Shown one piece after another: positions 1 through 64,000 of a stretch of 64,000 nt of DNA; the stretch's first letter is position 1; each line of letters begins with the position of its first letter. The notes under the pieces were generated by a model. That model was given only the letters and a program-made list of their open reading frames with translations, had not been told where the DNA came from and searched no databases. Location: NCBI GenBank assembly GCA_964458665.1, contig CAYWOO010000042.1, positions 2,987-66,986 on the forward strand. The letters are read 5' to 3'. The position numbers and the translations under genes were made by a program. The stretch comes from an uncultured Dehalococcoidia bacterium. Its GTDB lineage: Bacteria; Chloroflexota; Dehalococcoidia; DSTF01; JACRBR01.

Positions 1-1
1 G

Positions 2-1633
2 GCGGCCGCCACCCAGACGTTCGACCTGATCCTCCGCAACGGCAATATCTACGACGGCGGCGGTGGCGCGGCGTACGCCGCCGATATCGGCGTTTCCGGG
101 GACACCATCGCGGCTATCGGGCCGCTGACCGACGCCCGCGCCGCGATGGAGATCGACGCCACGGGCTTGGCCGTCGCCCCCGGCTTCATCAACATGCTCA
201 GCCACTCGTACATGAGCATGCTGCAAGACCCGCGTTCGATGGGCGAGTTGAAGCAGGGCGTCACGCTGCAGATCTTCGGCGAGGGCAACTCGATGGGCCC
301 GCTGACGCCCGACATGCAGGCCCGCATGCGCAAGAGCATGGCCGAAGGCGACATGCCCGTTGAGGTGCCGTGGCGTTCGCTGGCCGAATATCTCGCCCAC
401 GCGGAGAAGTTCGGCGTGACGCAGAACATCGCGTCCTACATCGGCGCGACGACGCTGCGCGCCTACGCCGTGGGTCAGGACGATCGTCCGGCAACGGACG
501 CGGAACTCGACGTGATGCGCAGCCTCGTACGGGACGAGATGTCCGCGGGCGCGCTGGGGATTGGCTCTTCGCTCATCTACCCGCCAGCGTTCTTCGCATC
601 CACCGAAGAACTCATCGAGCTGTGCCGGGCGGCCGCACCGTACGACGGCAAGTACATCTCGCACATGCGCGACGAGGGCGCCTCGCTGATCCCAGCGATC
701 GAAGAACTGCTGCGCATCAGCCGTGAGGGCGGCGTACCGGCCGAGATCTACCACCTCAAGCAGGCCGGACGCGACAACTGGGACAAGCTCGACCGCGTGA
801 TCGAGATGGTGGAAGCCGCGCGCGCCGCCGGCGAACAGATCACCGCCGACATGTACACGTACGCGGCCGGCGCGACGGGGCTCTCGAACTCCATCCCGCC
901 GCGCTTCCACGACGGAGGCCCGGAGAAGCTCTTCGCGCGTCTGGCCGATCCGGCGACGCGCGCCGAGATCCATGACGCCATCGCACATTCCACCGATGGA
1001 TGGGAGAACCTCTATCGAGCGGCCGGCGGCGCCGAGGGCGTGCTGGTGCTGGGTACGCGCAAGGAGGAAAATCGCGGCTGCCAAGGGAAGACGCTCGCGC
1101 AGATCGCCGACGCCGAAGGCAAGGATCCGATCGACGCGCTGATGGATCTCGTGCTGCGCGATCGATCGCGCATCGATACGGCGTACTTCAGCATCTCCGA
1201 GGATAATCTGCGGCGACAGATCGCCCTGCCGTGGGTCTCGTTCGGCTCGGATTCACCCTCGACCGCGGCGGAAGGTGCGTTTCTCAAGCGCTCGACCCAC
1301 CCGCGCGCGTACGGCACGTTCGCCCGCCTGCTAGGCAAGTACGTGCGGGAGGAGCGTTTGATCCCGCTCGAAGAGGCCGTGCGCCGCATGACGAGCTTGC
1401 CCGCCGACAACCTGGGCCTGGTACGTCGCGGCCGCATCGAGCGCGGCTGCGTTGCCGATCTTGTGGTGTTCGATCCGGCGACGGTCGGCGACCGCGCGAC
1501 GTGGGTGGAGCCGCACCAGTACGCCGTCGGCGTGCGCGATGTCGTCGTCAACGGGACGCCGGCGCTGCGCGAAGGCGAGTTCACCGGCGCGTTTCCGGGA
1601 CGGGCGGTCTATGGATCTGGCAAGCGCGGGTGA
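2..1633 (+). CDS. Amidohydrolase-family D-aminoacylase-like protein (N-acyl-D-amino-acid deacylase-like); 5' end probably outside the window
   Basis: The frame is open from position 2 (AAATQTFDLILRNGNIYDGGG...IDATGLAVAPGFINMLSHS). The C-terminal DLVVFDPATV...VRDVVVNG layout is typical of D-aminoacylases. ORF-track entry 146..1633 is the internal-start version. Confidence 0.8.
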   Translation, partial: AAATQTFDLILRNGNIYDGGGGAAYAADIGVSGDTIAAIGPLTDARAAMEIDATGLAVAPGFINMLSHSYMSMLQDPRSMGELKQGVTLQIFGEGNSMGPLTPDMQARMRKSMAEGDMPVEVPWRSLAEYLAHAEKFGVTQNIASYIGATTLRAYAVGQDDRPATDAELDVMRSLVRDEMSAGALGIGSSLIYPPAFFASTEELIELCRAAAPYDGKYISHMRDEGASLIPAIEELLRISREGGVPAEIYHLKQAGRDNWDKLDRVIEMVEAARAAGEQITADMYTYAAGATGLSNSIPPRFHDGGPEKLFARLADPATRAEIHDAIAHSTDGWENLYRAAGGAEGVLVLGTRKEENRGCQGKTLAQIADAEGKDPIDALMDLVLRDRSRIDTAYFSISEDNLRRQIALPWVSFGSDSPSTAAEGAFLKRSTHPRAYGTFARLLGKYVREERLIPLEEAVRRMTSLPADNLGLVRRGRIERGCVADLVVFDPATVGDRATWVEPHQYAVGVRDVVVNGTPALREGEFTGAFPGRAVYGSGKRG

Positions 1634-1694
1634 TCTCCCGGCTGTAGACCCCCGCGCGGCCGGGTCGTACGATGCGGGAAACCGGAGGGTGCCC

Positions 1695-3161
1695 ATGGTC
1701 ACGCTGCTCGAGACCGATTTCCAACGTATCCGCGACGCCGCCAACGCCGTCGTCGCGGAGCAGCATCTGCCGGGCATCGCCATCGGCGTCGTCGTGGGCG
1801 ATGACCTGGTGTTCAGCGAGGGGTTCGGCTACGCCGACATCGAGTCGCAGGCGCCGCAGGATCCCGTCCGGCGCCAGCGCATCGCATCGGTCACGAAGAC
1901 GATGGCCGGGCTCTGCGTCATGGCGCTCGTCGACGAGGGCAAGCTTCGCCTGGAAGATCGCGTCGTCGATCTTCTGCCCGATGTCGCCTTCGACGGGCCC
2001 GCGGAGACGATGACGATCTGGCACTTGCTGACGCACACCTCCGGCATCGGCGAAGCGCCGACGATGGGTGCGCTGGCCGCGGTCTCGTCTCCAAACCGCG
2101 CCGAAGTGAAGGAGCCCGGCGACTTCGCAACGCTCTACCCGAAGGGCATCGTCGTCGAGGCGGAGCCGGGCACGAAGCGCGCCTACTGCAACAACGGCTT
2201 CGCGTTGCTGGGCGAGATAGTCGTCCGCGCAGAGAAGGCGCCGCTGCAGGATGTCATGCAGCGCCGTATCTTCGGGCCGCTGGGTATGCGCGACACGGAC
2301 ATCATGGATCTGCACGATGAGCGGCTGGCGACGCCGTATCACCGGCCGCCAGGCGAGGACTACCGCGAGCAGTTCGCGCGCGCGGGAATCGACGTGCCGG
2401 ATGAGCCATTCGTCGACGGTCACAACATCCGTGGCGAGTTTCGCAGCGAGTTCAACAGAGGCATGCTGGCAGCCGGCGCCGTGCAATCGAACGTCCCCGA
2501 CATGGCGCGCTACGCGTCGGCACTGCTGCGGCGCGGCGGCGGCATCGTCCGGCCAGAGACGTTCGATGCGATGATCGCGCCGCAATACTGCCCCGACCCC
2601 CGGATGGTCAGCTGGGGCCTCGCGTTCGCGCGAACGCCGCGCTTCGGGCGTCAGTTCATCGACCACGGCGGCGCCTTCTTCGGCGGCTGGAACACGGACT
2701 TCTCGTTCGTGCCCGGCGAGAATATCGCCGTTATCCAGCACATGAACATCATGCTGGACAGCTCGGCGCCTGTCTTCAGCCGCATCCTGCGCGCGGTGTT
2801 CGATGCGCCACGCAAGCCGCTTGGTGAGCGCACGACTGACCCGGCGATTCTGGCGAGCGCGCCCGGCCTCTACGAATGCACACCCGGACGGCTGACGAAT
2901 TTCCGTCCCGCAACGCGCATCGGCCGCGTGCACGTCACCGCCGATGGCGACAGCCTGATGCTGCGCAGCCGCTGGGGCGCGTGGAAGGACGGACTGCGGA
3001 TGCGGCCTGCCGATTCAGCCGATCCGGCATTCTTCGCACTGGAGCCGGAGGGCCGCGAGCGCGCGCATGTCCTGTTCACGCGCGATGCATCGGGCCGCGT
3101 CGACGGCTTGCGCTGCGACGAGCTGTACCATCTCGTGCGGCGCGATCTGCCCGCGGACTAG
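1695..3161 (+). CDS. Serine hydrolase, beta-lactamase/PBP4*-like family
   Basis: An ATG at 1695 is preceded by GGAGGG. It has the SxxK motif (SVTKT) after GIAIGVV..FGYAD and is about 488 aa. The upstream part of ORF 1452..3161 overlaps the previous gene. Confidence 0.85.
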   Translation: MVTLLETDFQRIRDAANAVVAEQHLPGIAIGVVVGDDLVFSEGFGYADIESQAPQDPVRRQRIASVTKTMAGLCVMALVDEGKLRLEDRVVDLLPDVAFDGPAETMTIWHLLTHTSGIGEAPTMGALAAVSSPNRAEVKEPGDFATLYPKGIVVEAEPGTKRAYCNNGFALLGEIVVRAEKAPLQDVMQRRIFGPLGMRDTDIMDLHDERLATPYHRPPGEDYREQFARAGIDVPDEPFVDGHNIRGEFRSEFNRGMLAAGAVQSNVPDMARYASALLRRGGGIVRPETFDAMIAPQYCPDPRMVSWGLAFARTPRFGRQFIDHGGAFFGGWNTDFSFVPGENIAVIQHMNIMLDSSAPVFSRILRAVFDAPRKPLGERTTDPAILASAPGLYECTPGRLTNFRPATRIGRVHVTADGDSLMLRSRWGAWKDGLRMRPADSADPAFFALEPEGRERAHVLFTRDASGRVDGLRCDELYHLVRRDLPAD

Positions 3162-3204
3162 GGTTCATCACGGAGATCATGGAGTACACAGAGGGATCGT
3201 TGGG

Positions 3205-3669
3205 TTGGTAGAGACGGGCACTGGCGACGCGACTATTCTCGTGCGGCCGTTTGAGCCGCGGGATCAGCACGCTGCGCGCGCGCTCATCCTTGCGGGCCTC
3301 GGCGAGCACTTTGGCTCCATTGACGAGACCCTCAACCCGGACCTCAACGACATCGCGGCGTCGTACGCCAACGCGCTCTTCGTCGTTGCTTGGGTTGACG
3401 GCGCGATCGCCGGTACGGGCGCCCTGACGCCGCGGCCTGACGGCGTGGCCATCGTATCCCGCATGTCGACCTCCGCCGTGTATCGCCGAAAGGGCGTCGC
3501 CCGGACGATCCTCACCCACCTGGTCGAGCACGCACGCATCCGCCGCTGCACGCGGGTCGTGCTCGGGACCAACGCCGGATGGGAGGACGCGATCGCGTTC
3601 TATCTCGCGCTCGGTTTCAGCGAAATGCGCCGCACGCCGACAGGCGTGCTGTTCGAGTTGCCGTTGTAG
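3205..3669 (+). CDS. GNAT family N-acetyltransferase
   Basis: Acetyl-CoA binding core VYRRKGVARTILTHLVEHA and C-terminal FYLALGF. The start is placed at TTG 3205 after GAGGGA; this start choice is uncertain. Confidence 0.72.
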   Translation: MVETGTGDATILVRPFEPRDQHAARALILAGLGEHFGSIDETLNPDLNDIAASYANALFVVAWVDGAIAGTGALTPRPDGVAIVSRMSTSAVYRRKGVARTILTHLVEHARIRRCTRVVLGTNAGWEDAIAFYLALGFSEMRRTPTGVLFELPL

Positions 3670-3707
3670 CGGACGCGCCTCGACGCTGACTTGACGCTGC
3701 CCGCCGT

Positions 3708-4781
3708 CTACAACCGCCAGCCTGTCCCGCGCGGCAGTCGCTCCGCGGCCGGCAGCAGTGCGTGCGGCTGGGCGTGCGGCTCGAGCTGGTACCAATAGGC
3801 GGTGCTGGAGTAGTCGTTCGAGAGATCGTTGGCGTGACCATGCTCGATCGTCACCTTGATCGATTCGCGGAAGTGGATCGGATCTTCGACGTGGAATCGG
3901 TACATCGAGTTCTTGCCCGACCACGGCCAGATATCGGTGCCGGAGTACACGGTGAGCCCGTGATACGGCGCCGAGAACGTCTTCGCCGGGCAGAACGCGG
4001 TGTTGAAGTAGTCCTCGGTGCCCGATCCGCGCAGCGTCAACTCGCCGTCGATCCAGATCATGTCGTCGCCTTCGCCGTACCAGTCGTTCTGCTGCTTCTC
4101 GAAGACATCGATGTTGAGGTTGCAGCCGACGTAGTGACCACGGCCGGCGGCTTCGAGGATGACGTAATTCCCTTCGCCCTCGATGTTCGGCCGCGTCCAC
4201 GCCTCTGCGCGCTCGTCGTTGGTGTGCGGCTCGCCCTTCTTGCCCCAGCCATCGGTCGGGTTTTCGCGCCGCCACTGCGCGTGGAAGTACGCTGCATCGC
4301 TCGGAGCACGATCGTACTCCTCGTAGTCGACGTAGAAGTACAGGATGAGGCTACGCTCGCCCTCGTTCGTGATGTCCACGCGGCCGCTCACGGCAAACGG
4401 CATCGGGAAGAAGCAGTTGAAGCTGCGGCCGTCGCGCGGACTCATGGAGAGCGGCTGGGACCAGAACTCGGCCATCATGCCGTGGCCGACGCCGAAGAAG
4501 TCGCCGAGCGGCGTCTCGACGCACGGCGACGCGGCGCCATCCCAGTACATCCTGAGCACGCTCCGGCGGAGGTACGCATCCTCGCGCGACATCGTCGTCA
4601 TCCAGATATGCCGCACGCAGCCAGGGCCGCGCAGATCGGCGATCGTGCGCGTCTCGCCTGGCCGGATGATCCAGAAGTCGGCGTTGCCGCCCGTCGCGTC
4701 CCACGACGATGCACGGTGGCTGCGCGCGTCGCGCAGCGTCGCAAGATTTCCGAGGCCGGCGTGTATCGCGTCCACGATCAC
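3708..4781 (-). CDS. DUF2961 / GH172-like family protein
   Basis: Family-typical blocks: LRDARSHRASSWD, VRHIWMT, PLGDFFGVGHG, FNCFFPMPF, YFYVDYEEY, GEGDDMIWIDGE, GTEDYF, MYRFHVEDPI. GTG 4781 overlaps the upstream stop (GTGA), suggesting translational coupling. Confidence 0.8.
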   Translation of the reverse strand: MIVDAIHAGLGNLATLRDARSHRASSWDATGGNADFWIIRPGETRTIADLRGPGCVRHIWMTTMSREDAYLRRSVLRMYWDGAASPCVETPLGDFFGVGHGMMAEFWSQPLSMSPRDGRSFNCFFPMPFAVSGRVDITNEGERSLILYFYVDYEEYDRAPSDAAYFHAQWRRENPTDGWGKKGEPHTNDERAEAWTRPNIEGEGNYVILEAAGRGHYVGCNLNIDVFEKQQNDWYGEGDDMIWIDGELTLRGSGTEDYFNTAFCPAKTFSAPYHGLTVYSGTDIWPWSGKNSMYRFHVEDPIHFRESIKVTIEHGHANDLSNDYSSTAYWYQLEPHAQPHALLPAAERLPRGTGWRL

Positions 4782-5095
4782 GCCGTCGCTACCGCGAACT
4801 CCTGCGCGATCACGGACTCGAAGAGCTTCACCTGCGGCGGCCCGGCGACGATGCCCATCATCGATGAGCCGCGGTGTCCCGCCGCGAACGCGGGGCTCTG
4901 CATCCACGCCATGAAGGCGTCACGGCTCTCCCACGTGCTGTGGCTGATGTACTCGCCCTCCGCGTCGCCCCGCAGCAGCGCGAAACGCAGAATGCCGGCC
5001 ACGTTTTGCAGATGCGACTCGCGGTTCTTCCAGACCTCCTCGAATTCACTCTCCTTGCCGGCTACGATCTTGAAGCTGTTCATGGCAATGAACAT
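4778..5095 (-). CDS. Antibiotic-biosynthesis-monooxygenase (ABM) domain protein
   Basis: About 105 aa with a ferredoxin-like ABM pattern (FIAMNSFKI...FEEVW...GFLRFALLRG...YISHSTWESRDAFMAW). ATG 5095 lies 9 nt after GGAG. Confidence 0.75.
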   Translation of the reverse strand: MFIAMNSFKIVAGKESEFEEVWKNRESHLQNVAGILRFALLRGDAEGEYISHSTWESRDAFMAWMQSPAFAAGHRGSSMMGIVAGPPQVKLFESVIAQEFAVATA

Positions 5096-5159
5096 CACAT
5101 GCACCTCCGCTCATCTGATACTGGAACCGCACCATCGTAGCAGTCAGCCGGACGACAGA

Positions 5160-5189
5160 CACACGGACCGCCCGAAAGCGGTCCGTGTG
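5160..5189 (-). terminator. Perfect 12-bp GC hairpin downstream of tadC
   Basis: CACACGGACCGC-ccgaaa-GCGGTCCGTGTG, 26 nt after the tadC stop. The U-tract is weak (UCUGUCGU on the minus strand). Confidence 0.6.
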
Positions 5190-5214
5190 AGGCGGGGCGA
5201 GTAGACGCAGATGC

Positions 5215-6141
5215 TTACTTCGGGAAGCCCTGCATGATGGTGATAATCGCCGGCCCCAGGATGACGATGAAGAGCGTCGGGAAGATAAATATCACCAGCG
5301 GGAAGAGCATCTTCACCGGCGCCTTGTAGGCAGCCTGCTCGGCGCGCTGGCGGCGCTTCACGCGCAACTGGTCCGCTTGCACGCGAAGCACCGTGCCGAC
5401 GGAAGATCCCATCGCTTCCGCCTGAATGACGGCGTTCGTGAACTGGATGAGGTCCGGCACGCCAGTGCGCTCGCCGACTTCCTTCAGCGCATCGCGGCGC
5501 GACTTGCCGAGCGCGATATCGCGCAGCGCACGAGACAGTTCGTCGGAGAACGGGCCCTTCACCTTCTCGGCGACACGCGCCAGGGCCGCATCCAGCCCGA
5601 GGCCTGCTTCCACACAGGTGGTGATCAGGTCGAACGCGTCGGGCAGGCTCTTGATGATCGCGTTCTGGCGCGCCTTCGAGCGCGATCCGACCAGGTAAAA
5701 CGGCAGATAGAAGCCGATGAACGCGACACCGCCGGCCAGGGCGATCGTCATGCCGCTGACTGACGCGCCCGACACGACCACGATCGTGATCGCCAGCGCG
5801 GCGGAGGCAACCGTAGAGACGAGCACCATGGTGAGAAAGCCCTGCATGTTCATGGGCTCGCCCGCGTAGATGAGCTTCTGCTGCACGCCGCTGAGCAGCG
5901 AACGTGGAAGCAGACTGCCGAATCCTTCGGCGGCTCCATGCACGAACGGCGAAATGACCCGCTGGCCGAACGTCGGGTTCACAAGCGTCAGCTCGACTTC
6001 GCTGCCTCCGCGCTTGAAGCCTTCGAGGCGCTGGCGCGCGGCAGTAGCCGCCGACGACTGCCCGGACGCAGTGAGCCCCAGCAGCGCGAAGATAATTGTG
6101 CAGAAGACGGAGAACGCGATGAGCATCGCCATCGTGTCCAT
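5215..6141 (-). CDS. tadC: Type II secretion system F-family protein, TadC-like
   Basis: T2SSF domain with N- and C-terminal TM segments. It is the last gene of the cpaF-tadB-tadC series and lies 2 nt from tadB. Confidence 0.85.
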   Translation of the reverse strand: MDTMAMLIAFSVFCTIIFALLGLTASGQSSAATAARQRLEGFKRGGSEVELTLVNPTFGQRVISPFVHGAAEGFGSLLPRSLLSGVQQKLIYAGEPMNMQGFLTMVLVSTVASAALAITIVVVSGASVSGMTIALAGGVAFIGFYLPFYLVGSRSKARQNAIIKSLPDAFDLITTCVEAGLGLDAALARVAEKVKGPFSDELSRALRDIALGKSRRDALKEVGERTGVPDLIQFTNAVIQAEAMGSSVGTVLRVQADQLRVKRRQRAEQAAYKAPVKMLFPLVIFIFPTLFIVILGPAIITIMQGFPK

Positions 6142-6143
6142 GA

Positions 6144-7112
6144 TTACACCTCGATGTCCAGGATGCGCTGGATGATCATTACGCCGACCGTCTCCATAAT
6201 GACGGCGGCGACGAGCATGCCCTTGCCCGTGAGCGTGGTGAACAGCGGGTTGATATAGCCGGGGCTCATCACCTGGAACAGCAGGCCGACGCCGAGGGGA
6301 ATCATGCCAAGAACGATACCCGTGAGCTTCTGCTGCGCCGTCAGCGTCGCGATCTCTCCGCGGATGCGGATGCGCTCGCGCATGGTCTCGGCCACCGTGT
6401 CGAGAATCTCGCCGAGATTACCGCCGACCGTGCGCTGCACCAGGATGGCAGTCACGACGATATCCAGGTCGTAGCTGTCCGACCGCTCACTGAGCGCGAG
6501 CAGCGCCACTTCGGCGCTCGACCCGATGTTCATCTCGTGGATGGTGCGGGCCATTTCCGTCGAGATCGGGTGCGACATCTGCTCCGAGGCGGCGCTCATC
6601 GCTTGCAGCAGGCCGAAGCCGGCTTTCAGCGAGTTCGACATCATCGTTAGCGTCTCGGGGAGCTGCGAGTTGAGCTTCGCCACACGAGACGAGCGCCGAT
6701 GGTTCCGGTAGAACTTCGGCAGGTTGTAACCGATGACCGCGGCAGCGCCAGCAATGAGGAAGGCGAGCCAGCCGGACACGAGGAAGACGGGCACGATGGC
6801 GAATACGGCCGCCATGGCAAAGCGCATGACGATGTATTCGCCGGGACGGAGCGACATGTCGGCGCGCTCCAGCTCGTGCGCCAGTTTTTCGCCCATGACG
6901 CCCGGCGCCAGGCCGGAGAACATACTCTTGCCAGTTTTCGACCCGCGCAGTGCCTGCGGGCCGGCTTCCACAACGGAGGTACCCGCCATCAGGCCTTCGA
7001 GACGGCCGCGGACGTTCGAAGACGTGACGGTGTTGCCGTAAAACGCGTAGAGCGTCACGACGATCGTGGCCATCACGGAAAGCGCGGCGACTGCTGCCAA
7101 GTAGTCGAACAT
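6144..7112 (-). CDS. tadB: Type II secretion system F-family protein, TadB-like
   Basis: T2SSF membrane protein immediately after cpaF (1-nt gap). Confidence 0.85.
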   Translation of the reverse strand: MFDYLAAVAALSVMATIVVTLYAFYGNTVTSSNVRGRLEGLMAGTSVVEAGPQALRGSKTGKSMFSGLAPGVMGEKLAHELERADMSLRPGEYIVMRFAMAAVFAIVPVFLVSGWLAFLIAGAAAVIGYNLPKFYRNHRRSSRVAKLNSQLPETLTMMSNSLKAGFGLLQAMSAASEQMSHPISTEMARTIHEMNIGSSAEVALLALSERSDSYDLDIVVTAILVQRTVGGNLGEILDTVAETMRERIRIRGEIATLTAQQKLTGIVLGMIPLGVGLLFQVMSPGYINPLFTTLTGKGMLVAAVIMETVGVMIIQRILDIEV

Positions 7113-7113
7113 A

Positions 7114-8484
7114 TCAGGATCCTGCCGGTGTAAACATGTCTGACGGCAGGTGAATGCCGGCGACTTCGAATTTCTCGGCGAAACGCGGCCGGATCCCCGT
7201 CGTGCGCAGCTCGCCCAGGACGCGTCCGTCCGTGTCGATGCCCGTCTGCTCGAAACGGAACAGATCTTGCATGGTCACGACCTGGCCCTCCATGCCCGAG
7301 ACCTCCGCCACGCTTACGACCTTGCGCGTGCCGTCCGGGAAGCGGGCGATCTGGATCACCATATGGATGGCGGATTGCATCTGCTCGCGAATGGCCTTCA
7401 CAGGCAGCTCGAAGCCGGCCATCATCACCATGTTCTCGATGCGGGCGAGGGCGTCGCGCGGCGTGTTGGCGTGGACCGTGCCCAGCGAGCCTTCGTGGCC
7501 CGTGTTCATCGCCTGCAGCATGTCGAACGCTTCCGGACCGCGGACCTCGCCGACGATGATCCGGTCGGGCCGCATACGCAGGGAGTTGCGCACGAGGTCG
7601 CGCTGCGTCACCTCGCCCTTGCCCTCCAGCGACGGTGGCCGCGCCTCCAACGTGACGATGTGACCCTGCTGGAGCTGAAGCTCCGTCGGGTCTTCGATCG
7701 TGACGATGCGCTCGGTGTCCGGAATGAACGACGACAGCGCATTGAGCATCGTCGTCTTACCGGAGCCCGTACCGCCGGAGATGAGGATGTTCAGCTTGGC
7801 CTGCACGCAGGCCCGGAAGAACTCGGCGAGCTCGTTCGTCAGTGCGCCGGTGGCGACCAGGTCGCTAAAGGTCATCTTGTCGGCGCGGAACTTCCGGATC
7901 GTGATCGTCGGGCTCTTGGGGGCGACGGGAGGAATGATCACGTTGACACGCGAGCCGTCCGCGAGACGCGCGTCCACCATCGGCGACGATTCGTCGACGC
8001 GGCGGCCGAGCGGCGCGACGATGCGCTCCACGATCCGCATGATGTGCTGGTCGTCGCGGAAGCGCACCGAACTCAAGTAGAGCCGGCCTTCCTTTTCGTA
8101 GAAGACGGTGTCCGGGTGATTCACCATGATTTCTGAAATGCTGCCGTCACGAAGCAGCGGCTCCAGCGGTCCGAGGCCAAGAACTTCGTCAGCGACGGCG
8201 GAGACCAACTCGTCGCGCGTCGTGCCGACGATGCCCGGCATCTCCTGGGCGATCAGCGTGCGCGCTGCCTGCTCGACGGCTTCGCGCGCCTTGTCCTTGC
8301 CCAGACCTTCAAGCTTGTTCGGGTCCAACTCCTCGATGAGGCGCTGGTGAAGCGTGAACTTCAACTCGTTGAGGGCGACGACGTTCTGCGACAGCTGGCC
8401 TGGCCGCGAGGCGGCATTGTTCGAACCGCCACCTGTGACGCCGCCCGCCTGGATCTTTCGCGCCTGCCACTGGAACTGAGTCAT
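7114..8484 (-). CDS. cpaF: CpaF/TadA family pilus assembly ATPase
   Basis: Walker [10 protein letters not shown], Walker B and Asp/His boxes ([36 protein letters not shown]). Confidence 0.92.
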
Positions 8485-8508
8485 GCTACGTTCTCCTACG
8501 TTCGCTTA

Positions 8509-9702
8509 TCAGGCGGAGCGGCCGAGGACCCTGTCGAGGAACCCCCGCTTCTCTTGCCTGGTGCCAGTGAGCGCGTGCGCCAGTTCGATGATGGCGCGCG
8601 AGACGCGGGCATACGGCTTCGCCACGACGATCGGCTGGCCGAGTTGCGTGCTGCTCGAGACGCTGAGATCGTGTGGGATGCGCCAGAAGACGTCGTACTC
8701 CAGCACGCGCGAGACATCCTCCTCGCGAAGGCTGTTCGCCGCCGTCGAGTGGTTGATCATCAACTTGACCTTGTCTTCGGAAACACCGGCGGCGCGCAGC
8801 ATCTCCAGCGCCAACGCGGTGTCCTTAATACTGGCGATGTCCATGCTCGTCACCAGGAGGATCAGATTGGCCAGCTCCAGCGTCGCCGCGATCAACTCGT
8901 TGAACGTGCCCGGCGTGTCAATGACAACGTAGTCGTGCGTCTGCGCCAGCAGCTCAACGATTCGCTCGATGTGCTGCGGCGTCATGTTGCGCCATTCGGT
9001 AGGGTGCAGCGGCGCCGGCAGAATCGACACGCCGCTGTGGTGCTTAACCAGGAAGTCGCGGATCTTGTCGCGGTCGATGTCGTCGATCTTGCGCGCCACG
9101 TCGGCGATGCTCATCTCGACCGCGACGTCCATCATGATCGCGACATCGCCAAATCGCGTGTCCATATCCAGCAGGCAGACGTTCGCGCCGGTCATTTTGG
9201 CCAGGGTCACCGCCAGGTTGGTGGAGATGGTGGTCTTACCGATGCCGCCCTTGGCGCCGAATACGGTGATCACGGTGCCACGAGCGGCGGCCTCGCTGGT
9301 CAGGCCGTCGGCGCGCAGGCGCTTCTTCTCTTCCTGCTCCAGCACTCCGTACACGGCGCGGCTGAGGTCTTCCGGCTTCAGCGGCTTGACCAGATAGTCG
9401 CGGGCCCCGGCCACCATGGCGCGGCGGACGGACTGCGCATCGGCCAGCGACGAATACACAATCGTCGGGATGCCCGGCGCGACGTCGGCGAGCGATTCGA
9501 TCGTCTGGAGCGCAAGGGCGACGGGCTCTTCGACGGACACCAGGAAGACGTCCGACGGACGCTCCTTCGCGACCGTCACCGCTTCGACGCCGTATCCGCC
9601 TTCGCCCACGACCGTGAAGTGGGCAATCTGAACGGCGCGCTTCGTCTCGGCCCGACTTCCGAGGTCCGGGTCTACGGTGACGACTTCTGGATTTCTCGCC
9701 AT
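8509..9702 (-). CDS. CpaE/TadZ-like protein: atypical receiver domain plus ParA/MinD-type ATPase
   Basis: The N-terminal REC-like fold lacks the canonical acceptor (DVFLVSVEE). Next comes the deviant Walker A GAKGGIGKTT. Its position between cpaB and cpaF fits the call. Confidence 0.8.
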   Translation of the reverse strand: MARNPEVVTVDPDLGSRAETKRAVQIAHFTVVGEGGYGVEAVTVAKERPSDVFLVSVEEPVALALQTIESLADVAPGIPTIVYSSLADAQSVRRAMVAGARDYLVKPLKPEDLSRAVYGVLEQEEKKRLRADGLTSEAAARGTVITVFGAKGGIGKTTISTNLAVTLAKMTGANVCLLDMDTRFGDVAIMMDVAVEMSIADVARKIDDIDRDKIRDFLVKHHSGVSILPAPLHPTEWRNMTPQHIERIVELLAQTHDYVVIDTPGTFNELIAATLELANLILLVTSMDIASIKDTALALEMLRAAGVSEDKVKLMINHSTAANSLREEDVSRVLEYDVFWRIPHDLSVSSSTQLGQPIVVAKPYARVSRAIIELAHALTGTRQEKRGFLDRVLGRSA

Positions 9703-9755
9703 CGACTACGTCTCCTACGTTCGCCTGAACGCCCGATCCTCGGTCCCGTTCTCTC

Positions 9756-10646
9756 TTAGCGCTTGTATCCGTCCGGCTTCAGCGCATCCGGAAGCGCGCT
9801 GATGGCGTCGATGGGAAGCAGTTCCGGCTGTGTCACGATGACGTAGCCGCTATCCGGCGTGTCCTGGTCGCCGACACCACGGGCGGTGAGGCGCAGCTTG
9901 CCACCCGCCTCGGCGAGGAACAGGATCTGCGCCTGCTCCGGCGTCAGGAGCATCGTGACGGTCGAAGCATCCGGGACGGCCACGGCGTCGCTCGCAGCGA
10001 CGGGGTTGGTCGATCCAGGCGCCAGAACCGGCGCGCCGGCTGTCACGGTCGGGTTTGTGTTGGTAGTCGTGACAGGCCCGGACGGCACGATCGTCTGCGC
10101 GACCGCCACGACCTGGATGTTCCTGAGCAGTGTCTTCGACACCACCACGCGGTCCGAGCAGCAGGCCCAAACGATGTCCACCCAGTCGCCCGGGAGGATC
10201 AGGCCGCCCGCATTACCCACCTGCGACGCCGAGATCGACATAGCACGCTTGCCGGTGGGGACGACGTACGAGAGCGCGGCGTTGGCGATTGGTCGCGATG
10301 TGTCGATGACCGCGCTGCCGACGAGCTGCTGGTTCACCTCCACCGGGAATTTGGTGACCTTGCCCACGGCCGTGCTGATGTCGCCATACGCGCCTACGGC
10401 GACGCTGTTCAGCGGCACGCTCTTCACTTCCAGCATCGCGGCCGTGATGGTCGTCCGCTCCTTGATCGGGATCTTCGCGACGACGACCTGCTGGTCGCCC
10501 GCGGAGACCGTCGTCGAGGTCGACGTGTCGTTGGCCGAAATCTTCGCGTAGACCAGCGCCGCGCTGAGTCCAGCGAGAAGAATCGCCACCAACAGGAAGC
10601 GCCGGTTCGTCCGGCCCTGTGCACCACTCGCAGCTCTCTGTGCCAT
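9756..10646 (-). CDS. cpaB: Flp pilus assembly protein CpaB/RcpC-like
   Basis: N-terminal TM helix, SAF-like region (IPIKERTTITAAMLEV) and a CpaB-type C-terminal domain, in the expected Tad gene order. Confidence 0.85.
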   Translation of the reverse strand: MAQRAASGAQGRTNRRFLLVAILLAGLSAALVYAKISANDTSTSTTVSAGDQQVVVAKIPIKERTTITAAMLEVKSVPLNSVAVGAYGDISTAVGKVTKFPVEVNQQLVGSAVIDTSRPIANAALSYVVPTGKRAMSISASQVGNAGGLILPGDWVDIVWACCSDRVVVSKTLLRNIQVVAVAQTIVPSGPVTTTNTNPTVTAGAPVLAPGSTNPVAASDAVAVPDASTVTMLLTPEQAQILFLAEAGGKLRLTARGVGDQDTPDSGYVIVTQPELLPIDAISALPDALKPDGYKR

Positions 10647-10808
10647 GGTTCATCCCCTATGTCGGAATCAGGCCCGGAGGCCAAGACGCTGTATAGGTAT
10701 CGGCGCGACGCCGCCCTGCTTTACGACCCTGTGTAGATTCCGGGCGCCTGCTCGCCCACTTTGCGCCAGTCATCGGGTCCGCCGAACGGCCGGAGGCGCA
10801 TCTGTACG

Positions 10809-11384
10809 TCAGGCGGCGGGATCCAGCAGCTTCATTTGCTTTCGCAGCGAATTGAGCGCACGGTGCTGAATGACGCGGATCGCCGCGACACTCTTACCGA
10901 TAATCTCGGCCACTTCCTTGTAATCCAAATCCTCAATGAACCGGAGGATGATCACCTGACGCTGCTCCTCGCGGAGCTTCAGAATCGCCTCGCGTACGAG
11001 CTCTTCCTCGGCCGTCTGCTGGTACGACCACTCCGGATCCCGGCGCTCTTTCGTGTCCACAATGCCATCGTGCAGCTCCGACGAATCGCGTTTGGAGCGC
11101 AGGTAGCTGACGCCGAGGTTGTGGGCGATGCGGAGCAGCCAAGAAACGAACGGAGCGCCGCGCACCTGGTAGCGCTCGATGGCCTCCCACGCCCGCAGGA
11201 ACGCCTGCGCGGTGAGGTCCTCAGCTTCGGCGGCGTTGCCCACCATGTAGTAGATATGACGGTAGACGCGTACGACGTGGCGGTCGTACAGTTCGCCGAA
11301 CGCCTCCTGGTCGCGCCGGATCGCCCGCAGCACAAGCGGCGTATCGTCATTCGCGCGCGGTACCGCTGTGTTCGCACTGACCAT
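10809..11384 (-). CDS. ECF-type sigma-70 family RNA polymerase sigma factor
   Basis: Region 2 (EAFGELYDRH...VYRHIYYMVGNAAEAEDLTAQAFLRAW) and region 4 HTH (YKEVAEIIGKSVAAIRVIQHRAL). Confidence 0.85.
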   Translation of the reverse strand: MVSANTAVPRANDDTPLVLRAIRRDQEAFGELYDRHVVRVYRHIYYMVGNAAEAEDLTAQAFLRAWEAIERYQVRGAPFVSWLLRIAHNLGVSYLRSKRDSSELHDGIVDTKERRDPEWSYQQTAEEELVREAILKLREEQRQVIILRFIEDLDYKEVAEIIGKSVAAIRVIQHRALNSLRKQMKLLDPAA

Positions 11385-11556
11385 CTAGCGCTCCGCTCCA
11401 GGCCGGCGGGCCGTACTCAGTTGGGCCTTCGGGGCGCCCGGGGAACCGCCGCGCGTTCCCCTACGGGTGCTCCCGCATTTCCCACATGAAGATCGGCATC
11501 CCGATGCGACCGCTTTAGGGTTAGACGCCTGAGGGGCGGAACTCTTACAGGAAGGG

Positions 11557-13515
11557 CTAGCTGGCCTGGGCGTCCAGATCCGGAGAGTCCTCCGGGGGCG
11601 CAGCGTGCGGCGCCTCCTCCCGCGGCCATATCACGCCAAGACCCGACGCCGAGGCGGGCGCGGTCGACGGACGCGGACCGATCGGACGAGGCGCGTCCGG
11701 ATCGCGCAGGATGTTCGGCACCGGCGTTGGCGGTTCGTCTTCCGTTGGCGGCGGCGGCTCCGCCCAAAGCCTGAACTCGAAGCGGTGTTCGCCGATGTCC
11801 AGCGTGTCGCCCGGCTGAAGGATCGTCCAGCCGCCCGAGACACCATCCGCGGCGATATCGCTCAGCCGCGACATCTTGTGCACCATGAGATGCTCGTCGC
11901 GCACCCAAATCCGCGCTTCCTCGCCCGCCAACGATGGGTCGTTGATTCGGACAGCGCACCGCGCGGCCGAGCCAATGATCACGGGCTTGCCGCCCACGAC
12001 GTACTCAGTGCCAAGCAGCAAACCGCCGCGTGACACCAGCACACCCATCGGTTCGCCCACCTCCTCCACGGCGACCGCCGGCAATTCGTTCACCGTCTCT
12101 TCTGCACGCGGTTCGAGGTTGCGGTGGCGTGCCACCCAGGGCGTGATGCGCTGATCGGCGGCCGGCCCGCTAATCGTGATGTCGCCCGCACTTCGCCGCA
12201 GCCGCATGACCACCGTTCCCGCCAGGAACAGCACGACGAGCAACGCCACGCCGCCAGCGATGGGCAGGAGCGGCAGCCTGGAGCTGGAGCCGCTGCTCGT
12301 CGGCGGCGGGGCGGCAATCGTCGACGTAAACGACACCGCTGGCGAATCAAACGTCCGCGTGCCGGCGACGACGCCGGCCTTCAGCGTGTGCGATGCCGCG
12401 CCGTAGGCGTGTGGATCGAACGTGAACTCGTAGGGGGCCTTCGCAGTCTCAAAGACGTTGACGCCATCGACGTAGAACGCGACCCGCGTCAGCCCCTGTG
12501 TCGCATCGAACACCGCCATGACCACACGCGCTTGACTGAGGGACTCGCCTTCGGTGATGCCCGTGAGCACGACGGCGATCGGCGGTGGCGCAAACGCTGC
12601 TCCCGGCTTGAACGTCGCCTGTGCGGTCGCCTTTGTTCCGCCCGCGTCCAGTGTGATCGTGACGGGCGTATCGGCGCTGGCGGGCGCCGCGCTCGCGTCG
12701 AAGGTGACGATGAACTGGCTTGTCAGCAGCTCTCCAATCGAAGCGAAGAGACCGGTAAGGTCTGTCGCCTTCGGCGCTTCCAGGTAGCGGCCCCTCGAGG
12801 ATGTCGCGAGCTGCGTGAGGTAGGCCTGGTCAATTCCCTTGCCCTCGCCGATGGCGAAGAACGGCACGCCGGCGCTCGTCGCCGCGGTGAGCGCCTGGTC
12901 GCGCGTAGTCTTCAGCTTGACGCCGTCCTGCGCGCCGTCGCTGAGCAGAATGATCGCGCGGCGTGTCGAGCCCGAACCGGATGTGCCCGACTTGAACGCC
13001 GCCGCGGCCGTAGCGTCGTAGAGCGCCGTGTTGCCCTTGGCAGCCAGCCCATCGATCGCGGAGTTCACGTTCCCGCGCTCGATCGTGTAGTCCTGCACCA
13101 GCTTGACGGTGTCTGCGAAGCTCATCACAGCCACGCGGTCGTTGGGCGCAAGCTGCTGCACAAGACCCTTGGCCGCCTCCTTCGACTGCTTCATGGGCTC
13201 GCCCGCCATGCTGCCGCTCACGTCCATGAGCAAGAGCACGTCCAGCGGCGCGTTCTGGCTGGAGGCGAGGTCGGCCGACAGGATTGGCGCCGGCGTGCCA
13301 CCGACGGTAGCGGCAAAATTCGTCGCGGTCAGGCTCTTGATGTCGAACACACCGGCGGCATCAATGTTCACCACCGCGCGGGCGGACGGATAATCACCGG
13401 CAGCAATGCTCGCGATGTCGGCGCGCAGCGACGAGGGCTGTTGTGCGTGTGCCACGGTCACCGTTGCACCCATCACGGCGATCGCCACGATGCTCAGCAG
13501 CCACTTCACGCGCAT
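11557..13515 (-). CDS. Membrane-spanning vWA-FHA protein (extracytoplasmic von Willebrand A domain, one TM helix, cytoplasmic FHA domain, Pro-rich tail)
   Basis: Signal peptide from ATG 13515 (after GAGGGAAG). MIDAS motif LLLMDVSGSM. TM helix LPLLPIAGGVALLVVLFLAGTVVM. FHA signature (VIIGSAARCAVRINDPSLAGEEARIW...TLDIGEHRFEF). Confidence 0.8.
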   Translation of the reverse strand: MRVKWLLSIVAIAVMGATVTVAHAQQPSSLRADIASIAAGDYPSARAVVNIDAAGVFDIKSLTATNFAATVGGTPAPILSADLASSQNAPLDVLLLMDVSGSMAGEPMKQSKEAAKGLVQQLAPNDRVAVMSFADTVKLVQDYTIERGNVNSAIDGLAAKGNTALYDATAAAAFKSGTSGSGSTRRAIILLSDGAQDGVKLKTTRDQALTAATSAGVPFFAIGEGKGIDQAYLTQLATSSRGRYLEAPKATDLTGLFASIGELLTSQFIVTFDASAAPASADTPVTITLDAGGTKATAQATFKPGAAFAPPPIAVVLTGITEGESLSQARVVMAVFDATQGLTRVAFYVDGVNVFETAKAPYEFTFDPHAYGAASHTLKAGVVAGTRTFDSPAVSFTSTIAAPPPTSSGSSSRLPLLPIAGGVALLVVLFLAGTVVMRLRRSAGDITISGPAADQRITPWVARHRNLEPRAEETVNELPAVAVEEVGEPMGVLVSRGGLLLGTEYVVGGKPVIIGSAARCAVRINDPSLAGEEARIWVRDEHLMVHKMSRLSDIAADGVSGGWTILQPGDTLDIGEHRFEFRLWAEPPPPTEDEPPTPVPNILRDPDAPRPIGPRPSTAPASASGLGVIWPREEAPHAAPPEDSPDLDAQAS

Positions 13516-13594
13516 GATCTTCCCTCGATTGGCAGACCACCGGGTGTGCCCCAACGGCCGCGTTCTTGACGCCGACTATTTGCGTCCCAACCCC

Positions 13595-13623
13595 TTGACA
13601 GCGATGACCGCCGGTGTCAGAAT
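13595..13623 (+). promoter_or_regulatory. Sigma-70-like promoter candidate (TTGACA-17 nt-CAGAAT with a TGT extended -10)
   Basis: A consensus -35 with 17-nt spacing inside the 580-nt gap. No convincing ORF follows for about 470 nt. Confidence 0.35.
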
Positions 13624-14095
13624 CGACCCACCCTGGCGGAGGCGTCCGCGTAGGACGCCGGGTGGAGCCGACAGGTACATCGCTCTCACAGAACTATCGA
13701 CCAATTGCGCGCCGTGCTGAGCGGCCGCAGCGCGCCAGGCACGGACGCAGGCGAGCCCGTCCAAGTTTGATCCGCGCGCCTTCAGGCCGCGCGAGCATCG
13801 GCCTCCCGCTGCGGTGGGAGTTGAACGTGGGGCCACGGGCCCGGGGGACGGCTGTTCAGGAGGCGGGGCCTGACTGACGCCCTCTGGCCCGAACCCGTCT
13901 TCCATTGATCAGTCCCCAAAAAGCTCAGTCCCGAGCTTCCTCAGTCATATATCCAGCTTTGACCACCAGAACCGATACTCCTATCGGAGGACACCGGGGG
14001 GGGCCGCTGCTCGTCCCGCGTCCGTGCGACCGCCAGACGTCAGGCTCAGGAGCACATGTGACCGGGATAGCCTGCTTCAACGTGAAGGAGCCGCG

Positions 14096-15520
14096 ATGAC
14101 GATCGAGACGGCGGGCATGCGTGGCTTGATCGGCGGCGCTGCCGGCGCGCGCGCGAACGGCGCCGCGCACGACGATGGTGCGCCCTGGGTACCGCAACCA
14201 CAGACGATCGAGGAGACGGGCCTCGACTTTTCGATGATCCTCGACCTGGTGGTGAAAGCCGTCTATTTCGCGGGCCGCCCGGCGGCGCGGCAAGTGGCCG
14301 CGCAGATCGCCCTTCCGTTCCCCGTCGTCGATGAAGTGCTGGCGTTCCTCAAGCGCGAGCAGCTGGCGGAAGTCGTCGGCAGCGCGGGCATGGGCGAGCA
14401 GCTCTACCAGTACTCGCTCTCCGGCAAGGGGCTGGAGAAAGCCGAAGAGGCCCTGGCACGCAACCACTACATCGGCCCCGCACCCGTGCCGTTCGAGGTG
14501 TATCTGCAGGTTCTGAAGATGCAATCGATCCGGGAGATGCGCGTCACGCCGCAGGTCGTCGATACGGCTCTTTCGCACCTCGTGCTGGACGATGCCGTCT
14601 GCGAGGCGCTTGGCCCCGCCGTCAACTCCGGCCGCTCGATGCTGCTGTACGGCGGCTCGGGCAACGGCAAGAGCACGATCACCGGCGCCATCGGCAAGAT
14701 GCTCCCCGGCGAAGTGCTGATCCCGTACGCCGTCGATATCAACGGCATCATCGTCAAGGTCTTCGACCCGCGCGTGCACAACGAGATCCCCACCGAGCAG
14801 CTGGAGCGCCGCGCCAACCCCGACAGTGCGAACGGCGGCGAGCGCCGGCGCGATCGGCGTTGGGTCGTGGCGCGGCGACCGATGATCACCGCTGGCGGAG
14901 AGCTGACGCTGAAAGAACTGGAGCTGCGCTACTCGCCGCAGTCGCAGTTCTACATCGCGCCACTGCAGTGGAAGGCGAACAGCGGCATCCTCATCGTGGA
15001 CGACTTCGGCCGTCAGATGATCTCGACGAAGGAGTTGCTGAACCGCTGGATCGTACCGATGGAAGAGCGCATCGACCACCTCTCGCTGCACACGGGCGAC
15101 ATGGTCGAAGTGCCGTTCGACGTGCTGCTGATCTTCTCGACGAACCTCCATCCCTCGCAGCTGGGCGACGAAGCATTCTTCCGCCGTATTCGCCACAAGA
15201 TCGAGATCCCCGACCCAACGCGCGAACAGTTCCTGGAGATCCTTTCGCGCGTCTGCCAGCAGCGCGAGATCCCGTTCGATCCGGCCGCCGGCTTGTACTT
15301 CGTCGACGCCTACTACGACCGGCTAGGGCGCGGCTTCAAGGGCTGCCACCCGCGCGACATCGTGGACCTCATGGTGGACATCTGCGTCTATCACGGCGAG
15401 CCGCCGTCATTCACGCGCCGCTACATGGATCAGGCCGCGCACTCCTACTTCGTCTCGCTCCAGGACGCCGCCCGCGAAGCAAAGCAGCAACAGCAGTTCG
15501 GCGGCCTCGCCGCCGCGTAG
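14096..15520 (+). CDS. AAA+ ATPase with an N-terminal helical/wHTH-like domain
   Basis: ATG 14096 follows AAGGAG. Walker A GGSGNGKST, Walker B ILIVDDFGRQ, sensor LLIFSTNL and Arg-finger-like FFRRIRHKIEIP. Confidence 0.72.
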   Translation: MTIETAGMRGLIGGAAGARANGAAHDDGAPWVPQPQTIEETGLDFSMILDLVVKAVYFAGRPAARQVAAQIALPFPVVDEVLAFLKREQLAEVVGSAGMGEQLYQYSLSGKGLEKAEEALARNHYIGPAPVPFEVYLQVLKMQSIREMRVTPQVVDTALSHLVLDDAVCEALGPAVNSGRSMLLYGGSGNGKSTITGAIGKMLPGEVLIPYAVDINGIIVKVFDPRVHNEIPTEQLERRANPDSANGGERRRDRRWVVARRPMITAGGELTLKELELRYSPQSQFYIAPLQWKANSGILIVDDFGRQMISTKELLNRWIVPMEERIDHLSLHTGDMVEVPFDVLLIFSTNLHPSQLGDEAFFRRIRHKIEIPDPTREQFLEILSRVCQQREIPFDPAAGLYFVDAYYDRLGRGFKGCHPRDIVDLMVDICVYHGEPPSFTRRYMDQAAHSYFVSLQDAAREAKQQQQFGGLAAA

Positions 15521-15771
15521 CGGCGGCGTAGCCGTGAGCGATGAGCGGTCGGCTGTTAGCTTCTCGCCAACCCCAGCGTCAGCGCATGATCCTCACCAGT
15601 ACATGCGCAGCTTCAGCAGCGCCCCGTGGTGGCTCTGGCACGCCGCCCCGACTTCCAGCCCATCCAGCAGTCTTGTAGACAGTTGCAGCCCGCCGCCCAC
15701 TGGCGTATCGTCGAGATCGGCTGGCACCTAGCCACCGCCGACCACCGACTGACGACCGAAGGAAGCACACG

Positions 15772-16551
15772 ATGCCAGCACGCATGAACGCACAGGCAAC
15801 CGCGGACGACGTAGCGGCATCGCTCAAACGAGACGGCTATGCCATCGTCGCGCGCCTGCTCTCGCCAGCTGAAGCGGCGGCGAAGCGCGCCGAGCTAACG
15901 CGCATCCTCGCGGAGACGCCGGAGGGCCGCAACGACTTCGAGGGCTTCAAGACACGCCGCATCTACGCGCTCTTCGCGAAGACACGCGCCTTCGACGAGC
16001 CGGCCACGCACCCCCTCGTCCTTGGCGTCCTCGACCGCGTCCTCGGCCCCAGCTACCAGCTCAGCGCTCCCGTTGGCATCGAGATCCATCCCGGTGAGAC
16101 CGCGCAGGTGCTGCACACCGACGACGGCATCTACCCGATCGCCCGCCCCCACCAGGAACTCGTGCTCAACATCATGTGGCCGCTCGACGACTTCACCGAG
16201 GAGAACGGCGCCACGCGCGTCGTGCCCGGCAGCCACCTCTGGACCGACAAGCGCCCCGACGAATCGACGCCCGTGGAGTTGGCGACGATGCCCGCTGGCT
16301 CCGTCATGTTCTTCGTCGGCAGCGTCTTCCACGGCGGCGGCGCCAACAACAGCAGCAAGCCGCGCCTCGGTACGATCATCGAATACGTCAGTGGCTGGCT
16401 GCGCCCGCAGGAGAACCACATCCTCGCCGTCCCGCGCGAGATGGTGAAGACCCTAACGCCGCGTCTGCAGGAGCTGCTCGGCTACAACATCCACCCGCCC
16501 TTCGTCGGCAACGTAGACGGCCGCCATCCGCGGAAGCCGTTGGAAGCTTGA
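15772..16551 (+). CDS. Phytanoyl-CoA dioxygenase (PhyH) family Fe(II)/2-oxoglutarate oxygenase
   Basis: HxD facial triad VLHTDDG, a distal His in FHGGGAN, and typical length. Confidence 0.85.
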   Translation: MPARMNAQATADDVAASLKRDGYAIVARLLSPAEAAAKRAELTRILAETPEGRNDFEGFKTRRIYALFAKTRAFDEPATHPLVLGVLDRVLGPSYQLSAPVGIEIHPGETAQVLHTDDGIYPIARPHQELVLNIMWPLDDFTEENGATRVVPGSHLWTDKRPDESTPVELATMPAGSVMFFVGSVFHGGGANNSSKPRLGTIIEYVSGWLRPQENHILAVPREMVKTLTPRLQELLGYNIHPPFVGNVDGRHPRKPLEA

Positions 16552-16664
16552 GCAGCTAGCTTTGAGCCCTTAGCTGATTGCGGCTTCGCCTTCGGATCGA
16601 GGCGCATCAGGTGAGATAGGACCGAATTCCGGTAGTTGCCTCGTGACGCGCATCCCGTCGGGTA

Positions 16665-16686
16665 GGGGCATTCCGTAGAATGCCCC
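16665..16686. terminator. 9-bp hairpin in a convergent intergenic region
   Basis: GGGGCATTC-cgta-GAATGCCCC, between the PhyH and CAP gene ends. There is no clear U-tract. Confidence 0.4.
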
Positions 16687-16707
16687 TTCGCATGGCGGGA
16701 GGCCTGC

Positions 16708-16767
16708 GTCCCGCGTCCCGCGTCCCGCGTCCCGCTTCTCGCTTCTCGTTTCCCGCTTCCCGCGTCC
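16708..16767. repeat. Heptanucleotide tandem array (GTCCCGC x4, then TTCTCGC/TTCTCGT/TTCCCGC x2)
   Basis: Strict 7-nt periodicity over about 8.5 units, ending 4 nt before the CAP gene stop codon. Confidence 0.9.
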
Positions 16768-16770
16768 AAG

Positions 16771-17676
16771 CTACGCTGGCCCCGTGAAGATGATCGTGAA
16801 GTACTTCATCCCGGACGAGTCGATGACCAGCGCAATGCCCATGTCCGTGTAGTGCGGGTTGACGATGTTCTCGCGGTGCGGCGGGCTGTTCCAAAGCGCG
16901 ATGTCCGCCACACCCACAGCCTCGCCGTCGGGATAGTTGTTTTTCGCGAGATTCTCGCCCGCCCAACCGTACGGAACCCCGTGCCGGTCCATCAGCGTGA
17001 ACGCGTTGTCGCCCGTCACCGGGCTAACGTGCGCAAAGTAGTTGTGGTCGGCCATGTCTTGCGAGCGAATGCGGGCGATACCGTTCAGGTACCCGTTCGC
17101 GCGCAGCGGTGGCAGGTTCTGCGCGGCGCGTCGGCGGTTCGTGTCATCGAACAGCTCCTGCGAATGCGCGTCCATGGGCGAGGTATCGAGCCCGGTCGGC
17201 TGCGCGGCCGGCGGCGCGGGCGGTGGCGCAGGCGTCGATGTCGGAGCCGGAGCTGTGGGCGGAGGCTTGGCGGCGACCGGACGTGCGGGCGATGGCTGCG
17301 CACGCGGGGTCGACGTCGGCTGCGCGGCCGGCGGCGCGGGGGGTGGCGCAGGCGTAGCTGTCGGCGGCGCCGCGGTCGCCGTGGGCTGTGCCGCGGTCTG
17401 CTCGTATTTCTCGATCGCGGCGAGTGTGGCACGATCGGCGGCCGTCAGGCTGGGCGGCGTTTCGTGCGGGCGCGCTACGGGAGCTCCGCTGCCGGTCGTC
17501 GGCGTGCGTAACGCGTCGGCTCGACCGCCTCCCGCGCTCGACGCTCCAGTGACCGATGACGCCGCGAAGATGGCGATCGTCGCAGCGCTCGCCAATCCGA
17601 GTGCCGCCGAGAGCCGCCCGCGCGTACACCACCGAATGAGTCGAGAAGTCGCGGGCGCGCTGTCGTCGTCGAACAT
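16771..17676 (-). CDS. Secreted CAP/SCP (YkwD-like) domain protein with a Pro-rich repeat linker
   Basis: The C-terminal CAP domain reads NYFAHVSP...GENLA...WNSPPHRENI...YTDMGIA. The linker holds two 41-nt near-identical repeats (17195-17235 and 17315-17355) encoding TPAPPPAPPAAQPT. Confidence 0.8.
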   Translation of the reverse strand: MFDDDSAPATSRLIRWCTRGRLSAALGLASAATIAIFAASSVTGASSAGGGRADALRTPTTGSGAPVARPHETPPSLTAADRATLAAIEKYEQTAAQPTATAAPPTATPAPPPAPPAAQPTSTPRAQPSPARPVAAKPPPTAPAPTSTPAPPPAPPAAQPTGLDTSPMDAHSQELFDDTNRRRAAQNLPPLRANGYLNGIARIRSQDMADHNYFAHVSPVTGDNAFTLMDRHGVPYGWAGENLAKNNYPDGEAVGVADIALWNSPPHRENIVNPHYTDMGIALVIDSSGMKYFTIIFTGPA

Positions 17677-17980
17677 CGATGGCTCCCGCCTGCACGCAAA
17701 CCCTTAGGGGTTTGCCACCAACCTGTGCTCTGATGCTCGGCACCCGTAGGGGACAACTTGAGGCCTCGCGAAGCTGGATCTCGCGGATCGGCACGCAAGG
17801 AAGACGCGATCCCTACTCCCTGATAGGGCCCTAGGAAGCAGGAGCAGCCTTCACGTTTCCCCGTCTGCTTCCTCCCCAACCCGGCCGATGCTACGCTCGG
17901 AGAGTGGGTCGCAAACGGCCCTTCGTTTGCGTCAGACGCGACCTGTCGGCCCGGCCCGGGCGCGCACTCAGGAGTCCCCG

Positions 17981-19411
17981 ATGCCCCAAGGCAGCTTCGC
18001 CTCGCTCGATTTCCTGTTCCATCCCCGCTCGATCGCCGTGCCAGGCGCCTCGACGCAGGATGGCCCCGGCTCGTTCATCGCGGCGATCAAGGAGATGGGA
18101 TTCGCGGGCGACCTCTACCCGGTCAACCCGAAAGCCGACGAGATCGGCGGCCTGAAGTGCTACCCGCGGCTGCTCGACATCCCCGGCCATGTGGACCACG
18201 TCATCTCGTCCGTGCCGCTGCGCTTCGTCGAGCAGCTCATGGAGGAGTGCATCGCCAAGGATGTGAAGTCGGTCCACTTCTTCACCGCGGGATTCAGCGA
18301 GACCGGCGATGAGGACGCGACGGCGCTAGAATCGCGTGTGTTGGCGCGGGCGCGCGAGGCGGGCATCCGCGTCGTCGGCCCGAACTGCATGGGGCTCTAC
18401 TACCCGAACGGCGGCCTCAGCTTCATGCCTTCCTTGCCGACGGAGCCCGGGCCCGTCGCCATGCTCTCGCAGTCGGGCGCCAACGCGGGTGAGTTCTGCC
18501 GCACCGCCGCCGTGCGCGGCCTCCGCTACAGCAAGGTCGTCAGCTACGGCAACGGCACGGACGTGCGCGAGTCGGAGCTGCTGGAGTACTGTGCCGAAGA
18601 CCCCGAGACGGAGGTGATCGCCTGCTACATCGAAGGCATCATCGACGGCGCGCACTTCATGCGGGCGCTGCGCAAGGCCGCCGCGGCAAAGCCCGTCGTC
18701 ATCCTCAAAGGCGGCCGCACCGAGGCAGGATCACGCGCGACGGCCTCCCACACGGGCAGCCTCGCCGGATCGCTGCAGATCTTCGACGCAGCGGTGCGCC
18801 AGGCGGGCGCGGTGCGCGTCGAACGCATGGAGGAGCTGGTCGATCAGGCGGTGGCGTTCCGCTACCTGAAGTCGCTTGCCGGACCCCGCGCCGGCATCGT
18901 CGGCGGCGGAGGCGGCTACTCCGTCCTGGCGTCGGACGAGATCGGCGCTGCGGGTCTCGATATGCCGACGCTGCCGGCCGACATCCAGCAGAAGCTGCAC
19001 GACTTCACGCCTACCGCCGGCACCAGCGTCCGCAATCCCGTGGACACCAGCGTCGGCTGGGGCCCCGATGGCCTGAAGCCGATGCTCGATACGATCCGCA
19101 TCGTGTCGGAGTCGCCGAACATCGACTACGTCCTCTACCACACCAGCTACTCGTGGGGCGCCATGCGCGCCGAAGGTCCAAGCATTGTCGAAGTGGCGAC
19201 GGAGGCGGCGACGAAGCTGGGCGAGGTGGCGAAGGAGTCCGGCAAGCCGATCGTTTGCGTCGCCCGCATCCCGACGACCGAGATGGGGATGGCCGGCACC
19301 CTCGCCTTCCAGCAGAACGTCGCCAGCGCCGGGCTGCCCGTCTTCAATAGCGTCCAGTCGGCAGCCCTCGCCGTCCAACGCCTGCTCGCCTGGCAAGCGG
19401 CGCGCGCGTAG
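17981..19411 (+). CDS. CoA-binding, ADP-forming acyl-CoA synthetase alpha-like protein
   Basis: ATG 17981 follows AGGAG. CoA-binding N-terminus (SIAVPGAS...LYPVNPK), VVGPNCMG, and the phosphohistidine loop ASHTGSLAGS. Confidence 0.8.
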   Translation: MPQGSFASLDFLFHPRSIAVPGASTQDGPGSFIAAIKEMGFAGDLYPVNPKADEIGGLKCYPRLLDIPGHVDHVISSVPLRFVEQLMEECIAKDVKSVHFFTAGFSETGDEDATALESRVLARAREAGIRVVGPNCMGLYYPNGGLSFMPSLPTEPGPVAMLSQSGANAGEFCRTAAVRGLRYSKVVSYGNGTDVRESELLEYCAEDPETEVIACYIEGIIDGAHFMRALRKAAAAKPVVILKGGRTEAGSRATASHTGSLAGSLQIFDAAVRQAGAVRVERMEELVDQAVAFRYLKSLAGPRAGIVGGGGGYSVLASDEIGAAGLDMPTLPADIQQKLHDFTPTAGTSVRNPVDTSVGWGPDGLKPMLDTIRIVSESPNIDYVLYHTSYSWGAMRAEGPSIVEVATEAATKLGEVAKESGKPIVCVARIPTTEMGMAGTLAFQQNVASAGLPVFNSVQSAALAVQRLLAWQAARA

Positions 19412-19452
19412 CCCTTTCGTTTCTAACCGCAGGCGTAACCCTCGCCCCCTTT

Positions 19453-19492
19453 TGGAGCCCGGGCATTCAGCCCGCGTGCTCGATTCCGCGCC
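19453..19492 (+). repeat. Diverged copy of the dispersed GC-hairpin repeat (GGAGCccGGGCATTCAGCCCGCG...)
   Basis: It shares the GGGCATTCAGCCCGCG core with 44430-44478 and 44550-44598, and lies 42 nt after a stop codon. Confidence 0.6.
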
Positions 19493-19600
19493 AAACGTTC
19501 GGGAACCACCGACTTTCGCGGTCGACTGAGAATAGCCATCCTCTCGTCACGTGTGTCAGGCTGCAACACACAGCATCGCTACCCGAGCAGGAGCACGCAG

Positions 19601-20017
19601 ATGGCAGCCTTCAACGACTTCAATCAGAAGATCATGGAAGAGTTCCACGCCAACACCGGCAAGGTCGGCGGACGCTTCGATGGCATCGACATCCTCATCC
19701 TCACCTCGACCGGACGCAAGAGCGGACAGATGCGCTGGCACCCGCTCGCGTACTCGACCGACGGCGACCGCTACGTCATCGTCGCGTCAATGGGCGGTGC
19801 TCCCACCAGCCCCGACTGGTACCACAACCTCGTCGCCAACGGCTCAGCCGTGATCGAAGTCGGCAACGACGTTATCCCCGTCGAAGCGACGATCGCCACC
19901 GGCGCCGACCGCGAACGTCTCTACGCTCAGCACGCCGCGCGCATGCCGGCGTTCACCGGCTACGCGAAGAACACGACCCGCGAGATCCCCGTCGTCGTGC
20001 TGACGCGTAAGAGCTGA
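19601..20017 (+). CDS. Nitroreductase-family deazaflavin (F420)-dependent oxidoreductase (DDN/DUF385)
   Basis: Family blocks: FNQKIMEEFHANTGKVGG, LTSTGRKSGQ, YVIVASMGGAPTSPDWYHNL, IPVVVL. Confidence 0.85.
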   Translation: MAAFNDFNQKIMEEFHANTGKVGGRFDGIDILILTSTGRKSGQMRWHPLAYSTDGDRYVIVASMGGAPTSPDWYHNLVANGSAVIEVGNDVIPVEATIATGADRERLYAQHAARMPAFTGYAKNTTREIPVVVLTRKS

Positions 20018-20065
20018 CGAAGTGATGCGTTTCCCTCCGATGGCGGTGTTCTTGCGCCACATTAT

Positions 20066-20137
20066 CCTTTCGCCCCCGACCTCCCAACGAAAGGTTAAGG
20101 TGCTATCCTTTCGCTAATCCTCGCCCAGCGAAAGGAT
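20066..20137 (+). promoter_or_regulatory. Tandem hairpin leader of fic with four alternately complementary segments; the second hairpin sequesters the SD
   Basis: Hairpin 1 pairs CCTTTCG (20066-72) with CGAAAGG (20088-94). Hairpin 2 pairs ATCCTTTCGC (20105-14) with GCGAAAGGAT (20128-37). The AAAGGA SD lies in the last arm, 8 nt before ATG 20145. Confidence 0.5.
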
Positions 20138-20144
20138 CTCGCCT

Positions 20145-21323
20145 ATGCGTGGCCGATACGTCCGCAAGACCTGGCAGCACAACCCCGACCTCTACGCGCC
20201 CGCCCGCTATCGCAAGGCATGCACCTACGATGCTTTCATCCCCGATGGCGTCGAAGGCCTACAGCTCCAACTGCCCGGCGAACTCGTCGCAGCGATCTCG
20301 GAAGCCGAGAACGCGATCGCCCGCCTCAATTCCGGATCGACGCCTCATCTCGCTCCTCTTGCTCGTCTTCTCCTGCGAACGGAATCGATCGCATCGTCCA
20401 AGGTGGAAGGTCTACAGGTCAATGCTCGCGCTCTTGCGCGCGCCGAAGCAAAGCAGGATGCCGGGCGCAGCATCGGCGCCGACGCCGTAGAGATCCTGGC
20501 GAGCGTCGACGCGATGGAACTCGCGATCGAACGAGCGGTGGACGGACGTGACATCCAGCTAGGCGATCTGCGCGACATCCACACCGCGCTACTCGCGCGC
20601 TCCTCGCCCAGGATCGCTGGCAACATCCGCACCGTGCAGAACTGGATCGGCGGCAACGACCACAACCCCTGCGGCGCGGTCTTTGTCCCACCACCCCCGG
20701 AACTGGTCGGCGATTTGTTGGCCGATCTCTGCGCCTTCAGCAACGACGATGCGCTTCCACCGCTCGTGCAGGCCGCCATCGCACATGCGCAGTTCGAAAC
20801 CATCCATCCGTTCGAGGATGGCAATGGGCGCACCGGGCGCGCGCTCGTACAGGTCGTCCTGCGACGCAGAGGCATCGCGTCGTCGTACGTCCCGCCGATC
20901 AGCGTGATGCTCGCCAAGCACAAAGACACGTACTTGCTGGGACTGACAGACTTCCGCGGAGGCAACGTCGATGCGTGGCTCGCCGTCTTCGCGGAAGCGA
21001 CAGCATCGGCCGCTGCACTGGCGCGCCGCTACATCGGCCTGCTGGCCGAAACGCGAGAGCGATGGCGGGACCAACTGCGTACGATCCAGCCGCGCTCCGA
21101 CGCTGCCGCCTGGTCGATCATCGACCTCCTTCCAGCGCATCCCGTGATCACCGTACGCACCGCCGTCGCGGCGACTGGCCGCACACGGCCCGCCATCGTC
21201 AACGCGCTCGATCAACTCACCGCGACCGGCGTCCTGCTGCCGATCGCGGAATCGCCCAGAAACAGGGCGTGGGAAGCTGCCGGCTTGCTGGAACTGATCG
21301 TCGGCTTGGAAGAAGGAACGTAG
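20145..21323 (+). CDS. fic: Fic family protein (class II: N-terminal inhibitory motif; C-terminal wHTH-like domain)
   Basis: Fic core HPFEDGNGRTGRAL and the inhibitory-helix motif S-x-x-x-E-G (SSKVEG). Confidence 0.9.
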   Translation: MRGRYVRKTWQHNPDLYAPARYRKACTYDAFIPDGVEGLQLQLPGELVAAISEAENAIARLNSGSTPHLAPLARLLLRTESIASSKVEGLQVNARALARAEAKQDAGRSIGADAVEILASVDAMELAIERAVDGRDIQLGDLRDIHTALLARSSPRIAGNIRTVQNWIGGNDHNPCGAVFVPPPPELVGDLLADLCAFSNDDALPPLVQAAIAHAQFETIHPFEDGNGRTGRALVQVVLRRRGIASSYVPPISVMLAKHKDTYLLGLTDFRGGNVDAWLAVFAEATASAAALARRYIGLLAETRERWRDQLRTIQPRSDAAAWSIIDLLPAHPVITVRTAVAATGRTRPAIVNALDQLTATGVLLPIAESPRNRAWEAAGLLELIVGLEEGT

Positions 21324-21330
21324 CTGTCGA

Positions 21331-21361
21331 TTCGCGACCGAGACCTCGCGCGAGTCGCGAA
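21331..21361. terminator. Hairpin between the convergent fic and mutL genes
   Basis: TTCGCGAC-15 nt-GTCGCGAA fills the 38-nt gap between the two stop codons. Confidence 0.45.
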
Positions 21362-23146
21362 CTACTTCCGCCGGAACTCCCGCGCGATCGCATCCGCAGT
21401 CAGATGGATCATTGTCGGGCGGCCGTGCGGGCAGGTGCGGGGCGATTCGCTCGATTCGAGCTGCTGGAGCAGTTCGCGTTGCTCGACGGGCGACATCGCC
21501 ATGCCGGCACGGACGGCGGCGTGGCACGCCAGCGACGCGGCGACACGATGCTGTGGGTCGCGCGACGCCTCGCTCTGCGCATCCGCATCGCGCGCGATGC
21601 GATCGAGCAGCTCAGCGATATGACGCGGCACGTCGTCGCCGGCCAGCTGCGACGGCACGGTGCGCACGACGAACGCCGAGTCGCCGAAGTGTTCGATGTC
21701 GAAGCCGAGCCCCTCGAACGCGGCCGCATGTTCGGCGACGAGCGCTCGATGCGGCGCGCTCAGCTCGATCGTCAATGGCTCCAGCAGCCCCTGCACGTCG
21801 GGAGTACCCGCGCGCACCGCCGCCAGCGCGTGCTCGTACAGCACGCGCTCGTGCGCGGCGTGCTGGTCGACGAGATACATGCCGTCCGGCCCCTCGGCGA
21901 TGACGTACGTGTTGCCGGCCTGCCCGACCGCACGCAGCAGCGGCAGCCGCTCGATCATCGTCGCGGCGCTCACCGCTTCCCGGCTTGTACTCCTCCTCTC
22001 CCCTTGTGGGAGAGGGGGCTGGGGGGTGAGGGCCGGCCGCACCGAAAGCAGCGCCGACTGCACCGGCGTCTGCGTCAGGAACAGCGGTGGTCGCTCCGAC
22101 GGCGGCGCGCTGCCGCCAGCCCAGAGCGACGGCGACGCCGGCGGCACGGTCGCGCTATCGGAGAGCACACGCCGCACGGCGCGCTGCAGCACGCCGAAGA
22201 CGGCGCGCTCGTTGCGCAACCGCACTTCGGCCTTCGTCGGATGCACGTTGACGTCGACTTCGTCCGGCGGGATGCGCAGATCGAGCACGGCGATCGGATG
22301 GCGGCCGAAGGGCAGCATGCCCTGGTACGCCTCCTCGACGGCGAACGTCAGCGCCCGATTCTTCACCCAGCGCCGATTCACATAGAGCCCGATGTAGTTG
22401 CGCGACGCGCGATGCATCCGCGGATCGACGACGATGCCTCGTACGCCGACAGCGCCATCATGCTCGGGCGGCGCATCGATCTCGATGGCGGCCGCGGCTA
22501 TGTCGGCGCCGTACACCGCGGCGACAGCATCGGTCAGGCTGCCTCCGCCCGGCGTCTGCAGCGTCGTGCGGCCGTCGATGACGAGGTCGAATCGCACCTC
22601 CGGATAGGCCATCGCGTAGTGGCTGATCACCGACGTCACCTGCGTCGATTCGCTTCCCGGCGATCGGACGAACTTCAGGCGCGCCGGCTGCGACGAGAAG
22701 AGCCGCCGCACGCTGAACACCGTGCCGGGCGAAGCGGCGCCCGACCCCTCTTCGGCCACCTCGCCGTCGCGCACGCGGATCCGCGCGCCGACATCGTTGC
22801 CGGCCACACGCGAGATCAGCTCGACCTCGCCAGCGGCAGCGATGCTGGGCAGCGCTTCGCCGCGGAAGCCCAGTGTGGCGATGCGCCAGAGGTCCTCTTC
22901 GGCCGCCACCTTGCTCGTCGCGTGGCGCTCGAACGCCAGCCGCAGTTCGCCCGGTTCGATGCCGCAGCCGTTATCGGCGACGCGGATCAGCGCCAGCCCG
23001 CCTTCGCGCACCTCGACCGAGATCTGCGTGGCGCCAGCGTCCAGCGAGTTTTCAATAAGCTCTTTGACGACGGAAGCGGGGCGCTCGATCACCTCGCCGG
23101 CCGCGATCTTCGCCGCCTCGTGCGGAGCAAGGATCCGAATCGGCAT
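21362..23146 (-). CDS. mutL: DNA mismatch repair protein MutL
   Basis: N-terminal GHKL ATPase (IAAGEVIERPASVVKELIENSLDAG, DNGCGI) and C-terminal dimerisation domain (ACHAAVRAG, CPHGRPT). ATG 23146 follows AAGGAGG. Confidence 0.93.
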   Translation of the reverse strand: MPIRILAPHEAAKIAAGEVIERPASVVKELIENSLDAGATQISVEVREGGLALIRVADNGCGIEPGELRLAFERHATSKVAAEEDLWRIATLGFRGEALPSIAAAGEVELISRVAGNDVGARIRVRDGEVAEEGSGAASPGTVFSVRRLFSSQPARLKFVRSPGSESTQVTSVISHYAMAYPEVRFDLVIDGRTTLQTPGGGSLTDAVAAVYGADIAAAAIEIDAPPEHDGAVGVRGIVVDPRMHRASRNYIGLYVNRRWVKNRALTFAVEEAYQGMLPFGRHPIAVLDLRIPPDEVDVNVHPTKAEVRLRNERAVFGVLQRAVRRVLSDSATVPPASPSLWAGGSAPPSERPPLFLTQTPVQSALLSVRPALTPQPPLPQGERRSTSREAVSAATMIERLPLLRAVGQAGNTYVIAEGPDGMYLVDQHAAHERVLYEHALAAVRAGTPDVQGLLEPLTIELSAPHRALVAEHAAAFEGLGFDIEHFGDSAFVVRTVPSQLAGDDVPRHIAELLDRIARDADAQSEASRDPQHRVAASLACHAAVRAGMAMSPVEQRELLQQLESSESPRTCPHGRPTMIHLTADAIAREFRRK

Positions 23147-23180
23147 CGTCGCGACCTCCTTTCGCGAGGATAGCATGGGC

Positions 23181-23253
23181 GGTCGTCAGTCGTCAGTCAT
23201 CAGTCGTCGGGCAGGCGGCGTTCCTGACGACTAACGACCGACGACGGACGACC
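23181..23253. repeat. Two inverted heptamer arrays (GTCGTCA-type and TGACGAC-type) forming a ~31-bp imperfect palindrome
   Basis: 23181-23211 is complementary to 23223-23253 at 26 of 31 positions, with an 11-nt loop. It sits in the divergent mutL / S8 peptidase intergenic region. Confidence 0.85.
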
Positions 23254-23305
23254 ACCAACATGCTATCCTCGCGGCGTTGGCAGGAGGGCACTGGAGGAAG
23301 AGGCT

Positions 23306-24685
23306 GTGGGTCGGACGCCCTGTGGCGCACGGATGATGGCGCCGCTGATCGTTGCCGTTATGTGCGCCGCAATGCTGGCCGCTTCGCGTGATCGTGCACC
23401 CCTTCCCGGCGTCGCTTACTACGAGCCGACCGGCGCGACCGGCTCGACAGCAATCGTCGTCCGCGCACACAGCAACGGCCGCCTCGATGCCATCGCCGCG
23501 ACGGCATCTCGACACGACTACACGATCGTGGGGCGCGCACCCGATCCACCCGCGCTCGAACTGAGGCCGCCGGTCGGCATCAGCATCGAGCGCGCCGTAA
23601 CGGCGTTCGCGTCGCTGCCCGGCGTCGCGTACGCCGAACCCGCGTACCCGATCCGGCGGAGCGACGTGCCGACCGCGCCGCTATATGCCAAAGAGTCCGC
23701 GTATCTGGCAGCCGTGCACGCGCCCGAGGCCTGGGACATCGAAAAGGGGCGCGCGAGTGTTATCGTCGCGATCCTCGATACCGGCCTCGATGTCACACAT
23801 CCGGACATGCAGGGCCGCGTCTGGACGAATCCCGGGGAGATCGACGCCAACGGCATCGACGACGACGGCAACGGTTGCATCGACGACGCGCATGGCTGCA
23901 CATTCATCGCCAACGCGGCGGACGGTTGCGCATCGCCCTCCAACGGCGACGTGCACGACGATCTGGGCCACGGCACGTTCGTCTCGGGTGTCGTCGCCGC
24001 CAGCGGCAACGGCGGCATGGTGGGCGTCGCGCGCGGCGTCACGATCATGCCGGTGAAAGTGCTCGATTGCACGGGCGGTGGCAGCTCGTTCGCGTTCGCG
24101 CAGGGCATCCTCTACGCCGTGAAGAACGGCGCATCGCTGCTTAACGTCAGCCTCGGCGGGCCGACCGACTCGGCGTACATCCTCGAGGCGATCCGCATCG
24201 CGCGCGACAAGTACGGCGTGCTGCTGGTCGCTGCCACCGGCAACACCGGCGGCGACGTGACCTACCCCGCCCGCTATCCGGAGGTGCTCGCCGTCGGCGC
24301 GGAGTCCGCCGACCATCCAGGACAGCGCGCGCCGTTCTCCGGCGCCGGGCCGGAGGTCGATGTCGTAGCCATCGGCCAGGGTATCGTCGGCACGGTGCCG
24401 AAGGGCGCCTGCCACACGTTCCTCATCTGCGCGCCCGGCGATGACTTGCACGCCATCGGCGACGGTACATCGTTTGCCGCACCGCAGGTGACAGGGTTGG
24501 TGGCGTTGATGCTCTCGCGCAACCGCTACCTGACGCCCGACCAGATCATCAGCGTGGTAAAGGCTACCGCCGACTTGCGCGTGGGCGGCGAGCCGCCGGG
24601 TTGGGCGGGCGCCGGCCGCATCAACATGCTGCGCGCCTTGACGCCGCAGTTCCGCCTCGGTGCGCCAGGCACGACGCGCGGATAG
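23306..24685 (+). CDS. S8 family (subtilisin-like) serine peptidase, secreted
   Basis: Catalytic triad contexts AILDTGLD, HGTFVSG and GTSFAAPQVTG, plus a signal-like N-terminus. GTG 23306 follows GGAGGAAGAGG; an alternative ATG lies at 23333. Confidence 0.88.
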   Translation: MGRTPCGARMMAPLIVAVMCAAMLAASRDRAPLPGVAYYEPTGATGSTAIVVRAHSNGRLDAIAATASRHDYTIVGRAPDPPALELRPPVGISIERAVTAFASLPGVAYAEPAYPIRRSDVPTAPLYAKESAYLAAVHAPEAWDIEKGRASVIVAILDTGLDVTHPDMQGRVWTNPGEIDANGIDDDGNGCIDDAHGCTFIANAADGCASPSNGDVHDDLGHGTFVSGVVAASGNGGMVGVARGVTIMPVKVLDCTGGGSSFAFAQGILYAVKNGASLLNVSLGGPTDSAYILEAIRIARDKYGVLLVAATGNTGGDVTYPARYPEVLAVGAESADHPGQRAPFSGAGPEVDVVAIGQGIVGTVPKGACHTFLICAPGDDLHAIGDGTSFAAPQVTGLVALMLSRNRYLTPDQIISVVKATADLRVGGEPPGWAGAGRINMLRALTPQFRLGAPGTTRG

Positions 24686-24752
24686 ACGGGGGTGGATAGT
24701 GACCAGTGGCCCGTGAATGGCCAACGGCGTCCGAGCCTCTGTCCGTACTTTC

Positions 24753-24787
24753 CACCAGTCACCAGTCACCAGTCACTAGTCACCACC
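24753..24787. repeat. Heptanucleotide tandem array (CACCAGT x3, CACTAGT, CACCACC)
   Basis: 7-nt periodicity overlapping the stop codon and last codons of the minus-strand PPOX gene. Confidence 0.85.
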
Positions 24788-25184
24788 CGCTGACCTTCTC
24801 TGGGACGATCCGCAGCATGATGTTGTTGGTGTGCATGTTCTCGCCGATGTAGCGCGTGCCGTTCTCTTCACCGAGATAGCTGATCGCCAGCGCCAGGCGC
24901 CATTCGCGGCCGGGCGCCTCCTCGACGACAACGCGAGCGCGGACGAGCACCGTGTGGTACGGCGCGCGCTCGTCGTCGATGCAGAACGCAACGCGTGGAT
25001 CACGTTCGATGTTCTTGTGCTTCTGCGAACCGCGCTCGGTCAGTACGAGGAATACGCCGTCCTCGAACTTGTACCAGACCGGCGCGATGTGCGGCGTGCC
25101 ATCGCGATTCGTCGTGCCGAGCCGCCCGATGCGCGCCCTGTCGACGAACTTCAACTGTCGGTCGGTGAAGGTACTGTCAGTCAC
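24780..25184 (-). CDS. PPOX-class (pyridoxamine 5'-phosphate oxidase-like) probable F420-dependent enzyme
   Basis: Family blocks RIGRLGTTNRDGTPHIAPVWY...RDPRVAF. GTG 25184 overlaps the mutS stop (GTGA). Confidence 0.8.
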   Translation of the reverse strand: MTDSTFTDRQLKFVDRARIGRLGTTNRDGTPHIAPVWYKFEDGVFLVLTERGSQKHKNIERDPRVAFCIDDERAPYHTVLVRARVVVEEAPGREWRLALAISYLGEENGTRYIGENMHTNNIMLRIVPEKVSGW

Positions 25185-27841
25185 GATTCCTCCTGTCCTG
25201 CGCCGGAGCGGGCGCGGTCGCGCAATTCGTACAGTACACGCATGGCGTCGAGCGGCGTCATCGCGTCAAGATCGATCCCCGCCAGCTCGCGGCGCAAGCC
25301 GTCGTCTGGCGGCGTCGCGGCGAACAGCGAGAGCTGCGGCGCGTCAGCCGCGCGAGCGGATCCGGTGCGTTCGCGGCCGTCCGTCTCCAGCTCCAGCAAC
25401 ACCTCGCGGGCGCGCTGCACGACGGCCTTCGGCAGACCGGCCAGCTCGGCCACATGCACACCGTAGCTGCGATCCGCGCCGCCCGGCACAATGCGCCGCA
25501 GGAACACGATGCGCCCGCGTTCCTCTGCCACGGCGACGTTGAAGTTGCGCACGCGCGGCAGATGCCCCGCCAGATCGACCAGCTCGTGATAGTGCGTCGC
25601 GAACAGCGTCTTCGCCTGCAGGCCCGGACGGTTGTGCAGGTACTCGACGACAGCGCGGGCGATCGCCATGCCGTCGTACGTGCTGGTGCCGCGGCCGATC
25701 TCGTCGAGAATGACCAGCGAGCGCGCCGTTGCGTTGTGGAGGATCGCGCTCGTTTCGATCATCTCCACCATGAAGGTCGACTGCCCGGACGTCAGGTCGT
25801 CCCCGGCGCCGACGCGCGTGAAGACGCGGTCGGCGACGCCGATCGCGGCCGCTGACGCCGGCACGAAGCTGCCGCACTGCGCCATCAGGACGATCACAGC
25901 CACCTGGCGCAGGTACGTCGATTTCCCCGCCATGTTGGGCCCGGTGATGATGCCGATCTGCGCGCCGCTCGACGAGAGCGACGTATCATTCGGCACGAAC
26001 GCGCCTGCCGCCAGCGAACGCTCGACCATCGGGTGCCGCCCGTCGCGGATCTCGATGGCATCGCCCGTGTCCAGCGACGGGCGGGCGTAGTTGTAGCGCG
26101 CCGCCGCCTCGGCCAGCCCCCAGGCAACGTCCAGCTCTGCCACGGCGCCGGCGGTTGCCAGCAGGTGCACCGCGGCCGCCGAGACCTGAGCGCACACCTG
26201 GCGAAAGATTGCCGTCTCGATCTCGGCGGCGCGATCCTTCGCAGTGAGTATCTGGCTCTCGTACTCGCGCAGCTGCGGCGTGGCGTAACGCTCGGCGTTC
26301 ACCAGCGACTGGCGGCGCTCGTAGTGCTCCGGCGCCTGCGCTGCGTTCGCTTTGGTGATCTCGATGTAGTAGCCGAAGACGCGATTGTAGCCGACCTTCA
26401 GCGACTTGATGCCCGTCCGCTCGCGCTCGCCCGCCTCCAGCTCGGCGACGAACCGCCGCACGTCGCGTGTGATCAGCCGCAGATGGTCCAGCTCCTCCGA
26501 GAACCCAGGCCGCACGACGTTGCCGGCTTCGAGCGTCGCGCCCGGATCGTCGTTGATCGCCTGCGCGATCGCTGCCGCGACGTCGTCGCACGGCCGCAGC
26601 CGTCCTGCGATCTCGGTGATGCGCGCGTCAAACTCGCCTTCACTACCGCTCGTCGAGAGTTCCGCGCGCAGACGCGGAATCAGCTCCAACCCGCGCCGCA
26701 GCGCCACCACCTCACGCGGCTGCGCGGACCCAGCGACGATGCGGCCGGCGAGACGCTCGATGTCGGGCATCTCGCGCAGCATGTCGGAGAGCCGGGCGCG
26801 GCGCATGGCGCTCTCGTGGCAGTACGCTACGGCGTCGAGCCGGCGATCGATCGCGGCGATATCGACGAGCGGCTGGCCGAGGCGGCGGCGCAGCAGCCGC
26901 GCTCCCATCGACGTACTCGTGAGGTCCAGCGTCGCCAGCAGCGAGCCGTCGCGGCGCAGGTCGCGGCCGGCCGTGAACAGCTCCAGGTTGCGCATCGTGT
27001 GCGCATCGAGGCCAGCGTACTCGGCAGCGCGATGCGCGCGGATCGACGCAATGAGCGCGATGCTCGCCGCCTGATTCTCGCGCAGGTACATCAGCACACC
27101 ACCACACGCCGGCACCGCCGCCGATGCCCGATCGATGCCGAACGCCTCGGGCGAGGCGACGCGGAAGTGTTCCTGCACTGTTACGGTCGCCAGATCATGG
27201 TCGAACCACAGCGGCTCTACACTCGTCACGTGCATCGACGCATCGAGCCACGGCGGTGGGGCCGCGCCATCCGGGATCAGCACCTCGGCCGGACGAATGC
27301 GCGCGAGTTCCTCGGCGGCCTGCGCCTGCGCCAGCGCGCCGGCGACGAACTCGCCCGTGCTGATATCGATGTACGCGAATCCGACGTCGCCCTGCCACGG
27401 GTCAGTGCTCCCGGACCGGGCGCGGCGCGACGGCGCTAGGCACGCCAGGTAGTTGTTCGCCCGCTCGTCAAGCAGGTTGCCTTCGATGACGGTGCCCGGC
27501 GTCACAACGCGCACGACCTGACGATCGACGATGCCCTTGCTCGTCGCCGGGTCGCTCATCTGCTCGCACAGTGCGACCTTGTAGCCTTTGGCGATCAGTT
27601 TGGCGATGTAGCCGTCGACTGCGTGATACGGGATACCCGCGAGCGGCACCCGCAGACCCTTGCCCATCGGCTTCGAAGTGAGCGTTATGTCCAGTTCACG
27701 CGAGCACAGCTCCGCGTCGTCGTCGAACGTCTCGTAGAAATCACCCAGCCGGAAGAAGACGATGGCGTGCGGATAGCGCCGTTTCACGTCGAGGTATTGC
27801 CGGCGGATGGGGCTGAGGGCGTCCACGACGGGAGTGTACAA
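25181..27841 (-). CDS. mutS: DNA mismatch repair protein MutS
   Basis: N-terminal mismatch-binding block (TPIRRQYLDVKRRYPHAIVFFRLGDFYETF), Walker A GPNMAGKST, DEIGRGTSTYDG. Confidence 0.95.
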   Translation of the reverse strand: MYTPVVDALSPIRRQYLDVKRRYPHAIVFFRLGDFYETFDDDAELCSRELDITLTSKPMGKGLRVPLAGIPYHAVDGYIAKLIAKGYKVALCEQMSDPATSKGIVDRQVVRVVTPGTVIEGNLLDERANNYLACLAPSRRARSGSTDPWQGDVGFAYIDISTGEFVAGALAQAQAAEELARIRPAEVLIPDGAAPPPWLDASMHVTSVEPLWFDHDLATVTVQEHFRVASPEAFGIDRASAAVPACGGVLMYLRENQAASIALIASIRAHRAAEYAGLDAHTMRNLELFTAGRDLRRDGSLLATLDLTSTSMGARLLRRRLGQPLVDIAAIDRRLDAVAYCHESAMRRARLSDMLREMPDIERLAGRIVAGSAQPREVVALRRGLELIPRLRAELSTSGSEGEFDARITEIAGRLRPCDDVAAAIAQAINDDPGATLEAGNVVRPGFSEELDHLRLITRDVRRFVAELEAGERERTGIKSLKVGYNRVFGYYIEITKANAAQAPEHYERRQSLVNAERYATPQLREYESQILTAKDRAAEIETAIFRQVCAQVSAAAVHLLATAGAVAELDVAWGLAEAAARYNYARPSLDTGDAIEIRDGRHPMVERSLAAGAFVPNDTSLSSSGAQIGIITGPNMAGKSTYLRQVAVIVLMAQCGSFVPASAAAIGVADRVFTRVGAGDDLTSGQSTFMVEMIETSAILHNATARSLVILDEIGRGTSTYDGMAIARAVVEYLHNRPGLQAKTLFATHYHELVDLAGHLPRVRNFNVAVAEERGRIVFLRRIVPGGADRSYGVHVAELAGLPKAVVQRAREVLLELETDGRERTGSARAADAPQLSLFAATPPDDGLRRELAGIDLDAMTPLDAMRVLYELRDRARSGAGQEES

Positions 27842-28130
27842 TCGCCGGTTCGCAGTTCACAGCCGATAGCGCGTGTTTGCGGCGGGTGGTAACGATGTTG
27901 ACGCTGAGAGCGTTGAAAGATCGGCGGCCCTCGCGTGGCCTTGGGCGCGGTATACTGCTGCGCCTTCCAATCGGGCACACGCAGCTATTCTGGCCGCTCC
28001 ACGGAGGCTACCGCAGCTTGGGCGCCGACCCACATATCGCGTCGTTTCTGAGTATCCGTTGCCCGCGCGCCAGCCGCGCCGTGACAGACGCACGCTCAGC
28101 GTCAACCCGGACGAACCGCACGGAGACATC

Positions 28131-31094
28131 ATGACGAAGAAGTACGTCTACCTGTTCCACGAAGGGCACAAGGACCAGAAGGCGCTGCTCGGCGGCAAAG
28201 GCGCGAACCTCGCCGAGATGACGAACATGGGTCTGCCCGTGCCGCCCGGATTCACCGTCACCACAGAAGCCTGCAACGCCTACACCGAGGCGGGGATGCA
28301 ACTGCCGGCCGGCGTGATGGACGAAGTCAAGGCGGCGCTCGCGACCGTCGAAGAAGCATCGGGCAAGAAGCTCGGCGATGCGACGGCGCCTTTGCTGGTC
28401 TCGGTGCGGAGCGGCGCCAAGTTCTCGATGCCGGGCATGATGGACACGGTGCTCAACCTCGGCCTGAATGCGTCGACGCTGCGCGGCCTGATTGGCGCCA
28501 CGGGCAACGAGCGCTTCGCCTACGACGCGTACCGCCGCTTCATCATGATGTTTTCGGACATCGTGCTCGAGCTTGAGCGCAAGAAGTTCGACGCCATCTT
28601 CAACGACGCCAAAAAGTCCGCCGGCGTCACGGAGGACTCGCACCTGACGCCCGACGCGCTGAAGGGCGTCGTCGAGCGATTCAAGGCGCATGTGAAGTCG
28701 GAGACCGGCAGCGACTTCCCCGATGAGCCGATGCAGCAGCTGGAGCTGGCGATCCGGGCCGTCTTCAACTCCTGGAACAACGAGCGCGCGTTCCAATACC
28801 GCAACATCGAGCACATCCCGCACGACCTCGGCACCGCCGTCAACGTGCAGACGATGGTCTTCGGCAACATGGGCACGGACTCCGGCACCGGCGTCGCGTT
28901 CACGCGCGACTCTTCCACGGGCGAGCGGCGGATCAGCGGCGAGTACCTGATGAACGCGCAGGGTGAGGACGTTGTCGCCGGCATCCGCACACCATCCGAC
29001 GTCGCGCAGCTAGAGAGGGACAACCCGGCGCTCTACAAGCAGTTCGCCGACATCTGCGAGACGCTCGAGAAGCACTACCACGACATGATGGATGTCGAGT
29101 TCACCTTCGAGAAGGGCCGGCTCTACTTCCTGCAGTGCCGCGTCGCCAAGCGCGCCGCCCGCGCCGCCGTCAAGATCGCCGTCGACATGGTGCACGAGGG
29201 GCTGATCACGAAGCAGGAGGCGCTGGGCCGCCTGCCGGCGCAGCGCCTCGACGAGCTGCTGCACCCACAGCTCGACCCGCGCGTCACGACGGTATCGATC
29301 TCTGAGGCGGCCAAGCGGCTCAACGGGGCGTTGGCGTCGAAACCGGCGATGCTCTGGCTCGAAGGCGACGAGTTGAAGACGATTGCCGCGGACACCTGGC
29401 TCGCGATGCCAGCCGACGCGCGCGCGAAGGCGAACGCAGATGCGCTCGCCAGCGGATCGCGCTTCATCGAGATCGCGCGCGGCCTGCCGGCGTCCCCGGG
29501 CGCCGCCTACGGCGCGACCGTGTTCGACTCCGACGAAGCGGCGCGCCGCGGCAAGGCGGGCGAAGCCGTCGTGCTGGTGCGAGAAGAGACGTCGCCGGAC
29601 GACGTGCAGGGCATGCACGAATCGCAGGGCATCCTCACGGAGCGCGGCGGGCTGAGCAGCCACGCCGCGCTTGTAGCCCGCGGCTTCGGAAAGCCGTGTG
29701 TGGCCGGATGCGAGGCGATCTCCGTACTCGAAGACCAGCGCGTGTTCTCGATAGAAGGCGTCACCATCCACGCCGAACAGATGCTCACAATCGACGGGAC
29801 GATCGGACGCGTACTTCTCGGCGCCATCCCGACCGTGCCGCCGGTGATCTTTCCGGAGTTCGAGGAGTATCTGGGATGGGCGGATGAGGTCGCGCGGATG
29901 ACCGTGCGGACGAACGCCGACACGCCGGCCGACGCGGCGAAAGCGATCGAATTCGGAGCGAAGGGCATCGGGCTCTGCCGCACCGAGCACATGTTCCTCC
30001 ACCCCGACCGCTTGCCGGCCGTCCGCGAGATGCTGCTGGCGGCCGCCGACGCGAAGAACATGGAAGCCGAGGCGACGGCCCTGCGCAAGGAGATCGAAAA
30101 CGCCGGCGGCGAGAAGCGGCAGCGCCTTGAGGAACGCCTGACCGAGGTGCTCGGACGGATGGAAGGCCCGATGGGCCACTACGTCGGCGCCTTGGAGAAG
30201 ATCCTGCCGATGCAGCAGGGCGACTTCGAGGGCATCTTCCGCGTCATGGCGGGCAAGCCCGTCACGATCCGTCTTATCGATCCGCCGATGCACGAGTTCC
30301 TGCCGGATCACGACGCGCTGCTCGAAGAGGTGACGCGGCTGCGCATCACTGCCAAAGAATCCTCGGACCTAGTCGCGCTCGCAGCGGCGGAGAAGATGCT
30401 GGCGAACGTCAACGCCATCCGCGAACAGAACCCGATGCTGGGCCTGCGCGGCTGCCGTCTCGGCATCCTCTACCCGGAGATCAACGCCATGCAGGTGCAG
30501 GCGATCTTCCGCGCCGCCGTGAAGCTCGCCGACGAGGGCGTCGAGGTGTTCCCGGAGATCATGATCCCGCTCGTCGGCTTCGAGACAGAACTGACGTTCC
30601 TTCGCACGCTGCTCGAGACGACGGCGCGCAAGGAGATGGAGTCATCGGGCAAGCAGGTGGCGTACCAGTTCGGCACGATGATCGAGCTGCCGCGCGCGGC
30701 GCTCACCGCGGGCGAGATCGCCAAGACGGCGGAGTTCTTCTCCTTCGGCACGAACGACCTGACGCAGACCACGCTGGGCTGCAGCCGCGACGACGCCGAG
30801 GGCAAGTTCCTCAGCAAGTACATGGAGATGGGGATCCTCATCGGCAACCCGTTCGAGTCCATCGATCAGGTCGGCGTCGGTTCGCTGATGAAGATGGCGA
30901 TCGCCGCCGGCCGCGCGACGCGTCCCGGCCTCAAGCTCGGCGTCTGCGGCGAGCACGGCGGCGAGCCGATCTCGGTCGAGTTCTTCCACAACATCGGCCT
31001 CGACTACGTAAGCTGCTCCCCGTTCCGCGTACCCATCGCCCGCCTCGCCGCCGCCCAAGCAGCGCTGGGCGCCGGCACGGAGCGCGACCGCTAG
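28131..31094 (+). CDS. ppdK: Pyruvate, phosphate dikinase
   Basis: MTKKYVYLF..GGKGANLAEM, phosphohistidine TERGGLSSHAALVARG, PEP/pyruvate domain GLCRTEHMF, FFSFGTNDLTQ, CGEHGG. At 987 aa it is longer than the ~875-aa enzymes I remember. Confidence 0.93.
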   Translation: MTKKYVYLFHEGHKDQKALLGGKGANLAEMTNMGLPVPPGFTVTTEACNAYTEAGMQLPAGVMDEVKAALATVEEASGKKLGDATAPLLVSVRSGAKFSMPGMMDTVLNLGLNASTLRGLIGATGNERFAYDAYRRFIMMFSDIVLELERKKFDAIFNDAKKSAGVTEDSHLTPDALKGVVERFKAHVKSETGSDFPDEPMQQLELAIRAVFNSWNNERAFQYRNIEHIPHDLGTAVNVQTMVFGNMGTDSGTGVAFTRDSSTGERRISGEYLMNAQGEDVVAGIRTPSDVAQLERDNPALYKQFADICETLEKHYHDMMDVEFTFEKGRLYFLQCRVAKRAARAAVKIAVDMVHEGLITKQEALGRLPAQRLDELLHPQLDPRVTTVSISEAAKRLNGALASKPAMLWLEGDELKTIAADTWLAMPADARAKANADALASGSRFIEIARGLPASPGAAYGATVFDSDEAARRGKAGEAVVLVREETSPDDVQGMHESQGILTERGGLSSHAALVARGFGKPCVAGCEAISVLEDQRVFSIEGVTIHAEQMLTIDGTIGRVLLGAIPTVPPVIFPEFEEYLGWADEVARMTVRTNADTPADAAKAIEFGAKGIGLCRTEHMFLHPDRLPAVREMLLAAADAKNMEAEATALRKEIENAGGEKRQRLEERLTEVLGRMEGPMGHYVGALEKILPMQQGDFEGIFRVMAGKPVTIRLIDPPMHEFLPDHDALLEEVTRLRITAKESSDLVALAAAEKMLANVNAIREQNPMLGLRGCRLGILYPEINAMQVQAIFRAAVKLADEGVEVFPEIMIPLVGFETELTFLRTLLETTARKEMESSGKQVAYQFGTMIELPRAALTAGEIAKTAEFFSFGTNDLTQTTLGCSRDDAEGKFLSKYMEMGILIGNPFESIDQVGVGSLMKMAIAAGRATRPGLKLGVCGEHGGEPISVEFFHNIGLDYVSCSPFRVPIARLAAAQAALGAGTERDR

Positions 31095-31099
31095 ACCGT

Positions 31100-31124
31100 C
31101 CCCGATTCACCGACGAGATCGGGG
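31100..31124 (+). terminator. Hairpin after ppdK
   Basis: CCCCGAT-11 nt-ATCGGGG, 6 nt after the stop, followed by CTTGGCTCT. Confidence 0.45.
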
Positions 31125-31348
31125 CTTGGCTCTCGAATGCATGGGGTACAACAGGCTGCGCCTCTACAACCCTGCACTGTTGCTGCCGACCCAACTTTGC
31201 ATTTGCTACGAAGCTGCTAAAAGGTCCGTCGGCGCCGTAGGCCAGCTTCGGCGCGTGTTTGATACTGTGCGCAATGCGCGGCTAGAGTACGCAAGGATAA
31301 TGACGAGCGCCGTGAATGCGGCGGCAGATGCAACGAAATGAGGCAGAG

Positions 31349-32149
31349 ATGGACAACGACGACGTGATGATTGGCCGGCTGCTCAGCCGGCGCGAAGTGC
31401 TGGCGCTGTTCGGAGTGGCGGGAGCGGCGCTCGTCGTCGGCTGCTCGTCGGACGGCAAATCGACGGCGACTGCAACACCTGCGTCCTCGACTTCGCAGAT
31501 GAGCGTCGCGACGAAGGCAGCGGCAACGCAAGCATCGGCGACCTCGGGATCAGCATCAGCGCCCTCGTGCATCGTGCGGCCCGAGATGACGGAGGGCCCG
31601 TACTTCGTGGACGAGAAGCTGAATCGCTCCGACATCCGCATCGAACCGTCGGACAACAGCATCACGGCAGGTGCGCCCATCGCACTCGCGTTCAACGTGT
31701 CCCAGGTCGGCTCGGCGGGCGCGTGCACGGCGCTCGCGGACGTAACGGTCGACGTCTGGCACTGCGATGCGCTGGGCGTCTACTCCGACGTGTCCGATCC
31801 AGAATTCACAACGACGGGCAAGAAGTTCCTGCGCGGCTACCAGACGACGGACGCAAATGGCCGCGTGACGTTCACGACGATCTATCCGGGCTGGTACCAG
31901 GGCCGGACGGCCCACATCCACTTCAAGATCCGCACGTCGGCCGGACACGAGTTCACGTCGCAGCTCTTCTTCGATGACAGCCTGACAGATGTCGTGCACG
32001 CGAAGGCGCCCTACGCCTCGAAGGGAAAGCGAACGCTGCGCAACGCCGGCGACAACATCTACACAAGCGGCGGCGACCAGCTCCTGCTGGCGATGACACC
32101 GAGTGGCGACGGATACACGACGACGTTCGACATTGGGCTCCAGGTCTAG
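31349..32149 (+). CDS. Intradiol ring-cleavage dioxygenase-like protein; Tat signal and lipobox
   Basis: Twin-arginine SRREVL with a VVGCSS lipobox. Dioxygenase blocks TEGPYF, VDVWHCDALGVYS, RGYQTTDANG, YPGWYQGRTAHIHFKI. The start (31349 or 31316) is uncertain. Confidence 0.75.
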   Translation: MDNDDVMIGRLLSRREVLALFGVAGAALVVGCSSDGKSTATATPASSTSQMSVATKAAATQASATSGSASAPSCIVRPEMTEGPYFVDEKLNRSDIRIEPSDNSITAGAPIALAFNVSQVGSAGACTALADVTVDVWHCDALGVYSDVSDPEFTTTGKKFLRGYQTTDANGRVTFTTIYPGWYQGRTAHIHFKIRTSAGHEFTSQLFFDDSLTDVVHAKAPYASKGKRTLRNAGDNIYTSGGDQLLLAMTPSGDGYTTTFDIGLQV

Positions 32150-32240
32150 GCCGCCCGGTACAAAACCGCGCGCGCGTGGCGCGTCGTATCATGCTGGGGA
32201 GAGGCGCTAACCTGGAACCGCCATCACGAAGGACTCCCGC

Positions 32241-33476
32241 ATGAGACTGCCCGCCGCCGTGCTGAGTATCGTCTTGATCACGATCGCTACCGTCGCGTGC
32301 GGTGGTGGCAACAGCAGCACCAAAACTCCGAGCGCCGTCGCGGGAAAGACGGCTTCCGCATCCACCCTCGCGGCCGCATCACCCCGCGCTTCGGCCGGAA
32401 CACCGGTCGCGGACGCCTACACCGCGCAGCCGGCGTTGCCAGAGCTGGACTTCGGCGTCTCGATCGGCCTGCTTCCGATACCGGGCGACGATGGCTTCGC
32501 GTACCTGATCACGAAAGATGGCATGGTGCGCCGCGTCAGCATGACGGACGGCGGCGCGACACATGATGTTGTGCTCAACCTGAGTTCGCGATTGATCGAA
32601 AAGCCGGGCCAGGAGGAAGGGCTGCTGGGACTGGCCTTCGCCCCCGACTTCGCGACAAGCCGGCGGATCTACGTGAACTACACAGCAGGGCCGCCGCGCC
32701 AGGACACTGTATCGCGCTTCGTCGTTGCGGCGAACGGCGCCACCGGCGTGGCGAGCGAGGAGATTCTCCTCCAAATCGACGACCCGTACTCGAACCACAA
32801 CGGCGGCGGTATGGAGTTCGGTCCGGACGGGATGCTCTACATCGGCTTCGGCGACGGCGGCTCGGCAGGCGACCCGAAGGGCAGCGGTCAGGACAAGAAT
32901 GCCCTCCTGGGCAAGCTGCTTCGCATCGATGTATCGGGGGCGTCCGGCTACGTGGTGCCACCCGACAATCCGTTCGTCAGCGCTTCGAGCGGCGGGCGCG
33001 GCGAGGTCTGGGCGTACGGGCTGCGCAACCCGTGGCGGTTCGACTTCGATTCGGCGACCGGGCGCCTGTGGCTCTCGGACGTGGGACAAGGGACGTGGGA
33101 GGAAGTCGACCTCATCGTCGCCGGTGGCAACTACGGCTGGAACACCATGGAGGGCCCGGTCTGTTACAAATCGGGCAGCGGCTGCAACCAGGACGGCCTG
33201 ATTTTGCCGCGGGCGTCCTATTCGCACGATGGTGGCAGCTGTTCGATCACGGGCGGCTACGTCTATCACGGCACGTCGATGCCGGAGCTGGACGGATGGT
33301 ACGTGTACGGCGACTTCTGCTCCAAGAAGGTGTGGGCGCTGAACACGGCTGACGCCAGCGACCCCGTGCTGCTGACGACGAGCGTCACCGGCATCACAGC
33401 GTTCGGGAAGGACGTCGATGGCGAGATCTACATCCTCGGAATCGATGGCGCGCCGCTCAAGTTGGTACGGAAGTAG
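32241..33476 (+). CDS. PQQ-dependent sugar dehydrogenase (soluble glucose/sorbosone dehydrogenase-like) lipoprotein
   Basis: Lipobox TVACGG. Beta-propeller blocks HNGGGMEFGPDGMLY, GDGGSAGDP, GKLLRID, NPWRFDFD, GNYGW. Confidence 0.85.
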   Translation: MRLPAAVLSIVLITIATVACGGGNSSTKTPSAVAGKTASASTLAAASPRASAGTPVADAYTAQPALPELDFGVSIGLLPIPGDDGFAYLITKDGMVRRVSMTDGGATHDVVLNLSSRLIEKPGQEEGLLGLAFAPDFATSRRIYVNYTAGPPRQDTVSRFVVAANGATGVASEEILLQIDDPYSNHNGGGMEFGPDGMLYIGFGDGGSAGDPKGSGQDKNALLGKLLRIDVSGASGYVVPPDNPFVSASSGGRGEVWAYGLRNPWRFDFDSATGRLWLSDVGQGTWEEVDLIVAGGNYGWNTMEGPVCYKSGSGCNQDGLILPRASYSHDGGSCSITGGYVYHGTSMPELDGWYVYGDFCSKKVWALNTADASDPVLLTTSVTGITAFGKDVDGEIYILGIDGAPLKLVRK

Positions 33477-33510
33477 GAAACGAGAGACGGAACGCGAGAC
33501 GCGGGAACGG
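33476..33510. repeat. Heptanucleotide tandem array (GGAAACG AGAGACG GAACGCG AGACGCG GGAACGG)
   Basis: It begins on the last base of the TAG stop of the dehydrogenase gene. The units are roughly the reverse complement of those in the 16708 array. Confidence 0.8.
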
Positions 33511-33580
33511 CCGCCTGGGCATGATATCTCGTGGACGGCCGTCGCTTGCCCCTTCGATCCAGGATTCATAAGCTCGCTAC

Positions 33581-34407
33581 GTGAATTCAGAGGCAGAGAT
33601 CGAGCGGGCGACGAAGACGATGCTTGCGTCGCGGTATGTAATCGCGCTCGTCGGGGCCGGGATCAGCGTCGAGAGCGGCATACCACCGTTTCGCGGCAAA
33701 GGCGGCCTGTGGACGAAGCACGGCGAGCCGGCGATGGACGGCTACGAACGATTCCTCGCGGATCCGGCAGCGCACTGGCGCCAGATGCTCGCGCGACGGG
33801 CGTCTGACGATGAGTTCTCGCAGGCACTGCGGGAGGCGCGTCCGAACGCGGCGCACGTCGCCCTCGCGCGCCTGGAGTCGATGGGCGTGCTGCGGCACAC
33901 CATCTCACAGAACATCGACAACCTCCATTTCGAGGCCGGAAGTATCGCCGTCACGGAGATCCACGGCAACCGGACGAAGGTTCGCTGCATTGACTGCGGC
34001 GCGCGATGGCTGTGGAGTGACTTTATTGCTGAGCACCCTGCGTTGACGCCCGACGCCGGCGGAGCGCCCACGTGCGCCCAGTGCGGCGGCGTCGTGAAGG
34101 GAGATACCGTGATGTTCGGGGAGCCGATCCGCGTGCGTTCCTGGCTGAATGCCAGTCGCAGGCCGAGCTGGCGGACTGTGTGCTGATCGCCGGCACGTCG
34201 GCGACGGTCTACCCGGCGGCCGCTTTTCCGGAGATGGTGCTGCGAGCCGGTGGCACCATCGTTGAGGTGAACACAGACGAGACTCCGTTCAGCCGTTACG
34301 CAGCGGCCACGCTGCGGGGGCCAGCGGGCACGATGCTTCCCGCGCTTATCGAGGCGTTGGAGGCGATGTTGGAAACCAGAGGCATCGGGAAGGGGAATCC
34401 AGGATGA
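33581..34407 (+). pseudogene. cobB: Sir2-family NAD-dependent protein deacylase interrupted by a single-base frameshift near 34127-34131
   Basis: Frame A carries GAGISVESGIPPFRG, QNIDNLH and the zinc Cys pairs up to VMFGEPI. Frame B continues with PRAFLAECQSQAELADCVLIAGTSATVYPAA. Restoring one C in ATCC(C)G joins the two frames. Confidence 0.75.
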
Positions 34408-35807
34408 CAGCCGCCACGGATCTTTGCATGCTTTCGCTCGAAGAGATCGCGCACCAGATCGCGTTCAGGGAAGTGTCGCCCGTCGAAGTGACGCAGGCGG
34501 TGCTCGATCGCATCGAGCGCCTCAACCCAACGCTCAACGCATTCATGACGGTGACCGGCGACGCTGCCCTCAAGGCAGCGCGCGGGGCCGAACAGGAGAT
34601 CGCCGGCGGCGGGTATCGAGGGCTGCTCCACGGCGTGCCGATCGGCATCAAGGATCTCTTCGCGACGAAGGGCGTGCGAACAACGGCGGGGTCGAAGATT
34701 CTGGCGGACTGGGTGCCGGACTTCGACGCAACGGTCGTACGCAAACTCCACGAAGCCGGTGCGATCAGCGTAGGCAAGTTGGGGATGCATGAGTGGGCCT
34801 TCGGCACCACGTCCGACAACGTACATTACGGCGCAATCCACAATCCGTGGGACATCGATCGCGTTCCGGGCGGATCATCCGGAGGATCGGGCGTGGCAGC
34901 GGCCGCGGGCCTGGCCTTCGCGACGCTCGGCAGCGACACAGGCGGCAGCATCCGCATGCCGGCGGCGGCGTGCGGCTGCGTCGGGCTGATGCCCACGTAC
35001 GGCCGCGCGAGCCTCTACGGCGCGGTGCCGCTCTCGTGGTCGCTGGACCACCCGGGCCCGCTGACGCGCACCGTGCGCGACGCCGCGATCGTGCTGCAAG
35101 CGATCAGCGGTTACGACCCGCTGGACCCAACTACCGAAGACGTGTCCGTCCCTGATCTGCTCGAGGACATCGAACGCGGCCCGAAGGGGCTACGGATCGG
35201 CGTGCCCAAGCAGTACTTCTGGGGCAACGTCGAGCCGGAAGTACTCACCCTCGTGCGAAAGGCGCTCAGCGACCTGGAAGCGGCTGGAGCGATCGTGCGC
35301 GAGGTCGAGTGGCCGCGCGTGCTGGAGTACAACGCCGCGTTCATCGCGGTGATGTTCGCGGAAGCAGCGGCGTACCACGCGCCGAACTTTCCCTCACGAC
35401 GAGGCGAGTACGGACCGCAGGTCGCGGCGCTGCTGCTCAACATCGGCCTGACCATCACGGGTGTCCAGCTCGCCAGCGCCACCCGGCTCATGCAGGAAGA
35501 GCGCCGCGGCGGAGCCGATGCGGTGCTGGCCGGCGTGGACGTGCTTGCCGTGCCGACGATGCCGGGCGTAGCACCGACGATCGCCGCGTCACGAGCACAA
35601 GATCCGAGCGCGCGCATGGCGTCGCTCACAAGCCCGTTCGACTTCAGTGGCCAACCCGCGATCAGCGTGCCATGCGGGCTGACGTCTGCGGGCCTGCCCG
35701 CGAGCGTCACGTTCGCTGGCCGCCGCTGGGACGAGCCCTCGGCGTTGTGGGCGGCCCGAGCCCACGAGCAGGTACGCGGCGGGTTCCCGGCGCCGCCGGT
35801 GGGGTGA
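34404..35807 (+). CDS. Amidase-signature family amidase (GatA-like)
   Basis: GVPIGIKDLF (catalytic Lys) and the GGSSGGSGVAAAAG signature. The ATG overlaps the Sir2 stop (ATGA). Confidence 0.88.
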   Translation: MTAATDLCMLSLEEIAHQIAFREVSPVEVTQAVLDRIERLNPTLNAFMTVTGDAALKAARGAEQEIAGGGYRGLLHGVPIGIKDLFATKGVRTTAGSKILADWVPDFDATVVRKLHEAGAISVGKLGMHEWAFGTTSDNVHYGAIHNPWDIDRVPGGSSGGSGVAAAAGLAFATLGSDTGGSIRMPAAACGCVGLMPTYGRASLYGAVPLSWSLDHPGPLTRTVRDAAIVLQAISGYDPLDPTTEDVSVPDLLEDIERGPKGLRIGVPKQYFWGNVEPEVLTLVRKALSDLEAAGAIVREVEWPRVLEYNAAFIAVMFAEAAAYHAPNFPSRRGEYGPQVAALLLNIGLTITGVQLASATRLMQEERRGGADAVLAGVDVLAVPTMPGVAPTIAASRAQDPSARMASLTSPFDFSGQPAISVPCGLTSAGLPASVTFAGRRWDEPSALWAARAHEQVRGGFPAPPVG

Positions 35808-35921
35808 CGGGACTACAGCCCACGGCCCGTAGGGATCGCACTGATTGTTTGGACGCTGACGATCTGCGGCCGTGCGCCCCGTTAATTCTTGGCAGTGAGT
35901 TCGCCGTTCAGCTCGCCACGA

Positions 35922-36734
35922 CTAGACCGCTTTCGCTGTGACGAACTGCGGGGCGAAGCTGAGATGGAGCTGGCCGTCTGCGCCGCGAAACGACGTGGCG
36001 AACGCCTGTAATTCCTGCCAGGCCTGCTCGGTTCGCGCTTCGCCAAGCCGGAGGCCGGTGACCATGTCACGCTGATAGAGGCTGCCTTCGGGCATCGTCA
36101 CGTCGAATGTCTCAGGACGGCACGTTACGGATGCGAATCCCGCCGATTCGAGAGTCGAGCGCACATAGTCGACATCGCCGAACGCGAATGGGCCCGGCGG
36201 CGGCCCACTATGCGCCGTGGGCTGCGGAGGCGGCAAGTACTTCGCGAGTACCGCGCCCTGGTACCACGTGTTGAGCGCAGCGGGCTGCCAGCAGGCGAAC
36301 GCGACCCGAGCGCCGGCCTTCAAGTGGTTGCGGATGTTCTTGAATGCGGCGAACGGATCGGCGAAGAACATCACCCCGAACTGACTCTCCAACGCATCGA
36401 ACGGTCCACCGGCGATTGCATCGGTCTGCGCGTCGCCGACAGTGAACGTGACGTTCTCGACACCGGCATCACGTGCGCGCCCGGTGGCGAGCTGCGTGAG
36501 CGGCTCCGAGATGTCGAACCCGGCGACGCTGCCGGCGAGGCCGACAGCGCGCGCCGCTTCGATCGCGAGCAGGCCGCCACCGCAGCCGACGTCGAGCACG
36601 CGCTCCCCCGGCCGCAGCGCGAGCAGATCGAGCAGCGGCGCCGTCGTCAGCGTGGTGATGCTCTCCCCACGACGCGGCCACGACGCCGCGAGCCCCGGCT
36701 CGTTCCAGCGCTGGCGCTCTCGTTCGTTCGTCAT
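35922..36734 (-). CDS. Class I SAM-dependent methyltransferase
   Basis: Motif I VLDVGCGGG. Confidence 0.8.
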   Translation of the reverse strand: MTNERERQRWNEPGLAASWPRRGESITTLTTAPLLDLLALRPGERVLDVGCGGGLLAIEAARAVGLAGSVAGFDISEPLTQLATGRARDAGVENVTFTVGDAQTDAIAGGPFDALESQFGVMFFADPFAAFKNIRNHLKAGARVAFACWQPAALNTWYQGAVLAKYLPPPQPTAHSGPPPGPFAFGDVDYVRSTLESAGFASVTCRPETFDVTMPEGSLYQRDMVTGLRLGEARTEQAWQELQAFATSFRGADGQLHLSFAPQFVTAKAV

Positions 36735-36817
36735 CGTGCACGCTCCATTCTGCCATGAGGTAAGGGCTGCGCCAGCAGTCTACTGTGCGGCGCGGGCCGA
36801 AGGAGATGGGACGAAGA

Positions 36818-38896
36818 TCAGCGTCCGCGTACGGGAGCGCGGCGTTGGTGACGGCCGGGACGCGGCCGCGGCTGCGAGCCGAGCGATCCATACGACGACT
36901 GCGCGAACTCGTGCAGCGCCGACTGGTCGTCGATCATTGCCTTCCGCAGTTCGACGACTTGATCGCGTAGCAGCGCGGCCTTCTCGAACTCGAGCGACTT
37001 GGCTGCCGTCTTCATCTGCGCTTCGAGCTCGCGTACCAGGCGCGCCATCTCGTCCTTCGGCAGTTTCTTCACGTCGTATCCGACGCGCTCGTCGGCGACC
37101 TTCTTGATCTGGTCGGTGATATCGCGGATCGCCTTCGTGATGCCTTCCGGCGAGATGCCGTGCTCGTCGTTGTACGAACGCTGGATGACGCGGCGGCGCT
37201 CCGTCTCTTCGAGGGCGAAGCGCATCGACGCCGTAACGTTGTCGGCGTACATGATGACGTGTCCGTCGACGTGGCGCGCGGCGCGACCGATCGTCTGCAC
37301 GAGCGAGCCACCGGAGCGCAAGTAGCCCTCCTTGTCGGCATCGAGGATGCAGACGAGGCTGACCTCCGGCAAATCGAGCCCTTCACGCAACAGGTTGATG
37401 CCAACGACCACGTCGTACACGCCGAGACGGAGGTCGCGCAGAATCTCGACGCGCTCCATCGTGTCGACCTCGCTGTGGAGATAGTGCGTGCGCACGCCCA
37501 TCTCCTGCAGGTAGTCGGCGAGATCTTCGGCCATGCGCTTCGTGAGCGTCGTGACGAGCGTGCGCTCACCGCGCCCGATGCGCTGCTGCACCTGGTCGAG
37601 CAGGTCATCGATTTGACCGCGCGTCGGCTTCACTTCGATCACCGGATCGAGCAAGCCCGTCGGCCGGATCACCTGCTCGACGATCTGCGAGCTGACGGCG
37701 AGTTCGTGCGGCCCCGGCGTCGCGGAGACGAAGACCACCTGGTTCAGGTGATGCTCGAACTCCTCGAAGTTCAGCGGCCGGTTATCCATGGCCGACGGCA
37801 GGCGGAAGCCGAACTCGACGAGGGTCTGCTTGCGGGCGCGGTCGCCGTGGTACATGCCGCGCACCTGCGGCACCGAGATGTGCGACTCGTCGATGAACAT
37901 CAGGAAGTCGTCGGGGAAGTAGTCCAGCAGCGTCCACGGCGTGCTGCCGGCCGCGCGTCGCGCCAAATGGCGGCTGTAGTTCTCGATGCCGGCGCAGTAC
38001 CCCGCTTCGCGCAGGGTCTCGATATCGTAGTTCGTGCGCTCCTCGAGACGCGCCGCTTCGAGGATGCGGCCGCTCGCGCGGAACTCCTGCACGCGCTCGC
38101 GCATCTCGATACCGATGTCCTCGATCGCGGCGTCGAGCTTGTCGTGCGATGTCACGAAGTGCTTCGCCGGGTAGATGTCCACGAAGTCGCGGTCGGCGAG
38201 CAGCTCACCCGTCAACGGATCGATCTCGATGATGCGCTCGACCTCGTCGCCGAAGAAGTCGATGCGCACGGCCAGCTCCTCGTACGAGGGCTGGATCGTG
38301 ATGCTGTCGCCGCGCATGCGGAATTTGCCGCGGATGAGGTTCATGTCGTTGCGCTCGTACTGCATATCGACGAGCCGGCGCATGATGCGGGAGCGGTCGA
38401 AGCGCTCGCCTTTCTTCACGTTGACGACGAAGCTCTGGTACTCCTCCGGCTCGCCCAGACCGTAGATGCACGACACGGACGCCACGATCAGCACATCGCG
38501 GCGCTCGAACAGCGCGCGCGTGGCCGCATGCCGGAGCTTGTCGATCTCCTGGTTGATGTCGGCGTCCTTGGCGATGTACGTGTCCGTGCGGGGGATGTAC
38601 GCCTCCGGCTGGTAGTAGTCGTAGTACGAGACGAAGTACTCGACCGAGTTCTCCGGGAAGAACTCCTTGAACTCGGAACAAAGCTGCGCCGCGAGCGTGC
38701 GATTCGGCGCCAGGACGAGCGTCGGGCGCTGATATCGCGCGACCAGGTTCGCCATCGTGAACGTCTTGCCGCTGCCCGTCACGCCCATCAGCGTCTGCGA
38801 GCGATCGCCACGCTCCAGGCCGGAGACCAACGACTCGATCGCCGTCGGCTGGTCGCCGGTGGGCTGAAAGTCGGAAACAAGCTTGAAGTCGGGCAT
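36818..38896 (-). CDS. uvrB: Excinuclease ABC subunit B
   Basis: [29 protein letters not shown], helicase motifs, and a C-terminal UVR domain ([13 protein letters not shown]). Confidence 0.96.
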
Positions 38897-39029
38897 CAGT
38901 TGGTGGCCTGGCGACTGGTCGCTGGTGATGGGTTGGGCGGCTTGGTGCTGTTCAGGATATCAGAGCGAGTACAGCGCAAGAGGCGGCTGCTGACGCGTTC
39001 TGGCGGGAGTGATCGGAGTGGGACGACAA

Positions 39030-39057
39030 GAGAGGCCGCCCCGTGAAGCGGCCTCTC
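39030..39057 (-). terminator. 10-bp GC hairpin after the first Thr/Pro-rich gene
   Basis: GAGAGGCCGC-8 nt-GCGGCCTCTC, 26 nt downstream of the stop at 39083. Confidence 0.6.
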
Positions 39058-39082
39058 TCAGATTGTGCGATTCGCGCGGGCG

Positions 39083-39550
39083 CTATGCGCGCTTGCGCCA
39101 GACGATGGCGCCGCCGATGGTCGCGAGGCCAGCGGCGGCGAGCGCCAGCGTGATCCAGGGGAACCTGGCGCCGTCCGAATCGCCGGCGCCGGCGGCCGGG
39201 AGCGTCGTGCCCGCGCCCGCTCCACCGCTCGGGCTCGTGCCCGTCGCCACGACCACAGCAGTCGCCGTCGATGGCGCGCTCGTGCTGGTGGCGGCTGCCG
39301 TGCTCGTGCGCGTCGGCGTGTGCGTCTTGAACGGGCCGCTCGTCGCCGTGCGTGTAGGCGTAGTGGTCGCCGTGTTCGTGACCGTCGGCGTCAACGTCGG
39401 CGTGGCGGTCACCGTCGGCGTGGAGGTCGGGGTGTCGGTCGGCGTCGGCGTCGGCGTGTTGATCCCGGCCAGAACGCCACTGTACGGCAACGCGAGCGTG
39501 GCAACGGACGCGATGAGCAACGCCAGGCCGATCGAAATGAGCTTGTTCAT
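39083..39550 (-). CDS. Secreted Thr/Pro-rich protein with an LPXTG-like (LPAAG) C-terminal sorting signal
   Basis: Signal peptide MNKLISIGLALLIASVATLA, TPT/TAT low-complexity repeats, and a C-terminal TLPAAG + hydrophobic helix + WRKRA. Confidence 0.6.
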   Translation of the reverse strand: MNKLISIGLALLIASVATLALPYSGVLAGINTPTPTPTDTPTSTPTVTATPTLTPTVTNTATTTPTRTATSGPFKTHTPTRTSTAAATSTSAPSTATAVVVATGTSPSGGAGAGTTLPAAGAGDSDGARFPWITLALAAAGLATIGGAIVWRKRA

Positions 39551-39689
39551 GATGGTTGTCCCTTCGTTGTGCCACTGTGCGCGCAAGCACGCCAAGATGG
39601 CCGTATCTCTCGACTGTTGTCGGCCGGCGATCTACTGCCGAACATGAGGACTTCACGTAAGGGACATACGAACCGGCCGAATGCGCCGT

Positions 39690-40343
39690 CTAGCGAACGC
39701 GCGAAATGCGCCTTCGCCACGCCGCCGCGGCAGCTATCGTCGCGAGGCCGGCGGCACAGATAGCGAATGCGAACCAGGGGGACGGGCCGTCCGACGAACT
39801 ACCGTATCCCGTATTGGGTAGCGTTCCTGCGGCAGCCGCAGCGCCGGCTGGCCGCGTCGCTGTCATCGTCGCCGCACTCGTGCTGGTGCTCGTGCTGGTG
39901 GACGAAGCGGTCGCCGTGGCGGTGCATGTCGCGGTCGGTACAGGTGTCAGCGTGGATGTCGATGTCGCCGTGCCGGTGGCCGTCGGGGTCGCCGGCGTGG
40001 CCGTCTGAGTCGGCGTACTGGTGACCGTCGGCGTGGACGTGTCCCCGCTCAGAGGCGTGTTCGTCGGCGTTGGCGTCTCCGTCGGTGTGCTCGTCGCCGT
40101 CCCCGTGGATGTGGGCGTACTTGTGACGGTAGCGGTCGCCGTCGCACTGGGCGTGAGAGTCGTTGTAGGCGTGGACGTTACCGTGCCCGTCGAGGTCGCC
40201 GTCCCCGTGCGGGTGGACGTGGCCGTCGCCGTAGCCGTGTTTGCGGCCGTGCAGGCAAACGCTGTGCCGCCGCCGGACGGCAAGCCCAGCAAGATTCCGA
40301 GCGCAATCGACAGCGCCGTAATGAACTCGATGCCCTTCACCAT
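39690..40343 (-). CDS. Secreted Thr-rich LPXTG (LPNTG) cell-wall-anchor protein
   Basis: Signal/TM N-terminus, TAT/TST repeats, and a C-terminal LPNTG + hydrophobic helix + WRRRISRVR. Confidence 0.7.
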   Translation of the reverse strand: MVKGIEFITALSIALGILLGLPSGGGTAFACTAANTATATATSTRTGTATSTGTVTSTPTTTLTPSATATATVTSTPTSTGTATSTPTETPTPTNTPLSGDTSTPTVTSTPTQTATPATPTATGTATSTSTLTPVPTATCTATATASSTSTSTSTSAATMTATRPAGAAAAAGTLPNTGYGSSSDGPSPWFAFAICAAGLATIAAAAAWRRRISRVR

Positions 40344-40500
40344 GGGAACAACCGTCCTTCAGAATGCGACGTCCAACCTGAACCGCTCGCGCGTCGCCAA
40401 CGCCAGATCATAGCAGGGTGCGGCGCGACAACTTATTATCGGCAGGTTCGACTCGAAGCTGCACCGGGTGGGCTCTGACCCAGGACGAAGCTGCGCGCTG

Positions 40501-41193
40501 TCAGGCTCGGTGGCGCTTACGTATTCCGAACAGAATCGTCAACACGCCGCAGAACCCGAGGAGTAGGGCGAAGGGCGAGGTTTGGGCGCCCGGGCCGTCG
40601 CCCGTGCGTGGCAGTCGCGCGCCTGCGGCAACGCTGCCACGCGCACCTGAAGGGGCCACCGCCGTAGATATGACAGCGGGCGTCCCCGGCGCGGCAGCGG
40701 TGGCGCTCACGGGCGTGTCCGTAGTGGTCGGTGTGCCTGTCGCGGCAGGCGTGCTGGTGAGCGTACCGGGCGTGTTGGAGGCCAGCGCCGTATCTGTCGG
40801 GAGTGGCGTGTTCGTCGACAGCGTGGTGACCGTTGGGGTGGGCGTCGCGGCCTCGACCTTGACGGTGCCCGCCATCAACGTACCGTGAATCGCGCAGAGG
40901 TAGCTGAACGCGCCGATCGCATTGAACGTGTGCGAAAAAGTCCCCGTTGACTGCGGCGCACCGCTGTCGAATGACTCGGCGCCGTTGGAGGTCACGGTGT
41001 GCTGGTTGGAGCCGGTCCAGTTCCACTGCACGGTGCCTCCGACCGCGACCGTTATCGACTCGGGGCTGAACTGGTCGTCCTGCACGCTGACGGTGACCGT
41101 GGCAGCTGCGACCGGCTCGGCGTGTGCGGCAACGAGAGCCGCACTCAAAAGCATGGCGGCGCCCAATGCCAAGAGTGCGAGGTTTCGAATCAT
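40501..41193 (-). CDS. Cupredoxin (plastocyanin/azurin-like blue copper) protein with an LPXTG (LPRTG) anchor
   Basis: ATG 41193 follows GAGGAG and a signal peptide. Copper-ligand pattern: H in NQHTV, then C-x2-H-x4-M (YLCAIHGTLM). Thr/Pro linker, then LPRTG + TM + RKRHRA. ORF-track entry 40501..42273 is an artefactual extension antisense to galU. Confidence 0.8.
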   Translation of the reverse strand: MIRNLALLALGAAMLLSAALVAAHAEPVAAATVTVSVQDDQFSPESITVAVGGTVQWNWTGSNQHTVTSNGAESFDSGAPQSTGTFSHTFNAIGAFSYLCAIHGTLMAGTVKVEAATPTPTVTTLSTNTPLPTDTALASNTPGTLTSTPAATGTPTTTDTPVSATAAAPGTPAVISTAVAPSGARGSVAAGARLPRTGDGPGAQTSPFALLLGFCGVLTILFGIRKRHRA

Positions 41194-41331
41194 CGAGGTG
41201 CTCCTCTCTCGCTCCTGCAGTGGCGCGGCGCAATACTCTCTTCTACGACGGAGGGCGCAGCATAGATTGCAGGCCACGCACCGGCCTTCCGATACACTCA
41301 GCGAGTCGGTTGGCGCAGTGACGGAGGCCTT

Positions 41332-42201
41332 GTGCGGGTACGCAAAGCGGTGGTGCTGGCGGCGGGATACGGGACACGGATGCTGCCCGCGACGAAGGCG
41401 CAGCCGAAGGAATCCCTGCCGCTCGTCGACAAGCCGATCATCCAGTACACGGTGGAAGAGGCCGCGGCGGCCGGCCTGACGCAGGTGATCATCGTCACGG
41501 CAGCCAGCAAGCGCGCCGTAGAGGACCACTTCGATCGGTCGATGGAGTTGGAGATGACCCTCCGCGAGAAGGGTGACCACGCCCGGCTGGCAGAGATCCA
41601 GAAGATCAGCGAACTCGCTGACATCATGTACATTCGCCAGACCGAACAGAAGGGCATCGGCCACGCCGTGCTGCAAGCGAAGAACGCCGTTGGCGACGAG
41701 CCGTTCCTGCTGATGTTCCCGGACGACGTGCTGGTAGCGGATGTGCCTGTCTCGACGCAGATGGTCGGCGTGTTCGAGCAGCACGGCGGCTCCGTCATCG
41801 CCGTGCACGAGGTCGCTGACGCCGATGTCGAGCAATACGGCATCGTCGGCGGAGTCGACGTGGGTGGCGGCGTCATGCGCGTCGATACGCTGGTCGAAAA
41901 GCCGAAGCTCGAAGACGCGCCGTCGCGGCTCGGCATCGTCGGCCGATACGTGCTGACGCCGGAGATCTTCGGCATGATCGAGCGCACGCCACCCGGAAAG
42001 GGGCGCGAGATCCAGATCACCGACGCGCTGGCGGCGCTGATGAAGGTGCAGCCGGTGTTCGCCTACCAGTTCGAGGGGCGGCGCTACGACACCGGCCGGC
42101 CGCTGGGCCTGCTGACCGCGGCGATCGAGATCGCGATGCGGCGCGCGGACATCGGGCCGGGCCTGCGCGAGTTCCTCCGGACCTTGCCGCTCGAAGACTG
42201 A
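41332..42201 (+). CDS. galU: UTP--glucose-1-phosphate uridylyltransferase
   Basis: KAVVLAAGYGTRMLPATKAQPKESLPLVDKPIIQY, with VEKP and the expected length. Confidence 0.9.
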   Translation: MRVRKAVVLAAGYGTRMLPATKAQPKESLPLVDKPIIQYTVEEAAAAGLTQVIIVTAASKRAVEDHFDRSMELEMTLREKGDHARLAEIQKISELADIMYIRQTEQKGIGHAVLQAKNAVGDEPFLLMFPDDVLVADVPVSTQMVGVFEQHGGSVIAVHEVADADVEQYGIVGGVDVGGGVMRVDTLVEKPKLEDAPSRLGIVGRYVLTPEIFGMIERTPPGKGREIQITDALAALMKVQPVFAYQFEGRRYDTGRPLGLLTAAIEIAMRRADIGPGLREFLRTLPLED

Positions 42202-42271
42202 CCCTTCGCCCTCCCGCGAAGCGACGGCGGTTCCAAGCGCCTCCAACGACGCGGACATACTAGACTGATGC

Positions 42272-43582
42272 ATGTCTCACACGACGACGGGACAGCCGCG
42301 TAAGGTGATCGGGCGAATCCTCTCGCTCGGCTTCCCGTTGCCCGGCCCGCAGGTCGATAACTACAACTTCCTCAGCGCGCCGTCGTTTTTCGATTACGAC
42401 GCGATCGTCGTGGACCCGCACGCGCTGTCACTCCTGATCGAAGGCGTGATCGACGGCTCCGCGGAAGCAGCGACATTTGCAAATCTACCGATCCGCAACG
42501 CGCCGCCCACACCCGCGACCGCCGCGCTGAGCGAGGTCCTGCTGCGGCGGCGCGACGAGACGCTGACGCTGCTTGCGAACGGCGGCGTCGTCGTGTGCTT
42601 CGCGCACCCGGCGGCGACGCATCGCGACATCGATGGGATCGAAGCGCTGGACGACTACTACTGGCTACCCGCGGCGCCGCAGCTGATCGCGGGCGATGGA
42701 TCCCAGGCGCACATTGTCGATTTCCAGCACCCGCTGGCGGCGTTCGTCCACGGGCAGCTCGCCAACATCGCATATCGCGCCCATTTCGCAGAGGCCGACG
42801 CGCGCGCCTGCGCCTTCGCGCGCAGTCACGGCGGCGCGGCGATCGGCGTCGAGCTGCCGGTCGAGCGCGGCCGCGTGATCTTCGTGCCGGCGCTGAAGGC
42901 CGCGCTTTCGGGCGACGGACGCTACGCGATGTCGGACGCGCTCCAGGCGGGCATCCGCCGCGCGCTGGGCGTCGTGGCCGAGGGACGGCCGCCGGGATGG
43001 TTGAGCATCTACCCCCTGCCAGGCCTCGACGAGCGAGTTGTAACGCTGGAGGCCGCGCGCCAGTCGCGCGACGAAGCACAGCAGGCGCTCGATGCGGCGG
43101 AATCATCGCACGATGAGCTTGCGCGATTCCAGCGGCTGCTCTGGCAGGAGGGCGCGATCGGGCTCGACGACGTGGTGATCGACGCGCTGCGACTGATCGG
43201 CCTCGAGGTGTACGCCACGAACCGCCAGGAGATGGAGCTGCACGTCGACGGCGCAACGGTACTCTTCGAGATCGACGCGAGCGAGCATCCCATCGACCTG
43301 GCAGCGCATCATCGCCTGCGCCAGCGCATCGAGCGCGCAATCGAGCGCCGGGGCGAGGCGCCGCGCGGCGTCCTGTTCGTCAACGGACAGCGGCTCGAAT
43401 CGCCATCACTGCGCGCTCAGCAGGTGAGCGAAGCGCTGCGCCTCGCCGCCGAGACGATGCGTTACTGCATCGCGCCGACATCGTCGCTGTATGAGGCGGT
43501 GGCGGCGCAGTTGCGCGGCGACGCCGAAGCGGTCGCGGCGTACCGGCGGGCGCTCGTGGCAACAGACGGCGTGCTGGCGTAG
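42272..43582 (+). CDS. Hypothetical protein (436 aa), no family recognised
   Basis: Long ORF with genome-typical codon usage between galU and an SDR gene. Apparent three-part layout: an alpha/beta N-terminal half, a short coiled-coil-like segment (LEAARQSRDEAQQALDAAESSHDELARFQ), and a C-terminal region resembling restriction-endonuclease-like folds. Confidence 0.6.
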   Translation: MSHTTTGQPRKVIGRILSLGFPLPGPQVDNYNFLSAPSFFDYDAIVVDPHALSLLIEGVIDGSAEAATFANLPIRNAPPTPATAALSEVLLRRRDETLTLLANGGVVVCFAHPAATHRDIDGIEALDDYYWLPAAPQLIAGDGSQAHIVDFQHPLAAFVHGQLANIAYRAHFAEADARACAFARSHGGAAIGVELPVERGRVIFVPALKAALSGDGRYAMSDALQAGIRRALGVVAEGRPPGWLSIYPLPGLDERVVTLEAARQSRDEAQQALDAAESSHDELARFQRLLWQEGAIGLDDVVIDALRLIGLEVYATNRQEMELHVDGATVLFEIDASEHPIDLAAHHRLRQRIERAIERRGEAPRGVLFVNGQRLESPSLRAQQVSEALRLAAETMRYCIAPTSSLYEAVAAQLRGDAEAVAAYRRALVATDGVLA

Positions 43583-43627
43583 ACTTGCGCCGGCGCAACT
43601 GCTCGACTGTGAAGGAGAACAATCGCT

Positions 43628-44413
43628 ATGTCATCGAAGTGGGCGTTGGTGTTAGGCGCGTCGTCCGGATTCGGAGCGGCGACCTCGATCGAGCTTGCGA
43701 AGGCCGGGTTCGGAGTCTTCGGCGTGCACTTCGACATGCGGTCAACCATGCCGAACGCCGTCGCCGTGCAGGACGCCGTGAAGGCCGCCGGGCAGGACGC
43801 GATGTTCTTCAACATCAACGCCGCCGACGCCGGGAAGCGCGCAGCGACGCTCGACACGATCCGCGAAAAGATCGGCGCCGACGGGATCGTGCGCGTGCTG
43901 ATGCACTCGCTGGCGTTCGGGACGCTGCTGCCGTTCATCGATGACAATCCGAAGGCGCGGATCAGCCAGATGCAGATGGACATGACGTTGAACGTGATGG
44001 CGCACAGCCTGGTGTACTGGTCGCAGGACATGGCGACGCGCCGGCTGCTGGGCAAGAACAGCCGCATCTTCGCGATGACCAGCTCGGGCTCGACGCGCGT
44101 CATCGCGTCATACGGCGCCGTGTCCGCGGCGAAGGCCGCGTTGGAGTCGCACATCCGCCAGCTGGCGTTTGAGTTGGCGCCGATGGGCGTGTCGGCCAAC
44201 GCCGTCCGCGCGGGCGTCACCGACACGCCTGCACTCCGCCGCATCCCCGGCGGACCCGAACTGCACCAGCGCGCGATGGAACGCAACCCCAGCGGCCGCT
44301 CGACAACGCCGGAAGACGTCGCAAGGGCGATCGCCCTGTTCTCGGAAGAGAATGCGTACTGGATGACCGGCAACGTCATCGGCGTCGACGGCGGTGAAGA
44401 GCTGTCAGCGTAG
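43628..44413 (+). CDS. SDR family oxidoreductase
   Basis: Rossmann motif LVLGASSGFG and catalytic YGAVSAAK. Confidence 0.85.
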   Translation: MSSKWALVLGASSGFGAATSIELAKAGFGVFGVHFDMRSTMPNAVAVQDAVKAAGQDAMFFNINAADAGKRAATLDTIREKIGADGIVRVLMHSLAFGTLLPFIDDNPKARISQMQMDMTLNVMAHSLVYWSQDMATRRLLGKNSRIFAMTSSGSTRVIASYGAVSAAKAALESHIRQLAFELAPMGVSANAVRAGVTDTPALRRIPGGPELHQRAMERNPSGRSTTPEDVARAIALFSEENAYWMTGNVIGVDGGEELSA

Positions 44414-44429
44414 GTTGCAGGCCAGCGGC

Positions 44430-44598
44430 CCCGGAGCGGGGGCATTCAGCCCGCGCGGTTCCACGCTGATCGCCCGTCGGCGTAGTTGGTGGTTCGTAGT
44501 TTGTAGTGCGTAGTTTGTAGTGCGTAGTTGGGGCTTGCGGTTCTGCGATCCCGGAGCGCGGGCATTCAGCCCGCGCGGTTCCACGCTGATCGCCCGTC
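44430..44598 (+). repeat. Composite repeat: two 49-nt direct repeats (44430-44478, 44550-44598; one mismatch) flanking a heptamer array (44482-44544)
   Basis: Each DR is CCCGGAGCG(G/C)GGGCATTCAGCCCGCGCGGTTCCACGCTGATCGCCCGTC, containing the GCGCGGGC-attca-GCCCGCGC hairpin. The heptamers are GTAGTTG GTGGTTC GTAGTTT GTAGTGC GTAGTTT GTAGTGC GTAGTTG. Confidence 0.9.
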
Positions 44599-44612
44599 AA
44601 CCCGATCGACGC

Positions 44613-45479
44613 CTAGAGCTCGATCGCCGCGCCCGCCTCATCCAGCATCTCGACGGCGCGGGCGAGCTTGCCGTTCCCTTCGAAGCGGCTGACGAAGTAC
44701 AGGCGCTCGATGACGCGCACCGTCTCGACGGTGGAGTCCGGCGCGAGCAGAACGGCGATCTCGTCGCGCGTGCTGCGGACTCGGTCGAGCAAGTACGGGC
44801 TCGGCTCGCCGCCCCCGGTGAGGACGAGACACTCGATGTCGGTCTGGAGCGCGGCCAACTGCACGTCCGTCTTGTCGAAGCGCGTCACGACGCAGGTGCG
44901 CGCGCGGTTGCCGAAGTACGGCGACGCGGCATCGGACGACACCGTGCCGATCATCACGACGTCGAACGAGCCGCGGTCGCCCTCACCCGCGAGCCAGCGC
45001 GCTTTGAGCGCGACAGCGACATCGGTCACGGACGGCGCCGCCAGCGTGCGATCTTCGACCAGCGCCGTCAGCACGCCGGAACGCGCACCGACCGAAGCAA
45101 TATCGGCAGCGGGCACGCGCGTGACGATCGTCCCCACCAGCGCAGCCGCAGCCACGTCGGTAGCGGCAAACTTCGCGTGGCCGACCGCGACCACGCGCGC
45201 CTTCAGCGTCTCCGCGAGCGACTTGACGGATCCAGCAGGCGCCTCGAGCACGACGTCTCCCGCAAGCTTCGCGACAGCCGCCGCCGCGACAGGCTTCCCA
45301 GGCGTCACGACACCTTCGAGCGCCGCAAACGCGGCCGCATCGGCGGCAGCGCTATCGTCGCCATCGAGACGCGCCAGCGTCACGGCCTTGCCGTCGCGCA
45401 CCATGCGGTACGCGATCGCCGCCGCGATCAGACTGCGCCCCACGCGCGGCTCCGACGATGCGATGAGCAGAATCGACAT
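44613..45479 (-). CDS. DRTGG domain protein with a BioD/CbiA-like N-terminus (phosphotransacetylase N-terminal-like)
   Basis: The N-terminal ILLIASSEPRVGRS P-loop-like segment and the C-terminal CLVLTGGGEPSPYLL (DRTGG-type) block. Confidence 0.65.
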   Translation of the reverse strand: MSILLIASSEPRVGRSLIAAAIAYRMVRDGKAVTLARLDGDDSAAADAAAFAALEGVVTPGKPVAAAAVAKLAGDVVLEAPAGSVKSLAETLKARVVAVGHAKFAATDVAAAALVGTIVTRVPAADIASVGARSGVLTALVEDRTLAAPSVTDVAVALKARWLAGEGDRGSFDVVMIGTVSSDAASPYFGNRARTCVVTRFDKTDVQLAALQTDIECLVLTGGGEPSPYLLDRVRSTRDEIAVLLAPDSTVETVRVIERLYFVSRFEGNGKLARAVEMLDEAGAAIEL

Positions 45480-45537
45480 GGGCGGAGTATAACAACGGCC
45501 GCCCGTACGAGCAGCGCTGCGGCCGAACCTGCGCCGG

Positions 45538-45595
45538 TTGCCGCCGATCGGGCCACCGATACAATCGGGTTCACGCCGAGGTAGCTCAGTTGGTA
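45538..45595 (+). pseudogene. Orphan copy of the tRNA-Phe promoter plus the first 21 nt of tRNA-Phe (truncated tRNA fragment)
   Basis: TTGCCG-16 nt-TACAAT, then GCCGAGGTAGCTCAGTTGGTA (45575-45595), identical to 47032-47052. Similarity stops abruptly at 45596. Confidence 0.8.
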
Positions 45596-45802
45596 ATGCT
45601 ACCCGCGCTTTTGCAAGCTAACGCCGCGAACACGAGCTGTTCACTTAGAGTGGTCTACTAATAACGCTAACAGAGCACGTGCTGCTGCGCGGACGCGAAG
45701 TCGTCCGTCTCGGTGATGCTGCTCGCCTTCGCGCTCGCCTTATTGAGCTGTTGACCCTGCGCGCGGTACGCGGAACGTCGCCGAGAACGGCGATCAGCGC
45801 AG

Positions 45803-46900
45803 CTACGGTGCGTACGCTTCCATACTTGGAGATCCATAGTAGTCTCCGCCGACTGCGTACAGAACGTCACTTACCACACCTACGCCGACCGGGAATCGGC
45901 CTGTGAGCATCGGAACACTCGGCGTCCAACCGTTCGAGACGGGGTCGTACGTTTCTACCGTCTTCAGATACTGATTGTCCTCCTGGAAGTCGGGGTTGAA
46001 GCCGCCAACGGCGTACAGGATATCATTCACGACGCCGACACCCAGCCCATATCGTTCCATCGGCATGGAGGCTCTCTTTGTCCAACTGTCGGTTACGGGG
46101 TCGTAAGCCTCAACCGTGTGCACTAACTGCGTGGGCGAGTACCCGCCGACGGCATAGAGGATGCCACCTATCACACCGACGCCGAGGCCGGAGCGCCCAT
46201 TGGTGGCGGACATCGACGCCTTCGGTGTCCAGCTGTCGGTGACGGGGTTATAGGCCTCTAGCGTGTTCAGGTTGAACAAGAATTCTCCGGAGAAGAATCT
46301 GCCCCCAATCGCGTAGAGGATGCCGTCCACCACGCCGACGGCGACCTCTTGGCGGGCCGTGGGCATTGGTGCCTTCGTCGTCCAAGTGTCGGTAGTTGGG
46401 TCATACGCTTCGACGGTGTTCAGCGTACCCTGGGCAGCATCGACGACATGGCCTCCTATGGCGTAGAGGATGCCATCTACGACGCCTACGCCCGGCCCAT
46501 AGCGGGGCGTTGGCATCGATGCTTTCGTCGTCCACGTGTCGGTGGTAGGGTCGTAGGCCTCGACCCGACCCTCAACGTTGCGCCCGACGGCATACAGTTT
46601 TCCGTCTGCTACTCCGACGCTGTGGTCACTGCCGCCTAATCCCAAGATCGATGCTTTTGCCGTCCATGTAGGGATCGGTGTCGGAGTCGGAACTGCCGTC
46701 GGCAGCGGGGCCAGTTGACCTACGTGTGCCAGCGTCTTCAGCACATCAGACAGCGAAACCGCGCCGGTGTGATCCACGTCGGCGTCGTACGCCGTGACGG
46801 GTTGCGGCGGCGCCGCCAGCACGTAGCGCCGTACGCTGAAGGTCGCCGCGATCGCGACGATCGTCGCGCTGATGATGGATGTGATGATGATCGTACGCAT
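45803..46900 (-). CDS. Kelch-repeat (beta-propeller) protein with an N-terminal TM/signal anchor and a dockerin/EF-hand-like motif
   Basis: ATG 46900 follows GAGGAGGGGG. About six repeats with (D/G)G(I/K)LYA(V/I)GG and VEAYDP.TD.WT. It also has DADVDHTGAVSLSDVL. GC is visibly lower than surrounding genes (31 G+C in 46261-46320). Confidence 0.85.
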   Translation of the reverse strand: MRTIIITSIISATIVAIAATFSVRRYVLAAPPQPVTAYDADVDHTGAVSLSDVLKTLAHVGQLAPLPTAVPTPTPIPTWTAKASILGLGGSDHSVGVADGKLYAVGRNVEGRVEAYDPTTDTWTTKASMPTPRYGPGVGVVDGILYAIGGHVVDAAQGTLNTVEAYDPTTDTWTTKAPMPTARQEVAVGVVDGILYAIGGRFFSGEFLFNLNTLEAYNPVTDSWTPKASMSATNGRSGLGVGVIGGILYAVGGYSPTQLVHTVEAYDPVTDSWTKRASMPMERYGLGVGVVNDILYAVGGFNPDFQEDNQYLKTVETYDPVSNGWTPSVPMLTGRFPVGVGVVSDVLYAVGGDYYGSPSMEAYAP

Positions 46901-46993
46901 AGTGTCCCCCTCCTCAGATGGAACCACCATACGCTTATCCAGCAAGCCCGTCTACGCACGCCGCTAGCGGTGCCGTTATCATGCGGCGACAGG

Positions 46994-47022
46994 TTGCCGC
47001 CGATCCGGGGCGCCGATACAAT
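46994..47022 (+). promoter_or_regulatory. tRNA-Phe promoter (TTGCCG-17 nt-TACAAT)
   Basis: The -10 ends 9 nt before the mature tRNA 5' end. Confidence 0.6.
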
Positions 47023-47031
47023 CGGGTTCAC

Positions 47032-47107
47032 GCCGAGGTAGCTCAGTTGGTAGAGCACACGACTGAAAATCGTGGTGTCGCCAGTTCAATTCTGGCCCTC
47101 GGCACCA
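47032..47107 (+). tRNA. tRNA-Phe (anticodon GAA), CCA encoded
   Basis: Full cloverleaf by hand: acceptor GCCGAGG/CCTCGGC, D arm GCTC/GAGC, anticodon stem CACGA/TCGTG with loop CTGAAAA, T arm GCCAG-TTCAATT-CTGGC, then ACCA. Confidence 0.97.
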
Positions 47108-47153
47108 TCACGCAAGGGTTAGCTGGTCAGCATTTCAGCTTGTCAGCGTTTCT

Positions 47154-47185
47154 GCCGCCAGCGACTCGCTGGCGGCTTTTCGTTG
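47154..47185 (+). terminator. Intrinsic terminator after tRNA-Phe
   Basis: GCCGCCAGCG-act-CGCTGGCGGC followed by TTTTCGTTG. Confidence 0.75.
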
Positions 47186-47213
47186 CGGCGTGAGCGCCGG
47201 GGAGGTTGCGGCC

Positions 47214-47897
47214 ATGGACGATACGGCGGAGCTGTTCCGGAAGGTCGGCGTCGGCGACGCGGCGGGCGTGGCCGAGATGGTGCGCTACGTGCCGGAACTG
47301 GCGCGCGCCCGCGATGCCTCGTCGCTGTCGGTGCTGCAATTCGCCCGCTACATGGGCCAGGACGCCGTGCTGGAGCAGCTCATCGAGGCGGGGCCGCCGC
47401 TCGATATCTTCGAGGCGGCGACGATCGACCGCGTCGATCTGGTGCGGGCGCTCCTTGCCGGCAACGCGTTGCTTGCCACGGCGTACTCCTCGGACGGGTT
47501 CACGGCGCTGCACTTCGCCGCGCACTTCGGCAGCCTCGGCGCGATCAGCGCGCTGCTGGAGGCCGGAGCCCACATCGAGGCAGTGACGCGCAACTTCCTC
47601 ACGAACATGCCGCTGCACGCCGCCGCCGCCGGAGGCCGCATGGACGCCTGCCGCCTGCTGCTGCGCCACGGCGCCGACCCGAACGCAAAGCAGCACGGCG
47701 GCTTCACGCCGCTGATGACGGCGGCCTTCAACAACAGCCGCGAGCTTGCGGAGATGCTGATCGCCCGCAACGCCAACATCGAGGTGCGCAACGACGACGG
47801 GAAGACGGCCGCGGACGTAGCCGCCGGCATCGGCAACATGGAGCTTGCGGCGCGATTGCGGCTCGGGGAGACGGTCGTGGATCGGGGGAGTTCGTAG
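47214..47897 (+). CDS. Ankyrin-repeat protein
   Basis: Several repeats with G(F)TxLHxAAxxG...LL..GA (GFTALHFAAHFGSLGAISALLEAGA, MPLHAAAAGGRMDACRLLLRHGADPN, GFTPLMTAAFNNSRELAEMLIARNANI). Confidence 0.88.
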   Translation: MDDTAELFRKVGVGDAAGVAEMVRYVPELARARDASSLSVLQFARYMGQDAVLEQLIEAGPPLDIFEAATIDRVDLVRALLAGNALLATAYSSDGFTALHFAAHFGSLGAISALLEAGAHIEAVTRNFLTNMPLHAAAAGGRMDACRLLLRHGADPNAKQHGGFTPLMTAAFNNSRELAEMLIARNANIEVRNDDGKTAADVAAGIGNMELAARLRLGETVVDRGSS

Positions 47898-47921
47898 TTG
47901 GTAGTTCGTGGTTGGTAGTTG
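47887..47921. repeat. Heptanucleotide tandem array (GGAGTTC GTAGTTG GTAGTTC GTGGTTG GTAGTTG)
   Basis: 7-nt periodicity spanning the ankyrin gene stop codon (47895-47897). Same unit family as 44482-44530. Confidence 0.85.
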
Positions 47922-48087
47922 CCCGCGTTGGATGAAGGTTGGCGTTGCCATTGGAACCCTGCGCCACATGAACGCACAGCCGGGGCGGCTGTGATCCGGC
48001 GCAGACCAACGTCTTGCAACTTCTAACAACCTTTGCGCCCTCTGCGGCTTCGCGGTGAATTGCGCGACGGTCGGCGGAAGACGGTGT

Positions 48088-48912
48088 TCAGCTCTGGTCG
48101 AAGAGCCGGCCCCACGCTCTCAGCTCGGCTGGCGTGCCGTGGTCGAGGATGGCGATAGCGCCTCGGACGTAGGCGGCCGCTGCCTCGCGAAGCGACGCTG
48201 CATCAGCGCCGGCGGTGGCCTTCGCCGTAGCGACGGCGCGGAGTTCGTCGTCAGTCGCCGTCTCCACGACGTAGATCGATATCGACGCGCAGCCGCGACG
48301 CTTCGCTTCGGCGATCTGTTCGATGACGAGCGCCGCGCCGGGAGCATCGTACGTCTGGATAACGGGATCGCATGGGAGGCCGAGGTAGCCGGGGCCGGGG
48401 TACGCAGCGTCGAAGGCCGCGGCGGCCGTCTGCCCGAACGCCTTGGGATACACAAGCGCCATCCAGCCATCGATGCCGCCGCGCGCCGCGCGCACGAACG
48501 GCGCATCGAGGCTCCGGCCGGGGCGCAGATCGGCGGCGACGTACAGCGGCGTGTTGGCGTGCCGCGCGCGAAATGCGTGGATGAGCGCGCGGAGCGCATC
48601 GCCAGCGCCGATGTCGCCCCAGCCGCCGCCGTCGTTCGGCTCGCAGTTCGCGACGGCAAACGCCGCGCCGGCGTCGACCGCATCGGCGAGCATTGCGCCC
48701 TCACGCGCGGCCTGCGCCGCATAGGCGAAGCGCTCGACGCCCCACACGATGCCCGCCGCCGTGATCGCACGCTCGAACTCGGGATCGCCGTACTTGATGA
48801 TCAGCGCATCGAGCTGTGCGAGCCGCGCGCGGCGTGCAACCTCGTCGGCCGGAAGATTGTGATAGCCGTTGTGGCACCAGCCGATCAGGCGAATCTGTGC
48901 GGCGTCGGGCAT
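48088..48912 (-). CDS. Hypothetical protein (possibly a glycoside-hydrolase-like TIM-barrel fold; unverified)
   Basis: A 274-aa ORF with genome-typical composition. No motif is recognised with confidence. Confidence 0.55.
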   Translation of the reverse strand: MPDAAQIRLIGWCHNGYHNLPADEVARRARLAQLDALIIKYGDPEFERAITAAGIVWGVERFAYAAQAAREGAMLADAVDAGAAFAVANCEPNDGGGWGDIGAGDALRALIHAFRARHANTPLYVAADLRPGRSLDAPFVRAARGGIDGWMALVYPKAFGQTAAAAFDAAYPGPGYLGLPCDPVIQTYDAPGAALVIEQIAEAKRRGCASISIYVVETATDDELRAVATAKATAGADAASLREAAAAYVRGAIAILDHGTPAELRAWGRLFDQS

Positions 48913-49063
48913 GTGCGGCTCCGCATGGCACGAACCCCAGAATCATCGCGACGGCAACAGGCGAGGGCGCCTGTCCTACATCGCGTGTTGCCACGTGCAG
49001 CCATGCTACGCCGAACCGCGTTCGATCTCCTGCGTGCTCGCGTCACTCTTCCGTCACCGACAC

Positions 49064-50167
49064 TCAGCCGGGAGCGACGTCCGACCACGTCTTGAAACCG
49101 TACGGCAGATAGCTGCCGAGCAGCAGGAACTCGAAGATGCCGTGGCCGGTACCGATGTCGCCGAGGCCTTCGACGGCGTAGTCGCAGATCGTCTGCGTGT
49201 GGATGCCGGCCTTCTGCACGACGGCGGGATCGGTGAGGTCCCACGTCTCGCCCTCCACGACCAGCGGGCCGTGGTACTGGCCATGGCGCCAGCCGCCCAT
49301 GTAGGCGTAGCCGCCGCCCGCCATGTACAGCGTCGACTTCGGCGTCATCGTGATCGTCACCTGCGCTCCGTCGGCGGTGAGCAGGTTCATGCTGCCGCGC
49401 TCCCACAGCCGCGTGCCGGGCTTCAGCGTGAAGTCGTGGTCCGTCACGGTCAGCGGCTCGGGCGCGCGGCCGCTCGCGTACGGGAAAAGCAACTCCGCCG
49501 CGGAGTGCCAGCGCTTGCCGTCGGGCTCCTCGCTGACGGTGTACATCAAGCAGCGGTCGTTGAACTGCGTGGGCGACCAGACCCAGTAGAAGCCCCCTGG
49601 CCCGGCGCCTGGCGGCGGTGCGGAGGGAGGCTCGCCGCCGCCGACGGGGCGGATGCCCCACGAGTGGTCGCGCACGCCCCACCAGTTCGACGGGTCGACC
49701 TGGTACGCGCGGCCGTCGGCGGTGAACGTGCCCGACCAGCGCCCGTTCTGCGTCATGCGTGTGTAGTCCATCACCGTGCGGTTGCCGGCGCGCCGAAGGA
49801 AGTGCGGCTCCTGGAACGGCTCCGTGACGCCCTCGAACGTCATGTCGAACGAGAGGCCGTGCTCGCTGGGCTCGGTGTAAACGCGCGTCTTGCGCAGCGG
49901 CTCGACGATCTCGACGCCGATCGGCCCGACTTTCGTGTTCATCCGGTCGGAGCCGAGATCGCGCGAGGCACGGACGATGTACTGCGTCTTACCGTCGATG
50001 ACGCCGATGTTCGGGTAGAGCCCCATCGCCACCATCAGGTACGCGGAGCCGTCGAGCGTGTGCGCGCCGAAGTAGTAGCGGTCGTAGAAGTTGCGGTCGC
50101 TGGTGTAGACGCGATCGATGGTGTCGGGCGTCTGATGTACCAGGTAGTCGTCGAGCGGCGAGATCAT
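49064..50167 (-). CDS. Conserved hypothetical protein
   Basis: A 367-aa ORF. The N-terminal LDDYLVHQTPDTIDRVYTSDRNFYDRYYF resembles a conserved family of unknown function that I cannot name reliably. Confidence 0.6.
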   Translation of the reverse strand: MISPLDDYLVHQTPDTIDRVYTSDRNFYDRYYFGAHTLDGSAYLMVAMGLYPNIGVIDGKTQYIVRASRDLGSDRMNTKVGPIGVEIVEPLRKTRVYTEPSEHGLSFDMTFEGVTEPFQEPHFLRRAGNRTVMDYTRMTQNGRWSGTFTADGRAYQVDPSNWWGVRDHSWGIRPVGGGEPPSAPPPGAGPGGFYWVWSPTQFNDRCLMYTVSEEPDGKRWHSAAELLFPYASGRAPEPLTVTDHDFTLKPGTRLWERGSMNLLTADGAQVTITMTPKSTLYMAGGGYAYMGGWRHGQYHGPLVVEGETWDLTDPAVVQKAGIHTQTICDYAVEGLGDIGTGHGIFEFLLLGSYLPYGFKTWSDVAPG

Positions 50168-50243
50168 GGTGGTCTCCGATCGTGATGCTCAAGTTCAGGG
50201 CGCGAGTTCGGCCATTGTAGGCGGCGGTGGCGGATGATGCACC

Positions 50244-51008
50244 TCAGCGTCGCTTCGCGACGAACAGGGTGCGGCGGAAGGGATAGAAGACGGGCGTCTC
50301 GGGCCAGCGCGCACGCAGCTTTTCGCGATAACGCGTCATGAACGGCTCGCGCAGATCGTCCGGCAGCCGTTCGAGATATGGCACGAGCGCCGTTCCTTTC
50401 ACCCAATCGGCGATGGCATCGGCGTCGTCGAGGACGTGCGGATAGATCTTCTCGAAGACGACGACATCCGTGCCGCCGTTCGCGTACAGGATCTCTGCGT
50501 ACTCATCGATCGGCAGCACCGGCACGATACGCGTCCAGCCGCCGAGCGCGCTGCGAAAGGGCTCTTCCGCCGCCGTCTCGTGGATGAAGACGTGCGAGTC
50601 GTGATGGTGGTTCGACGGCACCTGCACGGCGATCTGCCCCCCGGGCGCGACGAGCGCAAAGACGCGCGGGATGAGCGCACAATGGTCATCGACCCATTGA
50701 AGCGCGGCATGCGAGAAGACGAGATCCCACGAGCCGATCACCTGCTCGATCGGTCGCTGTTCGAAGCGCAATCCGGCGCGCGCGAGCGGCTGTGCGCGCG
50801 CCAGCATCTCGGCGGACGAATCGAGGCCGAGCACGTCACTCTGCGGAAGCCGGTCGGCGAGCCGCAGCGTCAGATCGCCCGTACCGCAGCCCAAATCAAC
50901 GACGCGAAGGCCCGGACGGACATCCAGCAGCCCGACGAGGTCGTCGAACGGGGCAAACCGCTCCGCTTGGAACTTGAGATACTGCTTGGGATCCCAGGGC
51001 ATGGCCAA
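50244..51008 (-). CDS. tam: Trans-aconitate 2-methyltransferase-like SAM-dependent methyltransferase
   Basis: WDPKQYLKF..ERFAPFDDL, motif I VVDLGCGTGDLT, and Tam-like length. Confidence 0.8.
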   Translation of the reverse strand: MAMPWDPKQYLKFQAERFAPFDDLVGLLDVRPGLRVVDLGCGTGDLTLRLADRLPQSDVLGLDSSAEMLARAQPLARAGLRFEQRPIEQVIGSWDLVFSHAALQWVDDHCALIPRVFALVAPGGQIAVQVPSNHHHDSHVFIHETAAEEPFRSALGGWTRIVPVLPIDEYAEILYANGGTDVVVFEKIYPHVLDDADAIADWVKGTALVPYLERLPDDLREPFMTRYREKLRARWPETPVFYPFRRTLFVAKRR

Positions 51009-51083
51009 AGTCTAGCGGGCGAGCCGGATATACGTTGACATCGACGCGTGAGTGCGCGATGCTCGCTGGCAGGAGAGTGCGCC

Positions 51084-51920
51084 ATGGTGCAAGCAATCGC
51101 CGGCTACAAGGATCACACAACCGCCGCGCGAGGAATATCGTTCCATTGGCTCGAGTGGGGCGATGCGTCGGCGCCGCCGATGGTGCTGCTGCACGGACTC
51201 ACGGGACACGCACACATCTGGGACCACATGGCGCCGCAGCTCGTCGAGCGCTACCACATCTTCGCGCCCGATCAGCGCGGACACGGCGAGACGGACCACG
51301 CGGCCTCGTACGCGACGCGCGAGTTCGTCGATGACCTCGAAGCGCTGGCGCGGCAGTGGGGCATCGAACGGTTCGTGCTGATGGGCCTCTCGATGGGCGG
51401 ACACAACGCAATGGCGTACGCGCTCGCGCATCCGGAGCAGGTGTCCCGCCTGATCATCATCGACATCCCGCCGAAGATGGACCGCCGCAATGCGCCGAAC
51501 TACGAGCAGGCAGTGAAGCTCGCGGCAACCGGACATCGGCGCTTCGCCACATTCGACGACGCGGTGCAGGATGCACGCGCAGGCACGCCAACGGCGCCCG
51601 AGGCGAATCTGCGTTACCGCACACACTGGAACCTGCGCTCGAACGCGGACGGAACGACGCAGTTCAAGTACGACCCGAAAGTTTCGTCGCTCTGGGATCC
51701 TGCTGACCTCTCGACGCGACTCGGCGAGATCGCTGTGCCGACCCTGCTAGTGCGAGGCGCCAAGACGACGGTGCTGCCTTCGAGCGTCGCTCAAGCGATG
51801 ATCGCGGCGATACCGGATGCCGAGCTCGTCGAAGTAGCGGAGTCGGGCCACTCCGTGCCGACGGATCGCCCGGAAGATCTGGCGCCCGCCGTGCTGGAGT
51901 GGCTGGCGCGGCGCGCGTAG
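51084..51920 (+). CDS. Alpha/beta hydrolase
   Basis: HGLTGHAHIW, nucleophile elbow GLSMGG, and a C-terminal GHSVP. ATG 51084 follows AGGAGAG. Confidence 0.85.
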   Translation: MVQAIAGYKDHTTAARGISFHWLEWGDASAPPMVLLHGLTGHAHIWDHMAPQLVERYHIFAPDQRGHGETDHAASYATREFVDDLEALARQWGIERFVLMGLSMGGHNAMAYALAHPEQVSRLIIIDIPPKMDRRNAPNYEQAVKLAATGHRRFATFDDAVQDARAGTPTAPEANLRYRTHWNLRSNADGTTQFKYDPKVSSLWDPADLSTRLGEIAVPTLLVRGAKTTVLPSSVAQAMIAAIPDAELVEVAESGHSVPTDRPEDLAPAVLEWLARRA

Positions 51921-51962
51921 CCGGCACGCGCCAGCCGGCGCAACGGGCAACGGCGCCCCGTC

Positions 51963-52862
51963 CTACATCGCGTTTCGCACCACCACGCTCGATGCGTCGG
52001 GCCGCCACGAGATGATCGCCGATCGCGCCGAGCCGAGCTCCGGGCCGAGGCGGCCGTTCGGCCAGCGCACGAGGCGTGCTTCGAGCAGCGTACGGAGCTT
52101 CCCGGTTGCGGCCGCGTCGTCCTCACGCAGGCAAAGGCTGTTGCGGAGCTGTGTGACCGCTTCGTCGAGGTCGGCGAACGTCCACGTAAACCGATGCTCG
52201 ACGACCTCGACATCGGCGAGGATGCCGATCTGACCGAGCAGGCCGACGAGGTCGAGATGCACCGGCTGCGCCTGGAGCGCGATACCGTGGAATGCGCCCC
52301 AGAGGCCGAGATCGGTCGGCAGTGGGTCAGCGCGCAAGTAGACATAGACGCGCTGCTTCGCCGATGCCTCCAGCTTGCGGATAAACGGCACGGGATCGGC
52401 GATCGGGTACAGCACGTGCGAGCACAGCACCACGTCGGCGGGGTCGACGTCAGCCTCCAGCCAACCCGACGCGATCGTCTCGACGTTCGGGAGCTTCCGC
52501 GCGGCGACGTCTTCCCGCAACAGCCCGAGCATCGCGGGCGACGGCTCCACCGCCGTGACCCGCGCGACGTGCCGCGCCAGCGCGAGCGTATGGCGGCCGG
52601 TGCCCGCTCCGACATCGAGTGCCGTCGTTTCGGTTGTCACGTCGCGCCGCACCCGCAGCAAGAACGGATCCTCGTCAGCGTGCTCGTGCAGCGCCTGGCG
52701 ATAGGTCTTCGCGCGCTTGCCCCAGTAGTCGGCGTTGTTGATGCCGGCCGCGGCGTAGGCCGTGTCCATCTGCACGCGCCGCCTCTCGACGATGTCGTGC
52801 CAGCGCCCGACGTAGTCGACCGGCGCGATCTGTGGCGGCGGCGGGGGATCAGCCGGCGGCAT
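51963..52862 (-). CDS. Class I SAM-dependent methyltransferase
   Basis: Motif I ALDVGAGTGRHT. The start is placed at ATG 52862, overlapping the upstream gene by 14 nt; this start choice is uncertain. Confidence 0.72.
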   Translation of the reverse strand: MPPADPPPPPQIAPVDYVGRWHDIVERRRVQMDTAYAAAGINNADYWGKRAKTYRQALHEHADEDPFLLRVRRDVTTETTALDVGAGTGRHTLALARHVARVTAVEPSPAMLGLLREDVAARKLPNVETIASGWLEADVDPADVVLCSHVLYPIADPVPFIRKLEASAKQRVYVYLRADPLPTDLGLWGAFHGIALQAQPVHLDLVGLLGQIGILADVEVVEHRFTWTFADLDEAVTQLRNSLCLREDDAAATGKLRTLLEARLVRWPNGRLGPELGSARSAIISWRPDASSVVVRNAM

Positions 52863-53238
52863 CGGTGGCCGCGTCGTCGCCGATGATGTCGGTAACATCG
52901 AACTGCATCTCACCCATGCCCGTGACGACGAATCCCATGCCGATCTTGTGCTTGCCGTCAGCGAGGGTCTTGCCATCAATGCTGATCGTCACGGCCTTGT
53001 TGAGACCGAGCGTCATCGGCCGCTCCACGGAGACATCGACGAAACGCACGGTCTCGCCATCCACGGTGAAGGCGGCCGCCTCTACCGGTAGCGCCTCGCC
53101 GTCCACAGAGATCGGAAGCACCTGCTCCGCGTAGCCGGAGCCGAGCCCGTTCATCAGGTCGAACGCGAAGCCGCCTTCCTGGTTGCGAAGGCTGCCCTTC
53201 ACGTAGAGGCGTCGGAGCAGAAACGCGGGAACTTCCAT
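52849..53238 (-). CDS. Hypothetical protein (129 aa)
   Basis: An ORF with coding-like composition, overlapping and apparently co-transcribed with the methyltransferase. No family recognised. Confidence 0.5.
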   Translation of the reverse strand: MEVPAFLLRRLYVKGSLRNQEGGFAFDLMNGLGSGYAEQVLPISVDGEALPVEAAAFTVDGETVRFVDVSVERPMTLGLNKAVTISIDGKTLADGKHKIGMGFVVTGMGEMQFDVTDIIGDDAATDAAG

Positions 53239-53309
53239 CTGTTCTCCTTGACCGGGCGCACGGCCGTGTGCCCCTACCGGTCGATACGCGCGACGCGAAA
53301 CTTCGACGA

Positions 53310-53972
53310 CTACCGACGGAATCCCTTCATCATGCGGTACACCTGCTGCTCCGCGCCAACAACTGCCGCAGGCAACTCGTGCGCGGCGCCAAGTTGCATG
53401 CTCAGCAGACGGATCTTCGCGACGCGCTCGACGAGATCGACGACCGCCACGGCCTCCTCGAGATCGCTTCCGACGCCAAGCACGCCGTGATGCCTCAGCA
53501 GGACGGCGGCGCGATCGCCAAGCGCCGCAACAGCGTTGTCGGCGAGCCGCTGACTTGCGGATGCACCATACTCGGCGACGGCAACGGCGCCGCCAAGAAT
53601 GACGACCTGCTCATCAAGCACGCACGGAATCGGCTGCGCCGCGACCGCAAATGCGCTGGCGTAGACCGAGTGCGTATGGATGACCGCGCCCACATCCGGC
53701 CGGGCGCCATACACCGCTATATGCGCCAGCGACTCGCTCGACGGGATGCCATCGCCGACGACCGGATCGATCTCGGCATCGACGACAAGTACGTCCGCGA
53801 TCCCGAAGCGGTGGTACGGCACGCGGCTCGCCGTCACGGCGAAGAGATCTCCGTTCTGCGTCGAGATGCGTCGGCTCACGTTACCACTCGCGCCGGCAAC
53901 GAGGCCCGCAGCGACGATCCGCTGCACCGCATCGAGCACCTGCTGCCGTTCTTCCAGAAAGTCGTCGCTCAT
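53310..53972 (-). CDS. Class II aldolase/adducin-family protein (fuculose-phosphate-aldolase-like)
   Basis: GASGNVS and HTHSVYA metal-binding blocks. ATG 53972 overlaps the kinase stop (ATGA). Confidence 0.85.
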   Translation of the reverse strand: MSDDFLEERQQVLDAVQRIVAAGLVAGASGNVSRRISTQNGDLFAVTASRVPYHRFGIADVLVVDAEIDPVVGDGIPSSESLAHIAVYGARPDVGAVIHTHSVYASAFAVAAQPIPCVLDEQVVILGGAVAVAEYGASASQRLADNAVAALGDRAAVLLRHHGVLGVGSDLEEAVAVVDLVERVAKIRLLSMQLGAAHELPAAVVGAEQQVYRMMKGFRR

Positions 53973-55435
53973 GCGCCTGCCATCCGCTCGAACCCGTCGC
54001 TCATGGCGCACCAGCGCGCATAGTGGTCCTCGTAGTCAGCGGACGCGCGCGCGTTCGGCTCGACGATGCGCCTACCATCGGTCATCGCCGCGCGCGCAGC
54101 GTCGAGCGACGGGTGCAGTCCCACCGCAACAGCGGCCAGCACGGCCGCGCCCACGGCGGACGTCTCGGGCGATGCCGCAACCTCGACCGCACGATCGATC
54201 ACGTCAGCGATGACTTGGGTGAAGAGGGCGCTGCGCGACATGCCGCCGCCCATCGCCAGTGACGCGATCGGCGCACCACTCACCAGCTCGAGCTGTTCGA
54301 TGTTCGCACGGATGGCATACGCCGTCGCTTCCAGAACGGAACGAAGGACGTGCGATCGCTCCGGTGCCGACATCACGAGCGGCAGCGGTACGGTGACGCC
54401 GCCGACGCCGGCGTTCATCGCGGAAGCGCGCATGACGCGCGGGCCGAGGACCGTCATCACATCGCCGGAGCCCACGGGCGCTGCGGCGGCAAGTTCGGCG
54501 GCTTCCGCCGCCGTGCAACCCATCATCGAGCAGATCCAGTCCCAGGCGCGGCCGGTTTCGCCCGCGTTCGATTCGAGTATCCATCGATCGGGGACGACGT
54601 GCACGCCGGTCCAGGTGCGCCTCTCGCTATCCACGATAGGTCGGGCGGTCACGAGCTGCACAGGCGCGCTCCAGCCGGCCGGAACGCCTCCAGCGCCAGG
54701 CTCGACAGCGCCCATGCCGACGAGTGCGCACTGCGTGTCCGCGCCACCAAGCACGACCGGCAGTCCAGCAAGGTCGCCGGCCTTCACGTCCCCGCAGATC
54801 GAGCCATCGGGCAGTATCTGTGGCACGATTCCCTGCCGAACCCCGCTTCTCGCCAGGAGTTCGATCGGAGCGTCGCCTGTGCTCACGTCGAGCAGTCCAT
54901 GTTCGGCCGCAAGGCTCCGAACCATGCTCGGCACGCCCGTGACAAGCATGGCCAGCCAGTCGGCCAGCGGCACCACGTGCTTCACGCGCGCGGCCACGCC
55001 GGGACGATGCGCCCGCAGCCACGCCAGCTTCGCCGGCGCCTGCATGAGCGATGGCAGGTGGCCCGTAACGGCGTAGACCTCGTCCGCGTGCGCACCATCG
55101 ATCGCGATGCCCTCGGCTGCCGCCCTGGCGTCGATGTTCGGCGACGCAAAGAGCGCATCACCGCGATCGTCCACGAACGCGATGCCCTCCCGCTGCCCCG
55201 TGAACGCAATTCCGGCAACCGCCTCACGCAAAGGCGATGCCGCGGCGAGCAGGGCGTCGAGCGCACGTCGCACCGCGGTGACCTCGAACTCACGGCCGAA
55301 CGGGGTGGCATCGTTGGGGACGAACATCGGCCACGGTTCCGCCGCGATCGGCGTCACCTGCCCATCAGCGCGAACTGCGAGCGCGCGCATCGCGCTGGTA
55401 CCGGCATCGATCACGAGTATGGTGTCAGCGGGCAC
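53969..55435 (-). CDS. FGGY-family carbohydrate kinase
   Basis: N-terminal ILVIDAGTSAMRA and a C-terminal GGMSRS-type block. Confidence 0.85.
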   Translation of the reverse strand: MPADTILVIDAGTSAMRALAVRADGQVTPIAAEPWPMFVPNDATPFGREFEVTAVRRALDALLAAASPLREAVAGIAFTGQREGIAFVDDRGDALFASPNIDARAAAEGIAIDGAHADEVYAVTGHLPSLMQAPAKLAWLRAHRPGVAARVKHVVPLADWLAMLVTGVPSMVRSLAAEHGLLDVSTGDAPIELLARSGVRQGIVPQILPDGSICGDVKAGDLAGLPVVLGGADTQCALVGMGAVEPGAGGVPAGWSAPVQLVTARPIVDSERRTWTGVHVVPDRWILESNAGETGRAWDWICSMMGCTAAEAAELAAAAPVGSGDVMTVLGPRVMRASAMNAGVGGVTVPLPLVMSAPERSHVLRSVLEATAYAIRANIEQLELVSGAPIASLAMGGGMSRSALFTQVIADVIDRAVEVAASPETSAVGAAVLAAVAVGLHPSLDAARAAMTDGRRIVEPNARASADYEDHYARWCAMSDGFERMAGA

Positions 55436-56417
55436 GGGCGTACTCCGGGTTGACGACGTAACGCAGGCGCTTCCCGGCGAGCAGCCGCTCGACCTCGTCC
55501 ACCATCATCCGCGAGTGCCGCTCGACGGTCTCTGCCGTCGCGCCGCCGATGTGCGGCGTCAGGATCAAGTTTGGCGCGGCAAGGAGCGGGCTCGCCAGCG
55601 GCAGCGGCTGCCCGGCGAAGACGTCGAGCGCGGCGCCAGCGATCGTGCCAGCCGCAAGCGCTTCGACGAGCGCTGCCGGGTCGACGACGGTGCCGCCGCT
55701 GGTGTTGATCAAAGACGCGCCGGGCTTCATCCGCGCCAGGAAGCGTGCATCGACGAGATGATGCGTCGCCGGCCCGTCCGGCACATGCAGTGTGATGAAG
55801 TCCGATGCCTTCGCGATGGCAGCGAGCGTCGACGGACGCGCTCCGAGGGCACGTAGCTGCCGTTCCGGTACCAACGGATCGCAGGCGAGGACGCGCGCAC
55901 CGAGCGCGAGGCACAGTCGCGCGACCTCGCGGCCGATCTGCCCGAAACCAACCACGCCGACGGTCGAGCCCGCGATTTCACGGCCACGAAAGCGGCGGTA
56001 CCCGGACGACGGATCGCGCCATGCGCCCGCCGCGACAAAGGCATGCGCCTGCGGGATACGCCGTGATAGCGCGAACATGAGCCCGACCGTCATCTCGGCG
56101 ACGGCGTTCGTGTTGCGTCCGCGGGCGTGCGTAACGGCGACGCCGTGCGAGGTGGCACTGGCGATATCGACCTGATTCAGCGCGTTGCGGCAGACGCCGA
56201 CGAGGCGGAGGTGCTGCGCTGTGGCGAACACTTCCTCGAATACAAAGTCGGCTTCGACGATCAAGACGCCGATGTCGTCGGCCGCGAGGCGAGCGCCAAG
56301 TTCGTCCGGATCCTGGAGCCGGTTCGTGTCGGTCCAACTCTCGTAATCTACGGCCATCTGCCGCCGTAGCCGGTCGAGTTGGCGATCAGAGAATGGGGCG
56401 AGAACGAGCGCGCGCAC
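55425..56417 (-). CDS. D-isomer-specific 2-hydroxyacid dehydrogenase (PGDH-like)
   Basis: NAD motif GVVGFGQIGREVA with the catalytic R/E/H layout (TPHIGG). Confidence 0.88.
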   Translation of the reverse strand: MRALVLAPFSDRQLDRLRRQMAVDYESWTDTNRLQDPDELGARLAADDIGVLIVEADFVFEEVFATAQHLRLVGVCRNALNQVDIASATSHGVAVTHARGRNTNAVAEMTVGLMFALSRRIPQAHAFVAAGAWRDPSSGYRRFRGREIAGSTVGVVGFGQIGREVARLCLALGARVLACDPLVPERQLRALGARPSTLAAIAKASDFITLHVPDGPATHHLVDARFLARMKPGASLINTSGGTVVDPAALVEALAAGTIAGAALDVFAGQPLPLASPLLAAPNLILTPHIGGATAETVERHSRMMVDEVERLLAGKRLRYVVNPEYARAR

Positions 56418-56470
56418 GGCAATGGCCTCCGAAGCGCCACGATATCACGCACCTTGCCGGAATGGATGGA

Positions 56471-57109
56471 CTAGCGGGCGGCTGCCTGGCGGCGTTCCGA
56501 TGCGGCGGCTGTCTCCAACGGAGCAAGCAGCGCATCCACCAGCTCAGCGGGCGTCATCGCCTTGCCACCGGGCGAGCCGATGGCGATCTGCACGGCGTAC
56601 CCATCGTGCGCGGCGAGTGCGACGGCGGCCGCGTCCTCGGCGGACTGGAGTTGCATGACACCAGCGGCGGCGGCAGTGGCAAATATATCGGCGAGTGTCT
56701 TGCGCCAGCCGGCGTATGCCTGCGTCAGCCGTTTGCTGACTTCTTGATTGCGCACAGCCTGCGCCCAGAACTCCAACAGCACGCCCGGCCATTGCGGCGC
56801 AGCGGCATACGACATGAAGTTCGCCAACGCTTCGTGCAGGGCGTCGCGCGGGCTGGCATCCGCCTCCGCCCCTTGGGCGAGAACGAGGCTGCGGCCCTCA
56901 GTCCATACGCGAAGCAGCTCGAGGAGGATGTCGTCCTTCGTCGAGAAGTGGAAGTAGTAGGCGCCCTTCGAGTAGCCTGCGGCCTGGGAGATATCGTCGA
57001 CAGTGGCGTGCTCATACCCGCTCGTCGAGAAGAGTTGCAGCGCTGCATCAATGAGCTTCGCGCGCGTGAGCTTCCGCTGCTCGAATCGATCCAGACTTGT
57101 TCTCGGCAT
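56471..57109 (-). CDS. TetR/AcrR family transcriptional regulator
   Basis: HTH block ATVDDISQAAGYSKGAYYFHF. ATG 57109 follows GAGGG. Confidence 0.85.
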   Translation of the reverse strand: MPRTSLDRFEQRKLTRAKLIDAALQLFSTSGYEHATVDDISQAAGYSKGAYYFHFSTKDDILLELLRVWTEGRSLVLAQGAEADASPRDALHEALANFMSYAAAPQWPGVLLEFWAQAVRNQEVSKRLTQAYAGWRKTLADIFATAAAAGVMQLQSAEDAAAVALAAHDGYAVQIAIGSPGGKAMTPAELVDALLAPLETAAASERRQAAAR

Positions 57110-57339
57110 AACCCTCACTGCGCCTAGTATCGGCAGGAACGCCCGTTTCCGACGCCTTAGTATGCATGAGCATGCCATCTTTGCCAATACCGGTTGACAA
57201 GGGCTACCTCGCCTTTACCGAAAGTTCACGGGAAAAAAAGCGCAAAAGCCTGTAACAAAACGCCGCCAGCCTCGTTATGGGTCTGTGAGCGCGCCGGCGG
57301 ATCCGGCAGACGAGCGCAGCCAGGAGGGCACCCAGGCAC

Positions 57340-57436
57340 GTTCAGAGGCACCGAACAGGCAAACTCGCCGCGAGGCGAGGACGCAACGCCACGGATCCGC
57401 AACGAATCGCGGACAGCCGGGCTACCGAAGACCTGG
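57340..57436 (+). promoter_or_regulatory. Candidate c-di-GMP-I (GEMM-I) riboswitch aptamer
   Basis: ACAGGCAAAC, then a 6-bp stem CTCGCC/GGCGAG capped by the GNRA loop GCGA, then GGACGCAACGCC, then a second hairpin (CGG-AT-CCGC...GCGG-ACAG-CCG), then GGGCUACCGA. The order and spacing parallel the Vibrio Vc2 aptamer as I recall it. Confidence 0.78.
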
Positions 57437-57471
57437 AGCCCCGCCGGCTTCGAACGTTTTCGACGCGTGCA

Positions 57472-57516
57472 ATGCCGCCTGTCGTCCTCCTCTGGACAGG
57501 CGGCATTTTTGTTGTT
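57472..57516 (+). terminator. Intrinsic terminator (riboswitch expression platform) 18 nt before the sigma-factor start
   Basis: ATGCCGCCTGTC-11 nt-GACAGGCGGCAT followed by TTTTTGTTGTT. Confidence 0.88.
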
Positions 57517-57533
57517 CGAATTGGGGGTGGCCG

Positions 57534-58259
57534 ATGCGCTCACAGACACGCCAGGAGATGATCACCAGGCACATGCCGCTTGTCGCCTTCGTCGTCAGCC
57601 GCATGTCGACGGACAACCAGAAGACGTTGGGGCTGGACCGCGAGGACGCTCTCGCATACGGCATCGAAGGCCTTATCCAGTCGGTAGACGCATTCGACGA
57701 GACGCGCGGCACGAGCTTCGCTAGCTTCGCCGTGCGGCGCATTCGCGGATCGATTCTGGACGCAATCCGGAAGATGGACCCGCTGCCCCGGTCGCTGCGC
57801 AAGAGCACCCGCGAGGTCGAGCAGATCTCGCAGGAGCTGTCAGCTGCGCTGGGACGCTGGCCGACGCCGAAAGAGATCGCATTCCGCATGGGCATCGGGT
57901 TGGAACAGCTGCACGGCATCCAGCGCCACGCGGGCTCCAAGTTCATTTCGCTGGAGCATGCGCTGCAGGATCGCGGCGGCGAGAGCGCGCCGTCGTTCGA
58001 TCCGGTTGACGACGACGAGTCCGGCGATCCGGCCAAGGCCGCTGATCACAATGCATCACTAATGCTCTTGGACGAGGCATTGCATCGGCTGAGCGCTCGG
58101 GATCGGGCGATCCTCCGTCTGCGGTATTCAGATTCGAAGCCGTTCCACGAGATCGGCCAGATGATGGACCTGTCAGAATCGCGCGTCTGCCAGCTTCACA
58201 AGCGCATCCTCTCGGTGCTGAAGCGCCAGATCAACGCCCAGCTGGAGGAGGCCGCCTAG
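57534..58259 (+). CDS. FliA/WhiG-family (group 3) sigma-70 factor
   Basis: Region 2 (DALAYGIEGLIQSVDAFDETRGTSFASFAVRRIRGSILDAIRK), region 3, and region 4 HTH (FHEIGQMMDLSESRVCQLHKRIL). The upstream part of ORF 57285.. overlaps the riboswitch and terminator and is rejected. Confidence 0.85.
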   Translation: MRSQTRQEMITRHMPLVAFVVSRMSTDNQKTLGLDREDALAYGIEGLIQSVDAFDETRGTSFASFAVRRIRGSILDAIRKMDPLPRSLRKSTREVEQISQELSAALGRWPTPKEIAFRMGIGLEQLHGIQRHAGSKFISLEHALQDRGGESAPSFDPVDDDESGDPAKAADHNASLMLLDEALHRLSARDRAILRLRYSDSKPFHEIGQMMDLSESRVCQLHKRILSVLKRQINAQLEEAA

Positions 58260-58337
58260 CTTCGCTACGGCCGAGGCCGAATACGGCCGATATTCTCCTA
58301 GGCCTCCGGGTCGAGGCCACTATTGCGGGCGGAGACC

Positions 58338-59861
58338 ATGCTCAACGAGCCGATGGACACGCTGCCGCCACAGCCGGACGCCCAAGAGGAGGAGCCGGTA
58401 GCAGCGGCGTCCTCCGACGGCAACGTTATCACCTTCCCCATCGCGACCGAGCCGGACCAGGGCGAGCGGCTTCCCGGGCTCGCACTTGCCTACGTTTTCA
58501 CGATCTTCCTGGGCGGGCTGATCTCGGTCGCCCTATTCGCGCCTCAACTCGATACCGCCGATCTGGGCGGATTCGTGGTGCTCGCACTGCTCGCGATAGC
58601 CTTCGGGCGCACACGTGTACCCATCTACGGCGACACCAGCGTTTCGATCGGCATGGTGGGGGATTTCGCGATCGCGTTCCTGTACGGCCCTGCGGGCGCT
58701 GTGATTGTGAGCCCATTCGCGGCGATCGCCACGGATCTCGGCGTGGGCGCGTGGTACAAGCGACTGTTCAACGTAGGCCTGATCGTCCTCAGCAACGTCG
58801 TCGTTGCGTTCATGCTTCGATCACTGGTGCATATCGTCGGACCTGGCCTGCCGGTCAACGGTTGGTTGATCCCGATCGCGCTCGCCGGCGTTGTGGTGTA
58901 CTACCTCCTGAACATCAGCCTCGTGACCGTAGCAGTCGGCCTCTCCACGAAGACATCGCTCCTGGAAGTCTGGCGTGAGAAGTTTGAGTGGCTGCTTCCT
59001 CACTACATCGTCTTTGGACTCCTCGGTCTGGCACTGGCGCTTGGCTACCAGGGCATCGGCTACTACGGCATCCTTGCGTTCGTGGCGCCGCCTCTCATGA
59101 TGCGCTTCTCCGTAAAGCAGTACGTCGACAAGACTGCCCAAAACGTCGACGAGCTGAAAAAGCGCAACCGGGACCTGCAACAGGCGAACCGCGACGTGCT
59201 CGGCATGGCCGACCAGTTGCGTGAAACCTACGACGGCACACTGGAGGCGCTCGTGTCGGCGCTGGACGCGCGTGACCGTGAGACGAAGGGTCACTCGATC
59301 CGCGTGGCGAAGTACATGATGGAGATCGCCTTCTACATGGAGATCCAGCCGGGCACCGAGGAGTGGGTCGACATGCAGCGCGGCGGGCTGCTGCACGACA
59401 TCGGCAAGATCGGTGTGTCAGATTCGATTCTGCACAAGCCTGGGCCGCTGACCGACGACGAGTGGGTGGACATGAAACGCCACCCGAAGATCGGCCACGA
59501 CATGATCAAGGACATCGGCTTCTTGTCGGGTGCGGCCGTCCTCATCATGGCGCACCACGAGCGGTTTGACGGTAAGGGCTATCCGCGCGGACTGGCGACC
59601 GACGATATCCCGATCGGCTCACGGATATTCGTCCTGGCAGACACCTTCGACGCGATGACGTCGGATCGGCCGTACCGGGCGGCGCTGTCCGTGGACGCGT
59701 CGCGCGAGGAGATTATCAGCTGCAGCGGCACGCAGTTCGACCCGCAGTGCGTGCAGGCGTTCCTTCTGGCGTTCGACAAGATCGTGGAGATCCGATTCGC
59801 GGAGCACGAAGAGGAATCCGAGCACCACGCGGCAGCGGCGCCGCGCCAGGCTGCCGCCTAA
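58338..59861 (+). CDS. HD-GYP domain c-di-GMP phosphodiesterase with an N-terminal multi-pass membrane domain
   Basis: HSIRVA...LLHDIGKIGV...HHERFDGKGYPRGL, preceded by about 6 predicted TM helices. Confidence 0.88.
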   Translation: MLNEPMDTLPPQPDAQEEEPVAAASSDGNVITFPIATEPDQGERLPGLALAYVFTIFLGGLISVALFAPQLDTADLGGFVVLALLAIAFGRTRVPIYGDTSVSIGMVGDFAIAFLYGPAGAVIVSPFAAIATDLGVGAWYKRLFNVGLIVLSNVVVAFMLRSLVHIVGPGLPVNGWLIPIALAGVVVYYLLNISLVTVAVGLSTKTSLLEVWREKFEWLLPHYIVFGLLGLALALGYQGIGYYGILAFVAPPLMMRFSVKQYVDKTAQNVDELKKRNRDLQQANRDVLGMADQLRETYDGTLEALVSALDARDRETKGHSIRVAKYMMEIAFYMEIQPGTEEWVDMQRGGLLHDIGKIGVSDSILHKPGPLTDDEWVDMKRHPKIGHDMIKDIGFLSGAAVLIMAHHERFDGKGYPRGLATDDIPIGSRIFVLADTFDAMTSDRPYRAALSVDASREEIISCSGTQFDPQCVQAFLLAFDKIVEIRFAEHEEESEHHAAAAPRQAAA

Positions 59862-59891
59862 GCGTCGCCGGACTAAGGTGATGTAGGCCCT

Positions 59892-59932
59892 CCGGAGCGC
59901 GGGCTCCAGCCCCGCAGTACCGCTTCGACAGG
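59892..59932 (+). repeat. Diverged copy of the dispersed GC-hairpin repeat
   Basis: CCGGAGCGCGGGCTCCAGCCCCGCAGTACCGC..., 31 nt after the HD-GYP stop. It aligns with the 44430/44550 repeats. Confidence 0.55.
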
Positions 59933-60099
59933 ACGACCCCAAGGTCACTCCCACGTCACACGGACGAGAAAATGAAGAGGCCCCTCAAATTGAGGAGCCT
60001 GTTCATCGTCCTTGCGGACGGAGGGGCATTACCACGTCACGCGAAACGTCATTTCACATCCTCCTTGACCGGTAACTGCATCGAGGCCCCTGACCGTGT

Positions 60100-60127
60100 G
60101 TCGGTAGACAATACCGACTCGTCGGTA
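60100..60127. promoter_or_regulatory. Operator-like inverted repeats upstream of the TetR gene
   Basis: GTCGGTA-gacaa-TACCGAC-tc-GTCGGTA (three half-sites). A second palindrome, TGTCAA-6 nt-TTGACA, lies at 60154-60171. Confidence 0.4.
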
Positions 60128-60248
60128 TCTTTATACGGCTACCAGCTCCCCCCTGTCAACAGCCATTGACAAGCAAACGCGAGAAAGATCCTGTCAATTT
60201 CGGGGCAGCCGCCCATGTGGCAGCCGAGCCGGCTGGCCGAACGTTCCC

Positions 60249-60761
60249 ATGGGACCGATGACGACGCAAAATCGCCAGTCGCTACGCTCGCAGGCCGCCC
60301 AGGACAACATCGTCCAGGCGGCGTTGACCGTGTTCGCGCTGAAGGGCTACGGAGCGGCTTCTATGGATGATGTCTGCATGGCCGCCGGATGCTCGAAGGG
60401 CGGACTGTACCACCACTTCCGGACCAAGCACGCCGTGCTCAGCGCAGTCGTGGCTCGGCTCGCGCACACAGGCTCGCTGCTCCCTCCCTACGGAGTGGAT
60501 ACAGAACATGCGGCGCTACCTGCCGCGTCGCTCGGTCGTGTGCTCATCGACGTGTGGACGGAAGCCGCCCGCGACGTCGATCTCCGCGAACAGCTGCGCA
60601 CCGGCTACGAGGCGTATCTGGCGGAGCACGTCGACGCATCGGGAACGTCCAGGGTTGTCGAGATCCTGCGCGTCGGCGCCCTCATCCAGCTTCTGACGCG
60701 CGCAGACGGCGTCGATGCCGACGAAGCCGCGCGGCGGCTGGGCCTCGAGCAGGCGGCGTAA
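60249..60761 (+). CDS. TetR/AcrR family transcriptional regulator
   Basis: HTH block ASMDDVCMAAGCSKGGLYHHF. Confidence 0.85.
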   Translation: MGPMTTQNRQSLRSQAAQDNIVQAALTVFALKGYGAASMDDVCMAAGCSKGGLYHHFRTKHAVLSAVVARLAHTGSLLPPYGVDTEHAALPAASLGRVLIDVWTEAARDVDLREQLRTGYEAYLAEHVDASGTSRVVEILRVGALIQLLTRADGVDADEAARRLGLEQAA

Positions 60762-60900
60762 TTCTCGCTCTGGCAGTGCGGCGTCAGCCGGGTGGGAAGC
60801 GGTCGGCACCGCCGCCCCCGGCTGGCGGGAATCTCATCGCCGTGCCGGGGCTTTCAAGCTCGCGCGGCCCCGGTAACGGCGACCCCACCCGGCGAGCTTC

Positions 60901-61725
60901 TTACGCCGTGAGCCACATCCGTCGCCGGCGCTCGCGCTCCTGTTTCGCCTCGCTCAGGCTGCTCATCGCCGCCTCCAGGACGGCCTCGGCGCGCGTCATC
61001 TCCGGCAACGACACCGCGCTACCAGATGCGACGCCGGCCCACAGCGACACCGTGCGTCCGCCAACATCCGCGGCTGCGGACTCGCGCGCCAGCCGGTCCT
61101 CCAGGCGCTCGATGAACGCCGCCACACCCTCCGCACCGGTATCGAGGAGGAGGATGCCAAACTCGTCGTCGCCAAGGCGCGCGACGATGTCGTTGTAGCG
61201 GCGCGTGCCATCGACCGCCTTTGCCACGTGACGGAGGACCTCGTCCCCAGCCCGCACGCCGTACTCCTTGTTGACGGCGGTGAGGTTGTTGACGTCGATA
61301 AGCACCACGGACAGGTGACGGCCCATGCGGCGCGAGCGAGCGAACTCATCGCCAAGACGGCGAGAGAAGTGATTGAAGGTTGGAAGGTCCGTCAGGAGGT
61401 CGTGCTCGGCGGCGTCCAACTCCTCCTCCCGCTCACCCGGTGTACGATCGTCCACGCGGGCGGTCCAAAGGAAAGTCGCGCCCACCAGCAGGCCGGTCAT
61501 CGTCATGGCCGTCAAAAACGGCAGATGGGCGACGGGGCCAAACTCGTCGACGAGGGCGCCAACAATCGCGGCCCCCCACATCAGCGTGAGCAGCCGGAGC
61601 ATCGCTGGCACCCAAAGGATGGGCCGCCGTGCGTCCTGCGGCCGGCCGGCGGCCTCGAAGGGCGCATCCATCCTCTGTTTCGGCTCCGAGACGACGCGAA
61701 TGGAACGTGGACTGCGCATGTTCAC
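60901..61725 (-). CDS. Membrane-anchored GGDEF-domain protein with a GDDEF active-site motif and an RxxD I-site
   Basis: N-terminal TM helices. GGDEF-domain blocks DLLTDLPTFNHF, VVLIDVNNLTAVNKEYG, RYNDIVARLGDDEFGILL. Confidence 0.85.
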   Translation of the reverse strand: MNMRSPRSIRVVSEPKQRMDAPFEAAGRPQDARRPILWVPAMLRLLTLMWGAAIVGALVDEFGPVAHLPFLTAMTMTGLLVGATFLWTARVDDRTPGEREEELDAAEHDLLTDLPTFNHFSRRLGDEFARSRRMGRHLSVVLIDVNNLTAVNKEYGVRAGDEVLRHVAKAVDGTRRYNDIVARLGDDEFGILLLDTGAEGVAAFIERLEDRLARESAAADVGGRTVSLWAGVASGSAVSLPEMTRAEAVLEAAMSSLSEAKQERERRRRMWLTA

Positions 61726-61886
61726 GCGGTCACCCCCTTCCCCAGCACTAGTATCGGCCGTACCAGGCAGACCCGAACGGGTTGTGCACCAGTCCGCCGC
61801 ATACCCGCACGTCGCGTTTGTAAGCGCATAGGCGTTGGGCTAAGATGAACGGGCGAGTCTGGCTGCCAGCGGTAAGGAGGAGGGTG

Positions 61887-62432
61887 ATGCAAATCGATTG
61901 GGATAAGACGATCGATGACATCTTCGTCGACAAGCTCTCCTGTCTGAGGTGCGGCTCACTGAGTGCAACGCTCGTGGCCGGCTACAGCCGCGCTCCTGGC
62001 TCGGCCGACTACGCACCGCGCACGCACAACTGCAAGAACAAGGAAGAGTGCGACGCGCGCCGCCTCGTCGTCGTCTGCGAGAACTGCGCGCGCGACCTGC
62101 GCCTGCGTGCGAATCCGGTCGACCGGGAAGCGATGATGACGTTGCTCATCAACGACTGCCGTAAGGACCTGGAAGACTGCCTCGACTATCTGGCCGACTA
62201 CTGGCAAGAAGATCTCGATATCGACCCGAGCGATACGAGTTCGCGGCTGGAGGACATCGAGCCTGGCATCTTTGCCGAGGAAGATGCGTGGCGAAAGAAG
62301 CTCGAGGAAGAGTACCTGAGCTACCACCGCTGGTTCCGCGATCACGACATGCACATTCCCAACCCCGGCTGGCGCAGCGAGTACGTCGAAGAGATCATCG
62401 AGCTCGGCTACGCGACACTGCTGGGTGACTAG
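61887..62432 (+). CDS. Hypothetical acidic protein with an N-terminal Cys4 zinc-ribbon-like motif
   Basis: ATG 61887 follows AGGAGGAGGG. CxxC (CLRCGS) ... CxxC (CENCARDL). The promoter-like TTGTAA-17 nt-TAAGAT lies upstream. The 5' end has lower GC (28 G+C in the first 60 nt). Confidence 0.55.
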   Translation: MQIDWDKTIDDIFVDKLSCLRCGSLSATLVAGYSRAPGSADYAPRTHNCKNKEECDARRLVVVCENCARDLRLRANPVDREAMMTLLINDCRKDLEDCLDYLADYWQEDLDIDPSDTSSRLEDIEPGIFAEEDAWRKKLEEEYLSYHRWFRDHDMHIPNPGWRSEYVEEIIELGYATLLGD

Positions 62433-62609
62433 ACCTGACGTCTCGGCCAACAGTTCGCCTCAGCGGCACACAGTCGCAGACGTGTTGTGGCGCGAAGCGT
62501 GGCGGCATAGCCCCTCGGTTGTGCGTCCCGCAAAGCCGGACCGACGCAGTACGCCGTCAACCCAAAGCGCATCGGTCGCTGGCGAGACCCGCGACGAAAC
62601 GCTGGCACG

Positions 62610-63014
62610 CTAGGACTCTTCCTCGCTAGCCACCACCCGCGCAGCCTCCACCTTCGCCTGCACCAGTGGGAGCCACTCGCGCTCATCCTTATCGGCGAAG
62701 TTCCACCAGACCTGCTCGCCGTTCGTCGTTTCGATGCAGAGGCAATGGCGACGGCTGGGTGCACCGCCCAGATGCGGGTTGGGCGCCGGATAGAGTCCGG
62801 CTGTCTTCACGTCGCCGTACGGCACGATCATCCATCGCGCCTCACCGCTCCGCGCCTCGAACATCAGACGGCGGTTCGTCATGAACAGAGCGCCCTGCAA
62901 GACCTGCTTGCCGCGGAGCAACTCGGCACTGACCGCGCGCTCGACCGCCTCATCTGGCGACAGGTCGATCGAGATCGCGGGCGCCGGCTTCGGCTTGCGG
63001 CGGAAGATCGGCAT
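62610..63014 (-). CDS. Hypothetical protein, PH/GRAM-like (bacterial PH domain) candidate
   Basis: 134 aa. The LQGALFMTNRRLMFE...IPYGDV pattern is typical of GRAM/bPH domains. The start lies 2 nt after the upstream gene's stop. Confidence 0.55.
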   Translation of the reverse strand: MPIFRRKPKPAPAISIDLSPDEAVERAVSAELLRGKQVLQGALFMTNRRLMFEARSGEARWMIVPYGDVKTAGLYPAPNPHLGGAPSRRHCLCIETTNGEQVWWNFADKDEREWLPLVQAKVEAARVVASEEES

Positions 63015-63016
63015 CG

Positions 63017-63994
63017 CTACTGACCGCCGTACGCGCGCACCCAGCGCATCGCGGATCGCAGCTGATCGCGATGCGTGCGATCGTGCCGCTCGAAGAACAG
63101 CAGGTATTCGAGGATCGTGTGTTCGTTCGGCTCCGGCTCCCATCGAAACGCGATCTTGAGATCGAGATGCCTGGGTTTGAGCTGCGAGAACAAGAGCAGC
63201 GTCTCGTGCCGCATCGACAAGAACTCCTCGGTGAGCGCGCCGTCTGTCGAGTAGCGGCGCTCTTCGAGGCGCTGTTCGTTGCCGGCGGTGACATCCGGCC
63301 ACGGTGCCACAGTACCGTGCGCGATGATGTAGCGCAGGTGGCCCTGCATCACCCAGTCGCCCGTTGCGATGTGCATCAGCAACTGCCGGAACGACCATTC
63401 CGGCAGCGGTGACGGGCGCTCCCACATGACGGGATCGACGTTGTGGATCACGTACAGGCTCGCTTCCGGCGCAAGCGCGTCGACCGCCGGCTGCACCTGC
63501 GGCAGGAACGTCATCGCGGGCGGCCGCCACGTCAGCCGCAGCGCGCGGCGAACGTCGGCCGCGTGCATCCGGTCGTGGTAGCCGAGCCAGATACGCTCGC
63601 GCACGCTGTTGTGCTCGTCGCCGTACGACCGCAGCGCCAGCGCCATGTGCCGCGGCTCCAGCAGATCGTACAGCCCCAGCAGCAACCTGCGCCGCTGCTC
63701 CATCTCTTCGAACAGCTCTTTTGGCGTCCGCTTCCGCCCGCGCGCGATCGCCCGCTCACGCGCCGCCTTCGCCTCGGCCGGTGGCACTGGCGGCGCAACG
63801 CCCCCTTCGCCTCGCAGCAGGCCCTGCGCCGCCAGCGCCCACGCCTGGTCGGCTCCGGCGACATGCGCCAACAACTCCTGCAGCGTCCGCGAGCCGTACG
63901 GGACGTGGCGTTCCCAGTCGCGCGGCCCGACGTCGCCCAGCGCAGATAGCAGCTGCTCGCGCGCCATGTGCATGTCCAGGACGGCATCGTGCAC
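63017..63994 (-). CDS. DinB-family (DinB_2 / MDMPI N-terminal-like) protein, two tandem four-helix-bundle halves; the start is near the window edge
   Basis: H-rich DinB patterns (LLAHVAGADQAW, LLMHIATGDWVMQGH, RHDRTHRDQL). Confidence 0.7.
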   Translation of the reverse strand: MHDAVLDMHMAREQLLSALGDVGPRDWERHVPYGSRTLQELLAHVAGADQAWALAAQGLLRGEGGVAPPVPPAEAKAARERAIARGRKRTPKELFEEMEQRRRLLLGLYDLLEPRHMALALRSYGDEHNSVRERIWLGYHDRMHAADVRRALRLTWRPPAMTFLPQVQPAVDALAPEASLYVIHNVDPVMWERPSPLPEWSFRQLLMHIATGDWVMQGHLRYIIAHGTVAPWPDVTAGNEQRLEERRYSTDGALTEEFLSMRHETLLLFSQLKPRHLDLKIAFRWEPEPNEHTILEYLLFFERHDRTHRDQLRSAMRWVRAYGGQ

Positions 63995-64000
63995 GAAAGG

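Follow-up and report, generated by a model that had tools for sequence, protein, structure and literature searches.

The STRR sequences of heterocystous cyanobacteria have been known since about 1990, and the excess of heptanucleotide repeats in prokaryotic genomes since 2007; to our knowledge, neither has been given a function or an accepted origin. The 23S rRNA intervening sequences (IVS) of Leptospira, Coxiella and others, for their part, encode proteins termed S23p or IVP.

The heptamer excess was described by Mrazek et al. in 2007, who, as cited in two later papers, found heptanucleotides to be the commonest class of long SSR in most prokaryotes and put forward an explanation based on polymerase slippage and footprint (PMC4679880, PMC4692102). 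Rehm et al. (2015) reported that GC-rich Xanthomonas has (GGGAATC)n arrays between its genes, some of them as inverted pairs, and that Nostoc has (GGGGAYT)n, with lengths that vary between species (PMC4692102), and MacGregor (2015) reported TAACTGA direct repeats in marine Beggiatoaceae, Cyanobacteria and Bacteroidetes (PMC4679880). Genes of the PF05635 family, which enter the present analysis below, have been found sandwiched between cas genes and catalogued as CRISPR-associated, with repeat arms unmentioned in those reports (PMC3936711, PMC10910872); a search of the literature returned no paper that connects PF05635 or TIGR02436 genes with heptamer arms.

The window analysed here is a stretch of 64 kb (positions 2987-66986 of contig C42) from the genome of a soil Dehalococcoidia, a member of the Chloroflexota, whose assembly comprises 3.27 Mb in 259 contigs at about 66% G+C and is 87% complete. 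The MutS protein is most similar to those of soil MAGs labelled Dehalococcoidia, Chloroflexota. We judge it somewhat probable that the tandem repeats found in this window, and throughout the genome, represent a lineage-restricted, genome-wide family of polar 7-nt (and some 8-nt) repeats of the STRR or long-SSR kind, which are the arms of an IVS-like intergenic hairpin element.

The arrays of the window

Arrays in the window were sought with TRF and with an independent period scan, and the genes that neighbor them were checked against Pfam. The window contains one gene-less hairpin and five solo arrays, which are listed below in order of position together with those genes.

15772-16551, plus strand: PhyH gene (Pfam)
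16706-16767, minus strand: solo array of 8.9 copies, reading GGGACGC/GGGAAGC/GAGAAGC on the minus strand (TRF)
16771-17676, minus strand: gene for a CAP-domain protein (Pfam)
21362-23146, minus strand: mutL, the gene for MutL (Pfam)
23163-23273: gene-less hairpin element of 111 nt (repeat search and sequence)
23306-24685, plus strand: subtilase gene (Pfam)
24753-24785, minus strand: solo array, (GGTGACT)x4.7 on the minus strand (TRF)
24780-25184, minus strand: PNPOx gene (Pfam)
32241-33476, plus strand: glucose/sorbosone dehydrogenase (GSDH) gene (Pfam)
33477-33510, plus strand: degenerate array of about 5 units of the GGGAAGC/GGGAGAC word family (sequence)
43628-44413, plus strand: SDR gene (Pfam)
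44481-44529, plus strand: solo array, (GTAGTTG/GTAGTGC)x7 (TRF)
44613-45479, minus strand: gene for a DRTGG protein (Pfam)
47190-47897, plus strand: gene for an ankyrin-repeat protein (Pfam)
47889-47921, plus strand: solo array, (GTAGTTG/GTAGTTC)x4.7 (TRF)

The original prediction, that the window harbors a family of arrays of constant 7-nt period and differing units, proved real by both TRF and the period scan. Its six strictly periodic members were recovered as five arrays and one inverted pair, with the exception that the array at 33477-33510 is degenerate: part of it is called period 12 by TRF, and its 7-nt register is visible in the sequence. Four arrays were said to abut or overlap a stop codon, and with the Pfam-checked genes they do: (i) the array at 16706-16767 starts 3 nt past the TAG (16771-16773) of the minus-strand CAP-domain gene; (ii) unit 1 of the array at 24753-24785 holds the last codon of the PNPOx gene and its TGA stop (24780-24782); (iii) the array at 33477-33510 begins immediately after the TAG stop of the GSDH gene (33474-33476); and (iv) the TAG stop of the ankyrin gene (47895-47897) lies inside unit 2 of the array at 47889-47921. 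The fifth, placed about 70 nt after the stop of the SDR gene, begins at 44481, 68 nt past that stop, and is G+T-rich on the SDR sense strand. Copies of a GC-hairpin repeat flank this array on both sides.

Two further claims did not survive. The inverted pair at 23181-23253 had been listed with the arrays at stop codons, and it actually lies between the starts of mutL (minus strand) and the subtilase gene (plus strand), in a divergent, start-to-start gap; a plus-strand open reading frame at 20975-23173 has no Pfam match, and the true gene is mutL on the minus strand. Changes in copy number had also been expected to alter the C-termini of the PNPOx and ankyrin proteins. They would not do so, because the stop sits in unit 1 or 2 and any slippage 3' of the earliest in-frame stop leaves the protein unchanged; the terminal TGG-TGA of the PNPOx gene opens unit 1, and orthologues that carry other words, or no array, also end in ...GW-stop. 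Strand polarity, the population of arrays upstream of Shine-Dalgarno sequences and starts, and the link to four-helix-bundle gene cassettes were points that the original prediction missed.

The hairpin at 23163-23273 is composed, in order, of CGCGAGGATAGCATG, (GTCGTCA)x4 at 23182-23208, a loop, four TGACGAC-type units at 23226-23253, and CATGCTATCCTCGCG, and terminates 2 nt upstream of the mutL Shine-Dalgarno sequence GGAGG (23157-23161). Its predicted RNA has a minimum free energy of -75.5 kcal/mol on the plus strand (z -10) and -86.4 kcal/mol on the minus strand (z -12.6). The solo arrays gave no significant RNA structure, with values of 0 to -1.3 kcal/mol for the AC-rich strand, and folding of both strands of the array at 16706-16767 returned no structure. 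A role for the arrays as intrinsic terminators was rejected on the grounds that solo arrays do not fold and that a terminator-like hairpin follows only 16% of those at stop codons.

Placement, polarity and turnover

A genome-wide TRF search returned 219 rows with period 7 and 3.5 or more copies, which merged into 215 arrays; 152 of these are intergenic, though approximately 82% of the genome is coding. Intergenic period-7 arrays of at least 3.5 copies number 151, against 0.9 in dinucleotide shuffles, and intergenic period-8 arrays number 38, against 0.4; among arrays of at least 4 copies across the genome, 172 have period 7, 42 have period 6 and 26 have period 8. Roughly ten words recur, each at up to 54 loci. 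Several of the arrays scored as coding are really 5' arrays that lie under over-extended gene starts.

The enrichment of period-7 arrays at gene 3' ends that the original prediction implied is present genome-wide: 60 of the 154 stop-facing ends are no more than 5 nt away from the stop, where random repositioning of each array within its own gap predicts 27.7±4.1; none of 2000 such simulations reached 60. Start-facing ends within 5 nt of a start are depleted (10, against 20.8 expected), in gene calls from a crude codon-usage caller whose stops are reliable and whose starts are approximate. TAG serves as the stop of 52 of the 69 array-abutted genes, compared with 45% genome-wide, because the words GTAGTTY, GTAGGTT, GTTAGCG and GGTTCTAG contain TAG and unit 1 often supplies the stop. 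A terminator-like GC hairpin is found 3' of 11 of the 69 stop-abutting arrays (16%), against 6.7% of control gene ends, and therefore at least some arrays are located in 3' untranslated regions, between stop and terminator.

The arrays are also strongly polar, with a composition on one strand of 37% G, 32% T, 17% C and 13.5% A. Among 74 arrays that lie no more than 10 nt from a stop, 69 have their G+T-rich strand in the sense orientation of that gene (p=2e-15), and among 45 that lie no more than 30 nt from a start, 34 have it in the antisense orientation (34:11); at both gene ends the G+T-rich strand thus reads 5' to 3' outward from the gene. The start-side arrays immediately precede the Shine-Dalgarno sequence, and their mRNA strand is AC-rich. 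The polarity was replicated in 400 kb of a second member of the genus (6:1 at stops). Most exceptions are arrays of the GGTTCTA word, because the arms bearing that word are reversed in one separate protein clade. Replication strand was considered as the source of this polarity and rejected. Of 93 arrays, 63 do have their G+T-rich strand on the locally G-rich one (63:30), but just 57% of genes are co-oriented with that strand, and sense orientation is opposite in the 5' and 3' populations; the gene-end rule is therefore primary. An artefact of reading-frame definition, by which AC-oriented arrays that lack stops would be hidden within open reading frames, adds only about 5 'inward' cases at stops, 3 of which are of the GGTTCTA word.

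Comparison with relatives indicated both a narrow distribution and a rapid turnover. With relatives sampled in part, at 80 to 400 kb each, arrays occur at 6.7 per 100 kb in this genome and 5.5 in G001, of the same genus, at 0 to 2.5 in three other genera of the family, and at 0 in two genomes of the order. The sequence (GGTCGTC)x3 has 89 hits in this genome and none outside the family; (GGAAGCT)x3 has a single hit across the six genomes of the genus, whereas in five further genera of the family its hits number 7 to 29, and G026, which represents one genus of the order, has 6. Judged by these sequence comparisons, the arrays and their words are lineage-restricted, and the words genus-specific.

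Copy-number differences come from congeneric genomes at orthologous sites. At the stop of the CAP-domain gene, five congeners with the GCGGGAR word in common have 9, about 4, 4, about 3 and 0 units, which bears out the expected copy-number polymorphism among related genomes. Three words are found at the PNPOx stop in three close species, including (CTAGAAC)x4 in G003 and (AGTGGAT)x5 with an inverted copy in G002, and none in more distant relatives. The mutL-subtilase hairpin is present at the orthologous site in five of five genus members, with differing copy numbers, and in G004 both of its arms are altered together, to GGTCGCC and GGCGACC; the array at the ankyrin gene is absent from the orthologous site in G005.

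These features bear on the idea that the arrays are selected, cis-acting RNA elements, GU-rich after stops and AC-rich before ribosome-binding sites, which serve as repeated binding sites or as structure-free spacers. Possible roles would be a ribosome standby site on the 5' side, a protein-binding or Rho-excluding 3' untranslated region, or Rho loading on antisense RNA. A protein with one unit bound to each of its subunits, for instance a cold-shock protein or the four-helix-bundle protein of the cassettes described below, would dictate the 7-nt register. The precise siting of the arrays at the edges of translation units, their mirror polarity, the near-zero folding energy of the AC-rich strand, the persistence of an array at a site while its word changes, the co-variation of the two G004 arms, and the excess of terminator-like hairpins after 11 of the 69 stop-abutting arrays are all consistent with such selection, as is the binding of heptamer repeats by CspB, one protein per heptamer, as that work is cited in PMC4679880. 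The words are, however, too diverse for a single sequence-specific binder, and the same sites are array-free in sister genera and in some congeners, so that no array is essential. HutP-like antitermination, in which the protein binds UAG every 7 nt before terminators, was excluded, since PF09021 is absent from all 31 genomes and the B. subtilis control was positive. Selection of this kind is accordingly regarded as a rather unlikely explanation for the family as a whole.

Four-helix-bundle gene cassettes and a possible origin of the arrays

The preferred reading, in which the arrays are arms of a hairpin element, draws upon the surroundings of a single gene family. The genome has six genes that match PF05635 well above cut-off, and also TIGR02436, all of them on contigs other than that of the window, in whose 64 kb no gene of either family was found. 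All six are flanked by inverted tandem arrays, four with period-7 words (GTAGGTK, AGTTCGT, TAGGTTY and GGTCGTC) and two with period-8 words, and each of the resulting cassettes spans the distance from the stop of the gene on its left to the Shine-Dalgarno sequence and ATG of the gene on its right. Five of the six have a G+T-rich left arm, whichever strand carries the gene, and the period-8 arms of the remaining cassette (C166) are neutral at 50% G+T. Among 31 relatives, arms of this type flank 52 of 53 full-length PF05635 genes on at least one side, and 32 on both sides; the polarity of these cassettes, which is independent of gene strand, is normal in 29, reversed in 9 and compositionally neutral in 14, and the reversed cassettes correspond to one protein clade with left arms of the TAGAACT/AGAACCY type. 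None of the cassettes examined is located in rRNA, and all have protein genes on either side.

The same words make up most of the arrays. Within one mismatch, 126 of the 215 (59%) match one of the genome's own four heptamer cassette words, against a null of 27.6, and 52 more match cassette words of relatives, so that 83% of arrays use a cassette word in total; several of the 37 that match none are GC-rich pseudo-repeats in coding regions. In the window, the words GGTCGTC (cassette C91) and AGTTCGT/GTAGTT (cassette C137) match the arrays at 23182-23253, 44481 and 47889, and the words GGGAAGC (16706 and 33477) and GGTGACT (24753) have cassette matches in relatives only. Cassettes for GGGAAGC, GGTGACT and GGAGGTT may be missing from the assembly because the genome is 87% complete. 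An inverted partner was detected for just 36 of the 215 arrays in the expected polarity, and for 7 in the reverse, and most arrays here are therefore solo arms. One candidate for a cassette with other cargo, on C234, was rejected as two separate arrays in the paralogous gaps of a MaoC-like tandem duplication.

In its full form, the proposed element consists of inverted arrays of one word around a gene of the PF05635/TIGR02436 family (the '23S rRNA intervening-sequence protein' family), and the whole occupies the gap between the stop codon of one gene and the Shine-Dalgarno sequence or start of the next. Its polarity is fixed, with a G+T-rich 5' arm and an A+C-rich 3' arm on either DNA strand, so that the stop-side arm is GU-rich in mRNA and the start-side arm AC-rich and nearly structure-free before the ribosome-binding site. 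Arrays would lengthen and shorten by slipped-strand mispairing, and solo arms would be half-elements, with a placement and polarity retained from the hairpin. When transcribed, hairpins may, on the model of rRNA intervening sequences, be substrates of RNase III; solo arms would provide spacer RNA at most, and would be mostly tolerated, self-maintaining DNA.

Several observations weigh against this reading. Most arrays are solo, with 36 of 215 retaining an inverted partner, and we infer their descent from hairpins; moreover, the presence of the PF05635 gene does not follow the abundance of arrays. The sequence (GGTCGTC)x3 has 55 matches in G018, which lacks a PF05635 gene, G001, at its density of 5.5 arrays per 100 kb, has only a broken copy, and G030 has PF05635 genes and no solo arrays in 200 kb. 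The four-helix-bundle gene is thus insufficient, and apparently also unnecessary, for arrays. Transposase-like and reverse-transcriptase genes showed no correlation with arrays among the genomes of relatives. Addition of units by a reverse transcriptase, in the manner of a telomerase or a DGR, was considered because the GT-rich strand of each arm runs 5' to 3' toward the center of the element and because the protein resembles Avd; PF00078 is found in only 6 of 31 genomes, however, and is absent from the array-rich G001, G002 and G004, and the DGR-like route is weakened further by the similarity of the six PF05635 proteins to DGR Avd, which falls below threshold. A RAYT or Y1 transposase was similarly rejected as the mobilizing enzyme, being uncorrelated with array abundance and lacking in G018, where arrays are found without a Y1 gene.

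Proteins are also paired with words: a word is shared by 15 of 17 protein pairs with at least 70% identity and by none of 949 pairs with less than 40% identity. One orthologous locus, with flanks that are 86 to 96% identical, carries two types of cassette: AGTTYGT arms with a protein of clade A in G000, G004, G005 and G012, and ACAGTTS arms with a protein of clade B in G002, G003 and G011, a division that departs from species relationships. At the C91 locus, similarly, the arms are GGTCGTC in G000 and TGGTGAT in G005, whose protein there belongs to another clade, and the adjoining flank is 95% identical. As far as the sequences go, the cassettes behave as modules at fixed loci. It is conceivable, though rather unlikely, that heptamer and octamer words and four-helix-bundle proteins form one modular system, in which each protein lineage would recognize its own word strand-specifically, cassettes would be swapped as entire modules at fixed loci, and recognition would seed or maintain the arrays at translation-unit edges genome-wide; were this true, the bacterial heptamer excess would gain a molecular cause besides polymerase slippage. 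The pairing is by itself no proof of recognition, because gene and arms are physically linked: cassettes of one clade are found at orthologous loci, and linkage with co-inheritance can explain the association between protein and word.

That the arrays are a plain mutational by-product, arising locally because slippage favors 7-nt units and surviving just outside coding sequence, with neither an element nor a function behind them, is an explanation to which we assign still less weight. Heptamers are indeed the commonest long SSR in many phyla, period 7 is the top class at 80 mutS loci across many phyla, and copy number differs among congeneric genomes; many stop-abutting arrays also include the stop, and duplication of a stop-bearing 7-mer would yield the excess of TAG (52 of 69, against 45%). 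Slippage of this kind does not, however, readily account for some ten words that are each repeated at up to 54 loci, for the use of a cassette word by 83% of arrays, for a polarity of 69:5, or for matched inverted arms of these same words around one gene family; the commonest word, GGTCGTC, has no stop codon, and other genera of the family and order are near array-free despite similar GC content and presumably the same polymerases.

Finally, the arrays might act as triple-frame stop pads, in which a 7-nt unit with TAG or TGA would place stops in every frame within 21 nt as a backstop to catch readthrough and frameshifts where high GC content leaves few out-of-frame stops, but this is very improbable: six of the roughly ten words carry TAG or TGA on the sense strand, arrays start at or over the stop, and abutted genes are enriched for TAG, yet GGTCGTC (the most abundant), GCGGGAA and GGAGGTT have no stop, stop-free words appear from their placement to be as strongly anchored to stops as stop-containing ones, the same words are found upstream of starts in the opposite orientation and beside cassette genes, and equally GC-rich relatives have no arrays.

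Comparison with described repeats

The repeats are not randomly placed products of slippage; they are polar, anchored to stops and ribosome-binding sites, restricted in lineage and drawn from a small vocabulary, one that is common to the arms of a widespread and uncharacterized gene cassette. For annotators, such arrays mark true gene ends in GC-rich genomes, and they can be mistaken for CRISPR-like repeats. A CRISPR array was rejected here, since the units are of 7 nt, contiguous and without spacers, whereas CRISPR repeats are of 23 to 50 nt with unique spacers.

REP and BIME sequences resemble the arrays in being short, abundant, polar intergenic repeats at gene ends. REPs are, however, single imperfect palindromes with a GTAG head and not tandem arrays, and an assignment to REP/RAYT elements was rejected because solo arrays have neither palindrome nor fold and the Y1 transposase does not track them. 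REP-like GC hairpins adjoin some arrays in this genome.

The TAACTGA repeats are closer, as intergenic heptamers with a preferred orientation that are often directly upstream of starts and in some cases overlap an upstream stop. They involve one word in 2 to 6 copies, mostly toward start codons, whereas the arrays described here use many words, abut stops in their largest class, and take mirror orientations at the two gene ends.

A likeness to the STRR of heterocystous cyanobacteria, noted in the original prediction, is upheld: in both cases several families of heptamers are dispersed in the non-coding DNA of one lineage. The CACCAGT word seen here is, we believe, one base from the STRR word CCCCAGT. 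The two differ in phylum and GC content, the STRR being cyanobacterial and the present arrays belonging to the Dehalococcoidia of the Chloroflexota.

The accompanying suggestion, that no described equivalent was known for a very GC-rich genome, is not supported, because heptamer arrays have already been published, including those of GC-rich Xanthomonas (PMC4692102). The SSRs of Xanthomonas and Nostoc share with the present arrays an over-representation of tandem 7-nt units in intergenic DNA, GC-rich genomes included, the occurrence of some inverted pairs between convergent genes, and variation in length and sequence at one gene pair. They differ in consisting of one word, compared with about ten here, none of which is a G-quadruplex motif, and in that polarity and anchoring to stops and starts are quantified here and the match to cassette arms was not made there. 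The kind of repeat is thus already known, and its ordered layout is not described in the literature searched; the link between PF05635 cassettes and heptamers likewise appears undescribed in that literature.

The cassettes themselves are most similar to the ORF-bearing intervening sequences of 23S rRNA. In both, a PF05635 protein (97 to 130 bits here) that also matches TIGR02436 is encoded in the loop of a long inverted repeat, and the stem would become double-stranded RNA once transcribed. The cassettes of this lineage are distinguished by their location between protein-coding genes, by a processing by RNase III that would be presumed from the analogy, and by stems that are built of tandem 7- or 8-nt words.

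The mutL–subtilase palindrome

The gene-less hairpin that separates the starts of mutL (minus strand) and the subtilase gene (plus strand) is bounded as follows:

window 23163-23273: palindrome with inverted heptamer arms
window 23157-23177 and 23259-23273: region of its outer 15-nt arms, CATGCTATCCTCGCG (loci L231-L241)

Because a -10-like TATCCT lies within these outer arms, directly upstream of the mutL Shine-Dalgarno sequence, and because array-less relatives carry TACAAT or TACACT at the equivalent position upstream of mutL, the repeat hairpin is, judging by sequence, located between two divergent putative promoters. A -35-like CTGACG is provided by the AC arm of the palindrome, at approximately 17 to 18 nt. 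Across the window, GC skew is negative from 4 to 28 kb and positive from 28 to 44 kb, with a cumulative minimum near 28-32 kb, and gene orientation flips around mutS (window about 24000-32000); the change of sign across that interval may mark a replication origin or terminus.

Possible insertions within genes, and cassettes among them

In four relatives an insert of approximately 90 to 240 nt interrupts the mutS match at about residue 400:

G001 C6:699244-701903: split mutS, a frame break with one TGA
G007 C17:13178-15883: split mutS
G012 C29:5391-8348: split mutS
G017 C60:10895-13732: split mutS

The insert in the interrupted genes lies within a longer open frame of 958 to 1030 aa, and the split may mean either that a repeat has been inserted in frame or that the gene is a pseudogene. 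In the source genome, G000, short-loop inverted pairs of the word GAAGATGG/TCCATCCTC were found within long, high-scoring ORFs (C166:13994-15304, C199:2139-2213, C218:5787-5860 and C23:20488-20559), corresponding either to in-frame gene insertions or to fused gene calls.

Several four-helix-bundle cassettes (each a PF05635/TIGR02436 gene between inverted arrays), every one with a different word, alternate in relatives with paralogues 1.2 to 2.5 kb long (G010 C4:36400-42900; also G002 C81, G007 C106, G007 C128 and G004 C18). This alternation suggests repeated duplication of gene-plus-cassette modules, with subsequent divergence of word and protein. At the homologous locus in G000 (C91), the flanking genes appeared by eye to be acyl-CoA-dehydrogenase-like.

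Gene ends, period-8 arrays and GC hairpins

TAG is the commonest stop codon across G000 (45%, versus 42% TGA and 13% TAA, by our own gene calls), which is unusual at 66% G+C; the excess derives in part from TAG-containing repeat words at gene ends.

A second, genome-wide array family of period 8 adjoins heptamer arrays in G000 (for example C129:35583-35800, C157:3631-3800 and C103:15540-15620). Its units are GCACAGAG / GCACGAAG, frequently preceded by GGTTCACC; intergenic DNA holds 38 period-8 arrays versus 0.4 in shuffles, and two of the six G000 cassettes have period-8 arms.

The solo heptamer array near the SDR gene (window 44481-44529, 68 nt past the stop) lies between two direct copies of an approximately 45-nt GC-hairpin repeat (...GGGGCATTCAGCCCGC...; window 44430-44598), and elsewhere GC hairpins ending in TTCTGT follow several stop-abutting arrays. 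Instead of being simple terminators, such hairpins may belong to a REP-like class of element.

Follow-up and report, generated by a model that had tools for sequence, protein, structure and literature searches.

Organization of the tRNA-Phe locus

The window, as we call the whole 64-kb stretch of DNA analyzed, contains one intact tRNA-Phe gene, found by both ARAGORN and Rfam at 47032–47107, and the promoter and 5' end of this gene are present a second time upstream (Table 1). The two copies form a direct repeat (45536–45595 and 46992–47052; 60 and 61 nt) consisting of a σ70-like promoter plus nucleotides 1–21 of tRNA-Phe, as the initial annotation of this DNA had described. They are identical in 58 of 61 columns. 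The differences, one 1-nt indel and two substitutions, all lie in the promoter spacer, in agreement with the short central patch of divergence reported before, and the final 40 nt match exactly. The arrangement TTGCCG-N16-TACAAT, which had been assigned to both copies, applies to the left one; the right copy has a 17-nt spacer. No other σ70-like sites were found between 45300 and 47400. The right copy is predicted to be the promoter that drives the intact tRNA-Phe, and the orphan left copy could be active antisense to the 3' end of the Kelch gene. The stub breaks off at nt 21, where the D-loop meets the 3' side of the D-stem, and ARAGORN made no tRNA call at 45575–45595.

Table 1 Features of the tRNA-Phe locus, in window coordinates
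Feature	Position	Strand	Remarks
DRTGG-domain gene, conserved left neighbor, transcribed away from tRNA-Phe	44613..45479	-	Pfam DRTGG 2.7e-16; anchors synteny with relatives
Left (orphan) promoter	45536..45574	+	TTGCCG 45538–45543, 16-nt spacer, TACAAT 45560–45565
tRNA-Phe stub, nt 1–21	45575..45595	+	Identical to 47032–47052
Whole inserted segment, 1,396 nt	45596..46991	.	Missing in relatives; holds one gene, on the opposite strand
Conserved non-coding junction block	45596..45665	+	Stub-side end of the insert
Kelch cargo gene, 365 aa, membrane-anchored six-bladed β-propeller	45803..46900	-	Pfam Kelch_1 1e-65
Right promoter	46992..47031	+	TTGCCG 46994–46999, 17-nt spacer, TACAAT 47017–47022
Intact tRNA-Phe (GAA)	47032..47107	+	ARAGORN; Rfam tRNA 74 bits
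Old 16-nt tandem repeat (47121–47152) and intrinsic terminator hairpin (47154–47176) of tRNA-Phe	47121..47176	+	T-rich tail TTTTCGTT after the hairpin

Chance and dispersed repeats were ruled out as sources of the duplication. The 38-nt core of the repeat occurred exactly twice in the window and in none of 100 shuffles, no occurrence being expected. Exact scans of public collections for the repeat returned one locus each, both of them single copies at the tRNA-Phe of a relative. Downstream of the tRNA, the 16-nt tandem duplication was found as annotated; the region containing it and the terminator is also present in the relatives L082, L083, L096, and L103 (L numbers denote the relatives compared). 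Because it is found in relatives without the insert, we regard the duplication as old and unrelated to the insertion. The ankyrin-repeat gene that had been noted beside the tRNA is also found in an empty-site relative, L083, and is therefore not part of the insert.

Composition and content of the insert

The GC content of the insert is 0.608, compared with 0.664 for the 64-kb window, which places it in the lowest 0.16% of equal-sized windows. The Kelch gene (45803–46900) has a GC3 of 0.719 vs. 0.837 ± 0.041 (z = −2.9), and the junction at 45596–45670 has a GC content of 0.49. These values bear out both the lower GC that had been claimed for the Kelch segment and the AT-richer junction after the truncated copy. 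Among the ORFs of at least 80 aa in the insert, only the Kelch gene had a family match. Scans of the insert and of 46 window proteins detected no integrase, recombinase, or transposase domain, and no terminal inverted repeats were found at the insert ends. The earlier statement that no integrase remains is consistent with these scans, but its wording presumes a former integrase.

The Kelch reading frame most likely starts at the ATG at 46900, which follows GGAGG; a TTG upstream, at 46945, is a less likely start. The gene contains six DNA repeat units (family D2). Its AlphaFold model (pLDDT 86) shows a helix at the N terminus together with 24 strands, read here as six four-stranded blades, and gave target-normalized TM-scores of approximately 0.8 with six-bladed Kelch domains (KLHL20, KLHL2, Keap1, and the SAKe6 designs). 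The earlier assignment as a membrane-anchored six-bladed Kelch protein thus held, whereas the dockerin-like motif had no Pfam support, the only signal being a sub-threshold EF-hand_9 match (E = 0.04). The best homologues came from many phyla, and the search for a donor gave none above 55% identity. The insert was present in a single sequencing run.

The empty site in relatives

Homologues of the DRTGG-domain gene adjoin tRNA-Phe in L082–L089, L094–L096, L099, and L107–L110; the sequences of L112 and L113 end at or before the tRNA. An empty locus, consisting of the DRTGG gene, a spacer of about 95–120 nt, and tRNA-Phe, was found in L001/L083, L082, L085–L089, L094, L095, L096, and L107–L109, so that at least 12 related Chloroflexota assemblies have the insert-free arrangement. 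The DRTGG proteins of these relatives are 62–91% identical to that of the window, with the closest relatives at 91% (L094) and 85%. A synteny gap corresponding to 45596–46991 was seen in L001/L083, L082, L094, L095, and L096, and in X4, a contig from another metagenome, position 45534 is joined straight to 46992. The synteny comparison that had been proposed as a check therefore found the segment missing and the tRNA locus uninterrupted. The flank upstream of the left promoter is orthologous to the flanks of the empty-site relatives.

Because relatives have an empty site and the insert is low in GC, we conclude that it was acquired and is not a local duplication; these comparisons indicate that the 1.4-kb segment is horizontally acquired DNA. 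They also support the proposed insertion into the tRNA gene's 5' half. Duplication followed by deletion, which had been offered as the alternative, does not fit, since the relatives are without the intervening DNA; moreover, L084, a parallel case, has promoter copies from two different clades.

Occupied sites with other cargo

In the complete chromosome L084 (OY969567.1), the DRTGG gene is followed by a promoter with tRNA nt 1–38, a SAM-methyltransferase gene, and a promoter with the intact tRNA-Phe. L099/L100, two independent assemblies, contain a decayed promoter and stub (nt 1–38), a 214-aa ORF, and then promoter plus tRNA-Phe. The L099 stub has decayed at approximately 12 of 38 positions, and thus some of these duplications must be old. 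In L101/L103 the DRTGG gene retains only a −35 remnant, and the tRNA lies elsewhere with a full promoter preceded by motif and cargo, a pattern expected if their ancestor had two copies of the promoter. Within the window's clade, three or four lineages are, or formerly were, occupied (the window, L099, and L101/L103 with L111). The cargo genes of the different occupied loci are unrelated to each other, and no integrase was found in the L084, L099, or L103 inserts. PADLOC and NCBIfam gave nothing specific for the cargo genes as defense genes; the L084 methyltransferase matched a 'mad2' model, but solely by its methyltransferase domain. At the other end of tRNA-Phe in L099, a tyrosine integrase abuts the 3' end of the gene, as in a classical 3'-side island.

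Finding different cargo at the same spot in relatives points to a recurring, unusually oriented insertion site in the 5' half of tRNA-Phe, with parallels in at least two or three other Chloroflexota lineages.

A conserved motif at the stub-side junction

The junction block contains GCGAAC (45626–45631), a 7-nt spacer, and GTTCAC (45639–45644), followed by TTAG.G.GTCT. Its identity with the block following the L084 stub is 74% over 62 nt, and with L091/L103 79% over 34 nt. This non-coding motif of about 50 nt (GCGAAC-N7-GTTCAC) lies at the stub-side end of three different cargoes, with a single occurrence in the 64-kb window and one at each related locus. The 7-nt spacer differs among the three copies. 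The window and L084 junctions have ATGCTAC..GTTCACTTAG in common; in L084 and L099 the tRNA sequence is left after nt 38 and continues into GCACC..GAACA. Removal of 36 nt from the L084 type of junction would give that of the window, a relation pointing to common descent and not to an independent illegitimate join.

No Rfam match to a known RNA was found for the motif, and no stable fold (folding z-scores of −0.6 to +1.2); covariation is weak, with one compensatory pair in a 6-pair hairpin. Several other origins were rejected. The motif is not the 3' end of a TauE gene or an integrase: in L103 the TauE stop lies 80 nt upstream, there is no common frame or period-3 signal, and the frame that runs in from the stub is closed by TGA. 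A decayed stub between TauE and the motif in L103 aligned no better than shuffled sequences, and a tRNA 3' fragment was ruled out by inspection. An exact-pattern scan of 185,579 species genomes returned only L084's own genome and one chance match in a coding region. Exact-pattern scans of IMG/VR found no attP composed of promoter, tRNA-Phe 5' end, and motif; distant copies could escape the exact patterns in both collections. The motif looks like a protein-binding or core-type site.

Ancestry of the two promoter copies

The L084 left promoter is identical at 31 of 39 positions to that of its nearest relative, L107, and at 23 of 39 to its own right copy. The L084 right promoter matches clade-A L082 at 37 of 39 positions, vs. 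28 of 41 for the nearest relative. This is strong evidence that in L084 the left promoter is native and the right one came from another clade. In the window, the left spacer has the C of GGGCC in common with the nearest relatives L094, L095, and L110, a single informative site, and the right promoter is identical to those of L083 and L103 (38/38) and 100% identical in the X4 contig. On this one nucleotide, the left promoter is probably the displaced native one, and the right promoter was probably imported with the insert.

Support for the assembly

Logan contigs of the source run (SRR9952630) had depths of 7.7, 8.4, and 8.3 across the left flank, insert, and right flank. In the assembly the left patch GATCGGGCCACC leads to ATGCTACC, and the right patch GATCCGGGGCGCC leads to GAGCACACG (the rest of the tRNA). 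No excision joints, minicircle, or population heterogeneity were seen for the window or L084 in k=31 contigs. That the structure is an assembly chimera produced by the 40-nt exact repeat, or the result of a tandem duplication of the tRNA region in place and a later deletion, is highly improbable. The length of the repeat suffices to break k=31 graphs, the Logan insert contig (45566–47042) begins and ends inside it, and the pairing of the two patches with their two exits is not directly readable at k=31. However, the other pairing would need a replicon-less 1.46-kb circle maintained at chromosomal depth, and depth is equal over flanks and insert. The intervening DNA is non-native (missing in relatives, low in GC), and the same architecture is present in the complete chromosome L084 and in the two independent L099/L100 assemblies.

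Comparison with known systems

tRNA genes are classic landing sites of mobile DNA, and in almost all cases known to us the newcomer replaces the 3' end while the gene keeps its own promoter. In classical tRNA islands and prophages the att duplication is on the 3' side (Williams 2002, as summarized in PMC8371274 and PMC6563490). The present locus resembles them in that a tRNA-derived direct repeat brackets foreign DNA of deviant composition, an intact tRNA stands at one end, relatives have an empty site, and tRNA-Phe is a frequent target. In contrast, here the promoter and 5' end are duplicated (nt 1–21 in the window, nt 1–38 in L084 and L099) instead of the 3' end, the tRNA is read from the distal, probably imported promoter, and the 1.4-kb insert holds a single gene, with neither an integrase nor an excisionase nor remnants of them. 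Of the features of a tRNA-targeting element, the locus has the tRNA-derived repeats, intact tRNA, and empty site, and lacks an internal integrase and the 3'-part duplication.

Integration into the 5' half of a tRNA gene is rare but documented (PMC6563490, PMC8371274), so that its description as unusual was fair. Elements with reversed or 5'-half attB sites include those of Zhao & Williams 2002 in bacteria and, in archaea, pTN3-like integrases as well as the TKV4/MVV proviruses (as cited in PMC6563490 and PMC8371274). Like them, the present inserts leave a 5' fragment behind, and the recombinant tRNA would be expressed from an element-supplied promoter; the layout fits both features, with a foreign right promoter in L084 and a suggestive single site in the window. 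Those elements, however, encode an integrase and span many kilobases, and in the pTN3-like ones att is located within the int gene, the promoter of which then drives the tRNA. Here the promoter is a copy of the tRNA's own σ70-like promoter, and there is a single cargo gene without an integrase. No cognate integrase was found in cis, and exact-pattern scans found no attP on a free or complete element.

Integron cassettes and cis-mobilizable elements, which lack an integrase and are mobilized in trans, are likewise compact single-ORF units with varied cargo at one fixed chromosomal site, and the 3' end of the cargo ORF likewise has an inverted repeat within a conserved non-coding block. An attC site is defined by R''/L''...L'/R' boxes (GTTRRRY core) over 57–141 bp at the ORF 3' end. 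Unlike a cassette, the insert has no such boxes, its repeat arms lie 7 nt apart, and IntI, attI, and Pc are absent; there is one unit per genome, bounded by tRNA-derived repeats, and no array. Inspection of 45596–45670 excluded an attC site, since AGCTAAC and GTTCACT violate RYYYAAC and GTTRRRY, their spacing is approximately 16 nt, and there is no stable fold. The search for IntI, attI, or a cassette array was also negative, with no integrase among the 46 window proteins and a single motif in the window. An insertion sequence or transposon was rejected because there is no transposase, the ends have no inverted repeats, and the 60-nt repeat derives from a tRNA and its promoter, in contrast to a target-site duplication of 2–15 bp.

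Gene-turnover hotspots are maintained by homologous recombination in conserved flanks. They and homology-facilitated illegitimate recombination resemble the present case in the variable content between conserved sequences, the absence of mobility genes, the apparent donor and recipient origins of the two copies, and the precise loss or gain; however, the flanks here are a duplicated 40–80-nt piece of a tRNA gene and not kilobases of core genes. The mixed recipient and donor ancestry of the copies that homology-anchored capture predicts is strong in L084 and weak in the window. To our knowledge, no case has been described in which portable homology was provided by a duplicated tRNA promoter with its 5' stub.

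Discussion

Between host homologous recombination at the ultra-conserved tRNA/promoter segment and an integrase working in trans, we tentatively favor the former, while giving it somewhat less than an even chance. Foreign DNA with its own promoter and gene start would have entered by recombination inside the promoter/5' region of tRNA-Phe, leaving the order DRTGG gene, native promoter with dead stub (nt 1–21), junction motif, Kelch gene, imported promoter, and whole tRNA-Phe. The essential tRNA-Phe would remain intact and would now be transcribed from the right-hand promoter, and the scar would be a mirror image of the usual one, which duplicates the tRNA 3' part. Lineages with only about 80% identity in their genes have the same or nearly the same promoter and tRNA-Phe sequence; portable homology arms would therefore be present on an occupied allele or a minicircle. 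Such a minicircle might be set free when the two repeats recombine. An occupied allele could be copied into the empty site of a relative and lost again precisely through repeat recombination. The stub and junction most likely arose once, at tRNA nt 38, and the window version would be the product of a further 36-nt deletion. Host recombination is supported by the empty sites, the foreign composition, the same architecture with other cargo, and the common junction, as well as by the donor and recipient promoter copies in L084 and the L101/L103 remnants, which fit a two-promoter ancestor. The lack of a mobility enzyme in the insert or the 46 window proteins and of terminal inverted repeats is also consistent with it, and equal contig depth across flanks and insert backs the assembly. 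Against it, the homology available for the crossover is short, 40–60 nt in the window and, the left promoter being native, only 38 nt of tRNA in L084; these lengths are near or below those usual for efficient RecA-type recombination. Simple allele copying falls short of explaining three or four cargo genes between the same boundary blocks, the native-left/foreign-right call in the window is one nucleotide, and no donor, minicircle, or mixed population was seen in k=31 contigs. The core-like motif and the L084/L099 stub end at the end of the anticodon loop would favor a site-specific enzyme.

An integrase acting in trans on an attP composed of the right-end block, promoter, tRNA-Phe(1–38), and GCACC...motif seems to us somewhat unlikely. 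The units would be mobilized like cis-mobilizable elements or integron cassettes, or would be remnants that lost their integrase. In L084 and L099 the stub ends exactly where the 7-nt anticodon loop does, at nt 38, and crossover in tRNA att sites classically takes place in this loop (PMC8371274). The same junction is found in distant lineages, each with a native left promoter. Conserved blocks on both sides of the repeat (the motif and the right-end block) resemble the layout of attP arms, and the motif has 6-bp inverted repeats with a 7-bp spacer. The tyrosine integrase at the 3' end of the L099 tRNA-Phe shows integrase activity at this tRNA in the clade, and there are precedents for 5'-half integration with an element-supplied promoter (PMC6563490, PMC8371274). 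However, none of the four inserts nor any of the 46 window proteins provides an integrase, the inserts are compact single ORFs unlike random deletion remnants, and GCACC after nt 38 is no mirror of the anticodon stem (TCGTG). In the window the stub stops at nt 21 and not at nt 38, the motif spacer varies among the three copies, and exact-pattern scans detected neither such an attP in IMG/VR nor another motif copy among the 185,579 species genomes. A one-off event in the window's own lineage is improbable: linear DNA from a relative with Kelch upstream of tRNA-Phe would have been anchored in the tRNA/promoter, its other end being joined at nt 21 with duplication of promoter and stub. Homology-facilitated illegitimate recombination of this kind is established in naturally transformable bacteria, and it would account for a stub end (21) that differs from that of L084/L099 (38), the lack of a recombinase, and a right copy identical to the promoters of other lineages. 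Nevertheless, the donor end was not random, since approximately 70 nt are homologous to the block after the L084 stub, and a junction equal to the L084 type minus 36 nt indicates common descent. Quite improbable, finally, is an ancestral occupied state from which the empty relatives lost their inserts. Repeat recombination would restore a perfect empty site, the site is or has been occupied in three or four lineages of this clade, and the L099 stub is heavily decayed; but at least six independent losses would be needed, including those in the closest relatives (91% and 85% DRTGG identity), and the 58/61 identity of the window copies would require ongoing gene conversion. The foreign composition of the insert, the L084 right promoter that is clearly from another clade, and the unrelated cargo genes also stand against it.

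It is doubtful, although conceivable, that these loci represent undescribed miniature, integrase-less gene cassettes in Chloroflexota, single genes that lie between duplicated, ultra-conserved tRNA-Phe promoter/5' segments and carry a core-like motif. Such units would leave as minicircles of approximately 1.4 kb and, in other lineages, insert again into the 5' half of tRNA-Phe with a promoter that keeps the tRNA alive, through host recombination on portable homology or a recombinase in trans. An orphan promoter with a tRNA stub is an annotation hazard and could pass for a pseudogene, and islets this small would escape island finders that seek integrases and 3' tRNA fragments. In this locus and its Chloroflexota parallels, the solution opposite to the usual one appears to have been used repeatedly, the newcomer bringing the promoter and the start of the gene. 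If this is true, very short, ultra-conserved segments of RNA genes may act as portable homology, or as a new type of att site, in the exchange of genes between fairly distant relatives.

The repeated tRNA-Phe promoter

The gene for tRNA-Phe(GAA) is the sole tRNA gene of the window. The initial annotation had described a second copy of its promoter and 5' end beyond a Kelch-repeat gene, and alignment confirmed this: 58 of 61 alignment columns were identical, and the final 40 nt were exact. In the repeat, a sigma-70-like promoter (TTGCCG, 17-nt spacer, TACAAT) and its 9-nt leader precede nt 1-21 of the tRNA. The copies differ solely in the promoter spacer, by two substitutions and a 1-nt deletion that makes it 16 nt long in the left copy vs. 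17 nt in the right. The window has exactly two occurrences of a 38-nt core of the repeat, against none in 100 shuffles, and the two copies were the only promoter-like matches within 45300-47400. Judged from sequence, the intact tRNA would be transcribed from the right promoter, with its optimal 17-nt spacer, and end at a downstream hairpin; the orphan left promoter, if active, would transcribe the tRNA stub and the motif described below, then read into the Kelch gene from its 3' end, in antisense. The 60-nt repeats would also render the insert prone to precise deletion.

A Logan contig of SRR9952630 (1,477 nt; equal to window 45566-47042) encoded the exact Kelch protein; it begins and terminates within the repeat, as expected of a k=31 graph. 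Phase across a 40-nt exact repeat is not readable from such contigs; the alternative pairing of the copies would require a circle of 1.46 kb, lacking any replication gene, at chromosomal depth. Depth in this run was even throughout: 7.7 for the left flank, 8.4 for the insert, and 8.3 for the right flank. The same architecture was present in an independently assembled complete chromosome (L084) and in two assemblies of another relative (L099 and L100). We treat the arrangement as real.

Positions of features in the window and in loci of relatives
Feature	Sequence	Position	Strand	Remark
Tad/type-II-secretion-like cluster	window	5215-9702		two T2SSF genes, one T2SSE, ParA-like response regulator
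Fic/DOC protein	window	20145-21323
Site lacking extra gene	window	43582-43628
Extra-gene region	L001	1350-3028
Extra-gene region	L099	7955-9322		FAD/amine-oxidase-like, ~455 aa
14-nt tandem duplication	window	44500-44527		TTTGTAGTGCGTAG, two exact copies
DRTGG gene	window	44613-45479	-
Left repeat copy	window	45536-45595
Insert	window	45596-46991
Junction	window	45596-45670		GC 0.49
Motif core	window	45626-45644		GCGAAC-N7-GTTCAC
Motif plus TTAG.G.GTCT	window	45616-45660
Motif plus TTAG.G.GTCT	L084	about 4765-4808	-
Motif plus TTAG.G.GTCT	L091	44-90
Kelch gene	window	45803-46900	-	Kelch_1 match, 1e-65
Right repeat copy	window	46992-47052
tRNA-Phe(GAA)	window	47032-47107
Hairpin	window	47154-47176
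Variable 3' side	window	47190-47897
Second common block	L084	3655-3750	-	hairpin CCGTCGG-GGACN-CCGACGG
Second common block	L091	1037-1130
Methyltransferase cargo	L084	3917-4689
Island	L099	1-4900
Tyrosine integrase	L099	3776-4900
DRTGG-side promoter remnant	L101	5940-6000
DRTGG-side promoter remnant	L111	about 830-915
Contig end at -10 box	L113	9042

The inserted segment

The 1,396 nt between the repeat copies contain one convincing gene. An AlphaFold model of its Kelch product (pLDDT 86) had an N-terminal membrane helix and 24 strands, which we read as six four-stranded blades, and structure comparison showed a resemblance to six-bladed Kelch domains such as those of KLHL20, KLHL2, and Keap1. 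The "dockerin-like" motif previously ascribed to the protein was just a sub-threshold EF-hand match. The lower GC and AT-richer junction reported for the segment were evident: GC was 0.608 vs. 0.664 for the window, within the lowest 0.16% of equal-sized windows. For the Kelch gene, GC3 was 0.719 vs. 0.837 ± 0.041 over 42 genes of the window (z = -2.9), and synonymous codon use deviated from the window background with z = -2.4. No recombinase was found among the 46 window proteins scanned. The window is ordinary chromosome (MutS, MutL, UvrB, PPDK, etc.), and its secretion-like cluster and Fic/DOC gene are ordinary chromosomal content unrelated to the insertion.

Empty sites in relatives

A search with the promoter and tRNA core gave one genome locus, in a Chloroflexota MAG with ~80% DNA identity (L001, the same as L083), where DRTGG, one promoter, tRNA-Phe, and an ankyrin gene follow one another without the 1.4 kb. 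Further relatives were obtained by a DRTGG protein search, after which contigs of the homologs were fetched. Empty sites, with a single promoter and tRNA-Phe ~95-120 nt from the DRTGG start, were found at L082, L083, L085-L089, L094, L095, L096, and L107-L109, the DRTGG protein of L094 being closest to that of the window (91% identity; L095, 85%). A rock-metagenome contig joined window position 45534 directly to 46992, with promoter and tRNA 100% identical to the right copy. The window and these relatives therefore differ by insertion or deletion of the segment, which, given its composition as well, is best read as acquired DNA, as initially proposed.

The ankyrin gene and a 16-nt tandem repeat noted earlier do lie beside the tRNA, but neither is part of the event, because the empty site L083 also has the ankyrin gene, and L082, L083, L096, and L103 share the tandem. 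Gene content differs between genomes on the 3' side of tRNA-Phe as well: the ankyrin gene occurs in the window and L083 only, L094 has a TAT-signal protein in its place, and in L082, L096, and L103 a 274-aa gene follows the tRNA directly. Another small presence/absence difference lies nearby, between a 436-aa gene and a dehydrogenase gene, where relatives have an extra gene. A separate 14-nt tandem occupies the spacer between a short-chain dehydrogenase gene and the DRTGG 3' end.

Other occupied lineages

In L084 (OY969567.1; DRTGG 68% identical), promoter and tRNA-Phe nt 1-38 adjoin DRTGG, the stub ending exactly at the final base of the anticodon loop; ~1.35 kb with a SAM-methyltransferase gene antisense to the tRNA follows, then a second promoter and intact tRNA. 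Contigs ~92% identical to this cargo occur in mine-drainage metagenomes (X15 and X16) with flanks unlike L084, so the cargo exists in another context too. L099 (a JGI contig confirmed by Logan contig L100; DRTGG 82% identical) has a decayed promoter and stub, a 214-aa ORF with no family assigned and co-oriented with the tRNA, and then promoter and intact tRNA. Its orphan promoter retains the -10 element, faces the cargo, and may have been co-opted for it. L099 also carries an ordinary island on the tRNA's other side, with a tyrosine integrase abutting the tRNA 3' end. The island includes an HTH_17 excisionase-like gene, an AAA_25 protein, and an RVT_1+Trypsin_2 reverse-transcriptase protein, and its far end lies beyond the fetched stretch.

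At L091 and L103-L105, a third cargo precedes the identical promoter and tRNA: a lipoprotein-like ORF of 259 aa, with a TauE gene as left neighbor; no tRNA stub was demonstrable there. In L101 and L111, DRTGG is separated from tRNA-Phe and is flanked only by the -35 hexamer plus six bases of the tRNA promoter, then by unrelated DNA (an alpha-amylase or Usp gene). L101 and L103 are from the same sample, and we infer one genome; because L103 has a complete tRNA promoter, the remnant in L101 would most simply mean descent from an ancestor with two promoter copies. Breakpoints across these junctions are concentrated at three places: the promoter spacer and, within the tRNA, nt 21 and nt 38. A SPAdes contig of another relative (L113) ends exactly at the tRNA-Phe -10 box; this could be a repeat-induced break at another occupied site, or a break at sequence shared between genomes.

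Native and imported promoters

The left copy of L084 matched its nearest empty-site relative, L107, at 31/39 positions vs. 23/39 for its own right copy, whereas the right copy matched L082, of the window's clade, at 37/39 and L107 at 28/41. Thus, in L084 the stub-side promoter is the displaced native copy, and the promoter now serving the tRNA arrived with the insert. The window right copy matched L083 and L103 at 38/38; the left spacer has one base (the C of GGGCC) in common with the nearest relatives L094, L095, and L110, and two private changes. This weak signal is consistent with the same polarity in the window.

A shared junction and motif

In both L084 and L099, the tRNA sequence breaks off after nt 38 and GCACC..GAACA follows. 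The window and L084 have in common ATGCTAC.CGCG.TTT....AGCTA.....GCGAAC.......GTTCACTTAG.G.G(G)TCT (74% identity over 62 nt; one extra G in the window), and the window junction GGTA|ATGCTAC equals what would remain of the L084 junction once 36 nt were removed, namely 19 nt together with tRNA nt 22-38. The distal part of the block is present in L103, 81% identical to L084 over 47 nt, with no stub alongside. Upstream of the right promoter, L084 and L103 have in common a second block of 95 nt (85% identity), with the hairpin CCGTCGG-GGACN-CCGACGG, that the window lacks. The motif core consists of 6-bp inverted-repeat arms separated by 7 nt of variable sequence; it is non-coding and lies downstream of three unrelated cargo ORFs. 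It had no Rfam match, its folding energy was not significant, and covariation was weak (six pairs, one compensatory). Exact-pattern scans found it in no other species-representative genome, bar one chance match, and not in IMG/VR.

Discussion

The layout is that of a Campbell-type event or allele replacement, in which incoming DNA already bearing the promoter, tRNA 5' part, and junction block recombines with the chromosomal tRNA-Phe inside the common segment. We tentatively prefer host homologous recombination on the promoter and tRNA segment; an occupied allele, with homology on both sides of the cargo, could then transfer into empty sites and be precisely lost. The promoter and tRNA are identical across lineages whose genes are ~80% identical and so offer the best homology available; however, this homology is short (38-60 nt), and the variety of cargo between conserved boundary blocks is left unexplained. 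The main rival, which we consider possible if somewhat doubtful, is an integrase whose att orientation is reversed and which either acts in trans or has since been lost. In its favor are the stubs that end precisely at the anticodon-loop end in L084 and L099, the same junction in distant lineages, each with its native left promoter, and a motif and blocks that resemble a core site and arms.

An independent one-sided illegitimate join in the window is unlikely, given that the insert's donor end is homologous to that of L084. It is also quite unlikely that the occupied state is ancestral, with many losses since. Least probable is an assembly artefact or local duplication followed by deletion; the latter, offered as an alternative in the initial annotation, is disfavored by the segment's absence in relatives and its deviant composition.

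A classical tRNA scar contains a second copy of the 3' part, and the native promoter stays with the gene; the present layout is the mirror image. There are rare documented cases of integration into the 5' half in which a promoter supplied by the element drives the recombinant tRNA: pTN3-like integrases and some archaeal proviruses, with "seldom" as the word for its occurrence in bacteria (PMC8371274; PMC6563490, which cites Zhao and Williams 2002). Unlike these cases, none of the four Chloroflexota inserts (that of the window and those of the other occupied loci) was found to contain a recombinase, and each is a compact single gene. Beyond the window, the finding extends to an insertion slot at tRNA-Phe that has been occupied repeatedly, in reverse orientation, within a Chloroflexota clade, and whose occupants have a junction and motif in common. 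Insertion is supported, as a fresh variation on an established type of tRNA integration for which host recombination or an integrase may be responsible, and the case is relevant to mobile-element biology and genome annotation.

Follow-up and report, generated by a model that had tools for sequence, protein, structure and literature searches.

Riboswitches usually control genes that encode enzymes or transporters. The c-di-GMP-I (GEMM-I) class (RF01051), typified by Vc2 of Vibrio cholerae, has a two-hairpin aptamer with a GNRA tetraloop, a site in the 5' UTR, the conserved cores GGCAAAC, GACGCAA, and CYRCCGA, a pocket with G20, A47, and C92, and a tie to genes of c-di-GMP turnover, and it has all of these features in common with the locus described here. 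In Clostridioides difficile, the member of this class named Cd1 reportedly precedes the flgB flagellar operon, which contains sigD, and is said to act as an OFF switch, in which transcription terminates prematurely at high c-di-GMP. Actinomycetota (Streptomyces and Rubrobacter) use an RsiG-(c-di-GMP)-WhiG anti-sigma switch, and the WhiG output in Rubrobacter comprises type IV pili and DGC/PDE genes, reached through TAAA / GCCGATAA promoters (PMC7005675, PMC8325347).

We analyzed a locus from an uncultured member of the Chloroflexota, a host group of soil and groundwater (coordinates refer to the 64-kb window, i.e. the whole stretch of DNA analyzed). On comparative evidence, its leader contains a genuine and conserved c-di-GMP-I riboswitch upstream of a WhiG/FliA-type sigma factor gene. 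The RNA class is already known, and its placement directly before this sigma factor has not been reported previously; the paper that first described GEMM does not use the word 'sigma' anywhere in its main text, gene table included, and lists HD-GYP among the associated genes (PMC1950547). Our overall reading, to which we assign a probability of roughly 0.65, is that of a canonical c-di-GMP-I aptamer that operates a transcription-termination OFF switch in the ~250-nt leader of a two-gene unit encoding the sigma factor and an HD-GYP protein.

Unlike Vc2-type members of RF01051, this RNA has a short second hairpin without a tetraloop receptor, an AAC linker between the hairpins, a host among the uncultured Chloroflexota, and a sigma factor as its first controlled gene. 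The likeness to Cd1 lies in the succession of a c-di-GMP-I aptamer and a terminator and, if our assignment of polarity is right, in the lowering of a sigma-28-family factor and its regulon. The C. difficile sigma gene, however, is located far down a long flagellar operon, whereas here it comes first and is paired with a phosphodiesterase gene, and flagellar genes are absent from the window, where a Tad pilus is the candidate regulon. With the RsiG-WhiG system the locus has in common the second messenger, the sigma family, the predicted polarity (high c-di-GMP silences the sigma factor), and a TAAA / GCCGATAA-type promoter, here before the Tad pilus operon. The mechanism is unrelated, since an RNA aptamer would act on transcription of the sigma gene where Actinomycetota have a c-di-GMP-dependent protein anti-sigma that sequesters the WhiG protein, and by this analogy we regard the locus as an RNA counterpart of the actinobacterial switch. 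Through direct gating of an alternative sigma factor, one riboswitch would control an entire regulon, and the pairing of this factor with an HD-GYP phosphodiesterase predicts positive feedback and an all-or-none decision, possibly on the making of Tad pili.

A c-di-GMP-I aptamer upstream of a sigma factor gene

The sigma factor gene (57534-58259, + strand) encodes a protein of 241 aa in which Pfam models find sigma-70 regions 2, 3, and 4. Its assignment to the FliA/WhiG (sigma-28) group, already made in the original prediction, is supported by TIGR02479, which scores 181.1 bits, just below its cut-off of 189.6, yet far outscores every other model, and by solved structures, among which Streptomyces venezuelae WhiG gives the best matches (6PFV and 6PFJ, E = 9e-36), followed by FliA (6PMI, 7e-29). 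The second gene (58323-59861, + strand) begins 63 nt after the sigma gene and encodes a membrane-anchored protein with a MASE9-like N-terminus (MASE9, 29 bits). That it belongs to the HD-GYP family, as had also been proposed, is supported by PF13487 (HD_5, 105.7 bits, cut-off 27.2) and by HDIGK and HHERFDGKGYP in the translation, and the protein is predicted to be a c-di-GMP phosphodiesterase. Exact-sequence look-ups of the two proteins returned no match. The two genes adjoin in 30 related loci, and a simple scan with loops of up to 8 nt found no terminator in the intergenic region between them; we presume that they are co-transcribed. Upstream, the gap to a divergent TetR gene measures the 424 nt initially described, provided that this gene starts at ATG 57109. 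The longest open reading frame of the TetR gene begins at TTG 57187.

In this gap the original prediction had placed a candidate c-di-GMP-I aptamer, and direct inspection located all of the sequence features it described where it had put them. The proposed Rfam search (cmscan) returned RF01051 with 57.2 bits at 57348-57429 on the + strand (gathering score 35; E = 1.5e-8 for the whole 64-kb window), and the match spans the full length of the model (1-87). We delimit the aptamer to 57348-57430 (+); it shares the strand of the sigma gene and lies 105 nt before its ATG, a location that is the same in all orthologues, and the region 57340-57520 has a fold energy with a z-score of -4.4 relative to shuffled sequences. 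The core motifs are ACAGGCAAAC (57355-57364), GGACGCAACGCC (57379-57390), and CCGGGCUACCGA (57417-57428). In this class the first hairpin has 2 + 6 bp, interrupted by an internal loop of 3 nt and capped by a GNRA tetraloop, and covariation is expected to support both this hairpin and the second one. In the window, the first hairpin (57359-57384) is composed of GC/GC and the perfect 6-bp helix CUCGCC/GGCGAG, capped by a GCGA tetraloop (57364-57379), which matches the 2 + 6 bp and the GNRA loop of the class. The interrupted second hairpin reported at 57392-57419 is present as part of a larger one (57387-57423), and the aptamer is closed by the pairs C57352-G57427 and G57353-C57426.

The aptamer keeps this site before the orthologous sigma gene in 20 out of 20 related Chloroflexota genomes. 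Of the metagenome relatives (54-93% identical), 14 include upstream sequence and eight of these have the aptamer, with sigma factors that are 57-93% identical in these eight loci. Each of the 28 related leaders either passes one of two models from one clan, RF01051 or RF03167, or reaches 84-97 bits against a lineage model. Covariation, which had been suggested as a check, was assessed in an alignment of 29 leaders that was fitted to the model and hence favours the structure: 93.5% of the cells were paired and nine pairs had changed on both sides (0/500 shuffles), compared with at most 43% of cells paired when the partners were slid.

We found that the equivalents of the ligand-contacting positions are canonical, as originally suggested, and invariant in all 29 leaders, namely G57358, A57385, and C57425, which we take to be G20, A47, and C92 in the numbering of the Vc2 crystal structures. 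From this pocket we infer that c-di-GMP is the ligand of the aptamer. The linker between the hairpins (57385-57387) reads AAC in the window and AAA, AAC, or AAU in 23, 5, and 1 of the 29 leaders, respectively; in GEMM-I RNAs this linker is almost invariably AAA (PMC1950547). Its third position corresponds to the first pair of the second hairpin in the Rfam model, and this pair is mismatched in the window.

Terminator, probable switching helix, and likely polarity

Downstream of the aptamer lies a predicted intrinsic terminator (57471-57516, +), identified as a GC-rich hairpin followed by a U-tract upstream of a coding region. The perfect 12-bp stem noted earlier, AUGCCGCCUGUC/GACAGGCGGCAU (57472-57483 and 57495-57506), is extended by A57471-U57507 to 13 bp (57471-57483/57495-57507) around an 11-nt loop, with a hairpin energy of about -25 kcal/mol, and the U-tract UUUUUGUUGUU indeed reaches 57516, at a distance of 18 nt from the start codon (ATG, 57534). 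A simple terminator scan missed it only because loops were limited to 8 nt. The terminator is found in 21 out of 25 close leaders and in two distant ones (L025 and L026), and its stem covaries, with 94% of cells paired, four pairs changed on both sides, and a covariation score of 0.178 as against 0.112 for shuffles (0/500).

Comparative data favour, as the probable switching helix, a pairing of 57340-57348 and 57352-57360 with 57477-57497. The outer half of this candidate antiterminator is formed by segment 'a' GUUCAGAGG (57340-57348, +), the 5' flank of the aptamer, with segment 'c' CCUCUGGAC (57489-57497), and the inner half by the aptamer 5' strand CGAACAGGC (57352-57360, +) with GCCUGUCG (57477-57484), A57355 being bulged. 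The target (57477-57497, +) thus combines the 3'-proximal half of the 5' arm of the terminator (GCCUGUCG) with the loop and, as part of segment 'c', the initial three bases of the 3' arm. Alternatively, the last bases of segment 'a' can extend P1 by pairing with an ACCU that directly follows the aptamer. RNAduplex places the a:c pairing at the same relative position in most leaders. With 82% of its cells paired over 20 leaders and both partners changed in 5 of 9 pairs, this pairing has a covariation score of 0.204 (0.140 for shuffles, 0/500; at most 0.139 for slid partners). A compensatory 2-nt deletion affects both strands in one leader (L003). When transcripts were truncated just before the 3' arm, the helix appeared in 19 of the 20 minimum-energy folds, with at least five pairs in 18, and the inner helix was seen beside it in most of these folds. 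In 21 leaders 85% of the inner-helix cells are paired, compared with 34-60% when slid, and the RNAalifold consensus includes its core CAGGC:GCCUG; taken by itself, the inner helix does not covary significantly, as 77/500 shuffles reach its score. In the distant L025, which has an unrelated platform sequence, the aptamer 5' strand once more finds its partner in the terminator 5' arm and loop (-28.6 vs -17.8 ± 2.9 kcal/mol for shuffles, 0/200), and the same pairing is found in L026 (-27.3 vs -21.7 ± 3.0, reached by 10/200 shuffles).

The overlap between the a:c helix and the terminator stem amounts to only 3 bp; in L006 the helix lies wholly in the loop, and in L011 upstream of the terminator. 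Given this small and variable overlap, another role is conceivable, e.g. an interplay with the Shine-Dalgarno sequence, for which GGGGGUG (57523-57529, +; 5-11 nt before the ATG) is the candidate read from the sequence. In four orthologues (L010, L012, L015, and L016), the terminator is replaced by a hairpin that sequesters the Shine-Dalgarno sequence, the equivalent GGGGGAG being its 3' arm; for this reason the same switch logic would act on translation in these leaders. Two of them (L015 and L016) have an aptamer 5' strand, CGACAGGG, whose perfect complement CCCUGUCG lies in the anti-Shine-Dalgarno arm.

We propose that at low c-di-GMP 57340-57348 and 57352-57360, the latter including the pocket residue G57358, would pair with 57477-57497 and block the terminator, so that RNA polymerase would read through to the sigma gene. 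When c-di-GMP is high, its binding would lock the aptamer and hold the aptamer 5' strand in the junction and closing helix, such that the 13-bp terminator could form and transcription would stop at ~57510-57516. Because the antiterminator uses the ligand-pocket G57358, ligand binding should release the terminator. The original prediction held that polarity could not be decided from sequence; since both candidate antiterminators, the one above and the one discussed below, need an unfolded aptamer, c-di-GMP should cause termination, and we consider an OFF switch, in which high c-di-GMP stops transcription, fairly likely. Low c-di-GMP would then lead to more sigma factor and more HD-GYP protein, a self-reinforcing low-c-di-GMP state. 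Equilibrium folding of the full leader, with or without constraints, was uninformative, with the terminator present in every minimum-energy structure, and folding energies cannot reveal a kinetic switch; as the full-length leader always folds the terminator at equilibrium, the switch would have to be kinetic.

The opposite polarity, in which c-di-GMP binding prevents the terminator and high c-di-GMP induces the sigma factor and the phosphodiesterase in a negative feedback, seems unlikely to us. A phosphodiesterase induced at high c-di-GMP would make sense for homeostasis, stacking of the long-range a:c helix on a ligand-closed aptamer is conceivable in principle, and many GEMM-I representatives were first read as ON switches with a terminator 5' arm that overlaps the 3' side of P2 (PMC1950547). 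Here, however, 41 nt separate the aptamer from the terminator and the two do not overlap, and the well-supported partners of the terminator 5' arm (G57358-C57360 or the P2 3' strand) are all unavailable when ligand is bound. Moreover, reading of the leader found no sequence able to block the terminator with the aptamer folded.

An OFF switch could also work through a different helix. According to the original prediction, the aptamer 3' segment, i.e. the P2 3' strand GACAGCCGG (57412-57420), is nearly identical to the terminator 3' arm and could pair with the 5' arm CCGCCUGUC (57475-57483) as an antiterminator. The resemblance stands, and 8 of 9 positions can pair, but the helix is not favoured. 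Its complementarity is conserved in 21 leaders (80% of cells paired), it tolerates C-G to U.G and A-U to G.U changes, and it nests inside the a:c helix, so that the two could coexist; with the inner 5'-strand helix it is mutually exclusive, both needing 57477-57483. Against it, a C.C mismatch is constant in 21 out of 21 leaders, one pair only has changed on both sides, and in L007 the terminator arm has become CCCGCCC with no matching change in the aptamer. The helix appears in 1 of the 20 minimum-energy folds of truncated transcripts (L003), with just three pairs, and the distant L025 and L026 use the aptamer 5' strand and not the P2 strand. We therefore regard it as an improbable switching helix, and retain the pairing of the aptamer 5' strand and flank.

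A ligand other than c-di-GMP, either 3'3'-cGAMP (as in GEMM-Ib) or that of the c-di-GMP-I-GGC variant (RF03167), would concern the aptamer itself. The overall architecture is common to the variant, and RF03167 is the best model, passing its gathering score of 59, in 12 of the 20 genome leaders (60.6-71 bits) and in 2 of the 4 distant metagenome leaders. These higher scores reflect the short second hairpin and closing helix that both have in common, not the pocket; the equivalent of A47, which is G in the RF03167 consensus (GACGCGAA, vs GACGCAAA in c-di-GMP-I), is A in all 29 leaders, and the window, at 56.5 bits, falls below the gathering score, so that the GGC-variant reading was ruled out by the missing G47. 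Likewise, the equivalent of G20 is G in all 29 leaders, whereas cGAMP-selective GEMM-Ib RNAs reportedly have A at this position, and we give hardly any credence to a different ligand.

Candidate promoters and the Tad pilus operon

The candidate regulon extends to a Tad/Flp pilus operon on the minus strand (5215-10646, Pfam), whose first gene is cpaB. About 50 nt upstream of cpaB lies TAAA-N15-GCCGATAC (10697-10723, - strand), a candidate promoter for recognition by the sigma factor and the sole match in the window (0.01 expected). In five other genomes, GTCGTAAAGC-N14-GCCGATACCTATACAGC is nearly invariant before cpaB, with one base different in L105, and the spacer and flanks diverge. This conserved sigma-28/WhiG-type promoter, 47 kb away from the sigma gene, suggests a regulon, and the Tad pilus operon is probably driven by the sigma factor. 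GCCGATA boxes before the HD-GYP gene (58286) and before a GGDEF gene (61752, - strand) were also considered and set aside, having no TAAA at the right distance.

More tentatively, and with less than even confidence, we envisage a cascade run by RNA in which low c-di-GMP would raise the WhiG-like sigma factor, which would in turn activate the Tad operon and a neighbouring ECF sigma gene through conserved TAAA/GCCGATA promoters, the one for the ECF gene at 11490-11517 (- strand), and the co-transcribed HD-GYP protein would lock the low-c-di-GMP state and make the switch bistable. Such a cascade would be an independently evolved, RNA-based counterpart of RsiG-WhiG that shares its polarity and resembles it in pilus output.

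The leader itself may be transcribed from a candidate promoter, TGTAAC-N16-CGTTA (57251-57277, +), again the sole match in the window, with 0.01 expected by chance. TGTAAY lies 99-113 nt 5' of the GGCAAAC core in 20 out of 21 leaders, and in those 20 a CGTT block is aligned ~16 nt further on. The AAC/CGT pattern resembles ECF sigma promoters, such as the consensus sequences of Bacillus subtilis SigX and SigW. The motif was also considered as an autoregulatory promoter of the ECF gene beside the tad operon and rejected, as a similar TGTAAG-N16-CGTCT present in the window is not conserved in five other genomes.

Between this candidate promoter and the aptamer, the 5' leader (57289-57329, +) contains two hairpins, one with a variable stem and the loop GGAUC (~57289-57317) and one of 3 bp, GCC-AGGAG-GGC (57319-57329). 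Among 20 leaders the stems vary (CACC/GGUG, CCCC/GGGG, and GCC/GGC vs GGC/GCC) around conserved GGA-containing loops. A further hairpin, H, occupies the spacer 3' of the aptamer (GGAGCC-CCGCC-GGCUUC, 57435-57451, +). Its C-rich loop, CCCCGCC, was considered as an antiterminator of the ON type and discarded, as it can form at most 5 bp with the terminator 3' arm. The sequence of this loop is conserved, and over 21 leaders all five stem pairs of hairpin H have changed on both sides.

Identity and distribution of the aptamer

In the leader of the sigma gene, 57348-57429(+) matched the c-di-GMP-I model RF01051 over its full length (57.2 bits; gathering score 35). Searching the 64-kb window with all Rfam models gave only two matches above the gathering score, this aptamer and one tRNA. 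The conserved cores, the 6-bp helix with its GCGA tetraloop (57364-57379) and the second hairpin all lie where the original prediction had placed them, and its c-di-GMP-I call was borne out both by this score and by covariation across 29 leaders, in which the aptamer structure was 93.5% paired and nine pairs were changed on both sides, a level reached by none of 500 shuffles. The RNA belongs to a well-known riboswitch class and its expression platform is conventional. The organism is uncultured, and the evidence is computational throughout.

We found a c-di-GMP-I clan aptamer in all 20 genomes whose sigma factor is 78-95% identical (all MAGs labelled Chloroflexota or Dehalococcoidia), at an equal distance upstream of the sigma ATG. 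Using a lineage covariance model together with Rfam, we also found it in eight metagenome loci, four of them closer and four distant, the latter with a sigma factor only 57-63% identical. The same searches found no aptamer in six loci whose upstream sequence is included (sigma 54-62% identical), nor in any of the generic FliA loci (30-40% identity). The aptamer-free distant orthologues point to gain or loss of the riboswitch within the clade. Among these aptamer-free loci (L027, L028 and L031-L034), an HD-GYP gene still lies downstream of the sigma gene in L031-L033.

RF03167, the GGC variant, was the best-scoring model for 12 of the 20 orthologues from genomes and for two of the four distant leaders from metagenomes; these scores reflect a common short second hairpin. 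The RF03167 consensus carries a G at the position where c-di-GMP-I has A47 (Vc2 numbering), and all 29 leaders have an A there, on which ground the GGC-variant reading was rejected. The equivalents of G20 and C92 are likewise G and C in 29 of 29, so that by its nucleotides the pocket (G57358, A57385 and C57425 in the window) is the canonical c-di-GMP one, and the sole departure of the window aptamer is an AAC linker in place of AAA.

Terminator, alternative helices and predicted polarity

The predicted terminator and U-tract were confirmed: a perfect stem (57472-57483/57495-57506, +), 13 bp long with A57471-U57507 and closed by an 11-nt loop, is followed by UUUUUGUUGUU as far as 57516, leaving 18 nt to the ATG at 57534. 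A simple terminator scan missed it only because of its 8-nt limit on loop length. The stem covaries, and a GC-rich terminator is present in 21 of the 25 close leaders. The related leaders L010, L012, L015 and L016 have, in place of the terminator, a hairpin with the Shine-Dalgarno sequence as its 3' arm, and in L011 a terminator is nested within a Shine-Dalgarno-sequestering hairpin. These five leaders suggest that, within one lineage, the same aptamer has moved between transcriptional and translational control.

Two alternative helices are proposed. The outer helix pairs GUUCAGAGG (57340-57348), directly 5' of the aptamer, with CCUCUGGAC (57489-57497), a stretch comprising the terminator loop's 3' half and the 3' arm's first three bases. 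It recurs in most leaders, and in an anchored alignment it was 82% paired with five of nine pairs changed on both sides (covariation score 0.204 vs 0.140 for shuffles, 0/500, and at most 0.139 with slid partners); in L003, which has lost two bases from each strand, a 7-bp helix is kept. When we folded 20 leaders as transcripts truncated just before the remainder of the 3' arm, the moment of the termination decision, the outer helix was in the minimum-energy fold of 19, with at least five pairs in 18. The inner helix joins the aptamer 5' strand CGAACAGGC (57352-57360) to GCCUGUCG (57477-57484) in the terminator 5' arm. It too lies within the truncated minimum-energy folds of most leaders, it is 85% paired vs 34-60% for slid partners (covariation alone is not significant), and RNAalifold places its core in the consensus. 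The distant leader L025 has an unrelated platform sequence and shows the corresponding pairing of the aptamer 5' strand with the terminator 5' arm and loop (-28.6 vs -17.8 ± 2.9 kcal/mol shuffled, 0/200); the same pairing is weaker in L026 (-27.3 vs -21.7 ± 3.0 kcal/mol, 10/200). In L015 and L016 the aptamer 5' strand and the anti-Shine-Dalgarno arm show perfect complementarity. The data also allow the antiterminator originally proposed, between the P2 3' strand (57412-57420) and the terminator 5' arm, but it carries a constant C·C mismatch, shows one compensatory change and appeared in one of 20 folds, by three pairs.

The inner helix uses up G57358, the G20 equivalent, and the junction pair G57359-C57360, and so cannot form while the aptamer holds its ligand. 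A short extension of the closing helix (GAGGU/ACCUC in most orthologues, AGG/CCU in the window) and the outer helix have GAGG in common. Ligand binding would thus release the terminator or, in the four variant leaders, the hairpin that sequesters the Shine-Dalgarno sequence, and pairings exclusive with the bound aptamer argue that the element should be an OFF switch, as judged from complementarity and comparative data. Since equilibrium folding of full leaders always formed the terminator, such a switch must be kinetic. We give the whole OFF-switch model a probability of roughly 0.65; the opposite polarity appears unlikely.

Other elements of the leader

Between aptamer and terminator, hairpin H (57435-57451) covaries at five of five stem pairs and keeps the loop CCCCGCC, which suggests a tertiary or alternative pairing, for which no partner was identified. 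Further upstream, TGTAAC-N16-CGTTA (57251-57277), which looks like an ECF-sigma-type promoter (AAC/CGT), is kept in 20 of 21 leaders some 100-110 nt before the aptamer core, and the divergent TetR gene has a sigma-70-like promoter at 57187-57159(-). The stretch from the putative start site to the aptamer holds two small hairpins with covarying stems (57289-57329). Both loops keep GGA (CGGAUC and AGGAG) and resemble CsrA-type binding sites, or partners of the CCUCC-rich terminator loop.

The sigma factor, its candidate regulon and neighbouring genes

The downstream genes look to be of the predicted types. The sigma factor (57534-58259(+), 241 aa) contains regions 2, 3 and 4; its best model is the NCBIfam model FliA_WhiG (TIGR02479), at 181.1 bits, below the cut-off of 189.6, and its nearest solved structures are Streptomyces venezuelae WhiG in RsiG-c-di-GMP complexes (6PFV and 6PFJ, E 9e-36), with FliA behind. 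After 63 nt comes an HD-GYP membrane protein (58323-59861(+); PF13487, 105.7 bits) with the HDIGK and HHERFDGKGYP motifs. The order dehydrogenase, TetR, leader, sigma, HD-GYP, a second TetR and GGDEF is kept among relatives. The interest of the feature lies in this regulatory wiring: the actinobacterial switch on the same sigma family is a protein, whereas its counterpart here is an RNA.

The window also encodes a Tad/Flp pilus operon (cpaB, cpaE/tadZ, cpaF, tadB and tadC; 5215-10646(-)). Some 50 nt ahead of cpaB stands a candidate promoter of the sigma-28/WhiG type, TAAA-N15-GCCGATAC (10697-10723(-)), the only site of this form in the window. The block GTCGTAAAGC-N14-GCCGATACCTATACAGC varies hardly at all upstream of cpaB in five further Chloroflexota genomes (CpaB 56-82% identical; L105 differs at one base), and spacer and flanks diverge. 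A second sigma-28-like site, TAAA-N16-GCCGATCT (11490-11517(-)), lies upstream of the adjacent ECF-type sigma gene (10809-11384); its block ACCCT(A/C)AAG(C/T)-N14-TGCCGAT is kept in all five of L102-L106, four of which share an extension to C(C/T)TCAT. By sequence, these TAAA-type sites are of the FliA/WhiG promoter type, and we infer that the riboswitch-gated sigma reads the cpaB and ECF promoters. The second site is a hint of a sigma cascade, in which the WhiG-like sigma would drive the ECF sigma gene as well.

The nearest functional precedent is Cd1 of C. difficile, an OFF switch ahead of the flgB operon, which contains sigD. In the literature that we searched, we found no report of a WhiG/FliA gene with a c-di-GMP riboswitch directly in front of it, and none of such a riboswitch in Chloroflexota with this gene context. 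The original GEMM gene list includes HD-GYP genes, and sigma factors are absent from the main text of that paper (PMC1950547).

The GGDEF-domain protein (60901-61725(-)) has the active-site motif RLGDDEF, neither GGDEF nor GGEEF, and so may have become a degenerate cyclase, or may act as a receptor for c-di-GMP. In 14 related loci its gene is adjoined by a highly conserved 195-aa ORF (78-96% identity; 61845-62432(+) in the window) without a Pfam match.
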